From positions 22,820 through 86,819 of the forward strand of contig JADGDU010000014.1 in assembly GCA_016744705.1 (NCBI GenBank): a stretch of DNA of 64,000 nucleotides, in the 5' to 3' direction. Below the pieces are notes generated by a model that did not search any database, was not told where the DNA came from, and saw nothing but the letters and a program-made list of their open reading frames with translations. The position numbers and the translations under genes were made by a program. The DNA comes from Candidatus Krumholzibacteriia bacterium (GTDB taxonomy: Bacteria > Krumholzibacteriota > Krumholzibacteriia > LZORAL124-64-63). Positions 1 to 64,000 of the stretch are shown here, in pieces (the first letter of the stretch is position 1; every line of letters starts with the position of its first letter).

Positions 1-2
1 AT

Positions 3-161
3 GGGGTGCTAAACGACGATTGCTCGGCGAATTTCTATTGCTGTGATCTTGCGCTTGGGAATTGGCTGCTCTATGGCTCTCATGTCATTGACGATTCCGA
101 CTGTGATCCGGTGAGTACGGAAAGGCACAGCTTGGGGTCGCTGAAAGCCTTATTTCGTTAA
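3..161 (+). CDS. 3' end of an upstream gene, truncated by the window edge (frame 3 is open from nt 3 to a TAA at 159-161)
   Basis: This is the only frame without stops from the window edge. It is followed about 25 nt later by the hairpin at 183-202. There is no recognisable domain in the 52 aa. Confidence 0.25.
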   Translation, partial: GVLNDDCSANFYCCDLALGNWLLYGSHVIDDSDCDPVSTERHSLGSLKALFR

Positions 162-182
162 ATCCGAGTAAGTGATCCGAAA

Positions 183-210
183 GCCCGGCGATGAGGCCGG
201 GCACAATTTA
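183..210 (+). terminator. Putative hairpin terminator (GCCCGGC, 6-nt loop, GCCGGGC) with a weak A/T tail
   Basis: Perfect 7-bp GC-rich inverted repeat read directly in the sequence, immediately upstream of the RBS of the 227 gene. Confidence 0.35.
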
Positions 211-226
211 AAGGGGAAATAGGATT

Positions 227-1267
227 TTGAAACGCATACCAGCGCCAATACTCTTGGTCGCTCTTTTAATTCTGAGTGCTTGCACCGGCGAGCCACAAGA
301 AACTGCCGACAATGCTTCGCAGCCAGCCCCGGAGAAGGCGCAAGTGGATCCGTACTTTAGGGAACCGCCAAGCGTGTCCAGTGATAAAAGCCCTCAGGTC
401 ATTACGCGCAAAATTCTGCAGGCTAGCCAAGGCGATATTTGGCTTGCGACATGGAACGGCCTCATACGCTACGATGGAACTACCTTTACTAACGTCACCA
501 TTGAAAAGGATTTGAATAGATTCCGCGCATTTTCCTTGTTGGAGGATGACCAGGAAAATATCTGGATGGGGACCATTGGGTCTGGCGTGTATCGATACGA
601 TGGAAGCACATTCACCAATCTCACCACGGCAGATGGTTTAGTCAATAATGACATAATTTCGATGATGCAGGACAGTGACAAAAACATCTGGTTTGGGACC
701 ATGGGAGTGACAAAGTACGATGGCAATACTTTCACTTCGTTCACCAAAAAAGATGGTTTTACCAACTCCGATGTGAATTCCATATCAGAGGCACCTGATG
801 GCAGCATTTGGTTTGGCACAAGAGGGGCACTGTTTCATTACGATGGCGAAACGTTTGTAAACTTCACCGAGGAACATGGCCTGAACATCACAAGCTATAT
901 TTCGACATTGGTTGATCGCAAAGGTCATTTGTGGTTCGGTGGCGAGAATGGACTTTTTCATTTCGATGGCGAAAAATTAAGGCATCCTATTCAGTTGAGT
1001 AGCTTCTACCTTTTGGAAGATTCTCAGGGCAATATTTGGTATAGTGGAAATTCGCTCCAGGGTGAGGACCCTGTCCCTGGTAAAAGTGTCCTCAACCGGT
1101 TTGATCCGGCAGCCGGCCTTGAAAACATTCTGGTGGCGAGTGAACAATTCGAAGTTGAGGACAGTGGCATGATTTTCGAACTTACTGAGGGCAAGGACGG
1201 TAGCATTTGGTTTGGCACCTTAAAGGGCGTTGGCCGGCTTGAGGGAGATACTGTTCAGTACTATTGA
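227..1267 (+). CDS. Lipoprotein with repeated two-component-regulator-propeller (Reg_prop-like) blades
   Basis: Signal peptide with a lipobox (LILSAC|TG). Six or more repeats of the form NIWFGT..G(L/V)xxYDG.TF.NFT. TTG start preceded by AAAGGGGAAATAGGA. Confidence 0.7.
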   Translation: MKRIPAPILLVALLILSACTGEPQETADNASQPAPEKAQVDPYFREPPSVSSDKSPQVITRKILQASQGDIWLATWNGLIRYDGTTFTNVTIEKDLNRFRAFSLLEDDQENIWMGTIGSGVYRYDGSTFTNLTTADGLVNNDIISMMQDSDKNIWFGTMGVTKYDGNTFTSFTKKDGFTNSDVNSISEAPDGSIWFGTRGALFHYDGETFVNFTEEHGLNITSYISTLVDRKGHLWFGGENGLFHFDGEKLRHPIQLSSFYLLEDSQGNIWYSGNSLQGEDPVPGKSVLNRFDPAAGLENILVASEQFEVEDSGMIFELTEGKDGSIWFGTLKGVGRLEGDTVQYY

Positions 1268-1302
1268 CCAGCAGGCAATCCGATGGAAGGAAAGGTGAGC
1301 AA

Positions 1303-1644
1303 ATGCCCGTGGCTAAGGAACCAATAACGGATTTGAAGAAAGCCGCATCATCATTGCCCGGTGCTGTTGAGGGGATGTCTTGCAATCAGGCCTCCTATAA
1401 GGTGAAGAAGAAGGCGTTTTTGTATGTGGGGCCTGGTGTAAAAGGAGTCGGATACAAGGCCATGTTCAAACTGAAGGCCTCCTTGTTTGAGGCCAATAAA
1501 CTAGCGATAAGTGATCCAAGGCGATACGAGATAGGATCGGGTGGCTGGGTTACCACACGGTTCACAGTCGAAGAGCCATTGCCGGAAATAATATGGAGTC
1601 GGTGGCTCCAAGAGTCATACTCGTGCGTTGTTGAGTGTGCTTAA
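1303..1644 (+). CDS. MmcQ/YjbR-family putative DNA-binding protein
   Basis: The C-terminal stretch GWVTTRF..EEPLPEIIWSRWLQESYSCVV and the internal LPGAVEG...YKVKKKAF block resemble the YjbR/MmcQ family. The start at MPVAKEP is chosen to avoid overlapping the upstream gene. Confidence 0.5.
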   Translation: MPVAKEPITDLKKAASSLPGAVEGMSCNQASYKVKKKAFLYVGPGVKGVGYKAMFKLKASLFEANKLAISDPRRYEIGSGGWVTTRFTVEEPLPEIIWSRWLQESYSCVVECA

Positions 1645-1721
1645 TGGCTGAAGCGAAAGACTGCGATCACAATAATACCCTTGACAATTTTTTCTAGATT
1701 ACGCATTCTGCGTTACACGAG

Positions 1722-2864
1722 GTGCGTATTATGTCAAATCCGTTCAAATATGGTGGAATCGTAAATAAGGGGTCCTTCTGCAATCGAAAGCAGGAGTTAA
1801 AAGATCTATCCCGGGCAATGGAGAACGGGGATCGGTTATTTCTGTATTCCGAAAGGCGCTTGGGGAAAACATCATTAGTTAAACTGGCACTTTCACGGCT
1901 CCCCAAAAAAGAATACCTGTATGCCTACGTTGACTTGTGGCCAACCGATGGGGAAGCTTCCTTTGCTGTGGCCGTTGCCAAAGCTGTGACCGAAAGCCTG
2001 GCCAGTACTGCCGACAAAATGTTGGCTGTGGGGAAAAGTTTTTTTGGTGGCTTGATCCCAACGATCACAGCAGATTCATCAGGGGACCCTCAAATAAGTT
2101 TTACCCTGCGAGGTGATGGAAAGAATGCTCCTGAACTGTTGGATGTTCTAAAGGCGCCTGGGGAAATTGCAAAGCGTCGAAATCGAAAAGTTGTCATGGT
2201 CTTTGATGAGTTCCAGCGGATTTTGGAATATGGATCAGACAAAACAGAGCGAACCCTGAGAAGCGCCATTCAAGACCAGGAAAATGTTTCTTTTGTTTTT
2301 CTTGGCAGCCGCAAACACCTCATTCAAAAAATGTTTCTGGACCAAAACCGACCCTTGTATCGGGCCGGTGGACATTACCCTCTAGGTCCCATCGAAACAC
2401 GGGCTTGGCTTCCCTTTATCAAGTCCCGATTCAACAAAACAGGCAAGACCATAAATTCGGACATCATCACCCGTTTGTGTGAAATATCAGGGGGGCATCC
2501 CTTTTATACGCAGCACTTATGCCATGCGGTGTGGGAGATATGCGAACCAGGAGCCGAGGTCACTGGCGAAACCCTTGATGAGGCCATCAGTTTATTGCTG
2601 GAACGCGAGAGTTATGCGTATACTGGGTTGTGGGAGTCATTTGCGGTAAACCAGAGACGGTTTTTATCAGGTCTTGTTCAGGAGACCAGCGGAGCGCAGG
2701 TTTTTGGCGGGGCGTTTGTTCAAAAAAACAATCTCAATTCAGCTTCTTCAGTGCAGAGGGTTGTAGAAAATCTCCTCGACCGGGACGTTATCGACCGTGA
2801 AGACGGATCCTTTTTTATTGCAGATCGATTCTTTCAATTATGGGTGAAAAAGCGTGTCCTTTAA
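1722..2864 (+). CDS. AAA-family ATPase (archaeal ATPase_2 / DUF234 type)
   Basis: The N-terminus FLYSERRLGKTSLV is P-loop-like. A Walker-B-like VVMVFDEFQRI follows. Length about 380 aa. Confidence 0.8.
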   Translation: MRIMSNPFKYGGIVNKGSFCNRKQELKDLSRAMENGDRLFLYSERRLGKTSLVKLALSRLPKKEYLYAYVDLWPTDGEASFAVAVAKAVTESLASTADKMLAVGKSFFGGLIPTITADSSGDPQISFTLRGDGKNAPELLDVLKAPGEIAKRRNRKVVMVFDEFQRILEYGSDKTERTLRSAIQDQENVSFVFLGSRKHLIQKMFLDQNRPLYRAGGHYPLGPIETRAWLPFIKSRFNKTGKTINSDIITRLCEISGGHPFYTQHLCHAVWEICEPGAEVTGETLDEAISLLLERESYAYTGLWESFAVNQRRFLSGLVQETSGAQVFGGAFVQKNNLNSASSVQRVVENLLDRDVIDREDGSFFIADRFFQLWVKKRVL

Positions 2865-2896
2865 CTCCAAATCTCGATTTGGAAGGGAAATAATTA

Positions 2897-3559
2897 ATGA
2901 GCAAAATCATAAATTTTGGTGAAACTGTTGAGGGATTTGACATCCCTGTTTTGAATGAGCGAGAGATTAGAGCAGGGGCAGGCATACTCTTCGTCCTTAT
3001 GTTCGTGGCGATTATGATCACCATACTTAAGGGTGATTTCACGCTTCTGAAATACGCGGTGACGATTTTCTTGACCGACATTTCCATTCGTGTCCTGATC
3101 AATCCCCGATTCGCGCCTTCGCTGATTTTGGGTCGCTGGATCGTTCGAAACCAGACGCCGGAATACGTTGGCGCTGCACAGAAAAAGTTCGCATGGATCA
3201 TCGGGATTGTCCTGGCAGTGGTCATGTTTGCCTTGCAGGTTGTTGTCAATTCCTTCAGCCCCATCACCGGTCTCATTTGCATGATCTGCCTCATTTTTCT
3301 CTTCTTTGAATCCTCTTTCGGAATATGCATTGGCTGCAAGGCCTACTCGCTAATCTACAAAGAGAAGGCGCAATATTGCCCTGGCGAAGTTTGTGATGTG
3401 AAAGAGAAGCATGAGATCCAGAAGAGCTCACCGGCCCAATTGGTCATCGTCCTAGGTTTCGCCGCCTACATTGTTTTTGTGGCCTTCATGTTCGACGATA
3501 ATTTCAAACAGCCTCCATATGATTTGTTTGGCTTAACGACCGAGGTTCATGGGGATTAG
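2897..3559 (+). CDS. Integral membrane protein, DUF4395-like
   Basis: Four to five predicted TM helices. The N-terminal FGETVEGFDIPVLNEREIRAGAGILF block is remembered as DUF4395-like. A CIGCKAY pair is also present. Confidence 0.45.
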   Translation: MSKIINFGETVEGFDIPVLNEREIRAGAGILFVLMFVAIMITILKGDFTLLKYAVTIFLTDISIRVLINPRFAPSLILGRWIVRNQTPEYVGAAQKKFAWIIGIVLAVVMFALQVVVNSFSPITGLICMICLIFLFFESSFGICIGCKAYSLIYKEKAQYCPGEVCDVKEKHEIQKSSPAQLVIVLGFAAYIVFVAFMFDDNFKQPPYDLFGLTTEVHGD

Positions 3560-3603
3560 AAGTCGTCAATTTACTAAATGATTGACTGAGGAAGGATGAG
3601 GCT

Positions 3604-4164
3604 TTGCCCTACCAGGAAACCGGACGTTTTGGGCGCATCACCAAGCATTTACGGAAGCTGGGTTTTGAAACTGAGATGGAGCCCATCCTTCATGATTCCG
3701 GCGGGTTCAATAAGCTAAAAAAAGCCGACCAAACGAAGTATGTTGAAGTTGTGGTGGATAGAATGGTAAAGCACGTTGGACTGGAGAATACAGAACGTGT
3801 TTTGTACGAATGCGGTGCTCAATGTTGCGGTAAATCCTGGTCTCAGTTCGCCAAGCGTATTTGGGAAGACTCGGTCTCAATGGAAGAGTTTGTCGAAAAG
3901 CTCAACAAGGAAGAGGAAAAATACAACACGCATATTGAACATTGTGTGTCTGATAACACCCTTGTCGTCGAACGATCGAAATGCATATGTGGCATGATCA
4001 ACAAGGGCCTGCCCTTTGAATCGAGTGGAGACTTTTGCTCATGTAGCATTGGTCATATGGCGGCCTTCTTTGGCGCCGTATTGCCAGTCAGCAGGGTTGA
4101 GCTGGAGGAAACGATATCCGTTGGTGATGACAGGTGCAGGTGGAAGGTTTTTTTACAGGTGTGA
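3604..4164 (+). CDS. Hypothetical cysteine-rich cytoplasmic protein
   Basis: 186-aa ORF with a TTG start after GAGGAAGGA. It has at least 10 Cys (CGAQCCGKSW, CICGM, CSCSIGH) and no recognised family. Confidence 0.45.
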   Translation: MPYQETGRFGRITKHLRKLGFETEMEPILHDSGGFNKLKKADQTKYVEVVVDRMVKHVGLENTERVLYECGAQCCGKSWSQFAKRIWEDSVSMEEFVEKLNKEEEKYNTHIEHCVSDNTLVVERSKCICGMINKGLPFESSGDFCSCSIGHMAAFFGAVLPVSRVELEETISVGDDRCRWKVFLQV

Positions 4165-4173
4165 AAGGTTCAT

Positions 4174-4560
4174 ATGAAACGCGTTACGGGTATCGGCGGT
4201 ATTTTTTTCAAGGCAAAGGATGCACCTGCGCTGCAGGCCTGGTACAAACGTCATCTTGGCATCGATGTTCAGGATTGGGGCGGCGCGGCGTTCACCTGGA
4301 CCGACTCTGATGGCAAGCCCACTGGGGGCAGCACCATCTGGTCTGTTGGTTCGCTGGAGAGCGAGCAGTTCGCTCCCAGCCAATCTTCTTTTATGATCAA
4401 CTACCGGGTTGAGGACCTTCACGCGCTGGTTGCAGTGCTCAAAGCGGAAGGCTGTAATGTCCTCGACAAGATTGACGATTCGGAGTACGGCAAGTTTGCC
4501 TGGGTCATCGACCCTGAGGGAAACAAAGTCGAATTGTGGCAACCACCGGTTGGTCAATGA
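4174..4560 (+). CDS. VOC (glyoxalase/bleomycin-resistance-fold) family protein
   Basis: 128 aa. The GIGGIFFKAKD...LGIDV and WVIDPEGNKVELWQP blocks are typical of VOC/glyoxalase-like proteins. Confidence 0.8.
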   Translation: MKRVTGIGGIFFKAKDAPALQAWYKRHLGIDVQDWGGAAFTWTDSDGKPTGGSTIWSVGSLESEQFAPSQSSFMINYRVEDLHALVAVLKAEGCNVLDKIDDSEYGKFAWVIDPEGNKVELWQPPVGQ

Positions 4561-4679
4561 GCATGACAAACAAGGTTTTGAATTTATTACCCAAGGGTAG
4601 TTGTATACCCTATACTCAAATGGGGTAGTGTCGAATACTGGAGCGCCATTCTATTATCAAACTTATTGGAGTTGGGAAA

Positions 4680-5804
4680 ATGACCTCCAAAAGATTCACC
4701 CAGCCTTTGAATAAATTGTTATTTACCGTTTTTTTGGTCACCGTTTTGACGGTTACTGGCTGTTCCGAAAAAGATGAACCCAATGATATCACCGGACCTG
4801 CAGCGACGTTATCCGGATGGCATGAGCACGAGTCTTTCATTTATTCGAATAAAATCCTACTTTCCGCCCATGTGTCTGGTGAGATGTTATTAATGCCTGG
4901 GTGGTCTACATTTAATACAATCACACGCTCTGGGGAAGTGGAGCACTTCTCTAACGGGGGCGCGGGTGACCCGAATTACCCAATCCGGCCTTCGGATAAC
5001 CTCCATGTTTTGGTTGGCCCCATGGCTATAAAAGTCCGGCCCAATGCTAATCCTGTGTACAATGTTTCCGGCTTGTGGGTCTCAAACTCAGACCTGGTTC
5101 CGGAATTCATGAGCTGGGAAACGGGCCTTGGCGAAACAGGCTGTTTCAACGATTCCGACCAACTGCTGATGACTGCTCATTATCTCAATGATTCCGGTAG
5201 TTATAGAACAGGATTTTCCCTTCTGAACCTGGGAGTGGAATCCAATACCAGCGGAATTGATAATGTGGTGATGATTGGAAACCAATTCATTGAGTTGCCA
5301 GAGCCTAATGCTTATTTGCCATTTAGGGCCATGACGCCTCTTGGTGATGGGTTTCTATTCAGTACTGACGGGCATATTTGGAAGCTGAGTCATGATGGAA
5401 CTCTTGATTCGGTCCACGACCAATCGGCCTACAGTCTCTTTGTCGATGGTGATCGGTGTTATGGTATTAGCGATACGCACCGAGTTTTGCAATCGTTGGA
5501 CGAAGGTTCTACCTGGCAAGAGGTCGGCTCCATAAGCCACTCTACGGTCAGCATAGAAAAAATTGGACAGCAAACGGTGATCTATCTGGCTGATCGTATT
5601 TATCAGGTGGATTTTGAAACCTTTGAATTTACAGAGTTGGAGGCAGAGAATCTGGACGGCAACCAAATCACTTCAATTGTGGAATTCGAGGATGAGGTTT
5701 GGGTTACCACTCTGAGTGGTTTGTTTCACCGCTCAATCGAAACTTTCTTTTCTGAGGCGGCGGACCAAAACAAGGCTGAACGTTTGATTCTGGAACGTAA
5801 ATAA
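4680..5804 (+). CDS. Hypothetical lipoprotein
   Basis: Signal peptide with a lipobox (LTVTGC|SEKD). No recognised domain. Confidence 0.55.
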   Translation: MTSKRFTQPLNKLLFTVFLVTVLTVTGCSEKDEPNDITGPAATLSGWHEHESFIYSNKILLSAHVSGEMLLMPGWSTFNTITRSGEVEHFSNGGAGDPNYPIRPSDNLHVLVGPMAIKVRPNANPVYNVSGLWVSNSDLVPEFMSWETGLGETGCFNDSDQLLMTAHYLNDSGSYRTGFSLLNLGVESNTSGIDNVVMIGNQFIELPEPNAYLPFRAMTPLGDGFLFSTDGHIWKLSHDGTLDSVHDQSAYSLFVDGDRCYGISDTHRVLQSLDEGSTWQEVGSISHSTVSIEKIGQQTVIYLADRIYQVDFETFEFTELEAENLDGNQITSIVEFEDEVWVTTLSGLFHRSIETFFSEAADQNKAERLILERK

Positions 5805-5823
5805 AGGGAAAAAACAGGGAAAG

Positions 5824-6477
5824 GTGCACTGCATGAAAAAGTTGTCCCGATTCTTAATAATGGCAAGCATGGTGACGACTGTGCTGGGGTGTTCCCCCCA
5901 TATTGCCAATTACACTGTTGAGTTAACTGAAGTTATGATTCTCAATGAATCTACCACTCGGTTTGCTGAGGTCATTATTGGGGAATCGAAAATGGGGTGC
6001 GAAAACGACCTCTTCTTTATTGAATGGGACCTTGATTGGAGCGGAGCCGGTTTTATTCTGGAAAACAGGTCGGAGCAAAGTCTTTCCATTGTTTGGGATC
6101 AATGTGTCTTTGTTGATCCAGAGGGATATTGCCACGATGTGCTAACTTCGGATAATAACTATATAGGCAAAAAAGGACTCAAAAAGTCGTCGAAAGTTAC
6201 TCCTAAAAAAAGAATATCCAAAAGAATATTACCAGAAGAATTGGTGACATTTGAAACCAATGTTGGTTGGGTGGAAACCCCCTATGTTCCCAAATCGTCC
6301 CATGGGAATTATTCACACTTTTCCCAGAGAGTGTCAGCATATAAGGGAAAAGATATAAGTATTTTGCTGGCTGTTGAGCAGGACTCCCAAATTTACGAGT
6401 ATACGTTTGTCTTTGAAATTATTGGTACAGAGGTTTTCCGTGGATATTCAGGAAGCGCTGAAGGGGGAATGAGGTAG
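5824..6477 (+). CDS. Hypothetical lipoprotein
   Basis: Signal peptide with a lipobox (TTVLGC|SPH). No recognised domain. Confidence 0.5.
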   Translation: MHCMKKLSRFLIMASMVTTVLGCSPHIANYTVELTEVMILNESTTRFAEVIIGESKMGCENDLFFIEWDLDWSGAGFILENRSEQSLSIVWDQCVFVDPEGYCHDVLTSDNNYIGKKGLKKSSKVTPKKRISKRILPEELVTFETNVGWVETPYVPKSSHGNYSHFSQRVSAYKGKDISILLAVEQDSQIYEYTFVFEIIGTEVFRGYSGSAEGGMR

Positions 6478-6543
6478 ACTTGACCTCACAACCAAAATTT
6501 ATTGACTCAGGAAGACCCCCTTGAACCCACGCCCGGAGAAATA

Positions 6544-7290
6544 ATGAAGCTTCTGAAGTTAGCCAAAGAGAACATAGTGGATGAACACATTTGCTGTGCC
6601 ATAAGTGACAAAAAGTGCCGCGATGGCTATCAAATGAAAAAAGACTGGCTTACGGCAGAATTTAAGGGAGGGTATACCTTCCAAAAAATGGATGTTCGAG
6701 GCAAGGTCTTCATCGAATATGTCCCGATCGAGAACTCCTGGCTTCCTTTAAAAGGGAAGAATTTCATGGTTATCAACTGCTTCTGGGTCTCCGGTCAGTT
6801 CAAAGGCAAAGGCAGCGGAAAAGAACTATTCCAGGAATGTTTGGAAGATACGAAAAGCATGGATGGGATTGTCGCCATTTCCAGTGATAAAAAACGCCCA
6901 TTCATGAGCGACCCAAAATTTTTAAAGCACCTGGGTTTTGAAATTGTCGATGAAGCGCCTCCCTTTTTCAAATTATGGGGGCTAAAAACCAATCCCAAAG
7001 CCACTTTTCCTACGATTATGGCCAATGCAAAATCAGGAACTTGCCCTGATGATAAAGGGATTACTGCATATTACTCAAATACTTGCCCTTTTACGGAATA
7101 TTACACAAATGATTTGCTCCGAGAGTATGCCAAAAGCAAAGGTGTTCCCCTTACTATTCACCACATTAAGAGCCAAAAGCAAGGTCATAAAATGCCTATT
7201 CCCTGGATCATCAACAGTGTGTTTTATAAGGGAGAGTTGGTAACTCTAGAACTAAAAGCGCAGAGGCATTTGGACAAAATAATCACTTGA
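6544..7290 (+). CDS. GNAT N-acetyltransferase with a YoaP-like C-terminal domain
   Basis: ATG at 6544 after GGAGAAATA. The N-terminus MKLLKLAKENI..HICC is followed by a GNAT core (FWVSGQFKGKGSGKELF) and a YoaP-like tail (TCPFTEYY...FYKGELVT). Confidence 0.65.
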   Translation: MKLLKLAKENIVDEHICCAISDKKCRDGYQMKKDWLTAEFKGGYTFQKMDVRGKVFIEYVPIENSWLPLKGKNFMVINCFWVSGQFKGKGSGKELFQECLEDTKSMDGIVAISSDKKRPFMSDPKFLKHLGFEIVDEAPPFFKLWGLKTNPKATFPTIMANAKSGTCPDDKGITAYYSNTCPFTEYYTNDLLREYAKSKGVPLTIHHIKSQKQGHKMPIPWIINSVFYKGELVTLELKAQRHLDKIIT

Positions 7291-7366
7291 GGTGAAAACA
7301 GTCGCCTCAACCTGACCGCCAACCGGCTTCGTTTTATCCAATCAGGTATTTAAGAAAGAATAGAAT

Positions 7367-7984
7367 GTGAATAGAAATAGCTTTGCACTTGCTGTGTTAA
7401 TGATTCTTGCGGTGGCTATTAATGTAGCCGGACAAACGCCTGCTGAATCCGAGGACCTTGTTCGCGCGGCCATCGAACGGACAACACACGAAGTCAGATA
7501 CGACGGAAGTTATCGCCGGTTGGACTATCCAGGTGGCGATGTTCCTGACCATTTGGGAGTATGCACCGATGTTGTGATACGGGCGTACCGGGTTATTGGT
7601 GTGGACTTACAACGCCTGGTACACGAAGACATGGTTGCCAATTTCCAGAGTTACCCACAACTGTGGGGACTGCAAAAACCAGACTCTAATATTGATCACC
7701 GGCGAGTTCCTAACCTGCAGAGATTCCTGAGTAGACAGGGTGCAGAGTTACCTGCATCTGATCTGGCGATCGATTATCAGGAGGGGGATTTGGTGACATG
7801 GATGTTAGCAGGAAACCTCCCGCATATCGGCATTGTAATAGACCAGCGATCGAGTGATGGAATGCGCCTACTGGTGGTTCACAATGTCGGTGCTGGTCCA
7901 AAGATGGAAGACGCACTTTTCCGGTATCAGGTAACGGGACATTATCGTTATTTGGGTCCGGGACAGAGTGTAGAGGCTGACTAA
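7367..7984 (+). CDS. DUF1287 domain-containing secreted protein
   Basis: Signal peptide. The YDGSYRRLDYPGGDVPDHLGVCTDVVIRAYR block is the DUF1287 signature. Confidence 0.75.
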   Translation: MNRNSFALAVLMILAVAINVAGQTPAESEDLVRAAIERTTHEVRYDGSYRRLDYPGGDVPDHLGVCTDVVIRAYRVIGVDLQRLVHEDMVANFQSYPQLWGLQKPDSNIDHRRVPNLQRFLSRQGAELPASDLAIDYQEGDLVTWMLAGNLPHIGIVIDQRSSDGMRLLVVHNVGAGPKMEDALFRYQVTGHYRYLGPGQSVEAD

Positions 7985-8120
7985 AGCAGGCAGCTGACGA
8001 AGTTAAATGTAAAATCTAAAAAGGAGCAACCCCTTGAATTTGGCATGGCCCTCTGTCATACTCAATGCAGGCGTCAACCACGCCAAAAGACTGATAAACT
8101 AAGTATAGGGAGGAGCCACC

Positions 8121-9161
8121 ATGAGGATCCTATCCATCACGCTTCTGATCCTGGTCATTGCTCTTGAGGCACCTGCGGGTGACTTGGGGAATCGCGCATC
8201 ACAAAAGCCAACCGCCGCACCCACCCCCTTGCCAACACCTCTGCTCGAAATTCTCCGACAGGGCGGCGATACCATTGCCGATGCCACACCCATTGTGGTA
8301 AATACCCTTGATCTTGCAGGCAGCACCACGGGCTACACAGATGACTACGATGTGGCGTGTCCCTACTGGGAGGGGCCTCCCGCTCCTGATGTGGTCTATT
8401 CGCTGCTCTCTGAGAGCGACCAGCTCGTTGATGTGGACATGTTCGGGTCCCAGTTCGATACCAAAATCTGGGTGTGGGACGAAAGCCTCTCCTGGCCCAT
8501 CGCCTGCAACGACGATTATTATGAAGATTACACCTCCCGGATTAAGAACATGGCCCTATCCGCAGGCGAACTTTATTACATTGTCGTTGATGGGTATGGT
8601 GAGCATGGTGGGTACCTCATTGATGTGGTGCCGAGCGACAATTGCAATATTGATTGCCCCGCCGGTGCAGCAATTGAAGGCGAACCTTCGCTTCAGGCTG
8701 ACTACGTCGACTTGCACAATGGAGGCTGCAACACAGACGGAGTCGATCCCCCGTTACAGGAGATCAACAGCACAACATTTTGTGGAGTGAGTGGCTGGTA
8801 CCTCAACGGTGGAGACCTGTATCGCGACACGGATTGGCTGACCATCCCAATCCCTTCCGGTGGAATACTGGAAGTAACGCTAGAGGCGAAGGCGGATACC
8901 CGGCTGCTCGAAATTGGTCCCCAGGAGTGCGGTGCGGTGGACATTTTGCAGGAAGTGACCAGTGTGGATTGTGAAACCCCAACTCTCACCGTGGCCGGAG
9001 AAGCCGGCACCACTGTGTGGTTGTGGGTTGGGCCGGCCGGTTATTATCCCAGTAATATGCCCTTTGATGCTTTCGAATACGACTATGTCCTAACAACCAA
9101 TCTGGGGACAGTGGCTACCGATGAGCAAACCTGGTCGGGAGTGAAGGCCATGTACCGTTGA
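8121..9161 (+). CDS. Secreted protein with two pre-peptidase-C-terminal (PPC)-like domains and a C-terminal ...TDEQTWSGVKAMYR tail
   Basis: Signal peptide (LEAPAG). PPC-like signature DTKIWVWDE..IACNDDYY..GELYYIVVDGYG..GGYLIDV. The protein ends KAMYR. Confidence 0.75.
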   Translation: MRILSITLLILVIALEAPAGDLGNRASQKPTAAPTPLPTPLLEILRQGGDTIADATPIVVNTLDLAGSTTGYTDDYDVACPYWEGPPAPDVVYSLLSESDQLVDVDMFGSQFDTKIWVWDESLSWPIACNDDYYEDYTSRIKNMALSAGELYYIVVDGYGEHGGYLIDVVPSDNCNIDCPAGAAIEGEPSLQADYVDLHNGGCNTDGVDPPLQEINSTTFCGVSGWYLNGGDLYRDTDWLTIPIPSGGILEVTLEAKADTRLLEIGPQECGAVDILQEVTSVDCETPTLTVAGEAGTTVWLWVGPAGYYPSNMPFDAFEYDYVLTTNLGTVATDEQTWSGVKAMYR

Positions 9162-9239
9162 TCTGTGGTTTGCGATTCATCCACTGCTTGGGTAAAGCTA
9201 ACTGGCCCCCAAAAAACTAACCAACAGAAATGGTCCCCA

Positions 9240-9896
9240 TTGAAGACCCGAGTTAAGATTTGTTGTATTGCCAATTTTGCTGAGGCCCAGGAGGCTATGG
9301 GGTCAGGAGCAGACGCCATTGGGCTGGTGGCAAAAATGCCCAGTGGTCCAGGCCCCATTTCTGACGAATCCATACGGGAAATAGCCAGTATCGTACCCCC
9401 AGGTGTGGACTCGTTCCTGCTAACTAGTGAAACGGAACCCAGCGCCGTTGTCAGCCATGTCACCCGGTGCAGAACTTCCGTTGTACAGCTGGTTGATTCA
9501 GTGTCGAGCTTAGTCTACCAGGCTTTGCGTGAAGCTTGCTCAGGAGTTCGAATAGTTCAAGTGCTGCATGTGGAAAATGAGAGCGCCCTCACTGAAGCCC
9601 ACAGAATTTCGAGCCTTGTGGATGCCATTCTTTTAGACTCGGGTCGTCCCAAGGCTTCGGTTCCTACTCTGGGAGGAACCGGTGATGTTCATGACTGGAG
9701 CATCAGTACCAGGATTGTCAAAGAAGTTCGGCTTCCCGTTTTTCTTGCTGGTGGTCTTAACCCAGAAAATGTAGGAGCTGCTATTTCTCAAGTGCAGCCT
9801 TACGCGGTGGATCTTTGTTCGGGAGTGAGAACCAACGGGGTGTTGGATTCTGGCCTGCTAAAGAGCTTTTGCCGTACTGTTGGCCGCCTGGGATAA
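9240..9896 (+). CDS. trpF: Phosphoribosylanthranilate isomerase (TrpF family)
   Basis: KICCIANFAEAQEA...GADAIGLV, LGGTGxxHDW, LAGGLNPENV and VDLCSGVRTNG match TrpF blocks. An in-frame TTG at 9240 gives the canonical MKTRVKIC N-terminus. The ORF track's GTG at 9165 would add a 25-aa non-homologous extension. Confidence 0.7.
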   Translation: MKTRVKICCIANFAEAQEAMGSGADAIGLVAKMPSGPGPISDESIREIASIVPPGVDSFLLTSETEPSAVVSHVTRCRTSVVQLVDSVSSLVYQALREACSGVRIVQVLHVENESALTEAHRISSLVDAILLDSGRPKASVPTLGGTGDVHDWSISTRIVKEVRLPVFLAGGLNPENVGAAISQVQPYAVDLCSGVRTNGVLDSGLLKSFCRTVGRLG

Positions 9897-9966
9897 ATTG
9901 GGCAGGGCGAAGAAAGCATGAGAAGACGATCACACAAAAATCAACAAAAGATAGGTTACGAATACC

Positions 9967-10779
9967 ATGGATGTTTTAAAATACAATCAAGAGTCCTGGG
10001 ACGGACAAGTTGAAAAAGGCAATGAATGGACTCTTCCTGTGGACGAATTGACCATTGCCGCGGCTCGCGAAGGTAACTGGCAAATTGTATTAACTCCCAC
10101 GAAGCCGGTTCCCCGCCATTGGTTCCCGTCTGATCTCAAAGGCCAATCCATTCTTTGTCTTGCTTCGGGTGGTGGGCAGCAGGCTCCAGTACTCGCAGCG
10201 GCGGGGGCAAAGGTGGTGGTCTTCGACGCCTCAGCAAAACAGCTCCAACAGGATGATTTTGTTGCCAAGAGGGAGGGACTGGAGATCGTCACAGAGTTGG
10301 GCGACATGAGGGACCTCTCACGTTTCGACGACGCCTCCTTTGATCTGATTTTCCATCCGTGCTCCAACGTTTTCATCGAGTCTGTGTTGCCGGTGTGGCA
10401 GGAGTCGGCTCGTGTTCTGCGGCCCGGTGGAGTATTGCTGTCCGGACTTACGAACCCCATTGAATACATCTTCGACCTCAAGGCTTGGAATGAGGGCAGA
10501 TTAGAGGTGAGGCATAGTATCCCCTATTCTGATGTCAAAGATTTGGCCCAGGAGGAATTGCAGGAATTAGTTCTGGATCAAGGGGAGCCCGTCTGCTTCG
10601 GGCACTCCTTACAGGACCTAATTCAAGGACAGATTGATGCTGGTTTTGTTATTGCAGGATTCTACGAGGACAAATGGAGTGAAAATCCGTTAAGTGCATT
10701 CATTGACAGTTATTTCGCCACAAAAGCCATCAATGGAACTAAGAATAAGGTAGGCAGTGAACAAAAAGTTGAACCTTAG
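9967..10779 (+). CDS. Class I SAM-dependent methyltransferase
   Basis: Motif I CLASGGGQQAPVLAAAGAKVVVFD. Post-I acidic residue and motif II FDLIF. RPGGVLL present. Confidence 0.85.
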   Translation: MDVLKYNQESWDGQVEKGNEWTLPVDELTIAAAREGNWQIVLTPTKPVPRHWFPSDLKGQSILCLASGGGQQAPVLAAAGAKVVVFDASAKQLQQDDFVAKREGLEIVTELGDMRDLSRFDDASFDLIFHPCSNVFIESVLPVWQESARVLRPGGVLLSGLTNPIEYIFDLKAWNEGRLEVRHSIPYSDVKDLAQEELQELVLDQGEPVCFGHSLQDLIQGQIDAGFVIAGFYEDKWSENPLSAFIDSYFATKAINGTKNKVGSEQKVEP

Positions 10780-10836
10780 GCTTCTATCTGTCACTGTCTT
10801 GGGTGACTGAAAAAAACTCTAAATTTACAGGGCTAT

Positions 10837-11592
10837 ATGAAAGGTTCCATGATGCGGATGCACGCGCTGATCATCGGTCTATTAGTTCTCTTGGTTTTTG
10901 GTGCCGCCTGTGAAAGCGATGAAACCACTACCTGTAATCCGGAAGTGGAAAACAACCCCTTGGTTCTCCATTCAGGACCGGGAGCAGAGGATACTGTCAC
11001 AGCTATCTGGGGCAGTCTTGAGGATGGAAGTGTGTATGCGCAGTTTGGTGATCCCCAGGGGTTTGCGGATCTGAGCACTGCCCAACTGTCCATCGAACAG
11101 GTCCGTGTGGTGAGCGTGCTTGGTCGTGACTATTTCGGTTATGACGACATGGGCGGGACCTGTAATAACACAGGTGCCGATTATGAGACAGAGCTTCCTT
11201 TTGATGTCTTAGGGATGCTCCCCAGCGAATTGGGTGGTTTTTCAAACATGGTCGTAAGCCATCATGATGGTTTCGTCGATTTTTCGAGACTGTTCTGCTT
11301 CAGTGAATGGTGCAATACAGGTTTTCTCCATGTGGAACTTTTGACAACTTCAGCGGATGAATTTGGTCCTTCGGTGGAAGGTGGTTGCACCACATCCATG
11401 GCGCTCGTTGGTGTGTACCCACCTCTTCGGGAACCAGCATCAGATATAATCATCACCAAGCTCCTGCTTGAGTTTATCAATGTGGAATTGATGATTTTTG
11501 ATTCATCAGGAAATTCGGTTTCGGCTATTTGGCCATCCCTGAAAGTTCAGTACGCACACCCCCATGAAATTGAGAGTGTTCGAAATATTTGA
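10837..11592 (+). CDS. Hypothetical lipoprotein
   Basis: Signal peptide with a lipobox (VFGAAC|ESD). Acidic and Gly-rich. No recognised domain. Confidence 0.5.
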   Translation: MKGSMMRMHALIIGLLVLLVFGAACESDETTTCNPEVENNPLVLHSGPGAEDTVTAIWGSLEDGSVYAQFGDPQGFADLSTAQLSIEQVRVVSVLGRDYFGYDDMGGTCNNTGADYETELPFDVLGMLPSELGGFSNMVVSHHDGFVDFSRLFCFSEWCNTGFLHVELLTTSADEFGPSVEGGCTTSMALVGVYPPLREPASDIIITKLLLEFINVELMIFDSSGNSVSAIWPSLKVQYAHPHEIESVRNI

Positions 11593-11641
11593 TCAACCCG
11601 TAATTTTTCAAGGGTTGGCTACAAGGAAAAGAGGAGAGAAA

Positions 11642-12220
11642 ATGTCGAAGAGTATCAAAGGCACGCAAACTGAAAAAAACCTGCTCATCGCCTTTGCTGG
11701 TGAGTCTCAGGCCCGAAACAGGTATTCCTACTACTCGGGTGCTGCCAAAAAAGAAGGACTGGTTCAGATTTCGGCAATTTTTGAAGAAACAGCCAATCAG
11801 GAAAAAGAACATGCCAAAAGGTTTTTCAAATTCCTGGAAGGTGGCGACCTGGAAATAACCGAAACGTTTCCAGCGGGAGTCATTGGAACTACATTGGATA
11901 ACCTGAAAGCCGCTGCAGCTGGTGAGGAACATGAATGGCAGGAGATGTATCCTGGATTTGCTGCCATCGCCAGAGAAGAGGGCTTTGAGAAAATTGCAGA
12001 AGCCTTTGACGCCATTTCCATTGCAGAAAAGCAACATGGGAAACGGTATAGAGATCTGGCCAAAAATCTGGAAGACGGCAAGGTCTTCAAAAGAAACGGC
12101 AAGGTTGTATGGCGTTGCAGAAATTGCGGATACCTTCATGAAGGTGAAGACGCTCCTGATCTCTGTCCAGCCTGCATTCACCCTCGGGCTCATTTCGAAT
12201 TGCTTGGGGAAAACTGGTAA
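11642..12220 (+). CDS. rbr: Rubrerythrin
   Basis: ATG at 11642 after AAAAGAGGAGAGAAA. N-terminus MSKSIKGTQTEKNLLIAFAGESQARNRY. Ferritin-like ExxH pairs. C-terminal rubredoxin-like CRNCGY...CPAC. Confidence 0.9.
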   Translation: MSKSIKGTQTEKNLLIAFAGESQARNRYSYYSGAAKKEGLVQISAIFEETANQEKEHAKRFFKFLEGGDLEITETFPAGVIGTTLDNLKAAAAGEEHEWQEMYPGFAAIAREEGFEKIAEAFDAISIAEKQHGKRYRDLAKNLEDGKVFKRNGKVVWRCRNCGYLHEGEDAPDLCPACIHPRAHFELLGENW

Positions 12221-12247
12221 ACAAGGACCATAGGAGTTTGTTGGATC

Positions 12248-12661
12248 ATGAATCCTATTTTAAGAAATATTTTGGCGGTCGTCGCCGGATTTATCGTAGG
12301 CAGTGTCGTCAATATGGGGTTGGTAAACATTGGGAGTTCCGTTGTTGCTCTTCCTGAGGGTGCTGACATCTCCACCATGGAGGGCCTGCGCGAGAGCATG
12401 AAATTGTTTGCCCCTGTAAACTTCCTGTTCCCGTTTTTGGCTCATGCTCTTGGAACGCTTGTTGGGGCTTTTGTGGCAGCCAAACTTGCGGTTAGCCACC
12501 ACCTTAGATTTGCCCTGGCCGTGGGGGTGTTTTTTCTGCTCGGTGGCATCTACATGGTCTATCTGTGCGGTGGTCCCATGTGGTTCGTCGCCTCGGATCT
12601 GCTGTTGGCCTACATCCCTATGGGGTTCCTGGGTGGCACCCTTGCAGGTGGAAAAAGGTGA
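12248..12661 (+). CDS. Hypothetical small membrane protein
   Basis: 137 aa with four hydrophobic helices and Gly-rich segments. No family recognised. Confidence 0.5.
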   Translation: MNPILRNILAVVAGFIVGSVVNMGLVNIGSSVVALPEGADISTMEGLRESMKLFAPVNFLFPFLAHALGTLVGAFVAAKLAVSHHLRFALAVGVFFLLGGIYMVYLCGGPMWFVASDLLLAYIPMGFLGGTLAGGKR

Positions 12662-12681
12662 GTTAAGGTTTTGGTTATGAA

Positions 12682-13230
12682 ATGAAAACCTATGTTGCCC
12701 TTTTCAGAGGTATCAATGTGGGCGGGAAAAACATCCTGCCCATGAACGAGCTTGTGGCCTTGTTGGAGGGTTTAGGGTTGAGCCATGTTCAAACCTATAT
12801 CCAAAGTGGAAATGCAATTTTCAGGGCCCAAACGGCAGAGCCCAATGATCTGGCCCGGATCATTGGGGATGCTGTTAACAAGAGCCACTCATTCGCGCCG
12901 AAGGTACTTGTTCTATCCTTTCAGGATTTTCATCATGCCATCGACGCCAATCCTTTCCCTGCGGGTGAAAGCCAGCCTAAATCGTTGCATCTCTTCTTTC
13001 TGAAAACTACGGCGGCAAATCCGGATGAAAAGAAGCTGGCCACTCTGTGCAAAACGAGTGAAAAGTACCAATTGGCTGGAAGGGTTTTTTACCTTTATAC
13101 CCCAGAAGGATTTGGTCCCTCAAAATTGGCGGCAAATGTAGAAAAAGCACTCGGTGTGGCCGTAACAGCCCGGAATTGGCGATCGGCAAAGGCCATTTTA
13201 TCATTGGCTGAAAAAGCAGAAGAGAAATAA
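12682..13230 (+). CDS. DUF1697 domain-containing protein
   Basis: The N-terminus MKTYVALFRGINVGGKNILPMNEL...VQTYIQSGNAIF is the DUF1697 signature. Confidence 0.8.
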   Translation: MKTYVALFRGINVGGKNILPMNELVALLEGLGLSHVQTYIQSGNAIFRAQTAEPNDLARIIGDAVNKSHSFAPKVLVLSFQDFHHAIDANPFPAGESQPKSLHLFFLKTTAANPDEKKLATLCKTSEKYQLAGRVFYLYTPEGFGPSKLAANVEKALGVAVTARNWRSAKAILSLAEKAEEK

Positions 13231-13249
13231 GGATAAGGAGAGGGAAGCC

Positions 13250-13627
13250 ATGCAGTACGATGTAGAAACCCCCGAAGAGTATATGAATTGCCTGGAGCCA
13301 GGCTGGAAGCTCGACAAGCTTGAGGAATTGAGACAGATCATCAAGGCCGGTGTCCCCTCTGTGGAAGAAGGGATCGGTTACAAGATGTTGTCCTACGCTT
13401 ACAAGGGCCAAGTGCTCTTTCACCTCAATGCCCAAAAGGCCTTTGTAGGGTTTTATGTTGGTGACGCAAAGCTACTGGACCCCAGTGGCGAATTGCTAAA
13501 AGGAATTGACAAAGGCAAGAGTTGCGTCCGTTTTAAAAAATCTACGGAAGTAGTGGAAGAAAATATCCAAAAAATCATTCAGGCTGCGGTAATAATGAGT
13601 GACAATGGAAAAGGCTCCCAGTGCTAG
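13250..13627 (+). CDS. DUF1801 (YdhG-like) domain protein
   Basis: LDKLEELRQIIKAGVPSVEEGIGYKMLSY...FVGFY resembles YdhG/DUF1801. Confidence 0.65.
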   Translation: MQYDVETPEEYMNCLEPGWKLDKLEELRQIIKAGVPSVEEGIGYKMLSYAYKGQVLFHLNAQKAFVGFYVGDAKLLDPSGELLKGIDKGKSCVRFKKSTEVVEENIQKIIQAAVIMSDNGKGSQC

Positions 13628-13668
13628 GGTTTAGAGCTGCGCATCTGGATTAAACACAAGGAGAACTC

Positions 13669-14001
13669 ATGGCAGAGAAAACAAATATCGATATTGCACA
13701 CAGCGATTCCTATTTTGACGGCGGACTCTTCCAATTGATTGGTTGGAACATTCTGGGCTGGTTTGTGACTGTCCTTACTCTGGGCATTTGCTTTCCGTGG
13801 TCGTACACCATGATCTATCGCTGGGAAGCGGAACACACGGTGATCAACGGGCGGCGGTTGAAGTTTGATGGAACAGCAGTCCAGCTCTTTGGGTTGTGGA
13901 TCAAATGGTTGCTTTTGATCATCATCACTCTTGGTATTTATAGCTTTTGGGTGAGCATCTCCCTGAAAAAATGGCGAGTCTCCCACACACGTTTGACATA
14001 A
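13669..14001 (+). CDS. DUF898 (YjgN-like) small membrane protein
   Basis: Two TM hairpins, each carrying TLGI(C/Y)xPW-type blocks (TLGICFPWSYTMIYRW and TLGIYSFWVSISL). Confidence 0.5.
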   Translation: MAEKTNIDIAHSDSYFDGGLFQLIGWNILGWFVTVLTLGICFPWSYTMIYRWEAEHTVINGRRLKFDGTAVQLFGLWIKWLLLIIITLGIYSFWVSISLKKWRVSHTRLT

Positions 14002-14036
14002 GAGACCTGGGCAAACACGAGAAGGTAAACTGACTA

Positions 14037-14618
14037 ATGAATCTGGAAAAAGAACTGCAGGAACGAAGCGAATCAAAATGTGAATTGTGCAGCGCAGCCG
14101 AAGGCCTGGGAGTGTATGAGGTGCCCCCCAGCCCAGATGGCACCAAGGAGACCAGCCTCTATCTGTGTGAGACATGCCGCTTGCAACTGACCGACTCTCA
14201 GGCTGTCGATCCCAACCACTGGCGCTGCCTGAACGATAGCATGTGGAGCCCGGTGTCTGCGGTGCAGGTTGTGGCGTGGCGCATGCTCCAAAAGCTCAGC
14301 TCTGAAGGTTGGCCCCGGGATTTGCTGGAAATGCTCTATCTGGATGATGAGGTGCGGTCCTGGGCTGAGGCCATGGGATCCGATGATTCGGCGGATCAAA
14401 CGGTCAAACATGTGGATGGAAACGGGGCGGCTTTGGAGGCTGGGGATTCCGTTACGCTGACTAAAGACCTGAATGTCAAAGGCGCCAACTTCACGGCCAA
14501 GCGAGGCACAGTGGTGCGCGGAATTTCTCTTGTCTCCGACAATGCAGAGCACATTGAAGGCAAGCTCAATGGCCAGCGCATCGTCATTCTGACCAAATTC
14601 GTAAAGAAGGCAAACTGA
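14037..14618 (+). CDS. PhnA-family protein (zinc-ribbon plus PhnA C-terminal domain)
   Basis: N-terminal CELC...CETC zinc ribbon. The C-terminal GDSVTLTKDLNVKGANFTAKRGTVVRGISLV..EHIEGKLNGQRIVILTKFVKK matches the PhnA domain. Confidence 0.7.
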   Translation: MNLEKELQERSESKCELCSAAEGLGVYEVPPSPDGTKETSLYLCETCRLQLTDSQAVDPNHWRCLNDSMWSPVSAVQVVAWRMLQKLSSEGWPRDLLEMLYLDDEVRSWAEAMGSDDSADQTVKHVDGNGAALEAGDSVTLTKDLNVKGANFTAKRGTVVRGISLVSDNAEHIEGKLNGQRIVILTKFVKKAN

Positions 14619-14956
14619 TGGCGTCAGATTTGAACAATGTGGAATTCATGGCTGACCAGATGAGTGGAGCCGGCGAGATTACCTTCAAAAGAATGTTTGG
14701 AGAATTTGGTCTCTACTGTGATGGGAAAATCATTGGTTCTGTGTGTGATAACAATCTTTTTATCAAGCAAACAGAGGCCGGCAGAGCGTTCATTGGTGAC
14801 TTTAAGGAAGCCTCACCCTACCCGGGGGCTAAGCCTCAGTTGTTGATTGAAGACAAGATTGAAGATGGGCCCTGGCTGAGCAAACTGGTCCGCCTTACAG
14901 CCGACGAGTTGCCCGAGCCAAAGCCAAAACGGAAACGCAAACCCTCAGCAAAATGA
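14618..14956 (+). CDS. TfoX/Sxy N-terminal-domain protein
   Basis: FKRMFGEFGLYCDGKIIGSVCDNNLFIK is TfoX_N-like. Lys-rich tail. The start overlaps the PhnA stop (ATGA). Confidence 0.6.
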   Translation: MASDLNNVEFMADQMSGAGEITFKRMFGEFGLYCDGKIIGSVCDNNLFIKQTEAGRAFIGDFKEASPYPGAKPQLLIEDKIEDGPWLSKLVRLTADELPEPKPKRKRKPSAK

Positions 14957-14960
14957 TCCC

Positions 14961-16322
14961 TTAAAACCTGTAGGATAAGAACGTTCGCAGTTCAATGTTC
15001 TTCAGGTGCAACTCGTCATAATCATCGAAATAAGAATCCCGCAGATAATAGGTATACTGCAATCCCAGTCCCCATTTTTTGTACAGGCGAGGGTTCAAGG
15101 TGGCCTGGGCCCAATGGACAAATTCATCGCCATCGACTCCACTGAGGGTGTGGAACCAGTATAGCCAATACCGCACAGCGAAGGATCCGTATTTCTGGTG
15201 ATCCAACATCCCGAACAGCTTTAATTTGGAGCCGGTGGTGTAATTGTATTCCCGACCGGCCGAGGTTTCAAAACCCACATTGGAGCCACCGAGGACCACC
15301 CAGTTGAGTTGGGCCCCTGTAAGAACCACCATGGGAGACTGGGTGTTGAACCGGGAGAAAATTCCGGCTCCGATGCTTTGGGCGCCAAATTGATAGACCC
15401 GTGAATCGAAGTAGTCGTAGTCTTGAGAGACGCCAATAAGGCTTCGGCTGTCTTGACCATGATCAAATTTGCGGCCATAGAGAAAACCTGTGCCGGTGAC
15501 TTCGTGAATCAGGGGGAAGTGGCCATGAACGGTGAGAGCGGCCCGCAGACTGAAATACTCAAAGGGTTCCGGGTTGGATAGATCTTCAAATGGATCGCCG
15601 TAAAGGAATTTTCCCCCCACCAGATAAGCAGGCATGCTATTGCTGAGGTCGGTTCCGTCGGCTACATGGTTGGTTCCGGCAGAGAGTTGGCCACCCAGAT
15701 AGGAGGGCATCCAGTCATCAGGATTTTGGCCGTATTTTGCGGTTTTGCCGGTGACTAAACGGTTAAATCCCCGCACGGGGTTGACGAAAAATGCGCCTAA
15801 CTCTCTAAAGGTACGTTCGGAACCGGTGGAAGAATTGTCCAGGATCATGGAAGAAAGCCGGTATGCGGTTTCACCCATGTAGGCGCCACCTAGAACCGTG
15901 GTGACCAGATCGTTGGTGGCGGGAGGTTCGGCCTCAAAGAACATTTCCCAGGCCAGGCTGCCGCACATGGTGAACGGCATGGAGCCCCAAAAGTCATATC
16001 CGTTGGTGCGAGCGGCGTTAAAGAATTGGCCGCCATGAATGGGATGGCCCCATTGGTTCATGGACCACTCATCGTGGTCCCACACAAAGCCGGTTCTCAT
16101 ATTTTGTTCGATGGTGTTGAAACCGATATAGGCCCAGTCAGTGCCCAAAATGCGGCTGGGGGCCCAAACGCCCACAGTGAGAATGCCAAGGTTAGCAGCC
16201 AGAAGAGCATTGTTTTTTGGTTCTTCAATTTTTAGCGAGTCGGGGGTATCGGTTTGTTCGGACTGTGAGATTCCAGGTATAAGAAGAGCCACGGCCAACA
16301 GGGTGTAAATTAAGATTTTCAT
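14961..16322 (-). CDS. Outer-membrane beta-barrel protein (hypothetical)
   Basis: Signal peptide. Rich in Gly, Tyr and aromatic residues. The C-terminal ...LRTFLSYRF has an alternating hydrophobic beta-signal with a terminal Phe. Confidence 0.6.
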   Translation of the reverse strand: MKILIYTLLAVALLIPGISQSEQTDTPDSLKIEEPKNNALLAANLGILTVGVWAPSRILGTDWAYIGFNTIEQNMRTGFVWDHDEWSMNQWGHPIHGGQFFNAARTNGYDFWGSMPFTMCGSLAWEMFFEAEPPATNDLVTTVLGGAYMGETAYRLSSMILDNSSTGSERTFRELGAFFVNPVRGFNRLVTGKTAKYGQNPDDWMPSYLGGQLSAGTNHVADGTDLSNSMPAYLVGGKFLYGDPFEDLSNPEPFEYFSLRAALTVHGHFPLIHEVTGTGFLYGRKFDHGQDSRSLIGVSQDYDYFDSRVYQFGAQSIGAGIFSRFNTQSPMVVLTGAQLNWVVLGGSNVGFETSAGREYNYTTGSKLKLFGMLDHQKYGSFAVRYWLYWFHTLSGVDGDEFVHWAQATLNPRLYKKWGLGLQYTYYLRDSYFDDYDELHLKNIELRTFLSYRF

Positions 16323-16834
16323 TATATCAACCCCACTCCCAGGAAGACGGAACCTTTGTTGATGTTATCCGATCCGAAGGATTCGTCTTCATAAAAATTG
16401 GTTGTGGATACACCAACGAAACATGACATGTACCGCCCTAAAACGACTTCTAGCCGGAGGCGAGCATCGAGGGTGTAGAATTTATCGGTGTTGATAATGG
16501 GGTTGTCGGTACCACTGGGTAGAACATGGCGCAGGCCCACATCAGCGGCCACAAAAAGCCAGGGTTTGAGGGGAAAGCGGCGGCCAACATTCAACCCCAG
16601 AAAAAACGAAGCTTCACGGTCTTCAAACGCACTGAGTCCACCACAGGTGAGCTCGGTGTACCAAAGGTTGTGCGAAAATTGAAACCCTGTGGTGTATTGG
16701 GTGATTCCGCTCCAGTGGGTGACCCATTGGAAATCAGTCACGAAAGACAGGGACTCTTCTTCGGCCAGGCAGGCTGGGGGAAGATAGATAGAAAGTAAGA
16801 TCACGAGCACAAGGAAGTGACGACATCTGACCAT
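16322..16834 (-). CDS. Hypothetical secreted protein, probably OM-associated, translationally coupled to the 14961-16322 OMP
   Basis: Start taken at MVRCRHFLVLVILL (a signal peptide). Its stop overlaps the downstream ATG by 1 nt (TAATG). Confidence 0.5.
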   Translation of the reverse strand: MVRCRHFLVLVILLSIYLPPACLAEEESLSFVTDFQWVTHWSGITQYTTGFQFSHNLWYTELTCGGLSAFEDREASFFLGLNVGRRFPLKPWLFVAADVGLRHVLPSGTDNPIINTDKFYTLDARLRLEVVLGRYMSCFVGVSTTNFYEDESFGSDNINKGSVFLGVGLI

Positions 16835-16915
16835 GATCAGTTTTCCCCGCAAAAAGGGTGAATACAAAGACTATAAAGCAGAGAATACGATCAGCAAGAC
16901 ACGCTGGTCAAGGCT

Positions 16916-19900
16916 TTAACGAACAAGTGTAATTTTCTGTTCTGCAGTGGTTTGCCCTGATTTTGCTTTAACCAAATACACACCGCTTGCCATATTTCTG
17001 CCCTCATCATTTTGTCCATTCCAAGTCAGCCCGTGGCGTTTTCCGGTGGGAAGAATGCCTTGGAAAAGAGTCCGGATCTTGTGGCCACGAATATCAAAAA
17101 TTTCTATGAGAGACTGGCCGGAGGAAGTTTGAGGCAAGTTTAATTCGATGGTCACCCGAGGATTGAACGGGTTGGGGAAACAGCGCAAGTTGAGGTTTTG
17201 GGGAGCCGGGACATCGTCGGAGACGGCACTGATATGGGTGCTTCCGTAGTTGGTTTCAGTGTAGGAAACAGTGGCCTGCATAGCAGAGGTATCTGCATTG
17301 CGAATTTGCAGGAAACGGTAATTGTTGGGCGAGGGAATGGGCAGTGCAGAATCGCCGGGTTTCCAGCTTTCCCATTCGATAAATGACAGGTCATCGTACC
17401 AGCTGTAGCCGGTGTTGGAGGCTGGTGGTTCGTGTCCGCAACGCATTTCAAAATACACGGCGTTGTCAGGGGTTTCGAAATCTCGCCATTGGCGAACCCA
17501 ATCGGTGGATCCGTCCAAGGGGGAAGCCAGATCATATCCGGCTATGGGTGTTTCGGAATACCGGTCGCCATAAAAGCGAACCATGGTGCGGGCCTGGTAG
17601 GCATTGTCGGTGCGCAGCCAGGCCACGGCTGAATGTTGTTTGCTCGGGTCGCATGGCAGGTGTTTTTCAAGGTCGGTCCCGGTTTGGTCTGAAGCGTTGT
17701 CAAAGCGGCGCAAGCGCAGGCTTCTGTCTCCGCTGTGCACGATATCGGTGACTAAGGTTTCATCGTCGGTGTTCACATCCCAGGGGTCGGCTCCTTCGTC
17801 TTCAAAGCCACCGTGCCAAAGAATCTCTCGTCCCCAACGCACTTCCACAGCGCTGCTGATATCCATGGCTGATAAGTTGCCCATGCCTTCCAGTTTCAGA
17901 GGAGCTGAAATGGCGTACCCGTCGATATCTGTAAGAGAGACAGTGGTTTCTGTCGTGGTTAAGGTGGAGTCGATGCCCGCGCGACTGAGGTGAATGCGAG
18001 CTTCTTTCTCTTCCTGCATGGGGACCACGAGAGCATTCATGGGGCGGGAGTAATCGGCCAATCGCCCAATGATCTCACGGCTCAGGTTGCCGCTGACAGG
18101 TTCGGGGATGAAATGATTGATCCAGCCCGGAGTGAAACGGTAGCCGGTGATGCCGGTTTTTTCAATTTCGAGGGTCAGCACCATGGAAGGCATGGTTTCG
18201 GGATAATAAAGATCGAAAATGAAATTGCCCAAACTGTGGGCGATGAGTTTGCCGTTGTAAGATTCGAAGCCTTGCAGGACGTGGGGATGGTGGTTGATCA
18301 AAACATCGGCGCCCAGATCGATGGCTGCTCGGCGCAACTGGCGTTCGCCTGGAGAGGGTTCGTTGCGAAACTTGAATTGGGGGTCCCCTTCATGGATGGC
18401 GGCCGCTTCGGTGGGCAATGGGGAAGACGGTAATCCGGTAACAAATCCATCGGGGGTGGGAGCAGTTTCGTATTCGTCACCGCTGTGGGTTTGCACAATG
18501 ACCACATCGGAGAGAGGCCGTGTGTAATTGATGGAGCTTTCCAGATTTTCAGGCAGAAGGTAGGCGAAACCAGGCTTGTCGTATCCGGCGTCCAGAAATG
18601 GTTGAAAATTCCAAAGCCGGCCGGTGCGGTTGGACAGACCGAGGAAGCCAAGGCGCACTCCTTTTTCAGTCCAGAACGTGGGTAGCAGGGCCATGTATTC
18701 GGTGCTGCCTGCGCCGCTGTAAAGGATGTTCAGATTGTCCAAACTATCCATGGTGTCGAGCATGCCAATTTCACCATAGTCGACGATGTGGTTGTTGCCC
18801 AGGGTGACGACATCCACACCGGCGTAACTGATGCCGGTGATATTTTGGGGCTCGCTGCGGAAGACAACACTCTTGGTGGGGTGGGGCACACCGCGGTCGG
18901 TATACGGCACTTCGAGGTTGGCTACGTTGACGTCTGCCGCCTGGCCAAAGATTTCCAGAGTGGGGGTGTAGAGGGCTTCGATACCATAAGTGTCGATGAG
19001 CCCGCCGTTGTCTTCATAGCGGCGGCCGGTGAAAATGTCGCCTACAAAATTCACTGTCAGGGGGCCCTCTGGATCACCGGGGGAGACGGCAATCTGGCAG
19101 GTGTCGCCTGCGGCCATGAAGGTGGAATCGAGAACTTCCAGACCCACGGTGTAGGGGTGGTCGGCGTGGACTAGAAACTCGTGCATGGGATTTTGTTCGC
19201 GGGAAACGGTGCTGTCACCAAAATCCCAGGCCCAGGTGTGAGAGTCGGAATCCGGGTCAAAAACTTCACCGTGAAATTGCACTGAGAGGCGGTAGAGTTT
19301 GTCGGAAACCTTCTCCTGATCTTCCACGGTATACAGTATACGCGCCATGGGGGCTCGGGGTTGGTCTTCGGTCACATCGGCTATGGCATCAAAAAATGTG
19401 ACACCAGGGGAACTCGAATCGGCATCATTGACATAAATCAGTTGGTTCAGGTCGGGTTGGTATCCAAAAACCGTCTCCCAGTCACGACCGATAGGTAAAA
19501 GGTATAAGTGCCATTCATTACGCGAGTAAGCTCCCTGGTATACTGTATACCAGTTGGTGTTTTCGGGTAAATCACGACCAAAGAAGGTATAAAAGAGCTG
19601 ATTTTGTCCATCACTGATGCCAAAGGCCTGCATCTCTCCCAAATTCTCACCTGAGACGGCGATTTGCCAGACGGTGGTATCTGCCACGGACACTGATGAG
19701 ATGGTTTGGGTTTTCCAGGTATTGCCAAAAAGACGCAGGCTGGATCCGCTACCACCATAAGCATTATCGGTGGTGATCTGCCAATCGTCAGGTTCGATAT
19801 CCTGGTCAGAGTAAGACTTCAGAGTGGGTTCCAGGGTATCAAAGTTCTCGATGATGAGCCCACGGTTTTGGGCTAAAGCCGGGGTGCTAAACACCCAGGA

Positions 19901-19945
19901 AAAGCATCCCAGAAGAATCAACAAAGGGAGAAAAATTTTAGCCAT
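16916..19945 (-). CDS. CapA/PGA-capsule-type metallophosphoesterase-domain protein with a T9SS type-A C-terminal sorting domain
   Basis: Signal peptide. The central GDIFTGRRYE...TLGNNHIVDYG...ADVLINHHPHVLQGFE...HSLGNFIFD block is CapA-like. The last ~85 aa (FPNPFNP.VTIELNL...IFDIRGHKIRTL...SGVYLVKAK...KITLVR) form a T9SS CTD. Confidence 0.8.
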   Translation of the reverse strand: MAKIFLPLLILLGCFSWVFSTPALAQNRGLIIENFDTLEPTLKSYSDQDIEPDDWQITTDNAYGGSGSSLRLFGNTWKTQTISSVSVADTTVWQIAVSGENLGEMQAFGISDGQNQLFYTFFGRDLPENTNWYTVYQGAYSRNEWHLYLLPIGRDWETVFGYQPDLNQLIYVNDADSSSPGVTFFDAIADVTEDQPRAPMARILYTVEDQEKVSDKLYRLSVQFHGEVFDPDSDSHTWAWDFGDSTVSREQNPMHEFLVHADHPYTVGLEVLDSTFMAAGDTCQIAVSPGDPEGPLTVNFVGDIFTGRRYEDNGGLIDTYGIEALYTPTLEIFGQAADVNVANLEVPYTDRGVPHPTKSVVFRSEPQNITGISYAGVDVVTLGNNHIVDYGEIGMLDTMDSLDNLNILYSGAGSTEYMALLPTFWTEKGVRLGFLGLSNRTGRLWNFQPFLDAGYDKPGFAYLLPENLESSINYTRPLSDVVIVQTHSGDEYETAPTPDGFVTGLPSSPLPTEAAAIHEGDPQFKFRNEPSPGERQLRRAAIDLGADVLINHHPHVLQGFESYNGKLIAHSLGNFIFDLYYPETMPSMVLTLEIEKTGITGYRFTPGWINHFIPEPVSGNLSREIIGRLADYSRPMNALVVPMQEEKEARIHLSRAGIDSTLTTTETTVSLTDIDGYAISAPLKLEGMGNLSAMDISSAVEVRWGREILWHGGFEDEGADPWDVNTDDETLVTDIVHSGDRSLRLRRFDNASDQTGTDLEKHLPCDPSKQHSAVAWLRTDNAYQARTMVRFYGDRYSETPIAGYDLASPLDGSTDWVRQWRDFETPDNAVYFEMRCGHEPPASNTGYSWYDDLSFIEWESWKPGDSALPIPSPNNYRFLQIRNADTSAMQATVSYTETNYGSTHISAVSDDVPAPQNLNLRCFPNPFNPRVTIELNLPQTSSGQSLIEIFDIRGHKIRTLFQGILPTGKRHGLTWNGQNDEGRNMASGVYLVKAKSGQTTAEQKITLVR

Positions 19946-20004
19946 GTGGAGGTCAACATCCTTCTAAAAATGGAGCAGTGTGATTTCACATTACCATAAA
20001 ACGA

Positions 20005-20715
20005 TCACGAAATGGTCCCTTTTAGATATTTCAATCTCAGCTCTTCAGGGAACTTTTCAATGGCGTATCGAAGCATGGTGCGGGGCATGGTGTGGAGGTG
20101 ATCCCGCAAAAAAACTTCTTCCGCTTCCCGGTTGCGGTTGCCAATTTCGCGCAACATCCAGCCGGTGATTTTGTGGATCAGATCATGTTCGTCATTTTTA
20201 AGGATGAGAGCAATGGACAAAGCATCAGCAAAATCATGCTGACGGATGAAGTGAAGAGTGGCCATCATAGCGATGCGTTTTTCCCACAATGAATCTGAAA
20301 CAGCCAATTGGTGAAGCAGGTCTCGGGGCCGATCCTGAAGCCAGGGGCCCACAATTAAATAAGCGGAAGAATCCACTAAATCCCAGTTGTTGATGTACTC
20401 GGTATTTTCCAAATACAAGTTGAAGATGGCTTGCTGGTGCTTCTCGTCGCTACGGGGAAATTGCCAAACAAGAACAAAGAGAGCCAGCAGGCGTTCTTCA
20501 TGAAAACGTGAATGCAGGAGGCTGGTGATTTGTTTCAGGGTCAGTTCACGGCACTGTCTGGCCATTTTTCTGGTTTCAGGAACGCGGATACCGAGGAAAA
20601 TATCTCCCTCGCCATATTGCCCAGGTGCGGTTTTAAAAAATCCCTGGGCGTGAGCTGCTTTATGAGGATCGCCAAGAGAGATCATCTCTTGGCGAATATC
20701 CTTTAAATTGGCCAT
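20005..20715 (-). CDS. DNA alkylation repair protein (AlkD-like, HEAT-repeat)
   Basis: About 236 aa. NNWDLVDSSA and WEKRIAMMATLHFIR blocks are typical of the DNA_alkylation family. Confidence 0.8.
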   Translation of the reverse strand: MANLKDIRQEMISLGDPHKAAHAQGFFKTAPGQYGEGDIFLGIRVPETRKMARQCRELTLKQITSLLHSRFHEERLLALFVLVWQFPRSDEKHQQAIFNLYLENTEYINNWDLVDSSAYLIVGPWLQDRPRDLLHQLAVSDSLWEKRIAMMATLHFIRQHDFADALSIALILKNDEHDLIHKITGWMLREIGNRNREAEEVFLRDHLHTMPRTMLRYAIEKFPEELRLKYLKGTIS

Positions 20716-20721
20716 AACTAT

Positions 20722-21300
20722 CTATCGGTAAAGGCTTTTGATGCCACCCAAGGTGGACCCTGTGGTGGGAACAGTGCAATCTCCATAAATGGTAGAGGAG
20801 GGGCCATCGCTTCGACTGACTCCAGCTATCATCAATTCTTCGTTTTCCAGTAATAAAGTGGGGAAATCTGGGTTAATGGAGCTTGGAGTGGTGCCGTGCA
20901 TGTAGAAATCCACAGGGTCGCAGCCATCATCATCCATGTACAAAACAGTGAGAGTAGCCAGAATATTGGCTTGCGTCATGGACGTGGGTTCGCCAAACCC
21001 GACGATGTTGTTACCAATAATACCAACATCGATGACTTGCGGGTTAGTATAAATCATGGATGTAAACAGAGCCGTGCCATCCATGTGGAAGCCCACCTCG
21101 AAGCCGTACAAAAATTCAAAGGTCGGGTTCACGAGAGTCAGGTACATGGTGACGCTGGAGAAGGGGGGAACATTATAGATGGAATAAACATCCGCGTCTT
21201 GATCGAAGTAGAATCCCATCATGTTGTCGCCTGGTTCCACAACGGCAGAAGAAGATGAAGCGATCAGCAGGAACGATAAAATTATGAACAGTTTTTTCAT
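20722..21300 (-). CDS. Small secreted protein ending ...TTGSTLGGIKSLYR
   Basis: ATG at 21300 after GGAGAAAATC. Signal peptide MKKLFIILSFLLIASSSSA. No known domain. The C-terminus shares the K-x-[ML]-Y-R tail. Confidence 0.65.
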   Translation of the reverse strand: MKKLFIILSFLLIASSSSAVVEPGDNMMGFYFDQDADVYSIYNVPPFSSVTMYLTLVNPTFEFLYGFEVGFHMDGTALFTSMIYTNPQVIDVGIIGNNIVGFGEPTSMTQANILATLTVLYMDDDGCDPVDFYMHGTTPSSINPDFPTLLLENEELMIAGVSRSDGPSSTIYGDCTVPTTGSTLGGIKSLYR

Positions 21301-21533
21301 GATTTTCTCCCTAAAAATGATGAATGTCCCATGAGGCTCCATTCCAGATGAATGTCTGAAAACACTATCCCCCAAGCCTCAAGCTCTAGAGTTTTGCACA
21401 ATTGAGATATTAGGTCAATGATGACGCCTCAAACCAGGGAGGACTTTCGGGCTGGATTGGTGAGGTGAGTTGCCATACCATAGTTGGGAACACACAATTT
21501 AATCAGATCTTTCACAATTCAGGAGTTCTTTCC

Positions 21534-21827
21534 ATGACGAAACCCTTGACCATCGTAGCGACCATCCAGGCCTTGCCAGGCCATGAAAATGACGTCGAAA
21601 AAGCCCTTTTAGAGGTAATTCCACCCACTTTAGCTGAACCCGGCTGCATCCAGTATGATTTGCACCGTGATCTTCAAAAAACGGGCCTTTTCCTGTTCTT
21701 TGAGAACTGGTCTACCAGGGAAGAATGGGATGCACATATGGAATCGAGTCATTTGGCTGCCATGAAAAAAGCGACCGACGGAAAATTGGAAGAAACGATC
21801 ATTTTCCAGATGGCCAAAGTTGATTAA
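21534..21827 (+). CDS. Antibiotic-biosynthesis-monooxygenase (ABM)-fold protein
   Basis: ATG at 21534 after AGGAG. LTIVATIQALPGHENDVEKAL...FFENWSTREEWDAHMESSHL is the typical ABM/YgiN pattern. Confidence 0.75.
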   Translation: MTKPLTIVATIQALPGHENDVEKALLEVIPPTLAEPGCIQYDLHRDLQKTGLFLFFENWSTREEWDAHMESSHLAAMKKATDGKLEETIIFQMAKVD

Positions 21828-21850
21828 TAGTAGAATTGAGGATGGTGTTT

Positions 21851-24190
21851 ATGAAAAGACCCTGGCTTGGCAGTATCGCCACAACCCGCCTGTCCCTGTG
21901 GATCGGGTATGGTTTGCTGGGTTTGGTGGTCATTTCGGCGCCGGTGCTTGCTGCAAAGTTGGCGACCGTCCTACAAACGTCCCACTGGAGGCAGGTCACC
22001 GATCCGGTTTACCCTTTGCCTCCAGAAGAAGATGGTAGCCATGTGGTTTCGCTCACGGGCAGCCGGCCTATCAGTTTGGCCTCACCCCACCCGGATTTTG
22101 TACGTGTGGATGAATACACATTTAGCACACGCTTCCCCTGGAATTGGGATGGCGCCCGCACCGTCGTCTTTGCTGATGACCTGGGCGAAGAAACCACAGT
22201 GGAGGTGGCCCCTGGTTTAACGGTGCCCTTCGCACCTCTGGATCACGAAATCCCTGTGTTGCACATCTCTTGCGACTCCACCGCTCTCTGGGATCCCGCT
22301 GTTGGTATTTATTGCACCGGAAATTCCGAAAACTTCCTCCAGCGTGGATCCGACTGGGAACGCTCGGCCCGTTTTGAGTATTATTTACCCGGCTCAGGAA
22401 AAGTCATTGATGAGCCCATCGGTTTACGCATTCATGGGGGTTATGGGCGGTATTATTATCAAAAAGGTCTGCGCTTCTATTTCGATGATTATGGTAGCAG
22501 CGACCTTCTCAATTTTCCCTTCTTTGAGAGTGGCCCCACTCTTTTCGAACGTCTGATCGTTCGGGCCAGCCGTTATGACGACGCCTGCATCAATAGCAAT
22601 TTGGCGGAAACACTCTTCGCCGATTTGGGCCATCTGGCCAGTCGATACCAATTTGTGGCCCTCTACCTCAATCAGGAGTATTGGGGCGCCTACAGTTTGC
22701 GCGAACGTCTGGATGACGAATTTTTTCGAAGCACCTGGCAGCTGGGTTTTGGTGGTTTGAACATCATCAAGGATGGAGAAACCAAATATGGCAATGGTGA
22801 TAGTTGGTGGGATTTTCTGGAGAGCTTTTCCCAGGTTAACAACCCCAACAATGATCAGTGGTTTGATTCAGTCAGGACCAACCTTGATCTAGCCAGCTAT
22901 ATAGACTGGCAAATCATCAACATGTTCTGTGTAGCGGGAGACAATGGCTTTGCCTGGAATTTAGCCTTGTTCCAAACGGGTCAGGAACCCTGGCGTTTTG
23001 TAATGTGGGATGAAGATCTTTTGTTTGATTCCGACGATCTGAATACCAACATGTTTCGCTTTTTCACCAGCCGGAACGAAGAGGAGTGGAACCAGTATCG
23101 CGCCCCATCGGATCTGCGGGGTTGGAGCGCAGAAGACCAGCAATGGATGACCATGTTCCGCACTCTTTTGGGCAACGAAGATTTCCGCGATCTCTTCCGT
23201 GGGCGCCTGGAGCATCTGCTGGATGGGGCCATGAGCACGGACAACCTCATAGGCCGGGTCAACGGCCTGGCTGAAGACCAAATCCCCGAAATTCCAGGCC
23301 ATGCCCAGCGTTGGGAAGGCTTTGAAAGCCATTGGTACGAAAGTAACTTAGAGCGTACCCGTGGGTGGATAACGGAAAGACGCCCCCTATTCCTGGCCCA
23401 GGCCGATTCCTTTTATTCTGAATTTTCCATGCCCTCCCGATCCACGGATTTCACCGGCCTTTTCATCAATGAATTCTTAGCCAGCAACAACTCTTACGGT
23501 CAGGACGAAACCGGAGAATATGCCGGTTGGGTAGAGGTCTACAACGGTGGCTCTGCCGCCTTAAATCTGACGGGGTTGCACCTGACCAACGACCCAAATC
23601 AAACCACCAAATGGGAGTTTCCTGCGGTCATCCTGCCGGTGGGTGAGAGGTTGATTGTCTGGTGCGACGAAGATGCCGGCCAGGGTCCCTTGCACGCCAA
23701 TTTTGGGCTCAACAATATGGGTGGTTCCATTGGTTTGTATGGCCCTTTGGTCTTTGGCAATGAGGCCATTGATACCCGTGAATACGGACTGCAAACAACG
23801 GACGTGAGCGAAGGCCTGACCAATGATGGCGGCCACCTGTGGGCGGCTCTGGATCCCCCTACGTTCAACCGGGCTAACGGCGATTCCACCGATGTTCCGC
23901 CCTATGTGCCAGGAGGTGTGGTGTTCAATCAGAATTTCCCCAACCCGTTTAACGGGGGCACAACTCTGGAGTTTGGTCTTCCCCAGAGCGGTCATGTGCG
24001 CGTCAGTGTGTATGATGTTCGTGGCAGATTAGTCGGGACGATGGTGGATGAAAACCGGGCTGCGGGAATTCATTTGGTGCAGTGGGCGGGAGAGGATCAT
24101 TCTGGCCGGCCCCTGCCTTCAGGGCTGTATGTGGCTCGAATGCAATTTGGCGGAATAGAGAAGACCCGAAACATGACCTTGGTGCGTTAA
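21851..24190 (+). CDS. CotH-kinase-family protein with a lamin-tail domain and a T9SS type-A C-terminal sorting domain
   Basis: Signal-anchor at the N-terminus. CotH-like core (HGGYGRYYYQKGLRFYFDD...YLNQEYWGAYSLRERLDDEFF). LTD (INEFLASNNSYGQDETGEYAGWVEVYNGG...LHLTND). CTD (FPNPFNGGTTLEF...VSVYDVRGRLV...SGLYVARMQ...NMTLVR). Confidence 0.8.
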   Translation: MKRPWLGSIATTRLSLWIGYGLLGLVVISAPVLAAKLATVLQTSHWRQVTDPVYPLPPEEDGSHVVSLTGSRPISLASPHPDFVRVDEYTFSTRFPWNWDGARTVVFADDLGEETTVEVAPGLTVPFAPLDHEIPVLHISCDSTALWDPAVGIYCTGNSENFLQRGSDWERSARFEYYLPGSGKVIDEPIGLRIHGGYGRYYYQKGLRFYFDDYGSSDLLNFPFFESGPTLFERLIVRASRYDDACINSNLAETLFADLGHLASRYQFVALYLNQEYWGAYSLRERLDDEFFRSTWQLGFGGLNIIKDGETKYGNGDSWWDFLESFSQVNNPNNDQWFDSVRTNLDLASYIDWQIINMFCVAGDNGFAWNLALFQTGQEPWRFVMWDEDLLFDSDDLNTNMFRFFTSRNEEEWNQYRAPSDLRGWSAEDQQWMTMFRTLLGNEDFRDLFRGRLEHLLDGAMSTDNLIGRVNGLAEDQIPEIPGHAQRWEGFESHWYESNLERTRGWITERRPLFLAQADSFYSEFSMPSRSTDFTGLFINEFLASNNSYGQDETGEYAGWVEVYNGGSAALNLTGLHLTNDPNQTTKWEFPAVILPVGERLIVWCDEDAGQGPLHANFGLNNMGGSIGLYGPLVFGNEAIDTREYGLQTTDVSEGLTNDGGHLWAALDPPTFNRANGDSTDVPPYVPGGVVFNQNFPNPFNGGTTLEFGLPQSGHVRVSVYDVRGRLVGTMVDENRAAGIHLVQWAGEDHSGRPLPSGLYVARMQFGGIEKTRNMTLVR

Positions 24191-24196
24191 AAAAAA

Positions 24197-24241
24197 CCTG
24201 CCAGTTTCAAATTGCCAAATTGAGCAATCCACACTGGCAGG
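24197..24241. terminator. Possible bidirectional terminator between convergent genes (9-bp stem CCTGCCAGT/ACTGGCAGG, long loop)
   Basis: Inverted repeat read in the sequence, flanked by an A8 run on the left. It lies between the stops at 24190 (+) and 24255 (-). Confidence 0.3.
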
Positions 24242-24254
24242 GTCCCATCTCTTC

Positions 24255-25700
24255 TTAGAACCGATTCCATAACATTTGGTTGGTCACTTCATGGTGGAAC
24301 ATGATCTCCGCCCGTTTGATGCGGTTGCCCAGTTCGCGGGGGCATCTGTGAGCGGCCATTTCCTTCAGTTCCAGATATTTGATATGACTGTCCTCGCCCA
24401 TGACCTTTTTGAGCCAGGCGCTGCGCCGGTGTTCAACCATGGCATCGTTAATGTTGCTGGGCAGCAAACGTTTGCGGATGCGTTTGGGTTTTGGTGCATT
24501 GGCGTCAGGTTCAGGGCCTTCCAGGCCGGTTCGCAACAGGGAATAGATCAACAGGTAGGGATTCGAGTCCGGGCCTACAGAGCGCACTTCCAGGCGCTGG
24601 CCTGCGGGGCTGGCGTAGGGAATGCGGATCATGGAGGTGCGATCCACAGCACTGGAATTGATCTCATTGGGAGCTTCAAAGTTGGGGTCCAGGCGACGGT
24701 AGGCATTCACGCTGGCGTTGAGAATGAGGCAAAGATCTTCGGCGCTGTGCAAGATTCGCCGGATGAACTGTTGGCCACTGTCGGACATGCAATTTTCGCC
24801 ATCAGCATCGTAAAAAGTATTCTTTCCATTTTGGGAAATGCTGATGTTGGTGTGCATACCGCTGCCATTGATGCCGGTGATGGGCTTGGGCAGGAAAGAG
24901 GCGGTCATGTCCATGGTTTGGGCTACCTGACGGCACAGGAGTTTATAAAGCTGGATGCGGTCGGCGGCAATTAAGGCCGGAGCATATTTGTAGTTCATTT
25001 CGAATTGAGAAGGCCCCACTTCGGGGTGATCTTTTTCATTCTCAAAACCCATGGCACGTTGCACTTCGGCGGCGGCATCGATGAATTTGCGCAGGGGATC
25101 CTGGGGCAGGCTGTTGAAATACCCGCCCGAAGAAATAAGCTCGAAGTTTCCGGTGCGGTAGAATGTACGTTCAGCATCCCGCTGGTTAAAAAGAAAGCCT
25201 TCGGTTTCGGTGGCGAAGTTGGCCACGATGCCTTCGTTGCGGTACAAGTCACGAGTATAGGCCAGCAAACGACCCCGGAAATCGGACTCGTAGGGCTGGC
25301 CATCACGGCCCAACACATGCCCAAAAACAAGCACCTTGCCAGGGCCAAAAATATCTGCAGGCATCCAATAAAAAGCCCGCCAGTCGATTTCCAGCTGCAG
25401 GTCACTTTCGGCAATTTTTGTGAAGCCGCGGATGGATGATCCATCAAAAGTCAGCTGGTCAGAGGACAGTAGGTATTTTTTGTCATAATCCAGCATATGA
25501 AGACGGCCCTCAAGGTCGGTAAAGGCTACGGTCACCGCCTTAATACGCTTTTCGCTCTCCAGATAGCTGCGCCGCTCCGCTTCCACTTTATCCATGGGGA
25601 TCCATTGTTCCTGGTATTCTTTGGACTGAAGATTGAGTTCTTCCAACCGTTCATAAGGGATTTCCAAAAATTCACGCAATGGGGCATTGGACATATTCAT
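24255..25700 (-). CDS. Glutamine synthetase family protein (catalytic domain intact)
   Basis: The KPITGINGSGMHTNISI motif, a beta-grasp N-domain and a ~480 aa length. The N-terminus differs from canonical GSI, so the subtype is left open. Confidence 0.8.
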   Translation of the reverse strand: MNMSNAPLREFLEIPYERLEELNLQSKEYQEQWIPMDKVEAERRSYLESEKRIKAVTVAFTDLEGRLHMLDYDKKYLLSSDQLTFDGSSIRGFTKIAESDLQLEIDWRAFYWMPADIFGPGKVLVFGHVLGRDGQPYESDFRGRLLAYTRDLYRNEGIVANFATETEGFLFNQRDAERTFYRTGNFELISSGGYFNSLPQDPLRKFIDAAAEVQRAMGFENEKDHPEVGPSQFEMNYKYAPALIAADRIQLYKLLCRQVAQTMDMTASFLPKPITGINGSGMHTNISISQNGKNTFYDADGENCMSDSGQQFIRRILHSAEDLCLILNASVNAYRRLDPNFEAPNEINSSAVDRTSMIRIPYASPAGQRLEVRSVGPDSNPYLLIYSLLRTGLEGPEPDANAPKPKRIRKRLLPSNINDAMVEHRRSAWLKKVMGEDSHIKYLELKEMAAHRCPRELGNRIKRAEIMFHHEVTNQMLWNRF

Positions 25701-25992
25701 GGGAAGGGCTTCTTTCGGGATAGTTGGACATGTGTAGTTTTGGTTGATTGGCTATTATAACACAATTGTCGACAGAAATAACGCTAAACTTAAATAAAAA
25801 ACCTAGTTTTGCCGTAAAAGCCTTAGCGGAACGCCAGACGGGCCCCGTTTTAAGCATAGTTCCCATTGCAAAATGCATGAAGTGAATGGCTAATTAAAAC
25901 TAGAACTTCAAAATTGTGGAGAAAAATGGTATGATATGTAGCTTCCGCAGCCTCATTTCTCCATTTGGAGAGGATTTCCTGAAGGGACAAGA

Positions 25993-27900
25993 ATGTCTTC
26001 CATCACCAAGCCGGTCATAGCAATTTGCCTTCTATTGACAGCCTCTCTGGCTGGCGCCCAGAGCCTTCCCGATGATGAATCAAGCATGTTCACTGGCTCG
26101 GGAAATTGTGCCATGTGCCATTCCAGCGATGGTTCGTCTAACACTGAAAACGGCGTCGACATCTCCATGCCCACCCAATGGCGGAGCACCATGATGGCAA
26201 ATTCTGCCAGGGACCCTCTGTGGCGTGCCAAGGTTTCAGCTGAAATTGACGAATTTCCCCATTTGCAGGAACACATTGAAGCCACTTGCACCCGGTGTCA
26301 TGCCCCCATGGCTCACGAACAAGCTATGCATGACGGCCAAGCCAATTATTCCCTGGCAGAAATGGAGAGCAACCCGCTGGCTCTTGATGGAGTCAGTTGC
26401 ACTCTTTGCCACCAGATAGAGCCGGATAATTTTGGCTTACCCCAGAGTTATTCAGGAAACTTTGAGCTTGATGAAGTGCGTCAGATTTACGGGCCATACA
26501 CCAGTCCCTTAACTGGCCCCATGATGAACAATTCCAATTTCACTCCGGAGTATGCCCAACACCTGGGAGAGTCGGAACTTTGCGCCACCTGCCACACTCT
26601 GTTCACGGAATCAGTGGACGATGATGCCCAACTGCGGGGTGCCTTCCCTGAACAGACTCCGTATTTGGAATGGAAGAACAGCACCTTTGGGCAGAACAAT
26701 GTAGCTTGCCAGGCTTGCCATATGCCCGTGGCCAATACGGCCCAGGATATTGCCACCCGACCTGGTTGGCACAACGTCACTCGTGAACCCTATGCCAAAC
26801 ACGAATTTGTGGGGGCTAATGAGTTCATGTTGAATATTTTGAAAAGCAACATCAGCGAGTTAGGCCTTTCGGCTTCAGAGGCCCAATTCGAAGCCACCTT
26901 GGACCGTACCCGGGATATGCTGGAAAATCAGACTGTGGGTTTGTCGGCCATGCACAATCTGGTGGGCGATACCTTAGCTATTGATTTGAGGGTGGAAAAT
27001 TTCTGTGGCCACAAACTGCCTACGGGTATTCCTTTGCGCCGCATGTGGGTGCATTTGAAAGTTGTGAGTGGTGAAGAAGAACTCGTTTTTGAATCGGGAA
27101 ATTGGGATGAAAACGGAGAAGTAGTCGGCCTTGATGAGGGATACGAGCCCCACCACAACATGATCAATGACCCGGACCAGGTTCAGATTTACGAACCGAT
27201 CATGATGGATGCCAACGGTGACCAGACGCACACTCTTCTGCGAGCTTCGGCTTACCTCAAAGACAATCGTTTGCCCCCCATGGGATTCACTTCCAGTCAC
27301 ACCGCTTACGATAGCACCGCCATTGAAGGGCTGGCCCTTCAGGATCCTGATTATAATATCAGCAACGGTGCCGAGGGCAGTGGTTCGGATATCGTCCACT
27401 ACCGTATTCCTGTCACTTCGCAGGGGCCGTTCAGGGTTGAAGTTCAAGCGTGTTATCAAACTCTTTCGCCCCGGATGTTTGCGGACATCGCTTCTCATGA
27501 TACTCCTGAAGTGCATGTCTTTGCTCCCATGTATGAATCGGCGGACAAGGCCCCTTCCATACTGGGCAATCTGACTCTCACAATCGACACTGTTTCAGGG
27601 GTGGAGCACGGCAGCTTGCCCCTTCCGCTTCGCCTGAACCAGAACGTACCCAATCCCTTTAATCCGGCCACCCTGATTTCCTATGATCTGAGAAGCCAAC
27701 AAGCAGTGCGGTTGGATATTTTTGACATGTCCGGCCAGTTGGTACGGCACCTGGTTTCAGAAACCCAAGCGGCCGGGTCATACAGCACGCTTTGGAATGG
27801 CGCCGATGATCACGGTGGGGCCGTGGCCTCGGGTCTGTACCTTTACCGGCTTAGTGCGGGGGAGCATCAGGAAAGCCGGCGCATGACGTTGGTGCGTTGA
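25993..27900 (+). CDS. Pentaheme c-type cytochrome with a T9SS type-A C-terminal sorting domain
   Basis: Signal peptide. Five CxxCH motifs in the first ~260 aa (CAMCH, CTRCH, CTLCH, CATCH, CQACH). C-terminal CTD NVPNPFNPATLISYDL...IFDMSGQLV...SGLYLYRL...RMTLVR. Confidence 0.8.
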   Translation: MSSITKPVIAICLLLTASLAGAQSLPDDESSMFTGSGNCAMCHSSDGSSNTENGVDISMPTQWRSTMMANSARDPLWRAKVSAEIDEFPHLQEHIEATCTRCHAPMAHEQAMHDGQANYSLAEMESNPLALDGVSCTLCHQIEPDNFGLPQSYSGNFELDEVRQIYGPYTSPLTGPMMNNSNFTPEYAQHLGESELCATCHTLFTESVDDDAQLRGAFPEQTPYLEWKNSTFGQNNVACQACHMPVANTAQDIATRPGWHNVTREPYAKHEFVGANEFMLNILKSNISELGLSASEAQFEATLDRTRDMLENQTVGLSAMHNLVGDTLAIDLRVENFCGHKLPTGIPLRRMWVHLKVVSGEEELVFESGNWDENGEVVGLDEGYEPHHNMINDPDQVQIYEPIMMDANGDQTHTLLRASAYLKDNRLPPMGFTSSHTAYDSTAIEGLALQDPDYNISNGAEGSGSDIVHYRIPVTSQGPFRVEVQACYQTLSPRMFADIASHDTPEVHVFAPMYESADKAPSILGNLTLTIDTVSGVEHGSLPLPLRLNQNVPNPFNPATLISYDLRSQQAVRLDIFDMSGQLVRHLVSETQAAGSYSTLWNGADDHGGAVASGLYLYRLSAGEHQESRRMTLVR

Positions 27901-27927
27901 GTCTTTTCGCATTCAAGGAGGACAATC

Positions 27928-28143
27928 ATGCCTTATGTGAACATCAAGGTGACCAAAGAAGGAATCACCTCAGAACAAAAAGCCGAATTGATCAAAGGAG
28001 CCACTGATCTACTGGCGCGGGTTTTGGGAAAAAACCCAGCCACCACGGTGGTTGTTATCGATGAAGTGGAAACTGACAACTGGGGTATTGGGGGGGAAGC
28101 GGTCACAGTGCTGCGCCAGCGATCCAGGCAAAATCGGAACTAA
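27928..28143 (+). CDS. 4-oxalocrotonate tautomerase family protein
   Basis: MPYVNIKVTKEGITSEQKAELIKGATDLLARVLGK (Pro1 tautomerase) after an AGGAGGACAATC RBS. Confidence 0.8.
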   Translation: MPYVNIKVTKEGITSEQKAELIKGATDLLARVLGKNPATTVVVIDEVETDNWGIGGEAVTVLRQRSRQNRN

Positions 28144-28362
28144 ATGGTGAACAAATGGTGTTTTGGGTGGCCCAGCCCCTTGGTGGTGGCATTCCGGTTG
28201 TGCCACCTTAGCCATACTGCAAGGGTTGGACGCTGAAAATTCCTGGCCACCCTGGGCGGCAAACATTGGGTGATTTGGTAATCTCCCTTGCTTCACCCCT
28301 CCTTTGGTGGCTTTATTGGGGTGAAACAGCGTCCAGGGCCCACGTGAAAAGAGTTTTCCCAA

Positions 28363-29115
28363 ATGAAGAAAATGATCGCCAAAAACGGGAAACGCTTCCT
28401 TGAGAAGTTGATCTTTCAAGCTCGTAAAACGTTGGTGGAACCGGGTCTGAACCCCAAGCGGGATTCTCTGATCATGCCCTGGGCTACCTACAGTCCCTGG
28501 TTACTGGATCAGAATTTTCAGACCTGCCACGCCATCATCAAAGATTACACACTGGTGGACCTATATCGTTGTTATGAATTGTGGCATTTGCTGAAACAGG
28601 TGTCCGGCCTTCCTGGCGACGTTCTGGAAGTTGGCACCTGGCGCGGGGGCACTGGCGGGCTTTTGGGCCGACGAGCCAAAGAACTGAATCTGGATTGCGA
28701 AGTTTTCCTGTGCGACACCTTTGAGGGTGTTGTGAAAACCGGAGCCAAGGACGAGACCTACAGTGGTGGCGAACATGCCGATACATCTCTGCCCACTGTG
28801 GAAGAATTGACCGGAAAACTGGAGCTTTCCAATATTAAAATTCTCCAGGGGATTTTTCCCGAAGACACCGCCCACCATATTGAAGATCGCAAATTCCGGT
28901 TCTGCCATATCGATGTGGATGTGTACCAATCTGGTAAAGATATTCTGGATTGGGTGTGGTCCCGAATGGACGTAGGCGCGGTCGTGGTCTTTGATGATTT
29001 TGGCTTTGCGAGCACCACCGGCATCACCAAGTTGGTGCACGAAGAAGAAACCCGTGACGATTTGATTTGCGTGCAAAATGTTAACGGGCATGCCGTTTTT
29101 ATTAAGACCCGGTAG
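28363..29115 (+). CDS. TylF/MycF/NovP-type class I SAM-dependent O-methyltransferase
   Basis: GDVLEVGTWRGGTG..., DTFEG, and CHIDVDVYQSGKDILDWVWSRMDVGAVVVFDD resemble the macrocin O-methyltransferase family. Confidence 0.8.
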   Translation: MKKMIAKNGKRFLEKLIFQARKTLVEPGLNPKRDSLIMPWATYSPWLLDQNFQTCHAIIKDYTLVDLYRCYELWHLLKQVSGLPGDVLEVGTWRGGTGGLLGRRAKELNLDCEVFLCDTFEGVVKTGAKDETYSGGEHADTSLPTVEELTGKLELSNIKILQGIFPEDTAHHIEDRKFRFCHIDVDVYQSGKDILDWVWSRMDVGAVVVFDDFGFASTTGITKLVHEEETRDDLICVQNVNGHAVFIKTR

Positions 29116-29123
29116 AGACCGCC

Positions 29124-30236
29124 TTATTGCTCGGCAGTCCTGGTCTGCTGGACTACAATTTTAAAGAAACCAAAGCCAGGGTAAAAGAGAGACAGTGTTT
29201 CAGGGTCGTAGAGTTCTGGAGCTTGGTTTTCCTGAAGAAATGTCCCCTCCCATTGGAAGTTATCATCGTTGGCATAGTCTGCGTAGATGTCTTCACTGGC
29301 GTTGAATGGCTGCGGGAATATCAAGGGGAAAAACAACAATCCCCTTTCCAGGTCAAAGGTAAAATCAACCATAAAATCTGCAAATCCATCGGGCCCTAGA
29401 GAACCATCCTGGCCCAGTTTGTCCAGTCCAAAAAGTTGAATATAGGGAATGGCGTTTTCATCCAATTCGGGAGATGAGCTGTTATCGTTCCGTTCAATTT
29501 TTAAACTGACTGAGTCGATATCGATATGGGAAAACCCCAAAGAATAGATATTCCTTACAACGTAGAAGAAGGTAAAGGGCTCTTGCCTGTCCTCTGGGGC
29601 CTTCAGGATTTTCATGCGGTAATAGGGACCCTCTTCGTTGGGCAGGTGGATACGGTCATCATCATCCCATCCGGGGCGGTCACCAATTTTATAGTGTATT
29701 TGGCCGTCCTGGCTTATTACGTCGTAAGTCACCGCAAAAACGTCTTGGGGCGCCATTTGTCGACCAAGGTCCACCGCAACAATTCCGCCATCAATGTCCA
29801 AAATAAATTCAAAATCAACTTCCCTCCAACGCGGGCCGTATAGATACGGATCGGAAAAGTCAGGTGCAGGGCTCTCTCCTGTGCTCCAAAACACTCCAGT
29901 TGAATCAATATAGGCCGCCACGTTTTGCACATCATTTGGTCCCCATACTCCTGCTCCCATCAATTGGAAAATTGCGATGGAGGAGGGGTCAATAATGAGG
30001 GCCGAGGGGTCACGGCCAGGTACGTCATGGACAGGGACACCAAAATAGGGTGGCAGGTCTAAAAAGAAGAACTGATTGTTCAGATAATTGCTGGAGAGGA
30101 TGGAGTGTTCTTCGATGACGATAGTTTGGCCCGGGAGGTCTTCAGGTGAGGCGCAATCATCATCACATCCATTGAGTAGAAACATTGCCAGTACCAAAAA
30201 TATGGCAGTGGAAAAATAAGTGTATCTTTTTTGCAT
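29124..30236 (-). CDS. Hypothetical lipoprotein
   Basis: ATG at 30236 after AAGGAGA. Lipobox LLNGC|DDDC. No recognised domain. Confidence 0.55.
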   Translation of the reverse strand: MQKRYTYFSTAIFLVLAMFLLNGCDDDCASPEDLPGQTIVIEEHSILSSNYLNNQFFFLDLPPYFGVPVHDVPGRDPSALIIDPSSIAIFQLMGAGVWGPNDVQNVAAYIDSTGVFWSTGESPAPDFSDPYLYGPRWREVDFEFILDIDGGIVAVDLGRQMAPQDVFAVTYDVISQDGQIHYKIGDRPGWDDDDRIHLPNEEGPYYRMKILKAPEDRQEPFTFFYVVRNIYSLGFSHIDIDSVSLKIERNDNSSSPELDENAIPYIQLFGLDKLGQDGSLGPDGFADFMVDFTFDLERGLLFFPLIFPQPFNASEDIYADYANDDNFQWEGTFLQENQAPELYDPETLSLFYPGFGFFKIVVQQTRTAEQ

Positions 30237-30250
30237 GCTTTTTCTCCTTG

Positions 30251-30877
30251 TTACCATTCATCGATCCAGAGAATGCCATCCGTGCAGACGAAATCCAATT
30301 TCTGTGTGGGAAGATAGAAACCGGGCTCGCAGGAAAGGTTGTAGTATTCATCGTACTCGGGAGTGCCTGGTCCCAAGTTTCCGTTGATGGTGTGGAGGCT
30401 ATCCGAACAGACATAATTCATTTGTTCTTCAATGAGAATGTGGCCATTTCCGGAAAAGGAATTTTCGGTGGTGGTGATTGATTCCCAGACAATGACAAAA
30501 GGCAGGGGCTCGGTACCAATGAAAGTCAGATTGGTTTCCTCTACCAGGACTCCAGCCAGACTCAAGTTGTTCCCAGTGGCACGGTGCTCGCCTGGAGTTA
30601 ACAGTTCGTGGAAATCATCTCCGGAACTCCACAAATAGAATGATACACGAGGACTATTGAAATCCGCAGCACCCGAAAGCCTAATTTCCATGATGTAGAG
30701 TTCACTGCCATAAGTGTCAGTCTGTTTAATAATTGAGACTTTGGAGTATTCATAAGAGTACGATTCACCGTAGAACTTAAAGGCATTGCCATCTGGCGCG
30801 GAGGGTTTGGTGCTGTCGCTACAGGAACCTAAAAACAAGAGAACAGAAATCAGAACCAGGGCTGGCGTATTTCGCAT
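30251..30877 (-). CDS. Hypothetical lipoprotein
   Basis: Signal peptide with a lipobox (LFLGSC|SDS). No recognised domain. Confidence 0.55.
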   Translation of the reverse strand: MRNTPALVLISVLLFLGSCSDSTKPSAPDGNAFKFYGESYSYEYSKVSIIKQTDTYGSELYIMEIRLSGAADFNSPRVSFYLWSSGDDFHELLTPGEHRATGNNLSLAGVLVEETNLTFIGTEPLPFVIVWESITTTENSFSGNGHILIEEQMNYVCSDSLHTINGNLGPGTPEYDEYYNLSCEPGFYLPTQKLDFVCTDGILWIDEW

Positions 30878-31049
30878 AAGCGCTTTCCTTTATGAGGTTT
30901 AACAGTAACAAGATAAATAAAAACAGGGTTTATGTTTTCACCGATGACCGTATCCCAACGTCCTTGGTCGGTGAGTTTTCTTCTCTCTCCGACAATACAG
31001 TTGCAAAATCCACTCCGGTTGGGGCGGTTGGTCAGAAAAAATGAGAAAC

Positions 31050-32132
31050 TCAGCGATACAACGTTTTAATCCGATTCAAAGTCTGCTGCTGGGAAGTCAC
31101 AGGCCCGCAATCGGTGCATCCTTCTCCCAAGGCTCCCATGGGTCCACAATCGTTGTTGTGCTCCAGAGCGGTGGAGAGTTCACAAAGTGTGAATACAGAT
31201 AAGGGGTGGTCGCAATAAAGAGGATCCCCTACAAATTCATGAGTTCCCAGTTCAGAACCATCCACCGGGCCACTCTCGTTGTTGAAATATAGATTACAGG
31301 AGCGCAATTCCGGATATTCGGAAACCAGGCCGGGACCGCCCTTTGTATCGGTGATAATGTTGTTTTCAAAAATGGTGTTGGCGTTGATGCGCACCGCACC
31401 CAACCCGGAATTCACGTGAAAAGTATTGTTGGTGATGCTGCCGGTGGCATCTCCCTGAATGACCAGGGCCCCTTCTCCAAAACCAGTATTGTCCAGGAAG
31501 AGGTTGCCCCGGAAATCAAATTCACCCGAGTTGCAGTTCACGGCACCAGCAACACCATGGGATCTATTGTGGGCAAAAAAGCAATCCTCAACCAGTAGCC
31601 GGGCCCCAAAACCCATGCCGAGGGCGGCGCTGTGCTTGTCGCACTCATTTTGGATGAAGTCGCAACGAAAAAATGAACCGGTTGTCCCTTGGTGACGCAC
31701 ATGCACGGCATTGGAGCCGGATGCGTGGTTGTTCACAAAAGAGCAATCTTCCAGGGTGACATTGGCCTGTTGCCAAATGAGAAGAGCAGCGGCATCTTCG
31801 GCAAAACCATTGGAAAAAGTCAGTCCGCGCAAAACAACATCCACATCACCCTGGACCCGCATGATCAGTTGAGAATGGCCGCCATCAAGAGATGTGAGGG
31901 GGTGGCTGCAGGTGGCTTCGATGGTGATGCTTTTTTCAATCACAAGGCTTTCGGGGTAGGAGCCAGGCCCCAGAAGAATCAAGTCACCGGGTTGAGCAGC
32001 AGAGAGAGCGTCACCTAGGGTGGAAAACTGGCCAGAATTATTTTGACAGACGGTGACAGTGGCTGCTTGTAGGCCTGAAGTGAGGAAAAAGCAGACCGTA
32101 AGGAACAGTGTCCCTTTCCTGAGCATGGTCAA
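31050..32132 (-). CDS. Secreted right-handed beta-helix (pectin-lyase-fold) protein ending ...TSQQQTLNRIKTLYR
   Basis: Signal peptide. Repeated N-x-F/I-x-x-N beta-helix rungs (NNTFHVNSGLGAVRINANTIFENNIITD). Cys-rich cap. The C-terminus shares the K-x-[ML]-Y-R tail. Confidence 0.7.
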   Translation of the reverse strand: MTMLRKGTLFLTVCFFLTSGLQAATVTVCQNNSGQFSTLGDALSAAQPGDLILLGPGSYPESLVIEKSITIEATCSHPLTSLDGGHSQLIMRVQGDVDVVLRGLTFSNGFAEDAAALLIWQQANVTLEDCSFVNNHASGSNAVHVRHQGTTGSFFRCDFIQNECDKHSAALGMGFGARLLVEDCFFAHNRSHGVAGAVNCNSGEFDFRGNLFLDNTGFGEGALVIQGDATGSITNNTFHVNSGLGAVRINANTIFENNIITDTKGGPGLVSEYPELRSCNLYFNNESGPVDGSELGTHEFVGDPLYCDHPLSVFTLCELSTALEHNNDCGPMGALGEGCTDCGPVTSQQQTLNRIKTLYR

Positions 32133-32202
32133 TCTCCCGAGAAAGGAAAGGGAAAACTGGGCAAGGTCTAGATAGCAATTCTACCACGGGGAAGCATCGA
32201 TT

Positions 32203-35200
32203 TCAAGATGTGAAAGACTCAGGGCCCAACAATGATGCGAGTACTCTCCGCAAGTCATCCTGGGCAAATGGCTTGTTTAAAATTCCTGAAAAACCAAATT
32301 TCTGAAAATGGGCCATCACCGGGTCATCTGAATAACCACTGGCCACAATCACTTTCACCTTGGGGTTGATTTTCCGCAACTCAGCGAGAGTTTCCAGGCC
32401 ACCCATGGCTCCGGGAATGGTCAGATCCAGAATGACCAGATCAAAAGGTCGGCCTTGTTGTTGGGCTTGAAGGTAAGCGGCATGGGCCGATTCACCATGA
32501 GGCACGCCAGTCCAGTGGTGGCCCAGGTGGTCCAGCATTTGGGACATCAGAAACCGAATTTCGTCTTCATCATCCATAAACAAAATATTGAGGCCAGAGG
32601 TAACCTGGTCCGTTTGATCCAGCGTACTATTGGGGGAGGTCTGACGAGATCCGTCACAGGCCGGCAGAATCAATTGGAAGACACTGCCTTGGCCCAAGGT
32701 CGATTCCACGGTCAAGCGGCCATCATGCTTTTCGGCAATGGAGTGTGCAATGGCCAGACCCAGGCCAGTCCCTTTTTCCCGGGTGGTGAAATAAGGGTCG
32801 AAAATGCGAGCTTGGTCTGATTCCGATATTCCTTTGCCATGGTCCTGGATTGTGATCACTACAAAAGCATGGTCAGATTTTATCCCGGGCCAGGTGTCGC
32901 TGTTCTGGGCAGACACTTCCAACTGGCCCCCCCCACTCATGGCTTGACGGGCATTGATCACCAAATTGCCAATGATCTGGGAAATTTGGACTGCATCAAC
33001 TTCGGCCCAAGACAGGTCTTCAGGGATGTCCATTTGGCATTGCACATTGGATCCGCTGAGATTGAAGGAAACAGAATCCTGGATGATGGGGATCAGGTTT
33101 GTGGATTCCCGCATCGGGCCACCACCCTTGGCAAAAGTCAACAATTGGCGGGTCAGGTTTTGGGCCCTTCTGGAGGCTAGACGAATTTTTTCCAATTGAA
33201 CATTTTCCACTGCCGTGGTTATCAGAGTGCTCTCGGCGAGGCTCAGGTTTCCCATCATAATGGTCAGCAGGTTGTTGAAATCGTGGGCAATGCCACCGGC
33301 CAAAAGGCCCAGTGATTCAAGCTTTTGGCTGCGGTGTTTGTTCTGTTCAGTTTGGAGACGGCTGGTGATGTCACGAAAAGCGAAGACCTGGCCACCGGAA
33401 GGACCGGTGATTGGTACCCCGGATAATTCAATCCATCGCGTCTTATTTTGACCAGAATACAGGGCCAATTGCTGAGATTTCAGCCGAACAGAAGACGGGT
33501 CCTTCAAAAGTTGCTTGTATTGCTTTTTCTGATCGGGGTTGAGCAAGGCCCGAACAGGAAGAATGTCTTCCAGGTAGTCGCCAATTTTAGGGGGCAGAGA
33601 GCCTAAAAATATTCCCTCAGCAGCCTTATTGAAAAGGACAACCTGGTTGTTGCCATCGATTACAACAACACCATCAGAAATACTTTCGAGGGTACTCTTC
33701 AAGCGTTCCGATTCCAGCCTTGCGGTTTCTTCACTCTTGCGTAGGTCTCGTGTTTGAATCCGGACTTCATTTTCGAGGCGTTGCGCATATTGGCGGCCCG
33801 AAAAATAAGCAAAGAGTAGCCATAGCATTAGGGCTATGGCCAATCCAGAGAGGGCCTTGATGAACCAGCGTTCCATCAGGGGGGGGATGATGGTAATCAA
33901 GGGAGTGGTGACGATATTTGATTCCAGGCCCTCAGGTGTGCGGGCGACAACATGCACCTGGAAGCGGCCAGGTGGTACGTTGGTCATAGGCAATACGCCA
34001 GGCCAATGCATAATATATGAGGGCAGATCAATGTCCGATTGGGATGTGATTTCGGCCACAAATTCCAAATGCTCTTCGCTGGAAAAATACGGGGCGTCAA
34101 ACTTAAAAACCAGAGAAGCCAGAGGGCCAGTAATTTGTACCGGATGACGGGGTGGGTACTGTACACCATTGATCATCATGCTGGACAGGCTGAGGACAGG
34201 GGGATTGGTGCTCGGGATGTCTAATTCCGGTCTAAAAATAGAAAGGCCACTGTCAGTGCCAATCCAGATGTTTCCATCCCGGGTTATCATGAAGGCGTCT
34301 CGGTTGATTTCTGATCCGAGCAATCCTTCATTAGCGGTGAGGCGGGTTTGTTGGTTTCCGTCCCAGATGATGGCGCCATTGTCGGTACCAAACCAAAGCT
34401 GCCCCGATTGGTCTTGAACCATTCCGTAAATGGGGCGGCGAATTACTGGATCCGGGGCGGTTGTTCTGACCAAATTGTTGTCCTGAACCCGGAACAACCC
34501 ACTGTTGGTGCAAACCAGGAGCCCTCCTTCAGGGCGTTCGAACACGGTGTAAACATTGTTGCTTCCATCTTGCATCTTGCCGGGCAGGGAAGTGAAGGCC
34601 CCGTCCTTCCAGAGAAACAAACCAAAGCTTCTGGTGGCAATGGCAAAACCACCCGTACTCAGTGGAACGAGGCGACGGATGTTCAGATTATGGGCATTCT
34701 CGAGCCCAGGCAGAGGGACTCGTTCAAACCGGTCACCTATTTGACGGTAAAGGCCATCAAGAGTACCAACAAAGAGGCCATATTCCGGATGTGGCATGAT
34801 GGCATATACGGCGTCGGTCAGTCCGTGCTCCCGGTTGAACCACTGGATGGATTCGTCATTCTGCAAGAGGCCGAGACCTTTATGATTTGCTGCAATCCAC
34901 AAACGGCCCTGGCTGTCTTCGGCAAGATCTGTGACCCGGCTGTAAATAGGGAGATTGTCGTCGAAAGAAATGGTGTGGGGGATGGAGTCCAGAAAAGTCA
35001 ATCCTCCTCGCTGTCCGAGGACCATAGCGCCAGAAGCCCTTTCGATCACTGAGCCCACTTCGCCATTGAGCAATCCATGGTCACTGTTGTAGCAGGCCAG
35101 GCTTCGGCTCATGATTTTGCTGATTCCACGAGTGCTACTAATCCAGATGTTGTTTTCCCGGTCCATCATGACATGGTTGCCACTGTCGGTGGCCAAGCCG

Positions 35201-36096
35201 CTTGTGGTTGTAAAGGTTTCAAAACCCGAGTGGGGATGGAAATGAACGACCTGGGTGGAGTCTGAAAAATAGATCCCTCCACTGGGTCCCATGCAAAGGG
35301 AAAGGCCTTGTTTTGTTTTGTCGAAAAACAAATGAGAAACAGAAAATCGTTCCGCCAGTTTCCGGCCTTGGTATCGAACCAGCCATTGGTCGCTGATGAC
35401 CCACAAGCTTCCACTGGAGTTGTCAGAACAGGCGCCCATGATTTGTCCATCCGGCAGTTCCAGGTCCAACTGGTAGGGCTTGTGGAGAGACTTCAAGTCA
35501 AGGGTGAACAATCCGGTTTTGGTGGATAACAGAAGGTGGGATCCATCCAGGGACAAGGAATGGGGGTGTAAATGAGGTTGGTCAAAGGAGAAGGTACTCC
35601 AAACCTCATTTTGCCATATCTGCAGGGGGCCATTATTGGAGGCGATGATCAAAGTTGTATGGCCTTTTTCATCGACCCAGGTTTTGAGTTCAACATTGGT
35701 GGAAAATCGACTGAAAGTATCAGGTTTGGGTAGTTTTTGCCAATTCCCGTCAACCAGTCGGGAAGCCTTGAAAGGCCAATGGATGTTGATCCACCAGACA
35801 CCCCCGCCATCATCGATGGATACCAAGCCGTCGCCGTTGGGGGCTGCGGGGTTCCTGGACGTGATTGTTTGCCATTTGATTCCATCGAAAACGCTCATGC
35901 CATTTCTAGTGCCAAACCACATCTTTCCCAAGGCATCCTGAGCCGCATTGTTGACCTTGTTGGATGCCAGACCATCTTGTTCGCGGAATGTTTGGATATG
36001 GTACCGCTGAGCCTGGACGGGGGCTGGTAAAATGGCTGCCAGGGTGGAGAGTAGGCAGCAAAGTATGGTTAGATTTTTAAGAGGTCCGAAAGGCAT
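32203..36096 (-). CDS. Hybrid sensor histidine kinase/response regulator with a very large periplasmic propeller-type sensor
   Basis: Signal peptide. About 700 aa of Reg_prop-type blades plus a Y_Y_Y-like region. One TM helix. PAS. HisKA (AHDFNNLL). HATPase_c (GTGLGLAIAHSI). C-terminal REC (DLVILDLTIPG). No DNA-binding output. Confidence 0.9.
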   Translation of the reverse strand: MPFGPLKNLTILCCLLSTLAAILPAPVQAQRYHIQTFREQDGLASNKVNNAAQDALGKMWFGTRNGMSVFDGIKWQTITSRNPAAPNGDGLVSIDDGGGVWWINIHWPFKASRLVDGNWQKLPKPDTFSRFSTNVELKTWVDEKGHTTLIIASNNGPLQIWQNEVWSTFSFDQPHLHPHSLSLDGSHLLLSTKTGLFTLDLKSLHKPYQLDLELPDGQIMGACSDNSSGSLWVISDQWLVRYQGRKLAERFSVSHLFFDKTKQGLSLCMGPSGGIYFSDSTQVVHFHPHSGFETFTTTSGLATDSGNHVMMDRENNIWISSTRGISKIMSRSLACYNSDHGLLNGEVGSVIERASGAMVLGQRGGLTFLDSIPHTISFDDNLPIYSRVTDLAEDSQGRLWIAANHKGLGLLQNDESIQWFNREHGLTDAVYAIMPHPEYGLFVGTLDGLYRQIGDRFERVPLPGLENAHNLNIRRLVPLSTGGFAIATRSFGLFLWKDGAFTSLPGKMQDGSNNVYTVFERPEGGLLVCTNSGLFRVQDNNLVRTTAPDPVIRRPIYGMVQDQSGQLWFGTDNGAIIWDGNQQTRLTANEGLLGSEINRDAFMITRDGNIWIGTDSGLSIFRPELDIPSTNPPVLSLSSMMINGVQYPPRHPVQITGPLASLVFKFDAPYFSSEEHLEFVAEITSQSDIDLPSYIMHWPGVLPMTNVPPGRFQVHVVARTPEGLESNIVTTPLITIIPPLMERWFIKALSGLAIALMLWLLFAYFSGRQYAQRLENEVRIQTRDLRKSEETARLESERLKSTLESISDGVVVIDGNNQVVLFNKAAEGIFLGSLPPKIGDYLEDILPVRALLNPDQKKQYKQLLKDPSSVRLKSQQLALYSGQNKTRWIELSGVPITGPSGGQVFAFRDITSRLQTEQNKHRSQKLESLGLLAGGIAHDFNNLLTIMMGNLSLAESTLITTAVENVQLEKIRLASRRAQNLTRQLLTFAKGGGPMRESTNLIPIIQDSVSFNLSGSNVQCQMDIPEDLSWAEVDAVQISQIIGNLVINARQAMSGGGQLEVSAQNSDTWPGIKSDHAFVVITIQDHGKGISESDQARIFDPYFTTREKGTGLGLAIAHSIAEKHDGRLTVESTLGQGSVFQLILPACDGSRQTSPNSTLDQTDQVTSGLNILFMDDEDEIRFLMSQMLDHLGHHWTGVPHGESAHAAYLQAQQQGRPFDLVILDLTIPGAMGGLETLAELRKINPKVKVIVASGYSDDPVMAHFQKFGFSGILNKPFAQDDLRRVLASLLGPESFTS

Positions 36097-36184
36097 GAAA
36101 ATACCAGCGTGTTGAAAGCGTAAAGTCGACTGACTTTACCAAACTACCGTTTTTGTAATGCTATATCAAGAGGGCTTGTGATAA

Positions 36185-36709
36185 TTATTTTTGGCGAGAT
36201 TGGTGAAGGGCCATGACCTTGGCTTGGAATTCTGCTTGTACCAAGGGGTCTTCCAGGCGCAATTCATCCTCAACGGGGATTTCCGGGTTGGCCCGCATGT
36301 AGGCCTGGGCAAATAGGCCACGACCTTCGGGCAGGGATTCTCCATTTTCCTGAATGACGGGGACGCGGTACACACCACAACTGGGGCTGCCTTTTTTCAT
36401 AACAAAGCCACAGAGGGCCAGGGGAGCAAGGTCCTGAATTTTGTTCAGAGCCCAGCAATTCATGGATTGGGTCCAGTCTTTGCGGGTGTGGGTTCCGATC
36501 ATCTGGGGAGCGCTTATATCACCTTCCAGGTCTACTGTTTCGCGGGGAACTCCCATGCCCAATTCGCTTTCAGGGCAAACCGGGACCAACTCAAAATGCT
36601 CAGCCAGAGTTTCAGTCACATAACTGTTGCGCCGGTGGCCCCCATCGTACCGGACATTTTCACCCAACAGACAAGCACTGACACCGATGCGGATGATGGG
36701 TTTGCTCAC
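36185..36709 (-). CDS. DUF523 domain-containing protein
   Basis: IGVSACLLGENVRYDGGH...SPSCG is the DUF523 signature. Confidence 0.8.
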   Translation of the reverse strand: MSKPIIRIGVSACLLGENVRYDGGHRRNSYVTETLAEHFELVPVCPESELGMGVPRETVDLEGDISAPQMIGTHTRKDWTQSMNCWALNKIQDLAPLALCGFVMKKGSPSCGVYRVPVIQENGESLPEGRGLFAQAYMRANPEIPVEDELRLEDPLVQAEFQAKVMALHQSRQK

Positions 36710-37563
36710 GGTGAGTGGATCCTTTGCAGATGGTCATTGATGGTGGTGACTTGGTCCTCGCGCCCCAGGGATTGCCAGGCCAGCTTGGCACGACGAAGAT
36801 AGTCTCCCGCTTCATCATTTTCACCAAGGGAAAGAGAAAGAATACCCAACAGTGTCAAATCCTGAGCAATAGAAGAAGGTTTTTGGGTCTTTTTGTCGTG
36901 ATTCAGGGCTCTGCGGGCCTTTTGCAGGGCCATGTCCAGATGGCCTTCGTCTTGATAAAGCAGCGCCAGGGAATAGCAATCGGTGGCTATTCCTTTCAAG
37001 TCTCGGAGGGGCTCGTGCATTTCCAAAGCCTGCAAATAATATGATTCGGCTGTGGCGTTATCCCCCTGCTTTCGGTGAGCCGAGCCCAGGTCGTGAAGCA
37101 AGGTGGCCCGGGTGTTTCCTGGATTTTCCAAAGGCAATTCCAGGGCTGATTTTAGGTAGGTTTGGGCTTCTTGGGGGTGGTTACGGTGTAGTTGAACAGC
37201 ACCCAACCCCCCCAGGGTCTGGGCCAGCAGTTCGGTTTGATTCACACCTGAGGCCGCTTGGTAAGCTTGCTGAAAACAAGCTTCGGCCTGAGGTATTTCA
37301 CCAGTGGCGAGATGGACACGGCCCAGGCTGGAAAGGGCGCGGGCCACTGTAAGTTCGTCATCCACAGAAGCACCGAGGGAGAGGGCCTTGTTCAGGGAAG
37401 CAGCGGCCTTTTTATACTGGCTTGAGTGGTAATATTGGTGACCCTTTTCTAAAAACATGTGAGCCTGGCTGCTTTGTTCCGTGGTTTGCAACGCGTCTTT
37501 AGGCAAGGAAGAGCAACCGGTAATAAGTACAAGGCAGCAGATGGAAATCAGGAGCAGGCGCAT
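36706..37563 (-). CDS. Tetratricopeptide-repeat lipoprotein
   Basis: Start at MRLLLISICCLVLITGC (lipobox). At least six TPR-like A/L/Y-rich repeats. It overlaps the DUF523 start by 4 nt. Confidence 0.75.
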   Translation of the reverse strand: MRLLLISICCLVLITGCSSLPKDALQTTEQSSQAHMFLEKGHQYYHSSQYKKAAASLNKALSLGASVDDELTVARALSSLGRVHLATGEIPQAEACFQQAYQAASGVNQTELLAQTLGGLGAVQLHRNHPQEAQTYLKSALELPLENPGNTRATLLHDLGSAHRKQGDNATAESYYLQALEMHEPLRDLKGIATDCYSLALLYQDEGHLDMALQKARRALNHDKKTQKPSSIAQDLTLLGILSLSLGENDEAGDYLRRAKLAWQSLGREDQVTTINDHLQRIHSP

Positions 37564-37564
37564 G

Positions 37565-38608
37565 TTAGTTTCTCCCGTCCCGATAGCCATCAAATGATCC
37601 GCTGCTTTCCACTTTCGCTGGAATGCCGCCACGCAGCAAGGGGTTGTTCTGAAGGCCCTGCATTACTTTTTCACTCTCTTGCAGAGCCGTGGTTGTCTCT
37701 TCCATGAGGACGGTGATTTCTGGGGTGGATTCACTCATGAAGGTCATCAGGTTTTGAAGTTCTGCCAGGGTTTCGGTGAGATGTTTGTAGAGTTTGGCGT
37801 CATCGTGGAAGAGCTGGGCGGCGCTGCCTTCGGAGCCCAGAAGAGTGGGAACCAAGCCATCAGGATCTTCGAAATTTTGGGACATGACAGTGAGACTTTG
37901 CAGCAGAGGCTTCATTCCTGCAGCCGTGCTATCCAACTGGGAAGCCAAATTTCCAATTTCCAAAACGGCTACATCCAGACCCTGGAATGAGCCGTCCACA
38001 GTGCGCAGCAGTCCGCTGTTCGGCTGGCTTGAATCACCGTTGAGTCTTTGGTCCAATCCCGTCAGGAGCTGGTTCAAGGTATTGATGACGGTACCAACCT
38101 GCGTGACTAAGGGAGGAACCGAAGCCAGAATGGTGGTCATTTCATCTCTTCGCTTGGGTTTGAGGACTTTACCCTGGGTCATCAGCGCCAATCCGGCTGG
38201 CATATCTGTGGAGGGGATAAGAGAACCTTCAGGCAAGCGGTCGCCGCCGTTGATTCCGGGATAGAGCACCAAACTGGAACCAAACCCCAGAGGCTGTACG
38301 GCCAACTCCACAACAGATCCGTCTACAATGCGGTCGGAAAATTCATGATAAATGGAGAAGATGACTGCGACTTTATTGTCTTCTTCAAGGGAAAGACTTT
38401 TGACTCGGCCGATGGCAAAACCGTGCAGCTTCAAATCGAGACCTGCGTTTAATCCTTCGGCGGTGCAAAACACACTTTTGTACTCAAGATCACTTTGGAA
38501 CCACCGCTTGTTGATGCCCACAAAACCCAGGGCTCCAACCAAAAAAAGTGTTCCGGCAAGCACAAACACTCCGACCATTTTATCGGAATGACGAAGCATG
38601 AATTTCAT
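37565..38608 (-). CDS. MlaD/MCE-family periplasmic substrate-binding protein
   Basis: N-terminal TM anchor. MCE core (FCTAEGLNAGLDLKLHGFAIGRVKSL...GSVVEL). Long coiled C-terminus. Confidence 0.8.
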   Translation of the reverse strand: MKFMLRHSDKMVGVFVLAGTLFLVGALGFVGINKRWFQSDLEYKSVFCTAEGLNAGLDLKLHGFAIGRVKSLSLEEDNKVAVIFSIYHEFSDRIVDGSVVELAVQPLGFGSSLVLYPGINGGDRLPEGSLIPSTDMPAGLALMTQGKVLKPKRRDEMTTILASVPPLVTQVGTVINTLNQLLTGLDQRLNGDSSQPNSGLLRTVDGSFQGLDVAVLEIGNLASQLDSTAAGMKPLLQSLTVMSQNFEDPDGLVPTLLGSEGSAAQLFHDDAKLYKHLTETLAELQNLMTFMSESTPEITVLMEETTTALQESEKVMQGLQNNPLLRGGIPAKVESSGSFDGYRDGRN

Positions 38609-38623
38609 GGCGGTGGCGGCTCC

Positions 38624-39364
38624 TTATTCAACAGGTCGACAGGCCAATAGAGATTGGATGTCGGGATGGGGAGAAAGCAGCATCTTATCGCTTTCACCCT
38701 GATCCAAAATTCGACCGTTGTGGAGAATCACCAGATGATCAGCCAGTTCGAAAATGGGCTGGTATTGGTTGCCTGCCAGGATCAAAGTGGTTCCCTTGGC
38801 ACGCAGAGAAACCAATTCATCCTTAATTTTCCGGGCCCAGGAGTTGTCCATGGTAGATGTGGGTTCATCCATGAACAAGGCTTCAGGCTCAGGAATGGTG
38901 GCACGCAGGAAAGAAACAAACTTTTTCTGCCCCTGAGAGATGTCCACCGGTCTCTTTTTGGTATCGACAGAAAAGTCGTACCGCTGTAGCGCTGCTTCAA
39001 TTCTCTGTTTTCTCTCTTGGGGGCGCAGGTGGGGAAATTTGGCGGTTAATGGAAGGTCCAAGTTGGTGGCCAGGTCCATGTTGGCCCATAGGGCTGCATC
39101 CTGGAAAACAAAGCCAGTGCGGGTTTGCATTTGGCGTAACTGCCTCTCAGAGAACGAATCGAGATTGCAATCATCATACAAAACCTGTCCTCTGGTGGCG
39201 GGGATGAGCCCGGCGGCTGTCTTCAGTAAAACACTTAGGCCAGAGCCAGAATTCCCAAGGATGGCGGTGATTTTCCCGGGTTGCAGTTCCAGGTTGATGT
39301 CCTGAAGAACGGGCTGTCCGCCCAACTCTACGGCTACATTTTGCAATTCGATGAACACGCTCAC
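38624..39364 (-). CDS. ABC transporter ATP-binding protein (MlaF-like)
   Basis: Walker A GNSGSGLS. Signature SQGQKKFVS. Walker B LFMDEPTS. The GTG start overlaps the MlaE-like stop (GTGA). Confidence 0.85.
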   Translation of the reverse strand: MSVFIELQNVAVELGGQPVLQDINLELQPGKITAILGNSGSGLSVLLKTAAGLIPATRGQVLYDDCNLDSFSERQLRQMQTRTGFVFQDAALWANMDLATNLDLPLTAKFPHLRPQERKQRIEAALQRYDFSVDTKKRPVDISQGQKKFVSFLRATIPEPEALFMDEPTSTMDNSWARKIKDELVSLRAKGTTLILAGNQYQPIFELADHLVILHNGRILDQGESDKMLLSPHPDIQSLLACRPVE

Positions 39365-40140
39365 CCCAGAAGGAAAAGAACAGTGATGACGGTGCTGGCC
39401 AGAATGCACAGAGTCATGCTGATGCCCAGAGATTGGATGGTTTTTTGAGGCACTTCAGTGACGGCGCGCTGGACTTGAAAGCCGTAATAAGTGGCCACGG
39501 TGGATAGGATTATTCCAAACACAAAACTTTTCAGGAGAGAAGATAGCACATCGCCGGCGCTCATGACCATAACCAGATTTCCCAGGTAATCGCCAATGGG
39601 AAGGCCGTGAATGAGGGAGGCAATCCAGCAGGATCCCAACAACCCGAAGAGGTTGAAATAGAGATTGAGAAAGACCATGGCCACGGTCACGCCAATGACC
39701 CGGGGCGCAGCCAGGTGGTACAGGGGATTGATGCCGGCAGCCACGTAAGCTTCCACTTCGTGATCGACTACCATGTTGCCCAGTTCGGTTGTGATGGCAC
39801 TGCCTGAGCGGGCGGCAATAATCAGGGCGGTCAGCAACGGTCCCAATTCCCGGGTTATTACCAGAATCAGGATTTTGTAGGTGAGTTCGCTCTGGCCAAA
39901 TTTGGGCAAAAGAGAAACACCCTGGATGATGACAGCCGCACCAATGCCCAAAGAAATAACGGCCAGAATGGGTAAAGCTTCCACGCCGGTGAAATAAACT
40001 TGGGAGATGAGGACCGGTGAAGTGATTTTTCGACGAAACAATAAAGAGAGAGATTCTCGATGGAGTACGATGGCGTAGCCCAAGGCAGAGAGGATGTTGT
40101 TCGTGGCATGCCGCATGTTTCGGCCCAGTGTGTTTAACAT
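39361..40140 (-). CDS. ABC transporter permease (MlaE-like)
   Basis: About 259 aa. Five TM helices. RELGPLLTALIIAARSGSAITTELGNM is the MlaE family block. Confidence 0.85.
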   Translation of the reverse strand: MLNTLGRNMRHATNNILSALGYAIVLHRESLSLLFRRKITSPVLISQVYFTGVEALPILAVISLGIGAAVIIQGVSLLPKFGQSELTYKILILVITRELGPLLTALIIAARSGSAITTELGNMVVDHEVEAYVAAGINPLYHLAAPRVIGVTVAMVFLNLYFNLFGLLGSCWIASLIHGLPIGDYLGNLVMVMSAGDVLSSLLKSFVFGIILSTVATYYGFQVQRAVTEVPQKTIQSLGISMTLCILASTVITVLFLLG

Positions 40141-40205
40141 GGGAGAAACTATAAGGGATATCTGGGGGGCGGTCCAGTGGTGAAGAGGGCCAATGGCTGG
40201 GTATT

Positions 40206-41303
40206 TTAGGCTTTGGGAGCCCTCTTTTTAAACCGAGGAGAATTCCCCCACAATCCGTACCCAATTTTCTCGCCAATTCCAGCGATGCGTTTTTCCAGGC
40301 CCATGCGACTCTGCTCTGAGTTTTCGTCGAGACTGGGTTTACCGTCGTACAACTGATACGCTCGCCGGTGCTTGGGGTCCGTCACGTTGGGCATGATGAT
40401 GTTGGCTCCGGCCTGCAGCCCCAACTCCCGGCCCGTATCGCTTAAAGCCTGCAGGGCGGTGGTGGCGGCCATGTTGGCGTCGGGCAGAAGCAGGCGGGCG
40501 CAAGCCAGCATTTTGAGGCCCAATTGAAGTTGAGCGTCTTTGTTGAAGGTGTCCAGGTGGTGGGCTAACGGAGTGTCGCCGTGGGGAATGAAGGGGCCCA
40601 TGCCGATCATATCCACATCCAGTTCTTTGATGTAAAGCAAGTCGTCGGCAAGGTCGGCGTTGGTCTGGTCGGGTAAACCGATCATCACTCCTGTGCCCAC
40701 CTGGTAACCTTCGTTGCGCAAATCATCGAGGCATTGCAGGCGGGGGGCCCAAAGATGGTCTTCAGGATGATACTGGCGGTACAAATCCTGACGACTGGTT
40801 TCAAGCCGCAGCAAGTAGCGGTGGGCACCGGCTTGTCGCCACTGGCGAAGCACCTGGGGGCTTTGTTCACCAAGGGAAAGAGTGACGCCCAATTCACCAT
40901 TGGTGGCTTCGTGCAACTGGTTCAGGGCATCAGTGATATATTGGCTGTGGTTGTCGTTTTGGATCTCGCCCCCTTGCAACACCAATGAGCCATAATGGTT
41001 GTCGTGGGCCCAACGGGCGGCTTGCACAATCTCCTCTATGGAGAGGCGGAACCGGGGAACCTTGGGGTTTGATTTTCGGATGCCGCAGTAAAGGCAATCC
41101 TTTTGGCAGATGTTTGAAATTTCGATCAGGCCACGAAAGTAAACTACTGGCCCGACGTTTTTCTTTTTCACTTCATAGGCGGCGTGAAAAAGGGCTTCGT
41201 ATTCGTTTTCCTCGCTGATGTCCAGAAGGCGGATCAAATCGTCACGCTCGAGAGTCTGGCCCTGGGCAACATGTCCCAAAATGTCTTTGACCTGTTGGGT
41301 CAT
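40206..41303 (-). CDS. hydE: [FeFe]-hydrogenase H-cluster radical-SAM maturase HydE
   Basis: Cx3Cx2C radical-SAM motif CQKDCLYCG. Biotin-synthase-like architecture of about 365 aa. Operonic with hydF and hydG. Confidence 0.85.
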   Translation of the reverse strand: MTQQVKDILGHVAQGQTLERDDLIRLLDISEENEYEALFHAAYEVKKKNVGPVVYFRGLIEISNICQKDCLYCGIRKSNPKVPRFRLSIEEIVQAARWAHDNHYGSLVLQGGEIQNDNHSQYITDALNQLHEATNGELGVTLSLGEQSPQVLRQWRQAGAHRYLLRLETSRQDLYRQYHPEDHLWAPRLQCLDDLRNEGYQVGTGVMIGLPDQTNADLADDLLYIKELDVDMIGMGPFIPHGDTPLAHHLDTFNKDAQLQLGLKMLACARLLLPDANMAATTALQALSDTGRELGLQAGANIIMPNVTDPKHRRAYQLYDGKPSLDENSEQSRMGLEKRIAGIGEKIGYGLWGNSPRFKKRAPKA

Positions 41304-42523
41304 GATACCACCGAGGGCGATTCAAACGGAGCCATGGCCCGAGGCAGAATACCCAAACAAAAGGCAATGGCCAGTCCATAGTTGGTAGCCGGCACACCGG
41401 CTCGTCGGCAATGTCCCAGACGGCTTTGGATTTCCTGACGGTTCATGGTGCAGCCGCCGCAGTGGACCACCAGTTTATAAGGGGAAAGGTCGGTGGCAAA
41501 ATCGTGTCCCTGAACGGTGTCGAAGACCAAGGATCCGCCCACCGCTTCATTCAGCCAACGGGGGAGCTTGACGCGGCCGATGTCATCAGTCTCCACCGGG
41601 TGATGGCTACAGCTTTCGGCCACCAGGACCCGGTCGCCAGGTTGCAGGTTGGCAATGGCGCGAGCGCCGGCTACCTGAGATTCGAAATCGCCACGATGCC
41701 GAGCCATCAAGACCGAAAACCCAGTCATGGGGATGTCCTCGGGGACCATGGCGCTCACCTGAGCAAAAGCCTGGCTGTCGGTCACCACCAGAGCGGGCTT
41801 TTTCCGGAGATTGGCCAAAGCAGATTCCAGCTGAGTTTCTTTGACCACAAGGCAGCAGGAATCACCATCCAACAGATCGCGGATAGCGTTAACCTGGGGC
41901 AGAATGATTCGGCCCACCGGGGCTTCTTTGTCAATGGGAACCACCAAAATGGCTGTTTCTCCGGCGGGTACAAGGTCCCGTACCAGGGGCGGGGTTTTGG
42001 AGCGGCTCTGGGTGGCTGTATCGATAATGGCCAGCCGCAGATCATCAATGCCAGTGCCCCCCGTCACGGACGTGGCCACCCATTTCACTCCCAGCTCATC
42101 AAGCATTTTGGTCATGGCATCTGATGGTAATTCTTTGTCAGCCTGGTTGAGAACCACAATGACCGGGATGCGTCTTTCTTTCATTTCCTCCAGCAATTGC
42201 TCTTCGTGAGAGCCCCAGGCGTTGGTGGTCGTCACCAGCAACACCAACTCGCAACGATCAAGCATGGCCCGGGTTCGGTCCATGCGCAGTTTGCCCAGAT
42301 CACCGGTGTCATCAAGGCCTGCGGTGTCGATCAAAACCACAGGCCCGATGGGCTGCAACTCCATGGGCTTGCTCACCGGATCGGTGGTGGTGCCTGGAGT
42401 ATCGGAAACAATGGCTACATCCTGACGGGTCAGGGCGTTGACAAGGCTGCTTTTACCCACATTGCGCCGGCCATAAAGGCCAATGTGCAGGCGGAACCCG
42501 CGGGTTGCTGTTTGGCGTTTCAT
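41300..42523 (-). CDS. hydF: [FeFe]-hydrogenase H-cluster maturation GTPase HydF
   Basis: N-terminal GTPase (GRRNVGKSSL, DTAG). C-terminal cluster-binding CSHHP...HCGGC motif. Confidence 0.85.
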   Translation of the reverse strand: MKRQTATRGFRLHIGLYGRRNVGKSSLVNALTRQDVAIVSDTPGTTTDPVSKPMELQPIGPVVLIDTAGLDDTGDLGKLRMDRTRAMLDRCELVLLVTTTNAWGSHEEQLLEEMKERRIPVIVVLNQADKELPSDAMTKMLDELGVKWVATSVTGGTGIDDLRLAIIDTATQSRSKTPPLVRDLVPAGETAILVVPIDKEAPVGRIILPQVNAIRDLLDGDSCCLVVKETQLESALANLRKKPALVVTDSQAFAQVSAMVPEDIPMTGFSVLMARHRGDFESQVAGARAIANLQPGDRVLVAESCSHHPVETDDIGRVKLPRWLNEAVGGSLVFDTVQGHDFATDLSPYKLVVHCGGCTMNRQEIQSRLGHCRRAGVPATNYGLAIAFCLGILPRAMAPFESPSVVS

Positions 42524-42532
42524 GCATCGCTC

Positions 42533-43909
42533 CTAGCAGAAAACATCGCGACGGCCGGCACGGATCTTCTCCAGCATGACCTGAGCGCGGCGGCGAGGTT
42601 CGGGGTCCATGGTTTCCAGGGCGTTGGCGATGCTGAGCATACCGGCTTCCTGGGTTTCGGGTTGGGCGTAATCCATCAGATATTCCAGAAAACTGCTCAG
42701 GCCGTTGGGAGCGCAATGGGCTTTGATGTCGCCGGGTTTGGCCAGATCCATGAAGTCGGCTCCGGTGCGCCCGAGACGGTAGCAACCGGTGCAGAATGAT
42801 GGGATGTAACCCAGGCGGGCCACATCGGCCACCACTTCATCGAGAGAACGCACATCACCCAAGCTGAATTGTTCGGCGGTGTGTTTATCGGACGCAGAAT
42901 AGGCACCAGGATTGGTGCGGCTGCCGGCAGAAATTTGAGAGACACCGAGGGCAAAGGTTTCACGCCGAATGTCTGCGGTTTCCCGGGTGGACATGATGAT
43001 ACCTGTGTAGGGGACCATCAGCCGGAGAATGGCTACGATTTTGCGAAAGGCCAAATCAGACACCGGGTTGGGTGGGTTGCTGGCCAAATCGGCTCCGGTT
43101 GCGGGCTCCAGGCGCGGTACGCTGATGGTGTGTGGACCAAAACCGAATTCTTTTTCCAGGTGGCGAATGTGCTGGTGCAGGGCCAGCAGTTCAAATCGCC
43201 AATCAGCCAAGCCGAACAAGACACCAATGCCCACGTCATCAATACCTGCGGAGATGGCCCGATCCATGGCTTGCAGTCGCCAATCATAATCTGTTTTGGC
43301 CCCGCGCAGGTGCACCTTTGAATAAGTTTCACGATGGTAGGTTTCCTGGAAGATTTGGTAGGTGCCGATGTCGTGCTCTTTGAGCCGTTTGAAATCGGCT
43401 TCTTCCAGAGGAGCGACGTTTACGTTCACTCGGCGAATTTCTCCGCTGCCCCGTTTGACGGAGTACACGGTGTCGATGGCGCGTAAAATGTAATCGAAAC
43501 CATCGCGGGGGTAAGCTTCGCCCGCCACCAGAAGAATGCGTTTGTGACCTTCATCAACCAGAGCTGCGGTTTCGGAGGCAATCTCTTCCATGCTCAGGGC
43601 ACGGCGATTGAGGCCTCGGTTGCTGCTACGGAATGCACAGTAAGCGCAGTCATTTTTACAGAGATTGGAAACGTAAAGGGGGGTAAATAAGACCAAACGG
43701 TGGCCATAAATTTCCGCTTTGACATCGCGCGCTGCCCGGAAGAGTTCGCCCAGCAATTCAGGGTCACTAATATTGCAAAGAGCCGCTACGTCGTCGGCCT
43801 CCAGGCCTTCAAGCTTTCGGGCCCTGGCCAGGATTTCAGTAATATCGGATTCGCTCTTCTGTCCACCCCGTTGTAGGGATTTCTCGATGTTTCCTTCGTC
43901 GATTTTCAT
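42533..43909 (-). CDS. hydG: [FeFe]-hydrogenase H-cluster radical-SAM maturase HydG
   Basis: CKNDCAYCAF (Cx3Cx2C). ThiH-like core. C-terminal Cx2Cx22C (CTGC...KAHC). About 458 aa. Confidence 0.85.
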   Translation of the reverse strand: MKIDEGNIEKSLQRGGQKSESDITEILARARKLEGLEADDVAALCNISDPELLGELFRAARDVKAEIYGHRLVLFTPLYVSNLCKNDCAYCAFRSSNRGLNRRALSMEEIASETAALVDEGHKRILLVAGEAYPRDGFDYILRAIDTVYSVKRGSGEIRRVNVNVAPLEEADFKRLKEHDIGTYQIFQETYHRETYSKVHLRGAKTDYDWRLQAMDRAISAGIDDVGIGVLFGLADWRFELLALHQHIRHLEKEFGFGPHTISVPRLEPATGADLASNPPNPVSDLAFRKIVAILRLMVPYTGIIMSTRETADIRRETFALGVSQISAGSRTNPGAYSASDKHTAEQFSLGDVRSLDEVVADVARLGYIPSFCTGCYRLGRTGADFMDLAKPGDIKAHCAPNGLSSFLEYLMDYAQPETQEAGMLSIANALETMDPEPRRRAQVMLEKIRAGRRDVFC

Positions 43910-45075
43910 GAACTCTCTCCGCTGGGAACAGGTTTGTTTGAATGTCCGGTTCGGGACAAGGTGGCTGTGAAGGTTGTGCCCTGGTTTTCTTGGCTGGACA
44001 CGGTGACCCGGCCGCCGTTCAGATGCACCAGGCGCTGCATAATACTCAAACCCAGGCCACTGCCTTCAATGAGCCGGGTTTTGTCATTCTTTATACGTAC
44101 AAATTCGCCAAACAGGCGACCCACTTCTTCTTCGGTCATACCGATGCCGGTATCGCTGACACTGATAGTGACGTATTCCTCGTCGCTGTCCAACTTGATG
44201 AAAACCTGCCCACCATCGCTGTTGTATTTCACTGCGTTGGAAACCAGATTGTTGAGGATGATTTCGAGTTCGGAATAGACACCCTGCATGATAGTGCTGT
44301 TTGTGCATTCCGCTTCCAGGGAAATATTTCGACTTTGTGCTTGAGGTTGAAATGTTTCCATAACTTTTTCTACCAATTGAGCAGGGTCAACCTCAGTCAA
44401 AACCCGTTCTTTTTGGCGAGATTCAATGCGGGTCAAATCCAGCATATCGTAGATGAGTTTGCGCATGCCCTCGAGCCGTACCAGGCTGCGGCCGATGATG
44501 CGAGCGGTGGCCTCGGGGTTGTTGGCGGTGATGCCTTCATCAAGCAAACGAAGGTAGCCCTCCACGGCCCCCAGGGGCGCCTTCAATTCATGAGCCAAAA
44601 TCGAGAGGAACTCAAAACGCACCCGGTGTTTTTCCCCGGCCAGTTTGCGGGCCGTACGCTCCACCATCAAATGGCGGGACGCTTTCACCACCACTTCCTT
44701 CAACTCTTTGGGCGTGAAGGGCTTGGCCAGGAAGTCATAGGCGCCTTTTTTGGTGGCCTTGACGGCCATTTCCAGAGAGGCATAAGCCGTGATCATCACC
44801 ACCATGGTGGTGGATTTCTGGGCCTGCAACTCAGTCAGAATTTCCATACCTGTAACCCGGGGCATGCCATGGTCCAAAAGCACCAGATCAAAGTGATCCT
44901 GGGCCAAAATCTCTCTGGCCTCGAACCCATCTGTAGCCAACCGTATGTTCAAGGTGAAGGTGCCTTGGCCATGAGGTTCCGTGACAGTGAGGCCTTCCAG
45001 GGCCCGGGCCATGCCCGTGCGCATACCGACCTCATCGTCGGCAATTAAAACCTGTAGAACATGGTTGTCAGTCAT
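43906..45075 (-). CDS. REC-domain / histidine-kinase hybrid (receiver at the N-terminus, HisKA plus HATPase_c at the C-terminus), no output domain
   Basis: Start at the second ATG after AGGAGA. REC (LIADDE...LLDHGMP...AKPF). HisKA (LSILAHELKAPL). HATPase_c (GSGLGLSI). It overlaps hydG by 4 nt and the upstream sensor kinase stop by 8 nt. Confidence 0.8.
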   Translation of the reverse strand: MTDNHVLQVLIADDEVGMRTGMARALEGLTVTEPHGQGTFTLNIRLATDGFEAREILAQDHFDLVLLDHGMPRVTGMEILTELQAQKSTTMVVMITAYASLEMAVKATKKGAYDFLAKPFTPKELKEVVVKASRHLMVERTARKLAGEKHRVRFEFLSILAHELKAPLGAVEGYLRLLDEGITANNPEATARIIGRSLVRLEGMRKLIYDMLDLTRIESRQKERVLTEVDPAQLVEKVMETFQPQAQSRNISLEAECTNSTIMQGVYSELEIILNNLVSNAVKYNSDGGQVFIKLDSDEEYVTISVSDTGIGMTEEEVGRLFGEFVRIKNDKTRLIEGSGLGLSIMQRLVHLNGGRVTVSSQENQGTTFTATLSRTGHSNKPVPSGESS

Positions 45076-47095
45076 GACCATTCTCCTGTGCTTCCGGGTG
45101 CACATACTGAGGCAGAACAATGCTGAAAATGGTTCCCGTGGGACCACTCTTTTCATCGGTATTGGACTGCACGTTGATTTGGCCGCGATGCATTTTTACG
45201 ATGCCGTAACTGACGGCCAACCCCAAGCCAGTGCCTTTGCCTTGGCCTTTGGTGGTGAAGAAGGGTTCGAAAATTCGGCTCAGAATTTCTTCGGCTATAC
45301 CGCAGCCGGTATCAGCCACTTCGATCACCAAGGAATCTTCACTGGGGACGGTGACACTGATGCAGGTAGTGCCACCCTCTGGCATGGCGGCCTGGGCATT
45401 GTTCACGAGGTTGATGATAACCTGTTGCATCTGGGCCTGGTCCAGGTCGGCGCTGAGGTTTTCGTCATCCACTTTTAAGCAGATATTTTGGGTTGCCGGT
45501 GTGATGACACCGCGCAGACATTCCCGCAGAAAAGTCCCAATTTTTACCCGCTGCAATTCCGTTTTGTTCTCTCTGGAGAAATCAAGCAAACCGGAGACAA
45601 TGCCTTTGCAACGGTTGGCTTGTTCGGCGATGAGGGACAAATCGATGCCCAGCTTGGATTCGTGTCCGAATTCATCCTGAAGCAAGTGAGTGTAGAGCAG
45701 CACCACGCCCAGGGGGTTGTTCACTTCGTGAGCTATGCCGGCGGCCAACTGGCCCATGCTGGCCAGCCTTTCCGAGTGCATGAGCTGTTCCTGGGTTGTG
45801 GCCAATTCGGCGTTGGACGAATGAAGGTCGCCCACGGTGTTGCGCAGTTCGTCGATGACAAAGGGCAGACACATTTCGCTTTCGGCCATGCCCTTGTAGA
45901 TGGCCACGGCGTGTTGCCGGCAGGTGTCGTAACCGCAGGCGCGGCAATTCAATTCATCAGATGCCGTGATTTTTCCCAGACGGCGCAAGATGGCGTCAAT
46001 TTCGGCGTCATCAGGCTCGCGCAGTTTCAATTGGTCGGGTTCAAAGGACCGGCTCAGGTCCAGGTCATCAAGTTGGTTCATGTATTTGTACCAACTGCCT
46101 TTATTGCCAATGCGCTGGCGGTTGCCCGCATAGCGACTGATACGGGCACGGCGCCGGAAGAGGGGCTCGTCGGTGGTCATGCCCGCGCCCATGATGCAAC
46201 CTTTGCAGCATAGAATATCAAGCAATTCTGCATCCATATCACCAGAAGAAAATTCGCGCAGGGCTTCCGGGAAATCCTGACGGCCATCGGCAGTGACTAC
46301 ACTGCCGGTGGCCAGGTCTTCACTTAAGCCGGCAACCTGGACCATGCCTCGACTGAGGGGAAAAACGGCCCCCAGATTGGCGCGGGGGGCATCAAAATCT
46401 GCGGGTTTCACTTTGTTGGGATCCAGTTTCCTCCGTCGAATCAATTCATCCAGCTCATTGAAGGTGATGACGCAATCAATACGGCCATCTCCACTGGTGA
46501 ATGCAGCTTCGCCTTTTTTGGCCAGGCAAGGTCCGATAAATATAAGTTTGAGATCGGGACCATGCAGGTTACGCAGGGCACGGGCACTGGCGACCATGGG
46601 TGAGACCAGAGGCAACAGAGAAGAGCAAAGCTCAGGATGGTACCGTTGGACAAAAGTGACGATGGCAGGACACGAGGTGGCAATCCAGCGTTTGAGCGGG
46701 CCGTCTTCCACTAATTCGCGGGTGCGCTGGGCCACTAAATCTGCTCCAAAACCCACTTCGTGAAGAATGTGGAAGCCCAATTCTCTCAGCAGGCCGCCCA
46801 ATACTTTTTCATCAAAGTTGGTGAATTCGGCGGCAAAAGATGGGGCAATGGCCGCGGCCACCATGGTGTCGCCTGCTAAAAGGGTTTCAGCCATCTCCAG
46901 GGAATCGGCAGCCACTTTGGCTCCCTGGCTGCAAACCTGAACGCAGTTGCCGCAACCGATGCAGCGCTCGTGCATGACCATGGCCTGGCCATCTTCAATG
47001 CGAATGGCTTTGGCTGGGCATTCGCGTACACAGGTGAAACAGGTCCGGCATCGTTCGCCAATGGTCTGAACCAGAGTCACTTCTGAAGCTTTCAT
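45068..47095 (-). CDS. Sensory [FeFe]-hydrogenase-like H-cluster protein fused to a histidine kinase (2x[4Fe-4S] Fd, H-domain, Cx2Cx4Cx16C, HisKA, HATPase_c)
   Basis: Fd motifs [12 protein letters not shown] and [12 protein letters not shown]-cluster L1 (ATSCPAIV), L2 ([10 protein letters not shown]) and L3 ([12 protein letters not shown]). C384-x2-C-x4-C-x16-C409. H-box AHEVNNPL. N box NLVNNA. G boxes DTGCGI and GTGLGLA. Confidence 0.8.
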
Positions 47096-47748
47096 GCGCG
47101 GGCTTTCTCTTCAGTTTTAGCCGATGCGTAGAAGGCAACTCTCTCCAAAGACATCTGGATATCGTTGTTTTCTACGAAAACATGATTGGGTACCTGCAAA
47201 CGGATGGGAGTGAAGTTAAGGATGCTGCACACACCGGCGGCAACCAAACGTTCCGCTGCGGCTTGGGCTTCTTCAGGGGGCAGAGCCAGGATGGCAATAC
47301 AGACATGGGCTTCCCGCACCTGTTCTTCAAGGTTGGCGGCATCCAAAACCGGAACATCGTTGAGGTGTTTGCCAACCATATGTGGGTTGACTTCAAAAAC
47401 AGCCTTCATGTTCAGGTGGGGTTGGGTGGACTGAAAGTAGTGCAAAAGAGCTTGTCCCAAATGTCCGGCTCCCAACAGAACCACAGAAGTGGCCTGGGCG
47501 GTGCCCAGACAATTGACCACAGCCTGGGCCAATTCGGTGATGGAATAACCATGCTGGGGAGTACCGCTGGTGGGCACATTCATAAGGTCTTGTCGCACTT
47601 GAGATGCAGAAACACCAGCCATGACGGCCAGATCTCGTGAAAAAATCCGCTGGATTCCTTCTACACTCAATTGCTTGAGAACCCGGCGGTAAATGCTCAA
47701 ACGACCCACGGTGCGGGGATTGATCATGTATTTGGAATGTGTAACCAT
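47092..47748 (-). CDS. rex: Redox-sensing transcriptional repressor Rex
   Basis: ATG at 47748 after AGGAG. Winged helix (RLSIYRRVL). Rossmann fold (VVLLGAGHLGQALL). Its stop overlaps the downstream start (ATGA). Confidence 0.85.
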   Translation of the reverse strand: MVTHSKYMINPRTVGRLSIYRRVLKQLSVEGIQRIFSRDLAVMAGVSASQVRQDLMNVPTSGTPQHGYSITELAQAVVNCLGTAQATSVVLLGAGHLGQALLHYFQSTQPHLNMKAVFEVNPHMVGKHLNDVPVLDAANLEEQVREAHVCIAILALPPEEAQAAAERLVAAGVCSILNFTPIRLQVPNHVFVENNDIQMSLERVAFYASAKTEEKARA

Positions 47749-47771
47749 GGTGGACTCCTGTTTACCACTGA

Positions 47772-47788
47772 TGTTAATAAAATAACAA
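47772..47788. promoter_or_regulatory. Candidate Rex operator (TGTTAATAAAATAACAA, one mismatch from the inner 16 positions of the Rex-box consensus TTGTTAA-N4-TTAACAA) 24-40 nt upstream of the rex start
   Basis: Inverted repeat TGTTA-N6-TAACA read in the sequence just upstream of the rex operon. Confidence 0.35.
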
Positions 47789-48149
47789 GCATTCAACGCC
47801 ACAAAGGTAATCATTGAATTTTGAGGGTCAAGAATATTTTGTTATTTTTTTGACAGCCAAGATGCAAAGATTTTCAAGTTGTGTATTCCATTGTCAAATA
47901 GCCAGTTATGCAATTGTTTTGAAGTAATGCTAAAAATTGAAATCCGAGAAGCGTAATAATTTAATTGCACAATGGAAAGATGGTTTGGAGGCCAAATGGC
48001 CAAGGGTCTGGAGTCATGATTTATAGGGATGAATGTGCGGATGAGGGCAAGATTAACGCTAAGGACTCTGGGAAAAACCAAAGAACTGTCGTATTATTAA
48101 CGGGATATTTTTTTTTATTACAGGTCACTTAAAGAAGGGATCCTATTCC

Positions 48150-50261
48150 ATGTCTTCCAGCCTCATGCCAACTCCAAGACTGGATCAGGGCAGCCCTGAA
48201 ACCATGCGCCAAAATATCCGCAAATATTTCACTGAAACCTGGGAAATTTATGAAGAGTTATTTGAGGTTTTGGACTGTGACGAGGCATATTTTGCCAAAG
48301 CGGATCCACTGAGGCATCCCCTTATCTTCTATTTGGGGCATACAGCCACTTTTTTCATCAATAAAATGGTCTTGGCCAAGGTCATCAGTGAGCGGGTCAA
48401 CCCTCTGTTAGAATCAATCTTTGCCGTGGGCGTGGATGAAATGAGCTGGGATGATCTCAGCGATAAGAACTACGAGTGGCCAACCGTAGCCGAAGCCTGG
48501 GAATACCGAAAACAAGCCAGAGCGGTGGTGGAACAAGCCATTGACGAGATTCCTTTGAATATGCCCATCCAATGGAATGACCCCTTTTGGGTGATCATTA
48601 TGGGTATTGAGCATGAACGCATCCATTTGGAGACCAGTTCGGTTCTGATGCGCCAATTGCCCTTGGAAATGGTCCGCTCGGTGGAGAGATTTCCCTTGTG
48701 CGAAAACTCAGGGGATGCTCCCGCCAATGAAATGCTGGTTGTGGAGGAGGGCGTGGTTGTCCAGGGGCTGCCAGATAACCACTCGTTTTATGGGTGGGAT
48801 AATGAATATGGGCATTTGAAATCAGAGGTTTCTGCATTCAAGGCTACTCGCTATCTGGTCAGTAATGATGAATTTGAGGGCTTTGTGAAGGCCGGCGGAT
48901 ACCAAACGGAAAAATATTGGACGGAAGAGGGGTGGGCCTGGAAAATTTACAGTAAGGCAGAATTTCCCACCTTTTGGGTCAAAACCGGCGAAAAATCCTA
49001 TAAATTGCGTTGTTTGGCAGAAGAAATCGATATGCCTAAGGATTGGCCTGCCGAGGTCAACTATCTGGAAGCCAAGGCTTTCTGTAGTTGGAAAGCAGAA
49101 ACGACTGGCCAACCGGTGCGTTTACCGACGGAAGCAGAATGGTACCGCATCCTGGAATCGTCAACTCTGGATGGGAAGGAGCATTGGACAGGCCACAAGG
49201 CCAACATCAATTTGGCTCAAGGAGCTTCATCCTGCCCAGTGAACGAAAACAAGCAGGGCGATTTTTTCGACGTGGTGGGCAATGTCTGGCAATGGACTGA
49301 AACACCGATCAGCGGATTCCCCGGCTTCAAGGTTCACCCTCTGTATGATGACTTTTCCACTCCCACTTTTGATACCAGGCATAACATTCTCAAGGGTGGG
49401 TCCTGGATCAGCGCAGGCAATGAAGCCAATCCTTTTTCCCGTTACGCCTTCAGAAGGCATTTTTTCCAGCATGCGGGATTTCGTTATATCGAATCGGAGG
49501 CAGAAGTGACCATCAGCGATGACATCTATGAAACTGACGAATTAGTCGGGCAGTATTGTGAGTTCCATTTCGGCCAGGAATATTACGGAGTCCCTAATTT
49601 CCCCAAAGCAACAGCAGAAATTTGTGGGGAATTGATGAAGGGCAGAAGCTTCAAGCGGGCTTTGGATCTGGGCTGCGCCACCGGTAGAAGCACCTTTGAG
49701 TTGGCTCGGTTCTTTGACCATGTCACGGGCATCGATTTCTCCGCCCGCTTTATCCGCGTGGGGCATGACATGCAGAATAAAGGGCGTATCAAGTATGCCA
49801 TCCCCAGTGAAGGCCAACTGGTTTCCTATCATGAAAAAAACCTGGAGGAATTTGGCCTGGTGGGCACCGAAAATAAGGTGGAATTCTGGCAAGGCGATGC
49901 TCACAATTTGAAGCCGCAGTTTGATAATTACGACTTGGTTCTGGCCTGTAATTTGGTGGACCGGCTTTATAGCCCTGCCAAATTTCTGGAGCACATCGCG
50001 GGCCGCATCAACAAGGGTGGCCTGTTGGTTCTGATGTCCCCTTACACTTGGTTGGAAGAATTCACTCCCCTGGAAAACTGGCTGGGCGGGCGAAAAGTTG
50101 ATGGTGAAAACCGTACCACCCTTGATGGTTTTCACAGAGAACTGGAACCAGAATTTCGCTTATTGGGCGAGCCTCGGGATGTGCCCTTTGTCATCCGTGA
50201 AACCGCCCGAAAATTCCAGCACACCCTCAGTCAAATGACGGTATGGGAGAAACTGAAGTGA
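48150..50261 (+). CDS. ovoA: 5-histidylcysteine sulfoxide synthase OvoA (ovothiol biosynthesis): DinB-like, FGE-sulfatase and methyltransferase domains
   Basis: 703 aa. HxxxHxE iron motif (HERIHLE). FGE-sulfatase-like middle domain. C-terminal SAM methyltransferase motif I LDLGCATGRS. Confidence 0.85.
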   Translation: MSSSLMPTPRLDQGSPETMRQNIRKYFTETWEIYEELFEVLDCDEAYFAKADPLRHPLIFYLGHTATFFINKMVLAKVISERVNPLLESIFAVGVDEMSWDDLSDKNYEWPTVAEAWEYRKQARAVVEQAIDEIPLNMPIQWNDPFWVIIMGIEHERIHLETSSVLMRQLPLEMVRSVERFPLCENSGDAPANEMLVVEEGVVVQGLPDNHSFYGWDNEYGHLKSEVSAFKATRYLVSNDEFEGFVKAGGYQTEKYWTEEGWAWKIYSKAEFPTFWVKTGEKSYKLRCLAEEIDMPKDWPAEVNYLEAKAFCSWKAETTGQPVRLPTEAEWYRILESSTLDGKEHWTGHKANINLAQGASSCPVNENKQGDFFDVVGNVWQWTETPISGFPGFKVHPLYDDFSTPTFDTRHNILKGGSWISAGNEANPFSRYAFRRHFFQHAGFRYIESEAEVTISDDIYETDELVGQYCEFHFGQEYYGVPNFPKATAEICGELMKGRSFKRALDLGCATGRSTFELARFFDHVTGIDFSARFIRVGHDMQNKGRIKYAIPSEGQLVSYHEKNLEEFGLVGTENKVEFWQGDAHNLKPQFDNYDLVLACNLVDRLYSPAKFLEHIAGRINKGGLLVLMSPYTWLEEFTPLENWLGGRKVDGENRTTLDGFHRELEPEFRLLGEPRDVPFVIRETARKFQHTLSQMTVWEKLK

Positions 50262-52123
50262 TGTATACTGTATACAGGGCTTTTTTGCTGGTCCTTCTTC
50301 TCTCTCTAATAGGTTGTGGTGAAAGAGTTTTAGAGGGAACTCGTGAAATCAGTGAAGTCATGTCCCGTGCAGAAGATGGCTGGAACGCCGGTGACTTGAA
50401 CGAATACATGCAGTGTTATCTGCATTCTGAGAATCTGCGTTTTGCAAGCGATGACGGCTTCAGTTTTGGTTGGCATCAGGTGTTGGAGAACTACCAAAGC
50501 TCCTATCCTGACCAGCGATCCATGGGACATTTGTCCTTCTATGATCTGGACATTGAATTGTTATCCGAGGACGCAGCCCTGGTGGTGGGGCGCTGGCGTT
50601 TGGACCGAAAATCAGATCAGCCCCACGGTGTTTTCACTTTGGTGATGCGCAGGGGGGCTGCCGGTTGGCGCATCGTCCATGATCACACCAGTGTTGGTGA
50701 TGGCACCCTGAGTGCCGCCGAAGCGTCCATCACAAAAGCAGGATTGCTGGACCAGGTGGAGGCCCTGACCAGTGGGGCCATGAACGGTCGTTTGCCGGGC
50801 ACCGAAGGTTACCGATTGGCGGCGGAGTTAGCCGCTGAGCACTTTGCGGATCTGGGTCTGCAGCCGGGTGGGGATAAGGGCTTTTTTCAAACCCTGCCCA
50901 TTGAAGCCAACGAAGTCATTGGCCAACCAAATTTTGGAATTTCCGGCGCTCCGGACTCATACACTTTGGGTGAAGATTATGTCTTCCGGGGATTCACCGG
51001 CGGGGGCGATTATTCTGCACCGGTGGTCTTCTGTGGTTACGGCCTCAGCTTCCCCGACCGCGGCTATGATGACTATGCGGATGTGGATGTGGAGGGCAAA
51101 ATCGTTCTGGTCTTAAAACAGGGCCCAGGTTGGGCGCTGCCAGATGATGGAGGCTGGCAGGGCATGTCCAACCCACGCCCCAAGGCTCGCACGGCTGCTG
51201 CTCATGGGGCACTTGCCGTTCTGATGATTGCCAAGCCCAATGATAAAAATCCGCAACCTCTCATTGGCAGCGTCATGCATGGCGAAGGCCAGCACTTGAA
51301 GGATGTTCCCCAGCTGCAGATCAGCCAGGCTGTGGCGGCCGAACTTCTGAAAAATTCAGACTTGAGCCTTTCGGAGCTCCAGTCCCGCATCGATGAAACG
51401 CAATCCCCTTCCTCACGACCTCTGGAATTGACTGTGGATCTGAAAGTGGAAACCCGCTACCAGCCAGCAGCAGAAACCTGGAATGTGGTGGGTATTTTGC
51501 CGGGCAGTGATCCGGACCTCAGCACTGAGTTCCTGGTTCTGGGGGCCCACCTGGATCACGTAGGGGGCCAGGCTGAGAAGGCACTTTTTCCGGGTGCCAA
51601 CGACAATGCCTCCGGATCGGCAGCAGTTATGGAAATTGCGGAAGCTTTTGTGCGGGCGGGGCAAGCGCCTCCCAGGACTCTGGTCTTTGTGCTGTTCGCG
51701 GGTGAGGAGCAGGGTTTGATTGGCAGTCAATATTATGCAGATAATCCCGTACGCCCTCTGGAGTCCACCGTGGCCATGATGAACTTTGACTGCATCGCCC
51801 ACGGCGACAGTATTCGGGTGGGGGGCGGTAAGTCGGCACCTCTGCTTTGGGGACGCACTCTGCAGTTGGATGCGGTGGCTGAGAACCTTATGATTCCCGG
51901 GACCTGGAGAGGGGGCGGCGCCGATGCGACACCCTTTTTTAACCAGGGATTACCCACCTTGTATTTTGTGACCACCAATACCTATACCCATTTGCATCGT
52001 ACAAGCGACAGGGTGCAAACTCTCAATGGCGATTTATTTCAAGCCATCACTCGGTTGGGATACCGGACAGCCTCCTGGATAGCTGATGGAGGGTACCAGA
52101 GGGAAATGTTGATCCGCCAATAG
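50261..52123 (+). CDS. Lipoprotein: SnoaL/NTF2-like N-domain fused to an M28-family aminopeptidase (PA domain plus M28)
   Basis: Lipobox LSLIGC|GER. DUF4440/SnoaL-like segment (AEDGWNAGDLNEYMQCY...WRIVHDH). M28 motifs HLDHVG, NDNASGSAAVMEIAE and FAGEEQGLIGSQYY. Confidence 0.8.
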   Translation: MYTVYRAFLLVLLLSLIGCGERVLEGTREISEVMSRAEDGWNAGDLNEYMQCYLHSENLRFASDDGFSFGWHQVLENYQSSYPDQRSMGHLSFYDLDIELLSEDAALVVGRWRLDRKSDQPHGVFTLVMRRGAAGWRIVHDHTSVGDGTLSAAEASITKAGLLDQVEALTSGAMNGRLPGTEGYRLAAELAAEHFADLGLQPGGDKGFFQTLPIEANEVIGQPNFGISGAPDSYTLGEDYVFRGFTGGGDYSAPVVFCGYGLSFPDRGYDDYADVDVEGKIVLVLKQGPGWALPDDGGWQGMSNPRPKARTAAAHGALAVLMIAKPNDKNPQPLIGSVMHGEGQHLKDVPQLQISQAVAAELLKNSDLSLSELQSRIDETQSPSSRPLELTVDLKVETRYQPAAETWNVVGILPGSDPDLSTEFLVLGAHLDHVGGQAEKALFPGANDNASGSAAVMEIAEAFVRAGQAPPRTLVFVLFAGEEQGLIGSQYYADNPVRPLESTVAMMNFDCIAHGDSIRVGGGKSAPLLWGRTLQLDAVAENLMIPGTWRGGGADATPFFNQGLPTLYFVTTNTYTHLHRTSDRVQTLNGDLFQAITRLGYRTASWIADGGYQREMLIRQ

Positions 52124-52136
52124 TGGGGATATAAAA

Positions 52137-52166
52137 AGCGGAAGGCACCTCTAGTGCCTTCCGCTC
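52137..52166. terminator. Bidirectional hairpin terminator between convergent genes (12-bp stem AGCGGAAGGCAC/GTGCCTTCCGCT, 6-nt loop)
   Basis: Perfect inverted repeat flanked by an A5 run, lying between the stops at 52123 (+) and 52184 (-). Confidence 0.55.
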
Positions 52167-52183
52167 ATTCATTCTGAAGAGAG

Positions 52184-52849
52184 CTATTTGCTTTCAATAC
52201 TCCCCATACCGCTGACCTTGGTATCTTTATCTTCGGGATCCCCATAGTAGGTAAGGTTGCCCACGCCAGAGACCCGGCCGCGGATGCTGTCTTTGGCATA
52301 CACTTCGGCGTTGCCGGCTCCCGAAATGCTAACCTTTACATCCTTGGCTTTCAGATCGGTGGTATCGGCTTCTCCGGCACCACTGATATTGATCTCCAGT
52401 TGATCCACTTTGCCGTCCATCTTCAAATTGCCGGCACCACTCAGTTTGTAAGCAAATTCATGGCCACTGAAACCGGAAATGTCCAGATCACACGCACCGT
52501 GAATGCTGACTTCTTCCAGTTTTTTAACCACAATTTTCACATGGCAGTCGTTGCTGGGTTGGCAGTTTCGGCCCCAACCCAGATTGAGCCATTGCCCTTT
52601 GACCTTAGCATCAAAATGCTCCCAGAGATTGTCGTCAATGGTCACTTCCACCTTCTGCTTGCTGCCGAAGCTGACTTCAACATCAAAAGCTCCCCCCACA
52701 TCCAGAGCGTGAAATTCATCCAGATTGAGTTGCCGGGTTTCCATATGGCCAGAGCCTTCTTTGCCATTGCCAAAGGAAAAGGCCACAGCCTGGCTGGCTG
52801 CAAAAAGGAGAATGAGGACGAGGGATATGGACCATAACTTTCTATACAT
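52184..52849 (-). CDS. DUF2807 (head-GIN-like) domain-containing secreted protein
   Basis: Signal peptide. Repeated V/I-x-ISGAG-x-D/A-x beta-rungs (INISGAGEAD, VSISGAGNAE, KLSGAGNLK). Confidence 0.7.
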   Translation of the reverse strand: MYRKLWSISLVLILLFAASQAVAFSFGNGKEGSGHMETRQLNLDEFHALDVGGAFDVEVSFGSKQKVEVTIDDNLWEHFDAKVKGQWLNLGWGRNCQPSNDCHVKIVVKKLEEVSIHGACDLDISGFSGHEFAYKLSGAGNLKMDGKVDQLEINISGAGEADTTDLKAKDVKVSISGAGNAEVYAKDSIRGRVSGVGNLTYYGDPEDKDTKVSGMGSIESK

Positions 52850-53018
52850 GGGCAGCCTCCTGGGCATGTTTGTGCATCGGGGTTGCTATAGAGACGTTGT
52901 TCGGCAGGAAAAGGTTGGAATGAATGGGATTATTTTTTGTGGTAGATATGGAAAACCCCGAGCCAAGGCCCGGGGTTTTCCAAGGAGGAAATCCTTATCC
53001 TGGAGGATAAAGTATAAC

Positions 53019-54098
53019 CTAGAACTTCGTGACCATACCCCAGCTGATGCCCATGGGGCTTTCGCCGGCAGCAGAAGCGCCAATGCTGGAACCGTGACCA
53101 TTGCCGCCACCACTCAAGCCGTGCATGGATGCATCACCGTTCATGACGGTGGCATACTGCAGGTAGGTGTAAGTCTTCTGGCCCAGCTGACGGTCTACAC
53201 CGAGAGCCAAGAGAGCATAGTCGTCGTCGTCAGTATCGGTGTCAGGATCAGCCATGAAGTAGGCAGCCTTAACTGCGTAAACTTCGGCGAAGTCAAATTT
53301 GGCTTCCAGGCCGAAGGTCTGAGCTGTCATGTCATCAAAGCCGTCGAAGGTCTCGTTGAGGGCTTGACCGGAAAGGGTCTGGAACAGACCGGCAACTGCG
53401 AAAGTACCAAAGTCGTACTTGGCAGTGGCGCGGATACCGTTGGACGAATCGCCATACATCATGACATCGTCAGCATCGGCGTAGGTCTCGGAGAAACCCT
53501 TGCTCAGCATTTCATAAGCAACACCCACGTACAGGGCGTCTTTGCTATAAGCAGCAGAGCCACTGAAGGCAGTCATAGCTTCGTCGGCGCCAAGAACGCC
53601 CTGGTCCAACATGTAGCCCAGCACAACGCCGAAGCCGCTCATGTCAGGAGAAGCGTAAACAACCACGTCTTGCAGACGACGATCCCAGCCCATGGTGGTC
53701 TGGCGGTTGTCACCCAATTCGTCGTAGAAGAAGGTAGCTTTGCGACCGATGGTCTTGAAGGGGGTGTCATGGATACCATAAAGGAAGGTACCCCAGTCAC
53801 CATTCAGGCCCAGGTAACTGTTGCGAGTCACGAGGGTGTTGGAACCCTTCTGGGCCAAGTTGATGGCACTTTCGAATTGCCAGATGAAGGTCAGTTTTTC
53901 GGTGAGTTCTTTGGAACCTTTGAATCCGAAACGAGAAGTGTTGTTGGCCATCATGATCTGGCTGTCTTCACTGTCGCTCATGTAGTCGAGGGACGTGTGC
54001 AGTTTGCCATAAATCTTGTAGGCGTCTTCAGCAAGAGCAGCGCCGGAAACCAGAATGGTCGCCAGAACGAGCAGAGCAATCATTTTCTTAGTAAACAA
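53019..54098 (-). CDS. General porin (Gram-negative porin family)
   Basis: Signal peptide ending ALA|ED. Alternating amphipathic beta-strands. Asp-rich loop. C-terminal ...GMVTKF. Confidence 0.75.
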   Translation of the reverse strand: MFTKKMIALLVLATILVSGAALAEDAYKIYGKLHTSLDYMSDSEDSQIMMANNTSRFGFKGSKELTEKLTFIWQFESAINLAQKGSNTLVTRNSYLGLNGDWGTFLYGIHDTPFKTIGRKATFFYDELGDNRQTTMGWDRRLQDVVVYASPDMSGFGVVLGYMLDQGVLGADEAMTAFSGSAAYSKDALYVGVAYEMLSKGFSETYADADDVMMYGDSSNGIRATAKYDFGTFAVAGLFQTLSGQALNETFDGFDDMTAQTFGLEAKFDFAEVYAVKAAYFMADPDTDTDDDDYALLALGVDRQLGQKTYTYLQYATVMNGDASMHGLSGGGNGHGSSIGASAAGESPMGISWGMVTKF

Positions 54099-54766
54099 AG
54101 TCGGACCTCCTTGAAATCCACTGGGGTGTTATCGAAAGGCAAGCCTTTCGAAACTTCAATGTCCCCGTATGGGGGCACCGAATCTCTTGTTGCAACAGAC
54201 CGTAATGCCCGATGCAACAAATCTTAGCCACACAGTGATGGCATCTCTATCCATGAGTTCAGGTCGTGTGGATATCCTCGGTGCGTTTACAAAACCTGAA
54301 CCATACGCAAATAAACCCATGAGACCTTTTACCTGATCGAGTTGATCATTTAAAAAGGCCCGGGGGGCTTGCTGCGATTTTAAGTTCAGCCTGCATTCGC
54401 TCTTCCCCTGGTCTGCCTCTTTCCTTATTCTCATAAGGGTGGAAGCTACCAGGTTGGATCGAGGGTCGCCCAATTGCTCGGAGATTTTCCCAGAACAATC
54501 TGCCACAACCAGTGCCTGACCGCATTTTCAGTGGATGTGGACAAGTCTGTCAACATATTATTTCCACTGCAAATTTAGCTGTATAAAAAAACGGTCATCT
54601 TCCGAGGGGCAAAGATTATGTCCTTTTGGGGATAGTTCAACTAATTTCTTGCCTGTTTTGATAAGCCATGTTCGTTTAGCTTCTGGAAAGAAAAAGTGTT
54701 CGCTCTGATTTTCTGGCGTTAGTGTGAGCTGGAATAAGAAAACTGAATGGCACCAAACGTATCGGG

Positions 54767-56563
54767 ATGGTCAAACCAAAAATGAAAATACTCACTGTCG
54801 TTTTCCTGCTGCTTCTTTGGGCCACCGGAATTTCGGGTGCTTCGTTGGAGACGATTTATGAATTTTCGGCGGGCACCAAGACACCCAGTTATGACGAAAC
54901 GCTGGCCTGGTTTGATGACCTGGTAGCGGCCAGTGATTATCTGAAGCTGGAGTCATTTGGAACCAGCCCTCAGGGGCGCAAACTTCCTCTCATCATTGCC
55001 GACAGCCAGCAACGGTTTCGTGCGGACCAACATCGGAACCGTCAGGACGAAGTGGTGCTTCTGGTGCAGGCCTGTATTCACGCGGGAGAAAGTTGTGGGA
55101 AAGATGCAGGGATGTTGTTGCTTCGCCAGCTGGCCACCGACCCTGAATTGCGGGCAGAACTCCTGGACCAGATAACCTTGCTGTTCATTCCCATTTTCAA
55201 TGTGGATGGGCACGAACGGTTTGGGCCCTACGGTCGCATCAACCAGAACGGTCCTGATGAAATGGGCTGGCGAGTCACGGCGACCAACCAGAATCTCAAC
55301 CGGGATTTTTTAAAGGCCGATACTTTGGAAATGCGCCATTGGTTGGAGATGTACCAGCAGTGGCAGCCCGATTTTATGATCGACATCCACAGCACCGATG
55401 GGGCCGACTATCAGTACGCTATTACATATGGTCTCGAAACTCACGGCAATATGGATGTTGGCCTGACCCAATGGACCAATCAATATAGTGACGAGATGAA
55501 TGCCGTTATGAGCCAGGCAGATTTTCCCATGGCGCCATATGTCTCTTTCCGTCAGTGGCATGATCCGCGCAGTGGCTTGATCACCTGGGTGGCTGGTCCT
55601 CGTTATAGCCAAGGTTATACGGCGCTCCAGAACCGGCCGGGCCTGCTGATCGAAACCCACATGTTGAAAGATTATCCCACACGGGTTGAGGCGGCTTATC
55701 AATTGGTGGTGGAAACCATGGGGCACCTGAATGAAGAGGCGGGTGCGTTGCGAGAACTGGTGCTGAATGCCGATGCCCACACCGCCAGTGCGGCTTTTCG
55801 TGAGGAGCCCTTTGCTCTCAGTTTTAAATCCACCGAGAAGCATCGTCCTTTTAAATTTCTGGGGGTTTCCTATGAAAAAGTAAAAAGCGATATCACCGGT
55901 GGCGATTGGTTCCGCTTCAGTGGCGAACCAGAAACCATGATGATTGAGATGTATGATGATATGGAGCCCGACCAGACGAGCCACTTGCCCGAGGCCTATC
56001 TGATACCTCCGGAGTGGACGGTTATTATAGACCGTTTGTCATTGCATGGGATCCAGTTCCAGCGTCTGGCCAAAGAGGCGGAAGTGGAAGTGCGCAGCTG
56101 GCGTTTCCGAGATGCCAAGTGGCAGGAAAAACCCTATGAGGGGCATCACCCCGTGCGCTTTGAGATGGATCCGTTGCTGGAGAAGCGGATTTATCCTGCG
56201 GGAACGGTGGTGGTTGATATGAACCAAAGGGCGGCCAGGGTGGCGGCCCACATGCTCCAGCCCCAAGGGGCCGATTCTCTGGTGCGTTGGGGGTACCTGG
56301 ATGCCATCTTTGAACGGGTGGAATATGTGGAGTCTTATGTCATTGAAAATATGATTAGGGAAATGGTGGTTGAACAACCGGAATTACTAGTGGAGCTGGA
56401 GCAGCGAAAACTGGAGGATCCGGAATTTGCCAAAGACGCCTGGGCTATTCGGTATTGGTTTTACGAAAAAACGCCATATTACGACCAACGGGTAGGGGTC
56501 TATCCTGTGGGCTTGCTTGATGATAGAGAGTTCATACAGAAACAGATTGTTTTTGAAAAATAA
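54767..56563 (+). CDS. M14-family zinc metallopeptidase (carboxypeptidase-like) with a C-terminal extension
   Basis: Signal peptide. HAGE (HxxE). NVDGHE. IDIHS. About 600 aa. Confidence 0.7.
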   Translation: MVKPKMKILTVVFLLLLWATGISGASLETIYEFSAGTKTPSYDETLAWFDDLVAASDYLKLESFGTSPQGRKLPLIIADSQQRFRADQHRNRQDEVVLLVQACIHAGESCGKDAGMLLLRQLATDPELRAELLDQITLLFIPIFNVDGHERFGPYGRINQNGPDEMGWRVTATNQNLNRDFLKADTLEMRHWLEMYQQWQPDFMIDIHSTDGADYQYAITYGLETHGNMDVGLTQWTNQYSDEMNAVMSQADFPMAPYVSFRQWHDPRSGLITWVAGPRYSQGYTALQNRPGLLIETHMLKDYPTRVEAAYQLVVETMGHLNEEAGALRELVLNADAHTASAAFREEPFALSFKSTEKHRPFKFLGVSYEKVKSDITGGDWFRFSGEPETMMIEMYDDMEPDQTSHLPEAYLIPPEWTVIIDRLSLHGIQFQRLAKEAEVEVRSWRFRDAKWQEKPYEGHHPVRFEMDPLLEKRIYPAGTVVVDMNQRAARVAAHMLQPQGADSLVRWGYLDAIFERVEYVESYVIENMIREMVVEQPELLVELEQRKLEDPEFAKDAWAIRYWFYEKTPYYDQRVGVYPVGLLDDREFIQKQIVFEK

Positions 56564-56722
56564 TGATGAATTCTTTAGTCTGTGGCGGTTTCCGGAACAA
56601 ACAGAATGACTTTTGACTTTTTTATTGCAGGATAAGACTGAAACATGATAGAGTCGTCCATTCTGCAGTAACGGGATTCTCCTGTTGCGTCTTGATGTTC
56701 ATTACCCTTTGGAGGGAAACCT

Positions 56723-57643
56723 ATGAGAAAATTTGTTATCGCTTTGTTGGCTGTCATGATGGTCACCGGTGCTGTATATGCATCTGACAAACCCGCCCTT
56801 GAGAAACCTGTTTTGCCTGTAGACATTAATGTTGATATCACCGAGAACGAACCCAACGACGATTGCACTATAGCCGACTATTTGACCGTAGATGACAACT
56901 ATATGGCTGCCATCGATCCTGCTGGTGATGAAGACTGGTTTGAAGTGTTTTACCCCGCTGGTGGCGAAGTGGCTTTCCAGACACATCCCGGTGATGTTAA
57001 TGATACCAAGTTGTACCTGTATGCTGATGACTGCGAAACTGAACTTGCATATAACGATGATGGTGGCGGACAGGGTTATTACAGCCTCATCGAGTATACT
57101 ATTGATCCCAATACCACATATTTTGTCAAAGTGACTGGTTTCAGCGGAACCACTCAGGGATCTTACTTCCTGACTATGGCTCTGGCCGATCCTCCTCCTC
57201 CTGCTCCTGAAAATGACACCTGCGAGGGCGCCCTGCCACTTCCTTTCGGAACTTTCGAGATTGATAACACCGGTGCTGCCGATGATTACAATCCTGGATC
57301 CGATGGTTGCACGGGATTCAACGCTCCTGGTCTTGACATTGTTTATTACATCGATCTGGTCGAAAACCAGCAAATTGAAGTCACTGCCGAATCCACTTTT
57401 GATACCTCCCTGTATCTGGTGACGGATTGTGCTGATGTTGAAAATAGCTGTGTTGTCGGAGCCGACGTTTATGGCGAACCTGAGCACATCATCTTTGATG
57501 CTGGTAGCAATCCCGGCCGTTATTATGTCATTTTTGATGGATTCAGTTCCACTGGTCAGGGAGTCTGGACCGTTTCAGTTCCCGAAGGCGTTGTGGCCAC
57601 TCAGGAGACCACTTTTGACAGCCTGAAGAGCATGTACCGGTAA
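56723..57643 (+). CDS. Secreted protein with two PPC (pre-peptidase C-terminal) domains ending ...TQETTFDSLKSMYR
   Basis: Signal peptide. First PPC (ENEPNDDCTIADYL...DEDWFEVF...DTKLYLYADDCETELAYNDDGGGQGYYSLI...YFVKVTGFSGTTQGSYFLTMAL). Second PPC (APENDTCEGA...DTSLYLVTDC...GRYYVIFDGFSSTGQGVWTVSV). Confidence 0.8.
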   Translation: MRKFVIALLAVMMVTGAVYASDKPALEKPVLPVDINVDITENEPNDDCTIADYLTVDDNYMAAIDPAGDEDWFEVFYPAGGEVAFQTHPGDVNDTKLYLYADDCETELAYNDDGGGQGYYSLIEYTIDPNTTYFVKVTGFSGTTQGSYFLTMALADPPPPAPENDTCEGALPLPFGTFEIDNTGAADDYNPGSDGCTGFNAPGLDIVYYIDLVENQQIEVTAESTFDTSLYLVTDCADVENSCVVGADVYGEPEHIIFDAGSNPGRYYVIFDGFSSTGQGVWTVSVPEGVVATQETTFDSLKSMYR

Positions 57644-57680
57644 TTTTTCGGTAAACTAAAAACTCTTTTATGAGTGATCC

Positions 57681-57716
57681 GCGGCCGCATCTTCAGTGAT
57701 GCGGCCGCTTTTTTTT
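57681..57716 (+). terminator. Rho-independent terminator (11-bp stem GCGGCCGCATC/GATGCGGCCGC, 6-nt loop, T8 tail)
   Basis: Perfect GC-rich inverted repeat immediately followed by TTTTTTTT, 38 nt after the stop at 57643. Confidence 0.85.
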
Positions 57717-57878
57717 GAGTTCAAAATGGGACTGCCTATTTCTTTTTTGAGTTGGAGACAATAGAATTAGTAAACTTGGTTAGTTGTAGTGATCGATATC
57801 GTGAAAATCCGAGGTATGGGGATTGCAGATTTTGGCTCGTGTTTGTCTTGGATATCTTTCAAACAAAGGGGAAAGAGC

Positions 57879-58556
57879 ATGGTCTGGAATTCCAGAATAA
57901 GAGTTTTGCTGGTGGGCCTCATTTTTTCGAGCCTGACTTTCTTGGTGGGATGCAGTGACGATTCCCCCGAAGCTCCCGAGGTGAGCGATCCACGTATTCT
58001 TCCGCCAACCGAAGATATTCTCATGCAAAACTACCTTACATCGGTGGTGGATATGTCCTATGACGACTTGGATTTCATCCTCCACGAAGAATTCAGGCTG
58101 GGGCTATTGCCGTCCACCATTGAGGATTGGGACGGATCAGGTAACCCCTTAGTGGGAGACCATTTCGACAAAGCAGCCATGCTGTCTATCCATGAAAACC
58201 TATTTGGCGAAATCGAGGGGATGGACGAACACGGTTTGGTTGTGTCGTATGTGGAGTCCATTTCCTTTGATGTTTTTGACAAGGTGAGGGACTGGGAACC
58301 GATTGCTGCGGGAAATGTTTTTTTTGAGGATTACCCCGAAGCGTATAGGGCCCGATACAGCGTCCTTATTCATTTCAACAATCCCGATTATCATCGCTGG
58401 GAAGTGGATCATATGCTGGATATCATTGTGCTGCCAGTGACCTTGGATGAGACCACGGGCTATCAATTGCTGGGAATTTACGGATATTCGCCATTTTCAG
58501 CCGCGGGAACGGAAGAGATTTCTTATGACGGTGTTCTGGCCATGTACAGGTTCTAA
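57879..58556 (+). CDS. Lipoprotein ending ...GTEEISYDGVLAMYRF
   Basis: ATG at 57879 after AAGGGG. Lipobox FLVGC|SDDS. No known domain. The C-terminus shares the x-[ML]-Y-R tail plus a terminal F. Confidence 0.65.
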   Translation: MVWNSRIRVLLVGLIFSSLTFLVGCSDDSPEAPEVSDPRILPPTEDILMQNYLTSVVDMSYDDLDFILHEEFRLGLLPSTIEDWDGSGNPLVGDHFDKAAMLSIHENLFGEIEGMDEHGLVVSYVESISFDVFDKVRDWEPIAAGNVFFEDYPEAYRARYSVLIHFNNPDYHRWEVDHMLDIIVLPVTLDETTGYQLLGIYGYSPFSAAGTEEISYDGVLAMYRF

Positions 58557-59053
58557 ACTGTTGCAAGTGCAATGCTGTGATAAATGGCCATGGCGATAAA
58601 ACCCAGCAAAGGCATAGCCAGGGTTATGGTCAAACGGGGGTGCCGAAAAAAGAAATGGGTTCGGGAAGATGGGAAGATCTTCCAGGGCTTAAGCTGCCCT
58701 CGTTCAATTTTCTCCAGGCGCCAGCCTTCCATGATGCAAAGCAGAGCGACCACCAGATAGGGGATAGCCATTTCCCAGCCCATGCGGTTGCTTGAAGCTT
58801 GACCCCAGAAGAGAGCGAAGGCAAGACCCACGGCTCCCAAAAAATACCCGCCAGGCCGAGGCCAGCGCACAGCAATGGCCGCCAAAAATGTGGCCACAAT
58901 TCCTGGCACCATATAAATAAAGCGGTGGGGCATTGAGCCCCACCACCCTTCTTGAAACATTTCACCACTGCACCAAATGGTAGCCCCAACGGCCATGGCC
59001 GTGATCAGGATCCATGCAAGCAGGCCCGGCACAAGAACCAGGTAGCGCCCCAC
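58553..59053 (-). CDS. Hypothetical integral membrane protein
   Basis: 166 aa with 4-5 TM helices. Trp-rich. No family recognised. Confidence 0.5.
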   Translation of the reverse strand: MGRYLVLVPGLLAWILITAMAVGATIWCSGEMFQEGWWGSMPHRFIYMVPGIVATFLAAIAVRWPRPGGYFLGAVGLAFALFWGQASSNRMGWEMAIPYLVVALLCIMEGWRLEKIERGQLKPWKIFPSSRTHFFFRHPRLTITLAMPLLGFIAMAIYHSIALATV

Positions 59054-59054
59054 A

Positions 59055-60734
59055 TTAACCCCGCGTCAGTTTGCGGTACTTGATGCGGTGAGGCTGGTCG
59101 GCATCTTCACCCAGGCGTTTGCGACGGTCGGCTTCGTATTCGCTATAGCTGCCTTCGTACCAGAAGACGTTACTGTCGCCTTCAAAAGCCAGGGTATGAG
59201 TGCAGATCCGGTCCAGGAACCAGCGATCATGGCTGACCACAACGAGGCAGCCGCCAAAGTCTACCAGCCCATCTTCCAGAGCGCGCAAAGTATCTACATC
59301 CAGATCGTTGGTGGGCTCATCCAGAAGGATGAGGTTGGCGCCGCTTTTCAGCAGCCGGGCCAGGTGCACCCGGTTGCGCTCGCCACCACTGAGGGTGCCG
59401 ACGGTGCGCTGTTGTTCGTGGCCTTTGAAATTGAAGCCGGAGCAATAGGCGCGGCTGTTGACCTTCACGCCACCCAGATCCAGTTCTTCGGCCCCATCGC
59501 TGATGTTTTCGTAGACGGTTTTTTCGGCGTCCAGGTCATCGCGGCCCTGATCAACGTAGGACATTTGCACCGTATCACCGATGGTCAAGGTGCCGCTGTC
59601 CGGAGTTTCTTTGCCAGTGATCATATTCATGAGGGTGGTTTTACCGGCGCCGTTAGGCCCGACAACACCCACAATGCCACCGCGGGGGAGTTGAAAGTTT
59701 AGGTCATCGAACAAAAGAATATCGCCATAGGCTTTTCTTACGTGTTCAGCCTTCACCACAACATTACCCAGACGCTCACCGGCGGGGATGCGGATCTGGT
59801 GGGCTTGCTTTGACATCTGGCGCTCTTCACTGACCAGCTCTTCATACTTTGAGACACGAGCCTTGCTCTTTTTCTGGCGGGCCTTTTGGGATGCATTCAC
59901 CCATTCCAGCTCTCGCTCCAGAGTTTTGGCCCGGCGGCTGTCTTTCTTTTCTTTTTCCACCAGTTGTTTCTGCTTTTGTTCCAGCCAACTGGAGTAGTTT
60001 CCTTCCCAGGGAATACCGTGGCCATTGTCCAGCTCCAGAATCCAGCCGGTGACGTTGTCCAGGAAGTAACGATCATGGGTGACAAGAATGACGGTGCCTT
60101 CGTATTCGCGCAGATGTCGCTCCAGCCAGGAAACGGATTCGGCATCAAGGTGGTTAGTGGGCTCATCCAGCAACAGAAGGTCAGGCTTGGACAGCAACAA
60201 CTGGGTCAAAGCCACCCGGCGGATTTCACCACCGGAGAGCTTGCTCACGTCGGCATCACCGGGAGGACAGCGCATGGCATCCATGGCTACTTCCACGTGG
60301 TTGTCCAGATCCCAGCCATTCAAGAGGTCGATACGGTCCTGCAGCTTGCCCATGTCTTCCATGAGCTTGGCCATGGCGTCGTCGTCCATAGGTTCGCACA
60401 TCTGCATGCTGATGGCGTTGAATTTGTCGAGCATGCCTTTGAGCTCACTGACGCCCAATTCGATATTACCGCGCACATCAAGGGAGGCGTCCAGCTGAGG
60501 TTCCTGGGCTAGGTAACCAACTTTGATGGAAGGGTCTGGTTTGGCCACACCGAGGAAGTCATCATCCAGGCCGGCCATGATTTTCAAGAGAGTGGATTTA
60601 CCGGAACCGTTCAAGCCGATGACGCCAATTTTGGCTCCGGGGTAAAAGGAAAGCCAGATACCCTTGAGGATTTCGCGGTTGGGGGGAACAATCTTTTTCA
60701 GATCGGTCATAGTGAAAATGTATTGCTGAGCCAT
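59055..60734 (-). CDS. ettA: Energy-dependent translational throttle ABC-F protein EttA
   Basis: The N-terminus MAQQYIFTMTDLKKIVPPNREILKGIWLSFYPGAKIGVIGLNGSGKSTLL aligns almost residue for residue with E. coli EttA. Two ABC domains, arm and linker. ATG at 60734. Confidence 0.9.
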   Translation of the reverse strand: MAQQYIFTMTDLKKIVPPNREILKGIWLSFYPGAKIGVIGLNGSGKSTLLKIMAGLDDDFLGVAKPDPSIKVGYLAQEPQLDASLDVRGNIELGVSELKGMLDKFNAISMQMCEPMDDDAMAKLMEDMGKLQDRIDLLNGWDLDNHVEVAMDAMRCPPGDADVSKLSGGEIRRVALTQLLLSKPDLLLLDEPTNHLDAESVSWLERHLREYEGTVILVTHDRYFLDNVTGWILELDNGHGIPWEGNYSSWLEQKQKQLVEKEKKDSRRAKTLERELEWVNASQKARQKKSKARVSKYEELVSEERQMSKQAHQIRIPAGERLGNVVVKAEHVRKAYGDILLFDDLNFQLPRGGIVGVVGPNGAGKTTLMNMITGKETPDSGTLTIGDTVQMSYVDQGRDDLDAEKTVYENISDGAEELDLGGVKVNSRAYCSGFNFKGHEQQRTVGTLSGGERNRVHLARLLKSGANLILLDEPTNDLDVDTLRALEDGLVDFGGCLVVVSHDRWFLDRICTHTLAFEGDSNVFWYEGSYSEYEADRRKRLGEDADQPHRIKYRKLTRG

Positions 60735-60975
60735 GGGATTTGGCCTTTCGGGGGCGGCAGAAAGGCAGCCGTGGTGGCCCTGCCTCTGATTTTTGCCTGT
60801 GGTGCATTGATGGGAGCTTTTGGCTCGATTGTATGGGCGGCAAGGTATCATTATTTAAGGGAAGTGTAAAGGGATGGGTAAAATTGGCCATTCAGGGCAA
60901 AGGCACAGATTCGAAATATCGTTATCTTGAAAGCAGGTTATTGGTTGATTTCATCCCCATGTAAGGAAGAAAAAC

Positions 60976-61977
60976 ATGATTAAAGCTTATGCGGCCACGG
61001 AGGCTGGCGGTCCTTTGAAGCCGTTCGAATACGACCCCGGACCACTGGGCAGGCAAGAGGTGGAATTGGATGTGGAATACTGCGGTATTTGCCACAGCGA
61101 TCTGAGCATGCTGAACAATGAATGGGGAATGTCCCAGTACCCCCTTGTTTTGGGCCATGAAGTGGTGGGTATCATCAATTCCATCGGCGAAGACGTGAAA
61201 CACCTTAAAGTGGGTGACCGGGTAGGCTTGGGCTGGCATTCAGGATATTGCGGCACTTGCTCGCCTTGCCTCACTGGCGATCAGAACCTGTGCCTGACAC
61301 ACCAGGGCACCATTGTGGGGCGCCATGGGGGCTTTGCTGAACAAGTGCGAGCTCAAGCGGCGGCCACCGTCAAATTGCCCGAAGGGTTGGATGTTGCGGG
61401 TGCCGGTCCTCTGCTTTGCGGTGGCATCACTGTCTTTAACCCATTGGTTCAATTTGGCCTGAAGCCCACGGCCCGGGTTGGCGTCATCGGCATTGGCGGG
61501 CTGGGACACATGGCTCTGCAGTTTTTGCGCGCCTGGGGTTGTGAAGTCACGGCCTTCACTTCCAGCGATGCCAAAATCAAAGAAGCCCTGGAGATGGGGG
61601 CTCACCGCACGGTGAATTCCAGAGACTCCAAGGCTCTTGCCGCTGAAGTGGGGCGTTTTGACCTGATTCTCTCTACGGTCAATGTGAAGCTGGACTGGAA
61701 TGCCTATATGGGTGCTTTGAAGCCCAGAGGCCGCCTGCATCTGGTGGGAGCCACCTTGGAACCTCTGGATATTGGTGTGTTTTCTCTTATTGGTGGCCAG
61801 AAGGAAGTCTCGGGGTCACCTGTGGGCAGCCCGGCTGTGATCGCCGAAATGCTGGAATTTGCCGCCAGGCACGGCATCAAGCCTGTGGTCGAAATTTACC
61901 CCATGGACCAAGTGAACGAAGCCATGGACCGGTTGAGAAGCGGGAAGGCCCGTTACCGTATTGTGCTGACTCGATAG
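60976..61977 (+). CDS. Zinc-dependent NAD(P)-alcohol dehydrogenase (YahK/cinnamyl-ADH-like)
   Basis: [15 protein letters not shown]. Structural-zinc CGTCSPC. Rossmann fold [12 protein letters not shown]. Confidence 0.9.
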
Positions 61978-62109
61978 TGATTGGGCCGGGTTCATCCCCG
62001 GCCTTTTCAGAATTTGGTTGTGATGGTCCAGTATTGCTGTTAGGTTCCTTAAAGCAATGAAAGGTTAGAGGTTACGGAGGGGAATACATACGAAAGGGAG
62101 AGGTTTTCC

Positions 62110-63192
62110 ATGAAATCCTCATTTTTTGCCATGGTGTTGGTGGTCTTGCTGGCAAGCGCCCCAACTGTTCAAGCCCAGATGTTCCAATCCGTTCCTGTTG
62201 ATGAAGCCCAACTTCTACAATCCGGACCGGGTAAGCTTTATTGCCCGGCCTGCGGTATGAATCTGGTCAAATTCTATAAAACATCCCATGCCATTGGGGA
62301 CCTCCAATATTGCTCCATGCACTGTTTGGTGGATGCCAATCCCGAGGCCAGCGGAGCCCAGGTGGTGGATGTTACATCATTGAAATTTATCCCTGTGGAA
62401 AAAGCTCATTATGTGGTTGGCAGCGAGGTCAAGGGCACCATGACCATGGCCAGCAAGTACGCCTTTGCCGTGAAAGCTGACGCCGAAGCCTTTGCTGGCA
62501 AAAACGGTGGCCAGGTGATGAACTTTGCTGCTGCCGAGGCTATGGCCCGCAAAGCTCTGGCCAAAGAAAACAAGATGATCAACAAGAAGCGTAGCAAGAT
62601 GGCTGAAAAGGGTGCCAAGATTTTCGCCACCATGTGCGGCGATGCCGATTTGCCCCAATTTTCATCCATCGCCCAGGCCAAAACACATCTGGCCAACAGC
62701 GGCGCCTGTGGCGAGCTCAATGATGGGCAATATCAGGCCGTGGCCATTTACCTGATGAGTGGCGCTGGCGGACATGCGGCCCTCAGCCCCATCCAGGTGC
62801 CGGAAAAAGCCAAGTGCCCCGTGTGCGGAATGTTTGTGGCCAAATATCCCAACTGGGTGGGAGAAATTGAGACCACCGACGGGCAGCATTATTACTTTGA
62901 TGGCGTCAAAGATATGATGAAATTTTACTTTGATCCCGCCCAATATCACGTGGCATTGACCACCGACCAAATGGCAGCGGTGCGGGTCTCTGATTATTAC
63001 AACCTGGGGCCCATGGATGCCCACAAAGCATGGTATGTGATGGGCTCCAATGTCTACGGCCCCATGGGCGATGAGTTGGTCCCATTCCGCACCAAAGAAG
63101 AGGCCGAAACGTTCAGCAATGATCACTTTGGCAAGTCTGTCCTGAGCTTTGAAAAGATTGATGCCAAGCTGGTCCACGGACTGGACAAGTGA
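62110..63192 (+). CDS. Secreted tandem NosL-like copper-chaperone-domain protein
   Basis: Signal peptide. Two CxxCGM motifs (CPACGMNLV and CPVCGMFVAKYPNW). DGQHYYFDGVKDMMKFY resembles the NosL fold. Confidence 0.65.
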   Translation: MKSSFFAMVLVVLLASAPTVQAQMFQSVPVDEAQLLQSGPGKLYCPACGMNLVKFYKTSHAIGDLQYCSMHCLVDANPEASGAQVVDVTSLKFIPVEKAHYVVGSEVKGTMTMASKYAFAVKADAEAFAGKNGGQVMNFAAAEAMARKALAKENKMINKKRSKMAEKGAKIFATMCGDADLPQFSSIAQAKTHLANSGACGELNDGQYQAVAIYLMSGAGGHAALSPIQVPEKAKCPVCGMFVAKYPNWVGEIETTDGQHYYFDGVKDMMKFYFDPAQYHVALTTDQMAAVRVSDYYNLGPMDAHKAWYVMGSNVYGPMGDELVPFRTKEEAETFSNDHFGKSVLSFEKIDAKLVHGLDK

Positions 63193-63443
63193 CCAGACTG
63201 ACACGTTCCTATGTGGCGGTTCTTCTGCTGCTCTCCTTGGGCCTGTTCCTTGTACTGGCCGATACTCTTATTGCCTCCCGCCCCGGTGAAGTCTCCGGGG
63301 CGGTGGCTTTCAGCGCTTTACCCGGCCATGCTCTGGCGGTGCCATATTTTGAGGCTCGCTGGCGGGTTTTGGGTGATGACTCAGGCGCTCTTTTTCCGGG
63401 CATGAGACCCCTCAGCACAATGGACTTTGTTTATGCTCCATAG
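63189..63443 (+). CDS. Small hypothetical membrane protein (GTG start overlapping the upstream stop)
   Basis: 84 aa with one TM helix. GTGA overlap with the NosL-like gene. Weak support. Confidence 0.3.
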   Translation: MTRLTRSYVAVLLLLSLGLFLVLADTLIASRPGEVSGAVAFSALPGHALAVPYFEARWRVLGDDSGALFPGMRPLSTMDFVYAP

Positions 63444-64000
63444 CGCCTTTTGGAATTTCCTTTTTCTATCGCTGCACCGTAACCGGAGCCGCCATGTGGC
63501 CGTGATGCTCATGGCCACTCTGGTGGTGACTTTGTTGTGCTCGGTGATGTTTTTGGCTTCGGCCATCCGCCGGGATGTTGGTCACACCCTGGATCAGCAG
63601 GCCGATATCATTGTGCAGAAAATTCGCGGGGGTAAAGCGGTGGATCTGCCCGCCGGTTGGGCAGCGGAATTCGCGGACATTCCTGGGGTGAGGGCGGCTG
63701 TTCCCCGGGTTTTTGGACGGTACTTCCATGAGCCCAACGGCCGATACTTTACTGTGGTGGGTATCGATCCTTTTGATACCCAAACGGCCACCACTTTTCA
63801 GGAACTGATCGATGGCATCGATTTAAAATCCTTTCTGGCCAGCCCCAGTATGATTGTGGGCCTAGGCGTGCGAGACTTTCTGGACAACAACCATTACGCC
63901 GGAAAATATGACTTCGTCACGCCCAGCCAGGAGCGCGTAGAGGTTCGCATTGCCGAGACTTTTCCCCCGCAGAGCGATCTCTTCACCAACGACATGGTGA
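63433..64000 (+). CDS. FtsX/MacB-like ABC transporter permease, truncated by the window end
   Basis: ATG at 63433. N-terminal TM helix followed by a MacB-periplasmic-domain-like region (IIVQKIRGG...AEFADIPGVRAAVPRVFG). No stop before nt 64000. It is absent from the ORF track because it is open-ended. Confidence 0.6.
   Translation, partial: MLHSAFWNFLFLSLHRNRSRHVAVMLMATLVVTLLCSVMFLASAIRRDVGHTLDQQADIIVQKIRGGKAVDLPAGWAAEFADIPGVRAAVPRVFGRYFHEPNGRYFTVVGIDPFDTQTATTFQELIDGIDLKSFLASPSMIVGLGVRDFLDNNHYAGKYDFVTPSQERVEVRIAETFPPQSDLFTNDMV

Follow-up and report, generated by a model that had tools for sequence, protein, structure and literature searches.

A short C-terminal tail on unrelated exported proteins of uncultured FCB-type phyla is a candidate localisation tag

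Introduction

Why do five genes for largely unrelated exported proteins, lying in a single 64,000-nucleotide stretch of a Candidatus Krumholzibacteriia genome (hereafter the window), end in almost the same residues? C-terminal sorting signals are among the best handles for predicting the surface proteins of uncultured organisms, and each known class has led to its machine, i.e., the sortases, the exosortases, rhombosortase and the T9SS. The initial annotation of this locus, made from sequence alone, had proposed that the shared ending is a sorting tag, that it belongs to a sizeable family and that a dedicated recognition machinery reads it. The tail is present on 5 of the ~55 genes of the window. 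Our analysis favours, without settling it, the reading that it is an undescribed, modular localisation tag of ~16 residues on proteins exported by the Sec or lipoprotein pathway. Its sorting or anchoring function is inferred, and no localisation or processing data are available.

Results

Five proteins of the window end in the same tail

The five proteins (p1-p5; Table 1) terminate in ...TQETTFDSLKSMYR (p1), ...GTEEISYDGVLAMYRF (p2), ...TDEQTWSGVKAMYR (p3), ...TTGSTLGGIKSLYR (p4) and ...TSQQQTLNRIKTLYR (p5). All five ends were confirmed and fit the pattern [VIL]-[KL]-x-[ML]-Y-R(F)*, for which the six-frame translation of the window holds no further site: [VIL][KL]x[ML]YR occurs there exactly five times, and in each case the stop codon of a long ORF follows immediately. 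This recurrence is real and far beyond chance. Terminal motifs were absent from each of 300 shuffles and from the reversed window sequence, and a mean of only 0.001 remained after permuting the last 30 residues of the 94 window ORFs of at least 150 aa. The codons of the tails differ at synonymous sites (AAG/AAA, ATG/CTT/TTG, TAC/TAT and CGG/CGT/CGA/CGC/AGG); conservation therefore acts on the protein and not on a DNA repeat. The same differences rule out a DNA repeat or an RNA element as the source of the tails.

Table 1. Tail proteins, their tails and T9SS-type CTD proteins in the window.
Feature	Position	Strand	Evidence
p1, secreted PPC-domain protein with tail, 306 aa	56723-57643	+	ORF; PF04151 PPC match; gene call on ENA scaffold
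p1 tail VATQETTFDSLKSMYR	57593-57640	+	
p2, NTF2-like lipoprotein, 225 aa, lipobox LVGC	57879-58556	+	ORF; gene call
p2 tail AGTEEISYDGVLAMYRF, variant form with one extra residue	58503-58553	+	
p3, secreted protein with two PPC/collagen-binding-like beta-sandwich domains and tail, 346 aa	8121-9161	+	ORF
p3 tail VATDEQTWSGVKAMYR	9111-9158	+	
p4, small secreted protein with tail, 192 aa, no known domain	20722-21300	-	ORF
p4 tail VPTTGSTLGGIKSLYR	20725-20772	-	
p5, secreted right-handed beta-helix protein with tail, 358 aa	31050-32126	-	ORF; gene call; Beta_helix/NosD Pfam matches
p5 tail VTSQQQTLNRIKTLYR	31053-31100	-	
1009-aa secreted protein, long T9SS type-A CTD, ends ..KITLVR	16916-19945	-	TIGR04183 27.9 bits
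784-aa CotH/LTD protein, T9SS type-A / FlgD_ig CTD, ends ..NMTLVR	21836-24190	+	TIGR04183 28.8 bits; Pfam CotH, LTD, FlgD_ig
635-aa multihaem cytochrome-like protein, T9SS type-A / FlgD_ig CTD, ends ..RMTLVR	25993-27900	+	TIGR04183 29.7 bits; Pfam FlgD_ig

The initial annotation had further assigned signal peptides or lipoboxes to all five proteins, which held: hydrophobic N-termini were found in 5/5, and p2 carries the lipobox. Its claim that the mature regions are unrelated held with one exception. An all-against-all BLASTP of p1-p5 showed that the bodies of p1 and p3, both PPC-like, are distantly related (~23-27% identity), p1 resembling p3 alone, and that similarity in the remaining pairs is confined to the last 14-21 residues. 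Neither p2 nor p4 has any significant family match, and searches of Pfam and NCBIfam with p4 returned nothing. An exact-sequence look-up found no record of P0001 or of p5 with a TTG start. Two details required correction: the tail, starting at V-A-T-E, comprises ~16 rather than ~15 residues, and p2 starts at the ATG at 57879, as a lipoprotein, and not at 57789.

The tail is modular and conserved across uncultured phyla

A partial scan of species-representative genomes returned more than 120 tail loci in ~70 MAGs. All hosts are uncultured MAGs, labelled as Krumholzibacteriota, Eisenbacteria, Fermentibacteria, Latescibacterota, "Fibrobacteraceae" and "Gemmatimonadetes". No Bacteroidota were found among 120 genome matches to the tail pattern, and viral contigs gave 0 matches to the same pattern. 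Within the sample scanned, the tail is thus restricted to a set of uncultured FCB-type phyla.

A lack of enrichment at C-termini would have refuted the proposed tag. In ~1.06 million residues of ORFs, drawn from the window and 120 related loci, the core motif was terminal in 146 cases, 29 of which had not been selected by the scan pattern, versus 8 internal occurrences. The aromatic residue is penultimate, with a constant spacing from the free carboxylate, in 139 of the 146. The wider consensus reads V-[AP]-[TV]-E-x-x-[ST]-[WFYL]-[GST]-x-[VIL]-[KL]-x-[LM]-[FY]-x-COOH, and the positions conserved across phyla are E at -12, [ST] at -9, K at -4 (15/15 independently found tails), L at -2 and the aromatic residue at -1. 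Residues at the last position vary, and many are charged (R, D, N, E). The Tyr-Arg ending, correctly described for the window, is a lineage flavour of a general [FY]-x-COOH ending.

The 139 tail proteins comprise 66 unrelated body clusters, and the folds verified among them are NTF2-like, tandem PPC/collagen-binding beta-sandwich and beta-helix. Signal peptides or lipoboxes are present on nearly all; a hydrophobic N-terminal signal was recognised in 127 of the 139, and 15 of the 139 are cut off at a contig edge. The tail is borne by signal-peptide proteins and lipoproteins alike.

Single families illustrate its constraint. For p3 we found at least 120 homologues, nearly all with the tail, whose key positions are 0.88-0.98 identical. 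The eight other homologues of p4 (43-66% identity), together with an identical database entry (P0121), all end in ..[ST][FL][DG][GS][IL]K[ST]LYR. In the p2 family, 107 of 136 representatives carry the tail, with L (49) or K (46) at position -4 and the YRF ending shared by the nearest relatives of p2; lipobox-like sequences occur in 97 of the 136, and further members are tail-less and end at the body. As 2-16 extra residues follow the tail in 23 of the 107, the end need not always be exactly free. Mean tail identity equals or exceeds body identity in the p2 and p3 families, and tail conservation matches that of the folded bodies. Taken together, the tail is modular and nearly always exactly C-terminal, with one residue past the aromatic.

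The tail is predicted to lie beyond the body fold

In the AlphaFold (AF2) model of p3 (pLDDT 87.9), whose best fold match is ColG s3a-s3b, the fold extends to residue 326 and is followed by a coil (327-337) and a helix (338-343). The model of p2 (pLDDT 93; numbered on a 226-aa query starting one codon upstream) has an NTF2-like fold up to residue 203, a coil (204-216) and a helix (217-222). In these two unrelated proteins the predicted helix is ~6 residues long and falls on W-x-x-V-K-x; conservation of the tail reaches ~8 residues upstream of it, into V-[AP]-[TV]-E. The models thus predict a linker and a short helix appended beyond the body on unrelated folds.

One might argue that there is no tag, and that the similarity reflects chance, a remnant of common ancestry in the form of a longer shared C-terminal domain, or an intramolecular structural cap. 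In support, p1 and p3 are distant paralogues, and the tail in the p2 model has a pLDDT of 89-97 and may therefore pack on its own body. Against this stand the shuffle controls, the 66 unrelated body clusters with three folds, the restriction of similarity between unrelated carriers to the last 14-21 residues, and the tail-less and CTD-bearing members within the same body families, which all but exclude this explanation. In particular, a longer shared domain, the second finding that would have refuted the initial proposal, is not what we observe, as the tail lies beyond the fold.

A receptor-free amphipathic helix that binds the membrane, like the membrane-targeting sequences of MinD and FtsA or the C-terminal anchor of PBP5, appears very unlikely. 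It would agree with the short helix predicted in two unrelated proteins and with the presence of W, V, L and F/Y together with Lys/Arg, a composition typical of interfacial helices. However, the helical hydrophobic moment of the tail (0.336) is not above that of shuffles (0.284 +/- 0.13), the helix has only ~6 residues, the position-specific conservation and strict spacing to the terminus exceed the needs of lipid binding, and lipoproteins would need no second membrane anchor.

The tail takes the slot of a T9SS type-A domain

Besides the five tail proteins, the window holds three genuine TIGR04183 CTD proteins (cutoff 23 bits; Table 1), and body homologues bearing a CTD exist for nine tail proteins. 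Tail proteins from L070, L027, L062 and L113 share 60-65% identity along their whole bodies with a protein of L103 (5437-6495), which has a ~95-aa CTD (NYPNPFNP...SMVLLK) in place of the tail. Similarly, a CTD replaces the tail in P0253 of the p2 family, and a body homologue of p5 in L061 has a T9SS-type CTD at its end. None of 124 tail proteins combined tail and CTD motif (0/124). The tail thus takes the slot of the CTD on orthologous bodies, and the two never occur on one protein.

The two elements share several features: both occupy the extreme C-terminus of Sec-exported proteins in FCB-group bacteria, are modular on unrelated cargo, and share genomes and, here, the window. The tail also carries a conserved Lys close to its end, which closes with L, a hydrophobic and a basic residue. 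The C-terminal strand motif of the CTD ('motif E' / 'motif C-t.') is built around a Lys; in the tail, K is invariant at -4, with L at -2 and, in most cases, R at 0. Nevertheless, they differ in architecture. The type-A CTD is a folded Ig-like seven-stranded beta-sandwich of ~70-100 residues (PMC11285876, PMC10202324), and an intact folded CTD was argued to be necessary in P. gingivalis (PMC11285876). In contrast, the tail is a predicted coil and 6-residue helix within 16 residues and, as the initial annotation had stated, too short for a T9SS CTD.

Profile comparisons also kept the two apart; in these phyla the CTD is FlgD_ig-like (PF13860). TIGR04183 and PF18962 matched neither p1-p5 nor 10 canonical tail proteins, even when E-values as high as 10 were allowed, and hhalign detected no similarity between the tail and CTD profiles (probability 0.1%). 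On a CTD-end matrix the last eight tail residues scored -13.8, compared to +16.2 for real CTD ends and -21.1 for ordinary C-termini, a weak resemblance limited to L(-2) and the basic last residue. An origin of the tail as a collapsed CTD was considered; the hhalign result and the weak matrix resemblance speak against it.

Cargo and distribution differ as well. Tail proteins are far smaller than CTD proteins (median 223 versus 704 aa), which may point to a different fate, and the absence of Bacteroidota from the 120 matches indicates that the tail is not a general T9SS feature. However, T9SS-type CTD cargo lies in the same loci for every tail-bearing lineage sampled, and independence from the T9SS can therefore not be separated in these data. 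These data come from 8-kb loci and the 64-kb window.

How the tail might be read

As a localisation tag, the tail would act once the Sec or lipoprotein pathway has brought its carrier across the inner membrane. The exposed peptide, made up of the short helix W-x-x-V-K-x and, after it, L-[FY]-x with the free carboxylate, may then be bound by a conserved envelope receptor, which would decide the final location, either surface export or attachment to the outer membrane or cell surface. Receptor and outcome are both inferred. The sorting role originally proposed is supported, among other evidence, by the exchange of tail and CTD on closely similar bodies; localisation by the tail has not been shown.

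The leading specific version, which we judge possible but less likely than not, holds that the tail gives its carrier another way into the T9SS, with recognition by a PorV- or PorP/SprF-like shuttle specific to the lineage. In this version, the function that the Lys-containing last strand ('motif C-t.'/motif E) has in the long CTD would fall to the invariant Lys and the terminal L-aromatic-R.

A separate dedicated machinery remains possible and is almost as likely as the T9SS version. Here, a T9SS-independent receptor, peptidase or transpeptidase would read V-A-T-E...W-x-x-V-K-x-L-F-x-COOH and export or covalently anchor the carrier. This is supported by the lack of sequence or profile similarity of the tail to any T9SS CTD type, its absence from Bacteroidota among the 120 matches, its different cargo of small proteins and many lipoproteins, and a conservation that reaches ~8 residues upstream of the helix, through V-[AP]-[TV]-E, as expected of a processing site. 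Against it, no recurrent candidate gene lies beside the tail genes, and every sampled tail lineage also has T9SS-type CTD cargo in the same loci.

The gene neighbourhoods were searched in several ways. A Pfam census of 103 immediate neighbours of tail genes revealed no enriched partner (TPR 4, sulfatase 2); in BLAST clustering of 739 ORFs, with Pfam on the recurrent neighbours, only T9SS-CTD cargo and large TPR families came up repeatedly; and phmmer with window neighbours (an M14 carboxypeptidase, an SprA-like lipoprotein and others) yielded no machinery candidate. No dedicated machinery of the kind proposed in the initial annotation emerged from these neighbourhoods. The tail also differs in this respect from the T9SS type-B CTD (TIGR04131 / PF13585), whose cognate PorP/SprF-like gene usually adjoins the cargo gene (PMC10202324, PMC12618676), in that neither census nor clustering gave it a recurrent partner. 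As a side observation, sulfatase-TPR fusions directly adjoin tail genes in L018, L055 and L066, and an S41-PDZ tricorn-type protease is present among the neighbours.

Alternatively, the tail could be a docking or retention peptide that binds non-covalently to a common envelope partner, such as a scaffold, an S-layer, a PDZ or TPR protein, or a periplasmic chaperone or protease. Binding would tether or regulate many small proteins, and a tail replacing a CTD would turn a secreted protein into a retained one. The fixed carboxylate distance (139/146) agrees with this, such a distance being typical of recognition by PDZ domains and TPR carboxylate clamps; so do the TPR proteins and the PDZ protease among the neighbours, and the tails on lipoproteins that already have a membrane anchor. 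However, neighbours of the TPR, PDZ and sulfatase kinds come from large paralogous families and show no enrichment in the census of 103 immediate neighbours, and the variable, often charged last residue is unlike classical PDZ ligands. We consider this explanation unlikely.

Returning to the localisation tag, a bolder form of this reading is possible: the tail may be the address label of an unrecognised sorting pathway in Krumholzibacteriota, Eisenbacteria, Fermentibacteria, Latescibacterota and their allies, with a dedicated non-T9SS receptor or processing enzyme. If so, C-terminal sorting signals would gain a fourth architectural class: a short non-hydrophobic peptide, read at its free carboxyl end, that contains no TM helix and no folded domain. 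In each genome, it would route small secreted proteins and lipoproteins to the cell surface by the dozen. In any case, the tail is carried by a large and so far unannotated part of the exported proteome in at least five candidate phyla that abound in sediments, soils and sludge, where a C-terminally anchored tail HMM would at once improve annotation and secretome prediction. Because it fits no known class of signal and is yet interchangeable with the T9SS CTD, two questions become directly testable: which minimal information suffices for recognition in the outer-membrane transit of FCB bacteria, and whether a further sorting or anchoring machine exists.

Comparison with other C-terminal signals

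No Pfam or NCBIfam model, including the NCBIfam sorting-signal models, covered the tail in the window or canonical tail proteins, even at permissive E-values. In a search of PDB sequences with the tail profile, the only match, to a segment inside Synechocystis sll1418 (2LNJ), was not significant (E 0.38), and the searchable literature, queried with motif strings, phylum names plus secretion vocabulary and 'choice-of-anchor', contained no description of the tail.

The signals of LPXTG/sortase, PEP-CTERM/exosortase, GlyGly-CTERM/rhombosortase and PGF-CTERM/archaeosortase resemble the tail as short conserved C-terminal motifs on many unrelated exported proteins per genome, with a lineage-restricted distribution and 'choice-of-anchor' behaviour. 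Such tripartite signals consist, by their TIGRFAMs/NCBIfam definitions, of a motif, a hydrophobic transmembrane helix and a basic cluster. In contrast, a hydrophobic stretch is missing from the tail, and the protein stops one residue past the aromatic; the initial annotation was therefore right to set it apart from the PEP-CTERM, LPXTG and GlyGly-CTERM types. Type I secretion substrates lack an N-terminal Sec signal, unlike 127 of the 139 tail proteins.

Portable short peptides read at a fixed distance from a free carboxylate are known from the eukaryotic PTS1 (-SKL), read by the TPR domain of PEX5, from PDZ domains and from carboxylate clamps. The tail, a portable linear peptide fixed relative to the carboxylate, is a conceptual analogue only. 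It differs from PTS1 in kingdom and compartment, is longer, with conservation up to -15, and has a variable last residue.

Finally, the tail is not a canonical OMP beta-signal (...Y-x-F), as had also been inferred at the outset: its aromatic residue is penultimate and not last (139/146), it is predicted to be helical, its strand hydrophobic moment is at the shuffled level, without an alternating hydrophobic strand pattern, and its carriers are soluble folds and not beta-barrels. Both place an aromatic residue at the C-terminus of an exported protein or close to it, and the end of p2 (..MYRF) resembles that of an OMP encoded in the window itself (..LSYRF, 14961-16322).

Recurrence of the tail on unrelated exported proteins

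In a six-frame translation of the 64-kb window, the pattern [VIL][KL]x[ML]YR has exactly five matches, and in each of them the stop codon that closes a long ORF follows directly. Terminal occurrences were absent from all 300 shuffles and averaged 0.001 when the final 30 residues were permuted in each of the 94 ORFs of 150 aa or more. The initial annotation had reported five ORFs with such endings, all with N-terminal signal peptides or lipoboxes and with unrelated mature regions. All five (p1-p5) are present with confirmed endings and signal-peptide-like N-termini, including a lipobox in p2, whose true start is 57879. The unrelatedness largely held: all-against-all BLASTP revealed a distant kinship of p1 and p3 through their PPC-like bodies, and every other pair shares only the last 14-21 residues. 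As synonymous codons differ among the five tails, this conservation acts at the protein level.

Coordinates of tail-carrying proteins and of neighbouring genes considered
Feature	Location	Strand	Remark
p1, PPC-domain protein	window 56723-57643	+	tail
p2, lipoprotein	window 57879-58556	+	tail
p3, secreted protein	window 8121-9161	+	tail
p4, small secreted protein	window 20722-21300	-	tail
p5, secreted protein	window 31050-32126	-	tail
Secreted Peptidase_M14 carboxypeptidase	window 54767-56563	+	immediately upstream of p1-p2 pair
377-aa lipoprotein	window 29124-30257	-	two genes downstream of p5; partial NCBIfam match to SprA/Sov
208-aa lipoprotein, unknown family	window 30251-30877	-	precedes 377-aa lipoprotein
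453-aa protein	window 14961-16322	-	directly downstream of 1009-aa T9SS-CTD protein
181-aa secreted protein	window 16322-16867	-	directly downstream of 1009-aa T9SS-CTD protein
635-aa multihaem cytochrome-like protein	window 25993-27900	+	T9SS type-A CTD
Sulfatase-TPR fusion	L018 4323-6842		directly adjoins tail gene
Sulfatase-TPR fusion	L055 4066-6159		directly adjoins tail gene
Sulfatase-TPR fusion	L066 3198-4580		directly adjoins tail gene

Consensus across body families

Body sequence rather than the tail was used to gather homologues of p3, giving a set of 120 in which many are paralogues inside Candidatus Krumholzibacteria MAGs. Almost all terminate in V-A-[TV]-E-x-H-[ST]-[WLF]-[ST]-x-[VI]-K-x-[LM]-[FY]-[RDNE]. 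The claimed ending at exactly Tyr-Arg thus held only in part, as a local flavour of a wider rule, namely an aromatic with precisely one further, variable residue after it. All homologues of p4 (43-66% identity) share the ending [FL]-[DG]-[GS]-[IL]-K-[ST]-L-Y-R. The most deviant window tail is that of p2 (GVLAMYRF), whose YRF ending is common to its closest relatives. In this large lipoprotein family, 107 of 136 representatives at ≤50% identity carry the tail, with L at position -4 (counted back from the last residue) in 49 and K in 46. About ten members lack it and stop at the body end, and P0253 bears a T9SS-type C-terminal domain (CTD) in its place. One tail-less subfamily ends at LLGQ.G, and a minority of tails (23/107; e.g. 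P0138, P0139, P0157, P0164, P0169 and P0262) continue for 2-16 extra residues, as also seen in loci L020 and L072. These tail-extended and tail-less natural variants would be useful for asking whether the free end is needed.

Distribution among uncultured phyla

A degenerate DNA pattern encoding [TAVIM]-E-x-x-[ST]-W-x-x-V-K-x-L-F-x-stop (~37 bits; roughly nine chance hits estimated) was run against 185,579 species-representative genomes. It matched at least 120 loci in ~70 assemblies, all uncultured MAGs; 2.9 million viral contigs gave zero matches. By our own count of deposited labels, these comprise Krumholzibacteriota/-ia (~15), Eisenbacteria (~12), 'uncultured Fibrobacteraceae' (~11), Fermentibacteria including Sabulitectum (4), 'Gemmatimonadetes' (3), Latescibacterota (1) plus bacteria without a label. 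No Bacteroidota genome was among the 120 loci. The carriers belong to uncultured phyla of FCB type that make up a coherent set.

Within 853 kb of loci, 139 ORFs end in the tail, of which 127 are hydrophobic at the N-terminus and 15 run into a contig edge; without their tails, the bodies fall into 66 BLAST clusters. We counted 146 terminal copies of the core motif, 139 of them with exactly one residue past the aromatic, and only 8 internal copies in ~1.06 million ORF residues; half of the latter are duplicates inside a protein or tails extended by 5-8 residues. Among the terminal motifs, 29 had not been selected by the scan pattern, and in independently found tails the consensus was unchanged (K at -4 in 15/15). 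The predicted enrichment at C-termini therefore held, and the refuting alternative, paralogues sharing a longer C-terminal domain, does not apply given the 66 clusters and distinct folds.

Canonical tails also lie on single short contigs labelled Reyranella sp. (L031), Planctomycetota (L022) and Verrucomicrobia (L121), where mis-binning is the likely cause. Several 'uncultured Fibrobacteraceae' MAGs (e.g. L028, L046, L115) encode the p3 family, otherwise typical of Krumholzibacteria; the taxonomic labels of these MAGs are probably unreliable. In Eisenbacteria OFTM309_3 (L044, about 1517-3145 and neighbours), four tail lipoprotein genes form a tandem array, and one product is an internal duplication with a degenerate internal tail copy (..ESSTWTQLLSLFDW..) besides the canonical terminal one. 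Judging from sequence alone, body and tail may duplicate as one unit, with later decay of the internal copy.

Structure and constraint

In the p3 model (95-sequence alignment; pLDDT 87.9), two beta-sandwich domains end with a last strand at residue 326, followed by coil (327-337) and a short helix (338-343, WSGVKA; pLDDT about 70). The p2 model (pLDDT 93) shows an alpha+beta body with its last strand at 193-203, then coil (204-216) and a helix (217-222, YDGVLA; pLDDT 89-97) predicted in the same register as that of p3. The carrier folds are unrelated: NTF2-like in p2, tandem ColG-type collagen-binding/PPC sandwiches in p3 and a right-handed beta-helix in p5. Mean column identity of tail versus body was 0.67 versus 0.66 in the p3 family and 0.48 versus 0.41 in the p2 family, with 0.88-0.98 at key tail positions. 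The tail, though an appendage, is conserved at least as well as the bodies.

With such tails on unrelated bodies, an origin by chance or paralogy, or a role as structural cap, is all but excluded. The helical hydrophobic moment did not clearly exceed shuffled controls, and we regard a receptor-free amphipathic membrane anchor as very unlikely. Taken together, the tail is a modular, strongly constrained, C-terminus-locked stretch of ~16 residues on unrelated Sec- or lipoprotein-exported proteins.

Exchange with the T9SS type-A CTD

Three large secreted window proteins have ~80-residue C-terminal domains above the curated cutoff of TIGR04183 (T9SS type-A sorting domain), and elsewhere tail genes have CTD proteins as neighbours more often than any other kind. 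Body homologues that end in a T9SS-type CTD exist for nine tail proteins. In the clearest case, four tail proteins (L070, L027, L062, L113) are 60-65% identical to L103|5437-6495 across the entire body; past a shared GIFYDN[IL][NSE]F they end in VATExxSWSxVKxLF[DRE], whereas L103|5437-6495 continues for ~95 residues (NYPNPFNP...GQYRYVL...SMVLLK). No protein combining both was found among the tail proteins of loci checked for the CTD motif. Tail and type-A CTD are thus interchangeable and mutually exclusive on the same bodies, the classical 'choice-of-anchor' behaviour, and nothing else speaks as strongly for the tail being a localisation module. Median lengths were 223 aa for tail and 704 aa for CTD proteins. 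A docking or retention peptide without translocation appears unlikely. We lean, by a narrow margin, towards a post-Sec localisation signal whose free C-terminus would be read by a conserved envelope receptor; localisation and receptor are both inferred.

The CTD needs its last 13 residues and motif E lysines, and motif E touches PorV (PMC10202324). In P. gingivalis the Lys-containing last strand is essential and an intact folded CTD is needed too (PMC11285876). However, the tail and CTD profiles show no similarity, and the only likeness between the last eight tail residues and CTD ends is L(-2) plus a basic final residue, which disfavours a simple equivalence. Within the localisation-signal reading, a T9SS-linked route, with the tail read via a lineage-specific shuttle, is the leading specific version, though less likely than not.

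Search for machinery and prior descriptions

Type-B CTDs use cognate PorP/SprF shuttles encoded adjacently (PMC12618676). The dedicated recognition machinery that the initial annotation had inferred found no support: clustering of the full set of 739 locus ORFs with Pfam on recurrent neighbours, a Pfam census of 103 immediate tail-gene neighbours, and phmmer with window neighbours (the M14 carboxypeptidase and the partial-SprA-like lipoprotein) yielded no candidate, so an operonic partner of the type-B kind is absent. Recurrent neighbours were only T9SS-CTD cargo and large TPR, sulfatase-TPR, kinase and S41-PDZ families. A separate dedicated machine reading the tail, the bolder proposal, is possible and ranks a little below the T9SS-linked route.

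The 377-aa lipoprotein matches TIGR04189 (T9SS translocon SprA/Sov) with E 1.8e-14 and 52 bits, below the cutoff of 200, its residues 150-319 aligning to positions 380-544 of the 2319-position profile. It lacks any recorded Pfam match and any PDB sequence match, and none of the 120 tail loci encodes a homologue. One speculative possibility is that the M14 carboxypeptidase trims the residue past the aromatic, which would leave an OMP-like L-[FY]-COOH terminus; its gene was not seen again close to other tail genes. C-terminal peptides can be ligands of TPR domains. Fusions of a sulfatase (alkaline-phosphatase superfamily) with TPR occur in 6/120 tail loci (L018, L055, L066, L004, L059, L068); this large family is not enriched in the neighbour census (2/103).

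The exclusion of LPXTG/PEP-CTERM-type signals, T9SS CTDs and OMP beta-signals held: defining features failed for each class testable here (T9SS types A and B, sortase/exosortase-type, OMP beta-signal, T1SS). We place the tail among C-terminal sorting signals, its function being inferred, but matches no tested known class; it may be categorically new if its machinery proves independent. Neither flavour of the tail is overlapped by a model in Pfam-A or NCBIfam (release 20), the tail profile matches no solved structure, and full-text literature searches turned up no description, plausibly because all carriers are uncultured; absence from these libraries is no proof of novelty. The sole PDB sequence match, STAEDRWDTVKSLFD in 2LNJ (Synechocystis sll1418, unknown function; residues 147-161), is not significant (E 0.38), lies 9 residues from the chain end and is probably coincidental.

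Two further window observations concern other secreted proteins. The 453-aa protein ends in FLSYRF, an OMP-like beta-signal resembling the AMYRF of p2; neither it nor the 181-aa protein has an NCBIfam match. The 635-aa protein, with weak OmcA/MtrC and c7-type matches, may, from sequence alone, be a surface-exposed, T9SS-delivered cytochrome in a Krumholzibacteria-like organism.
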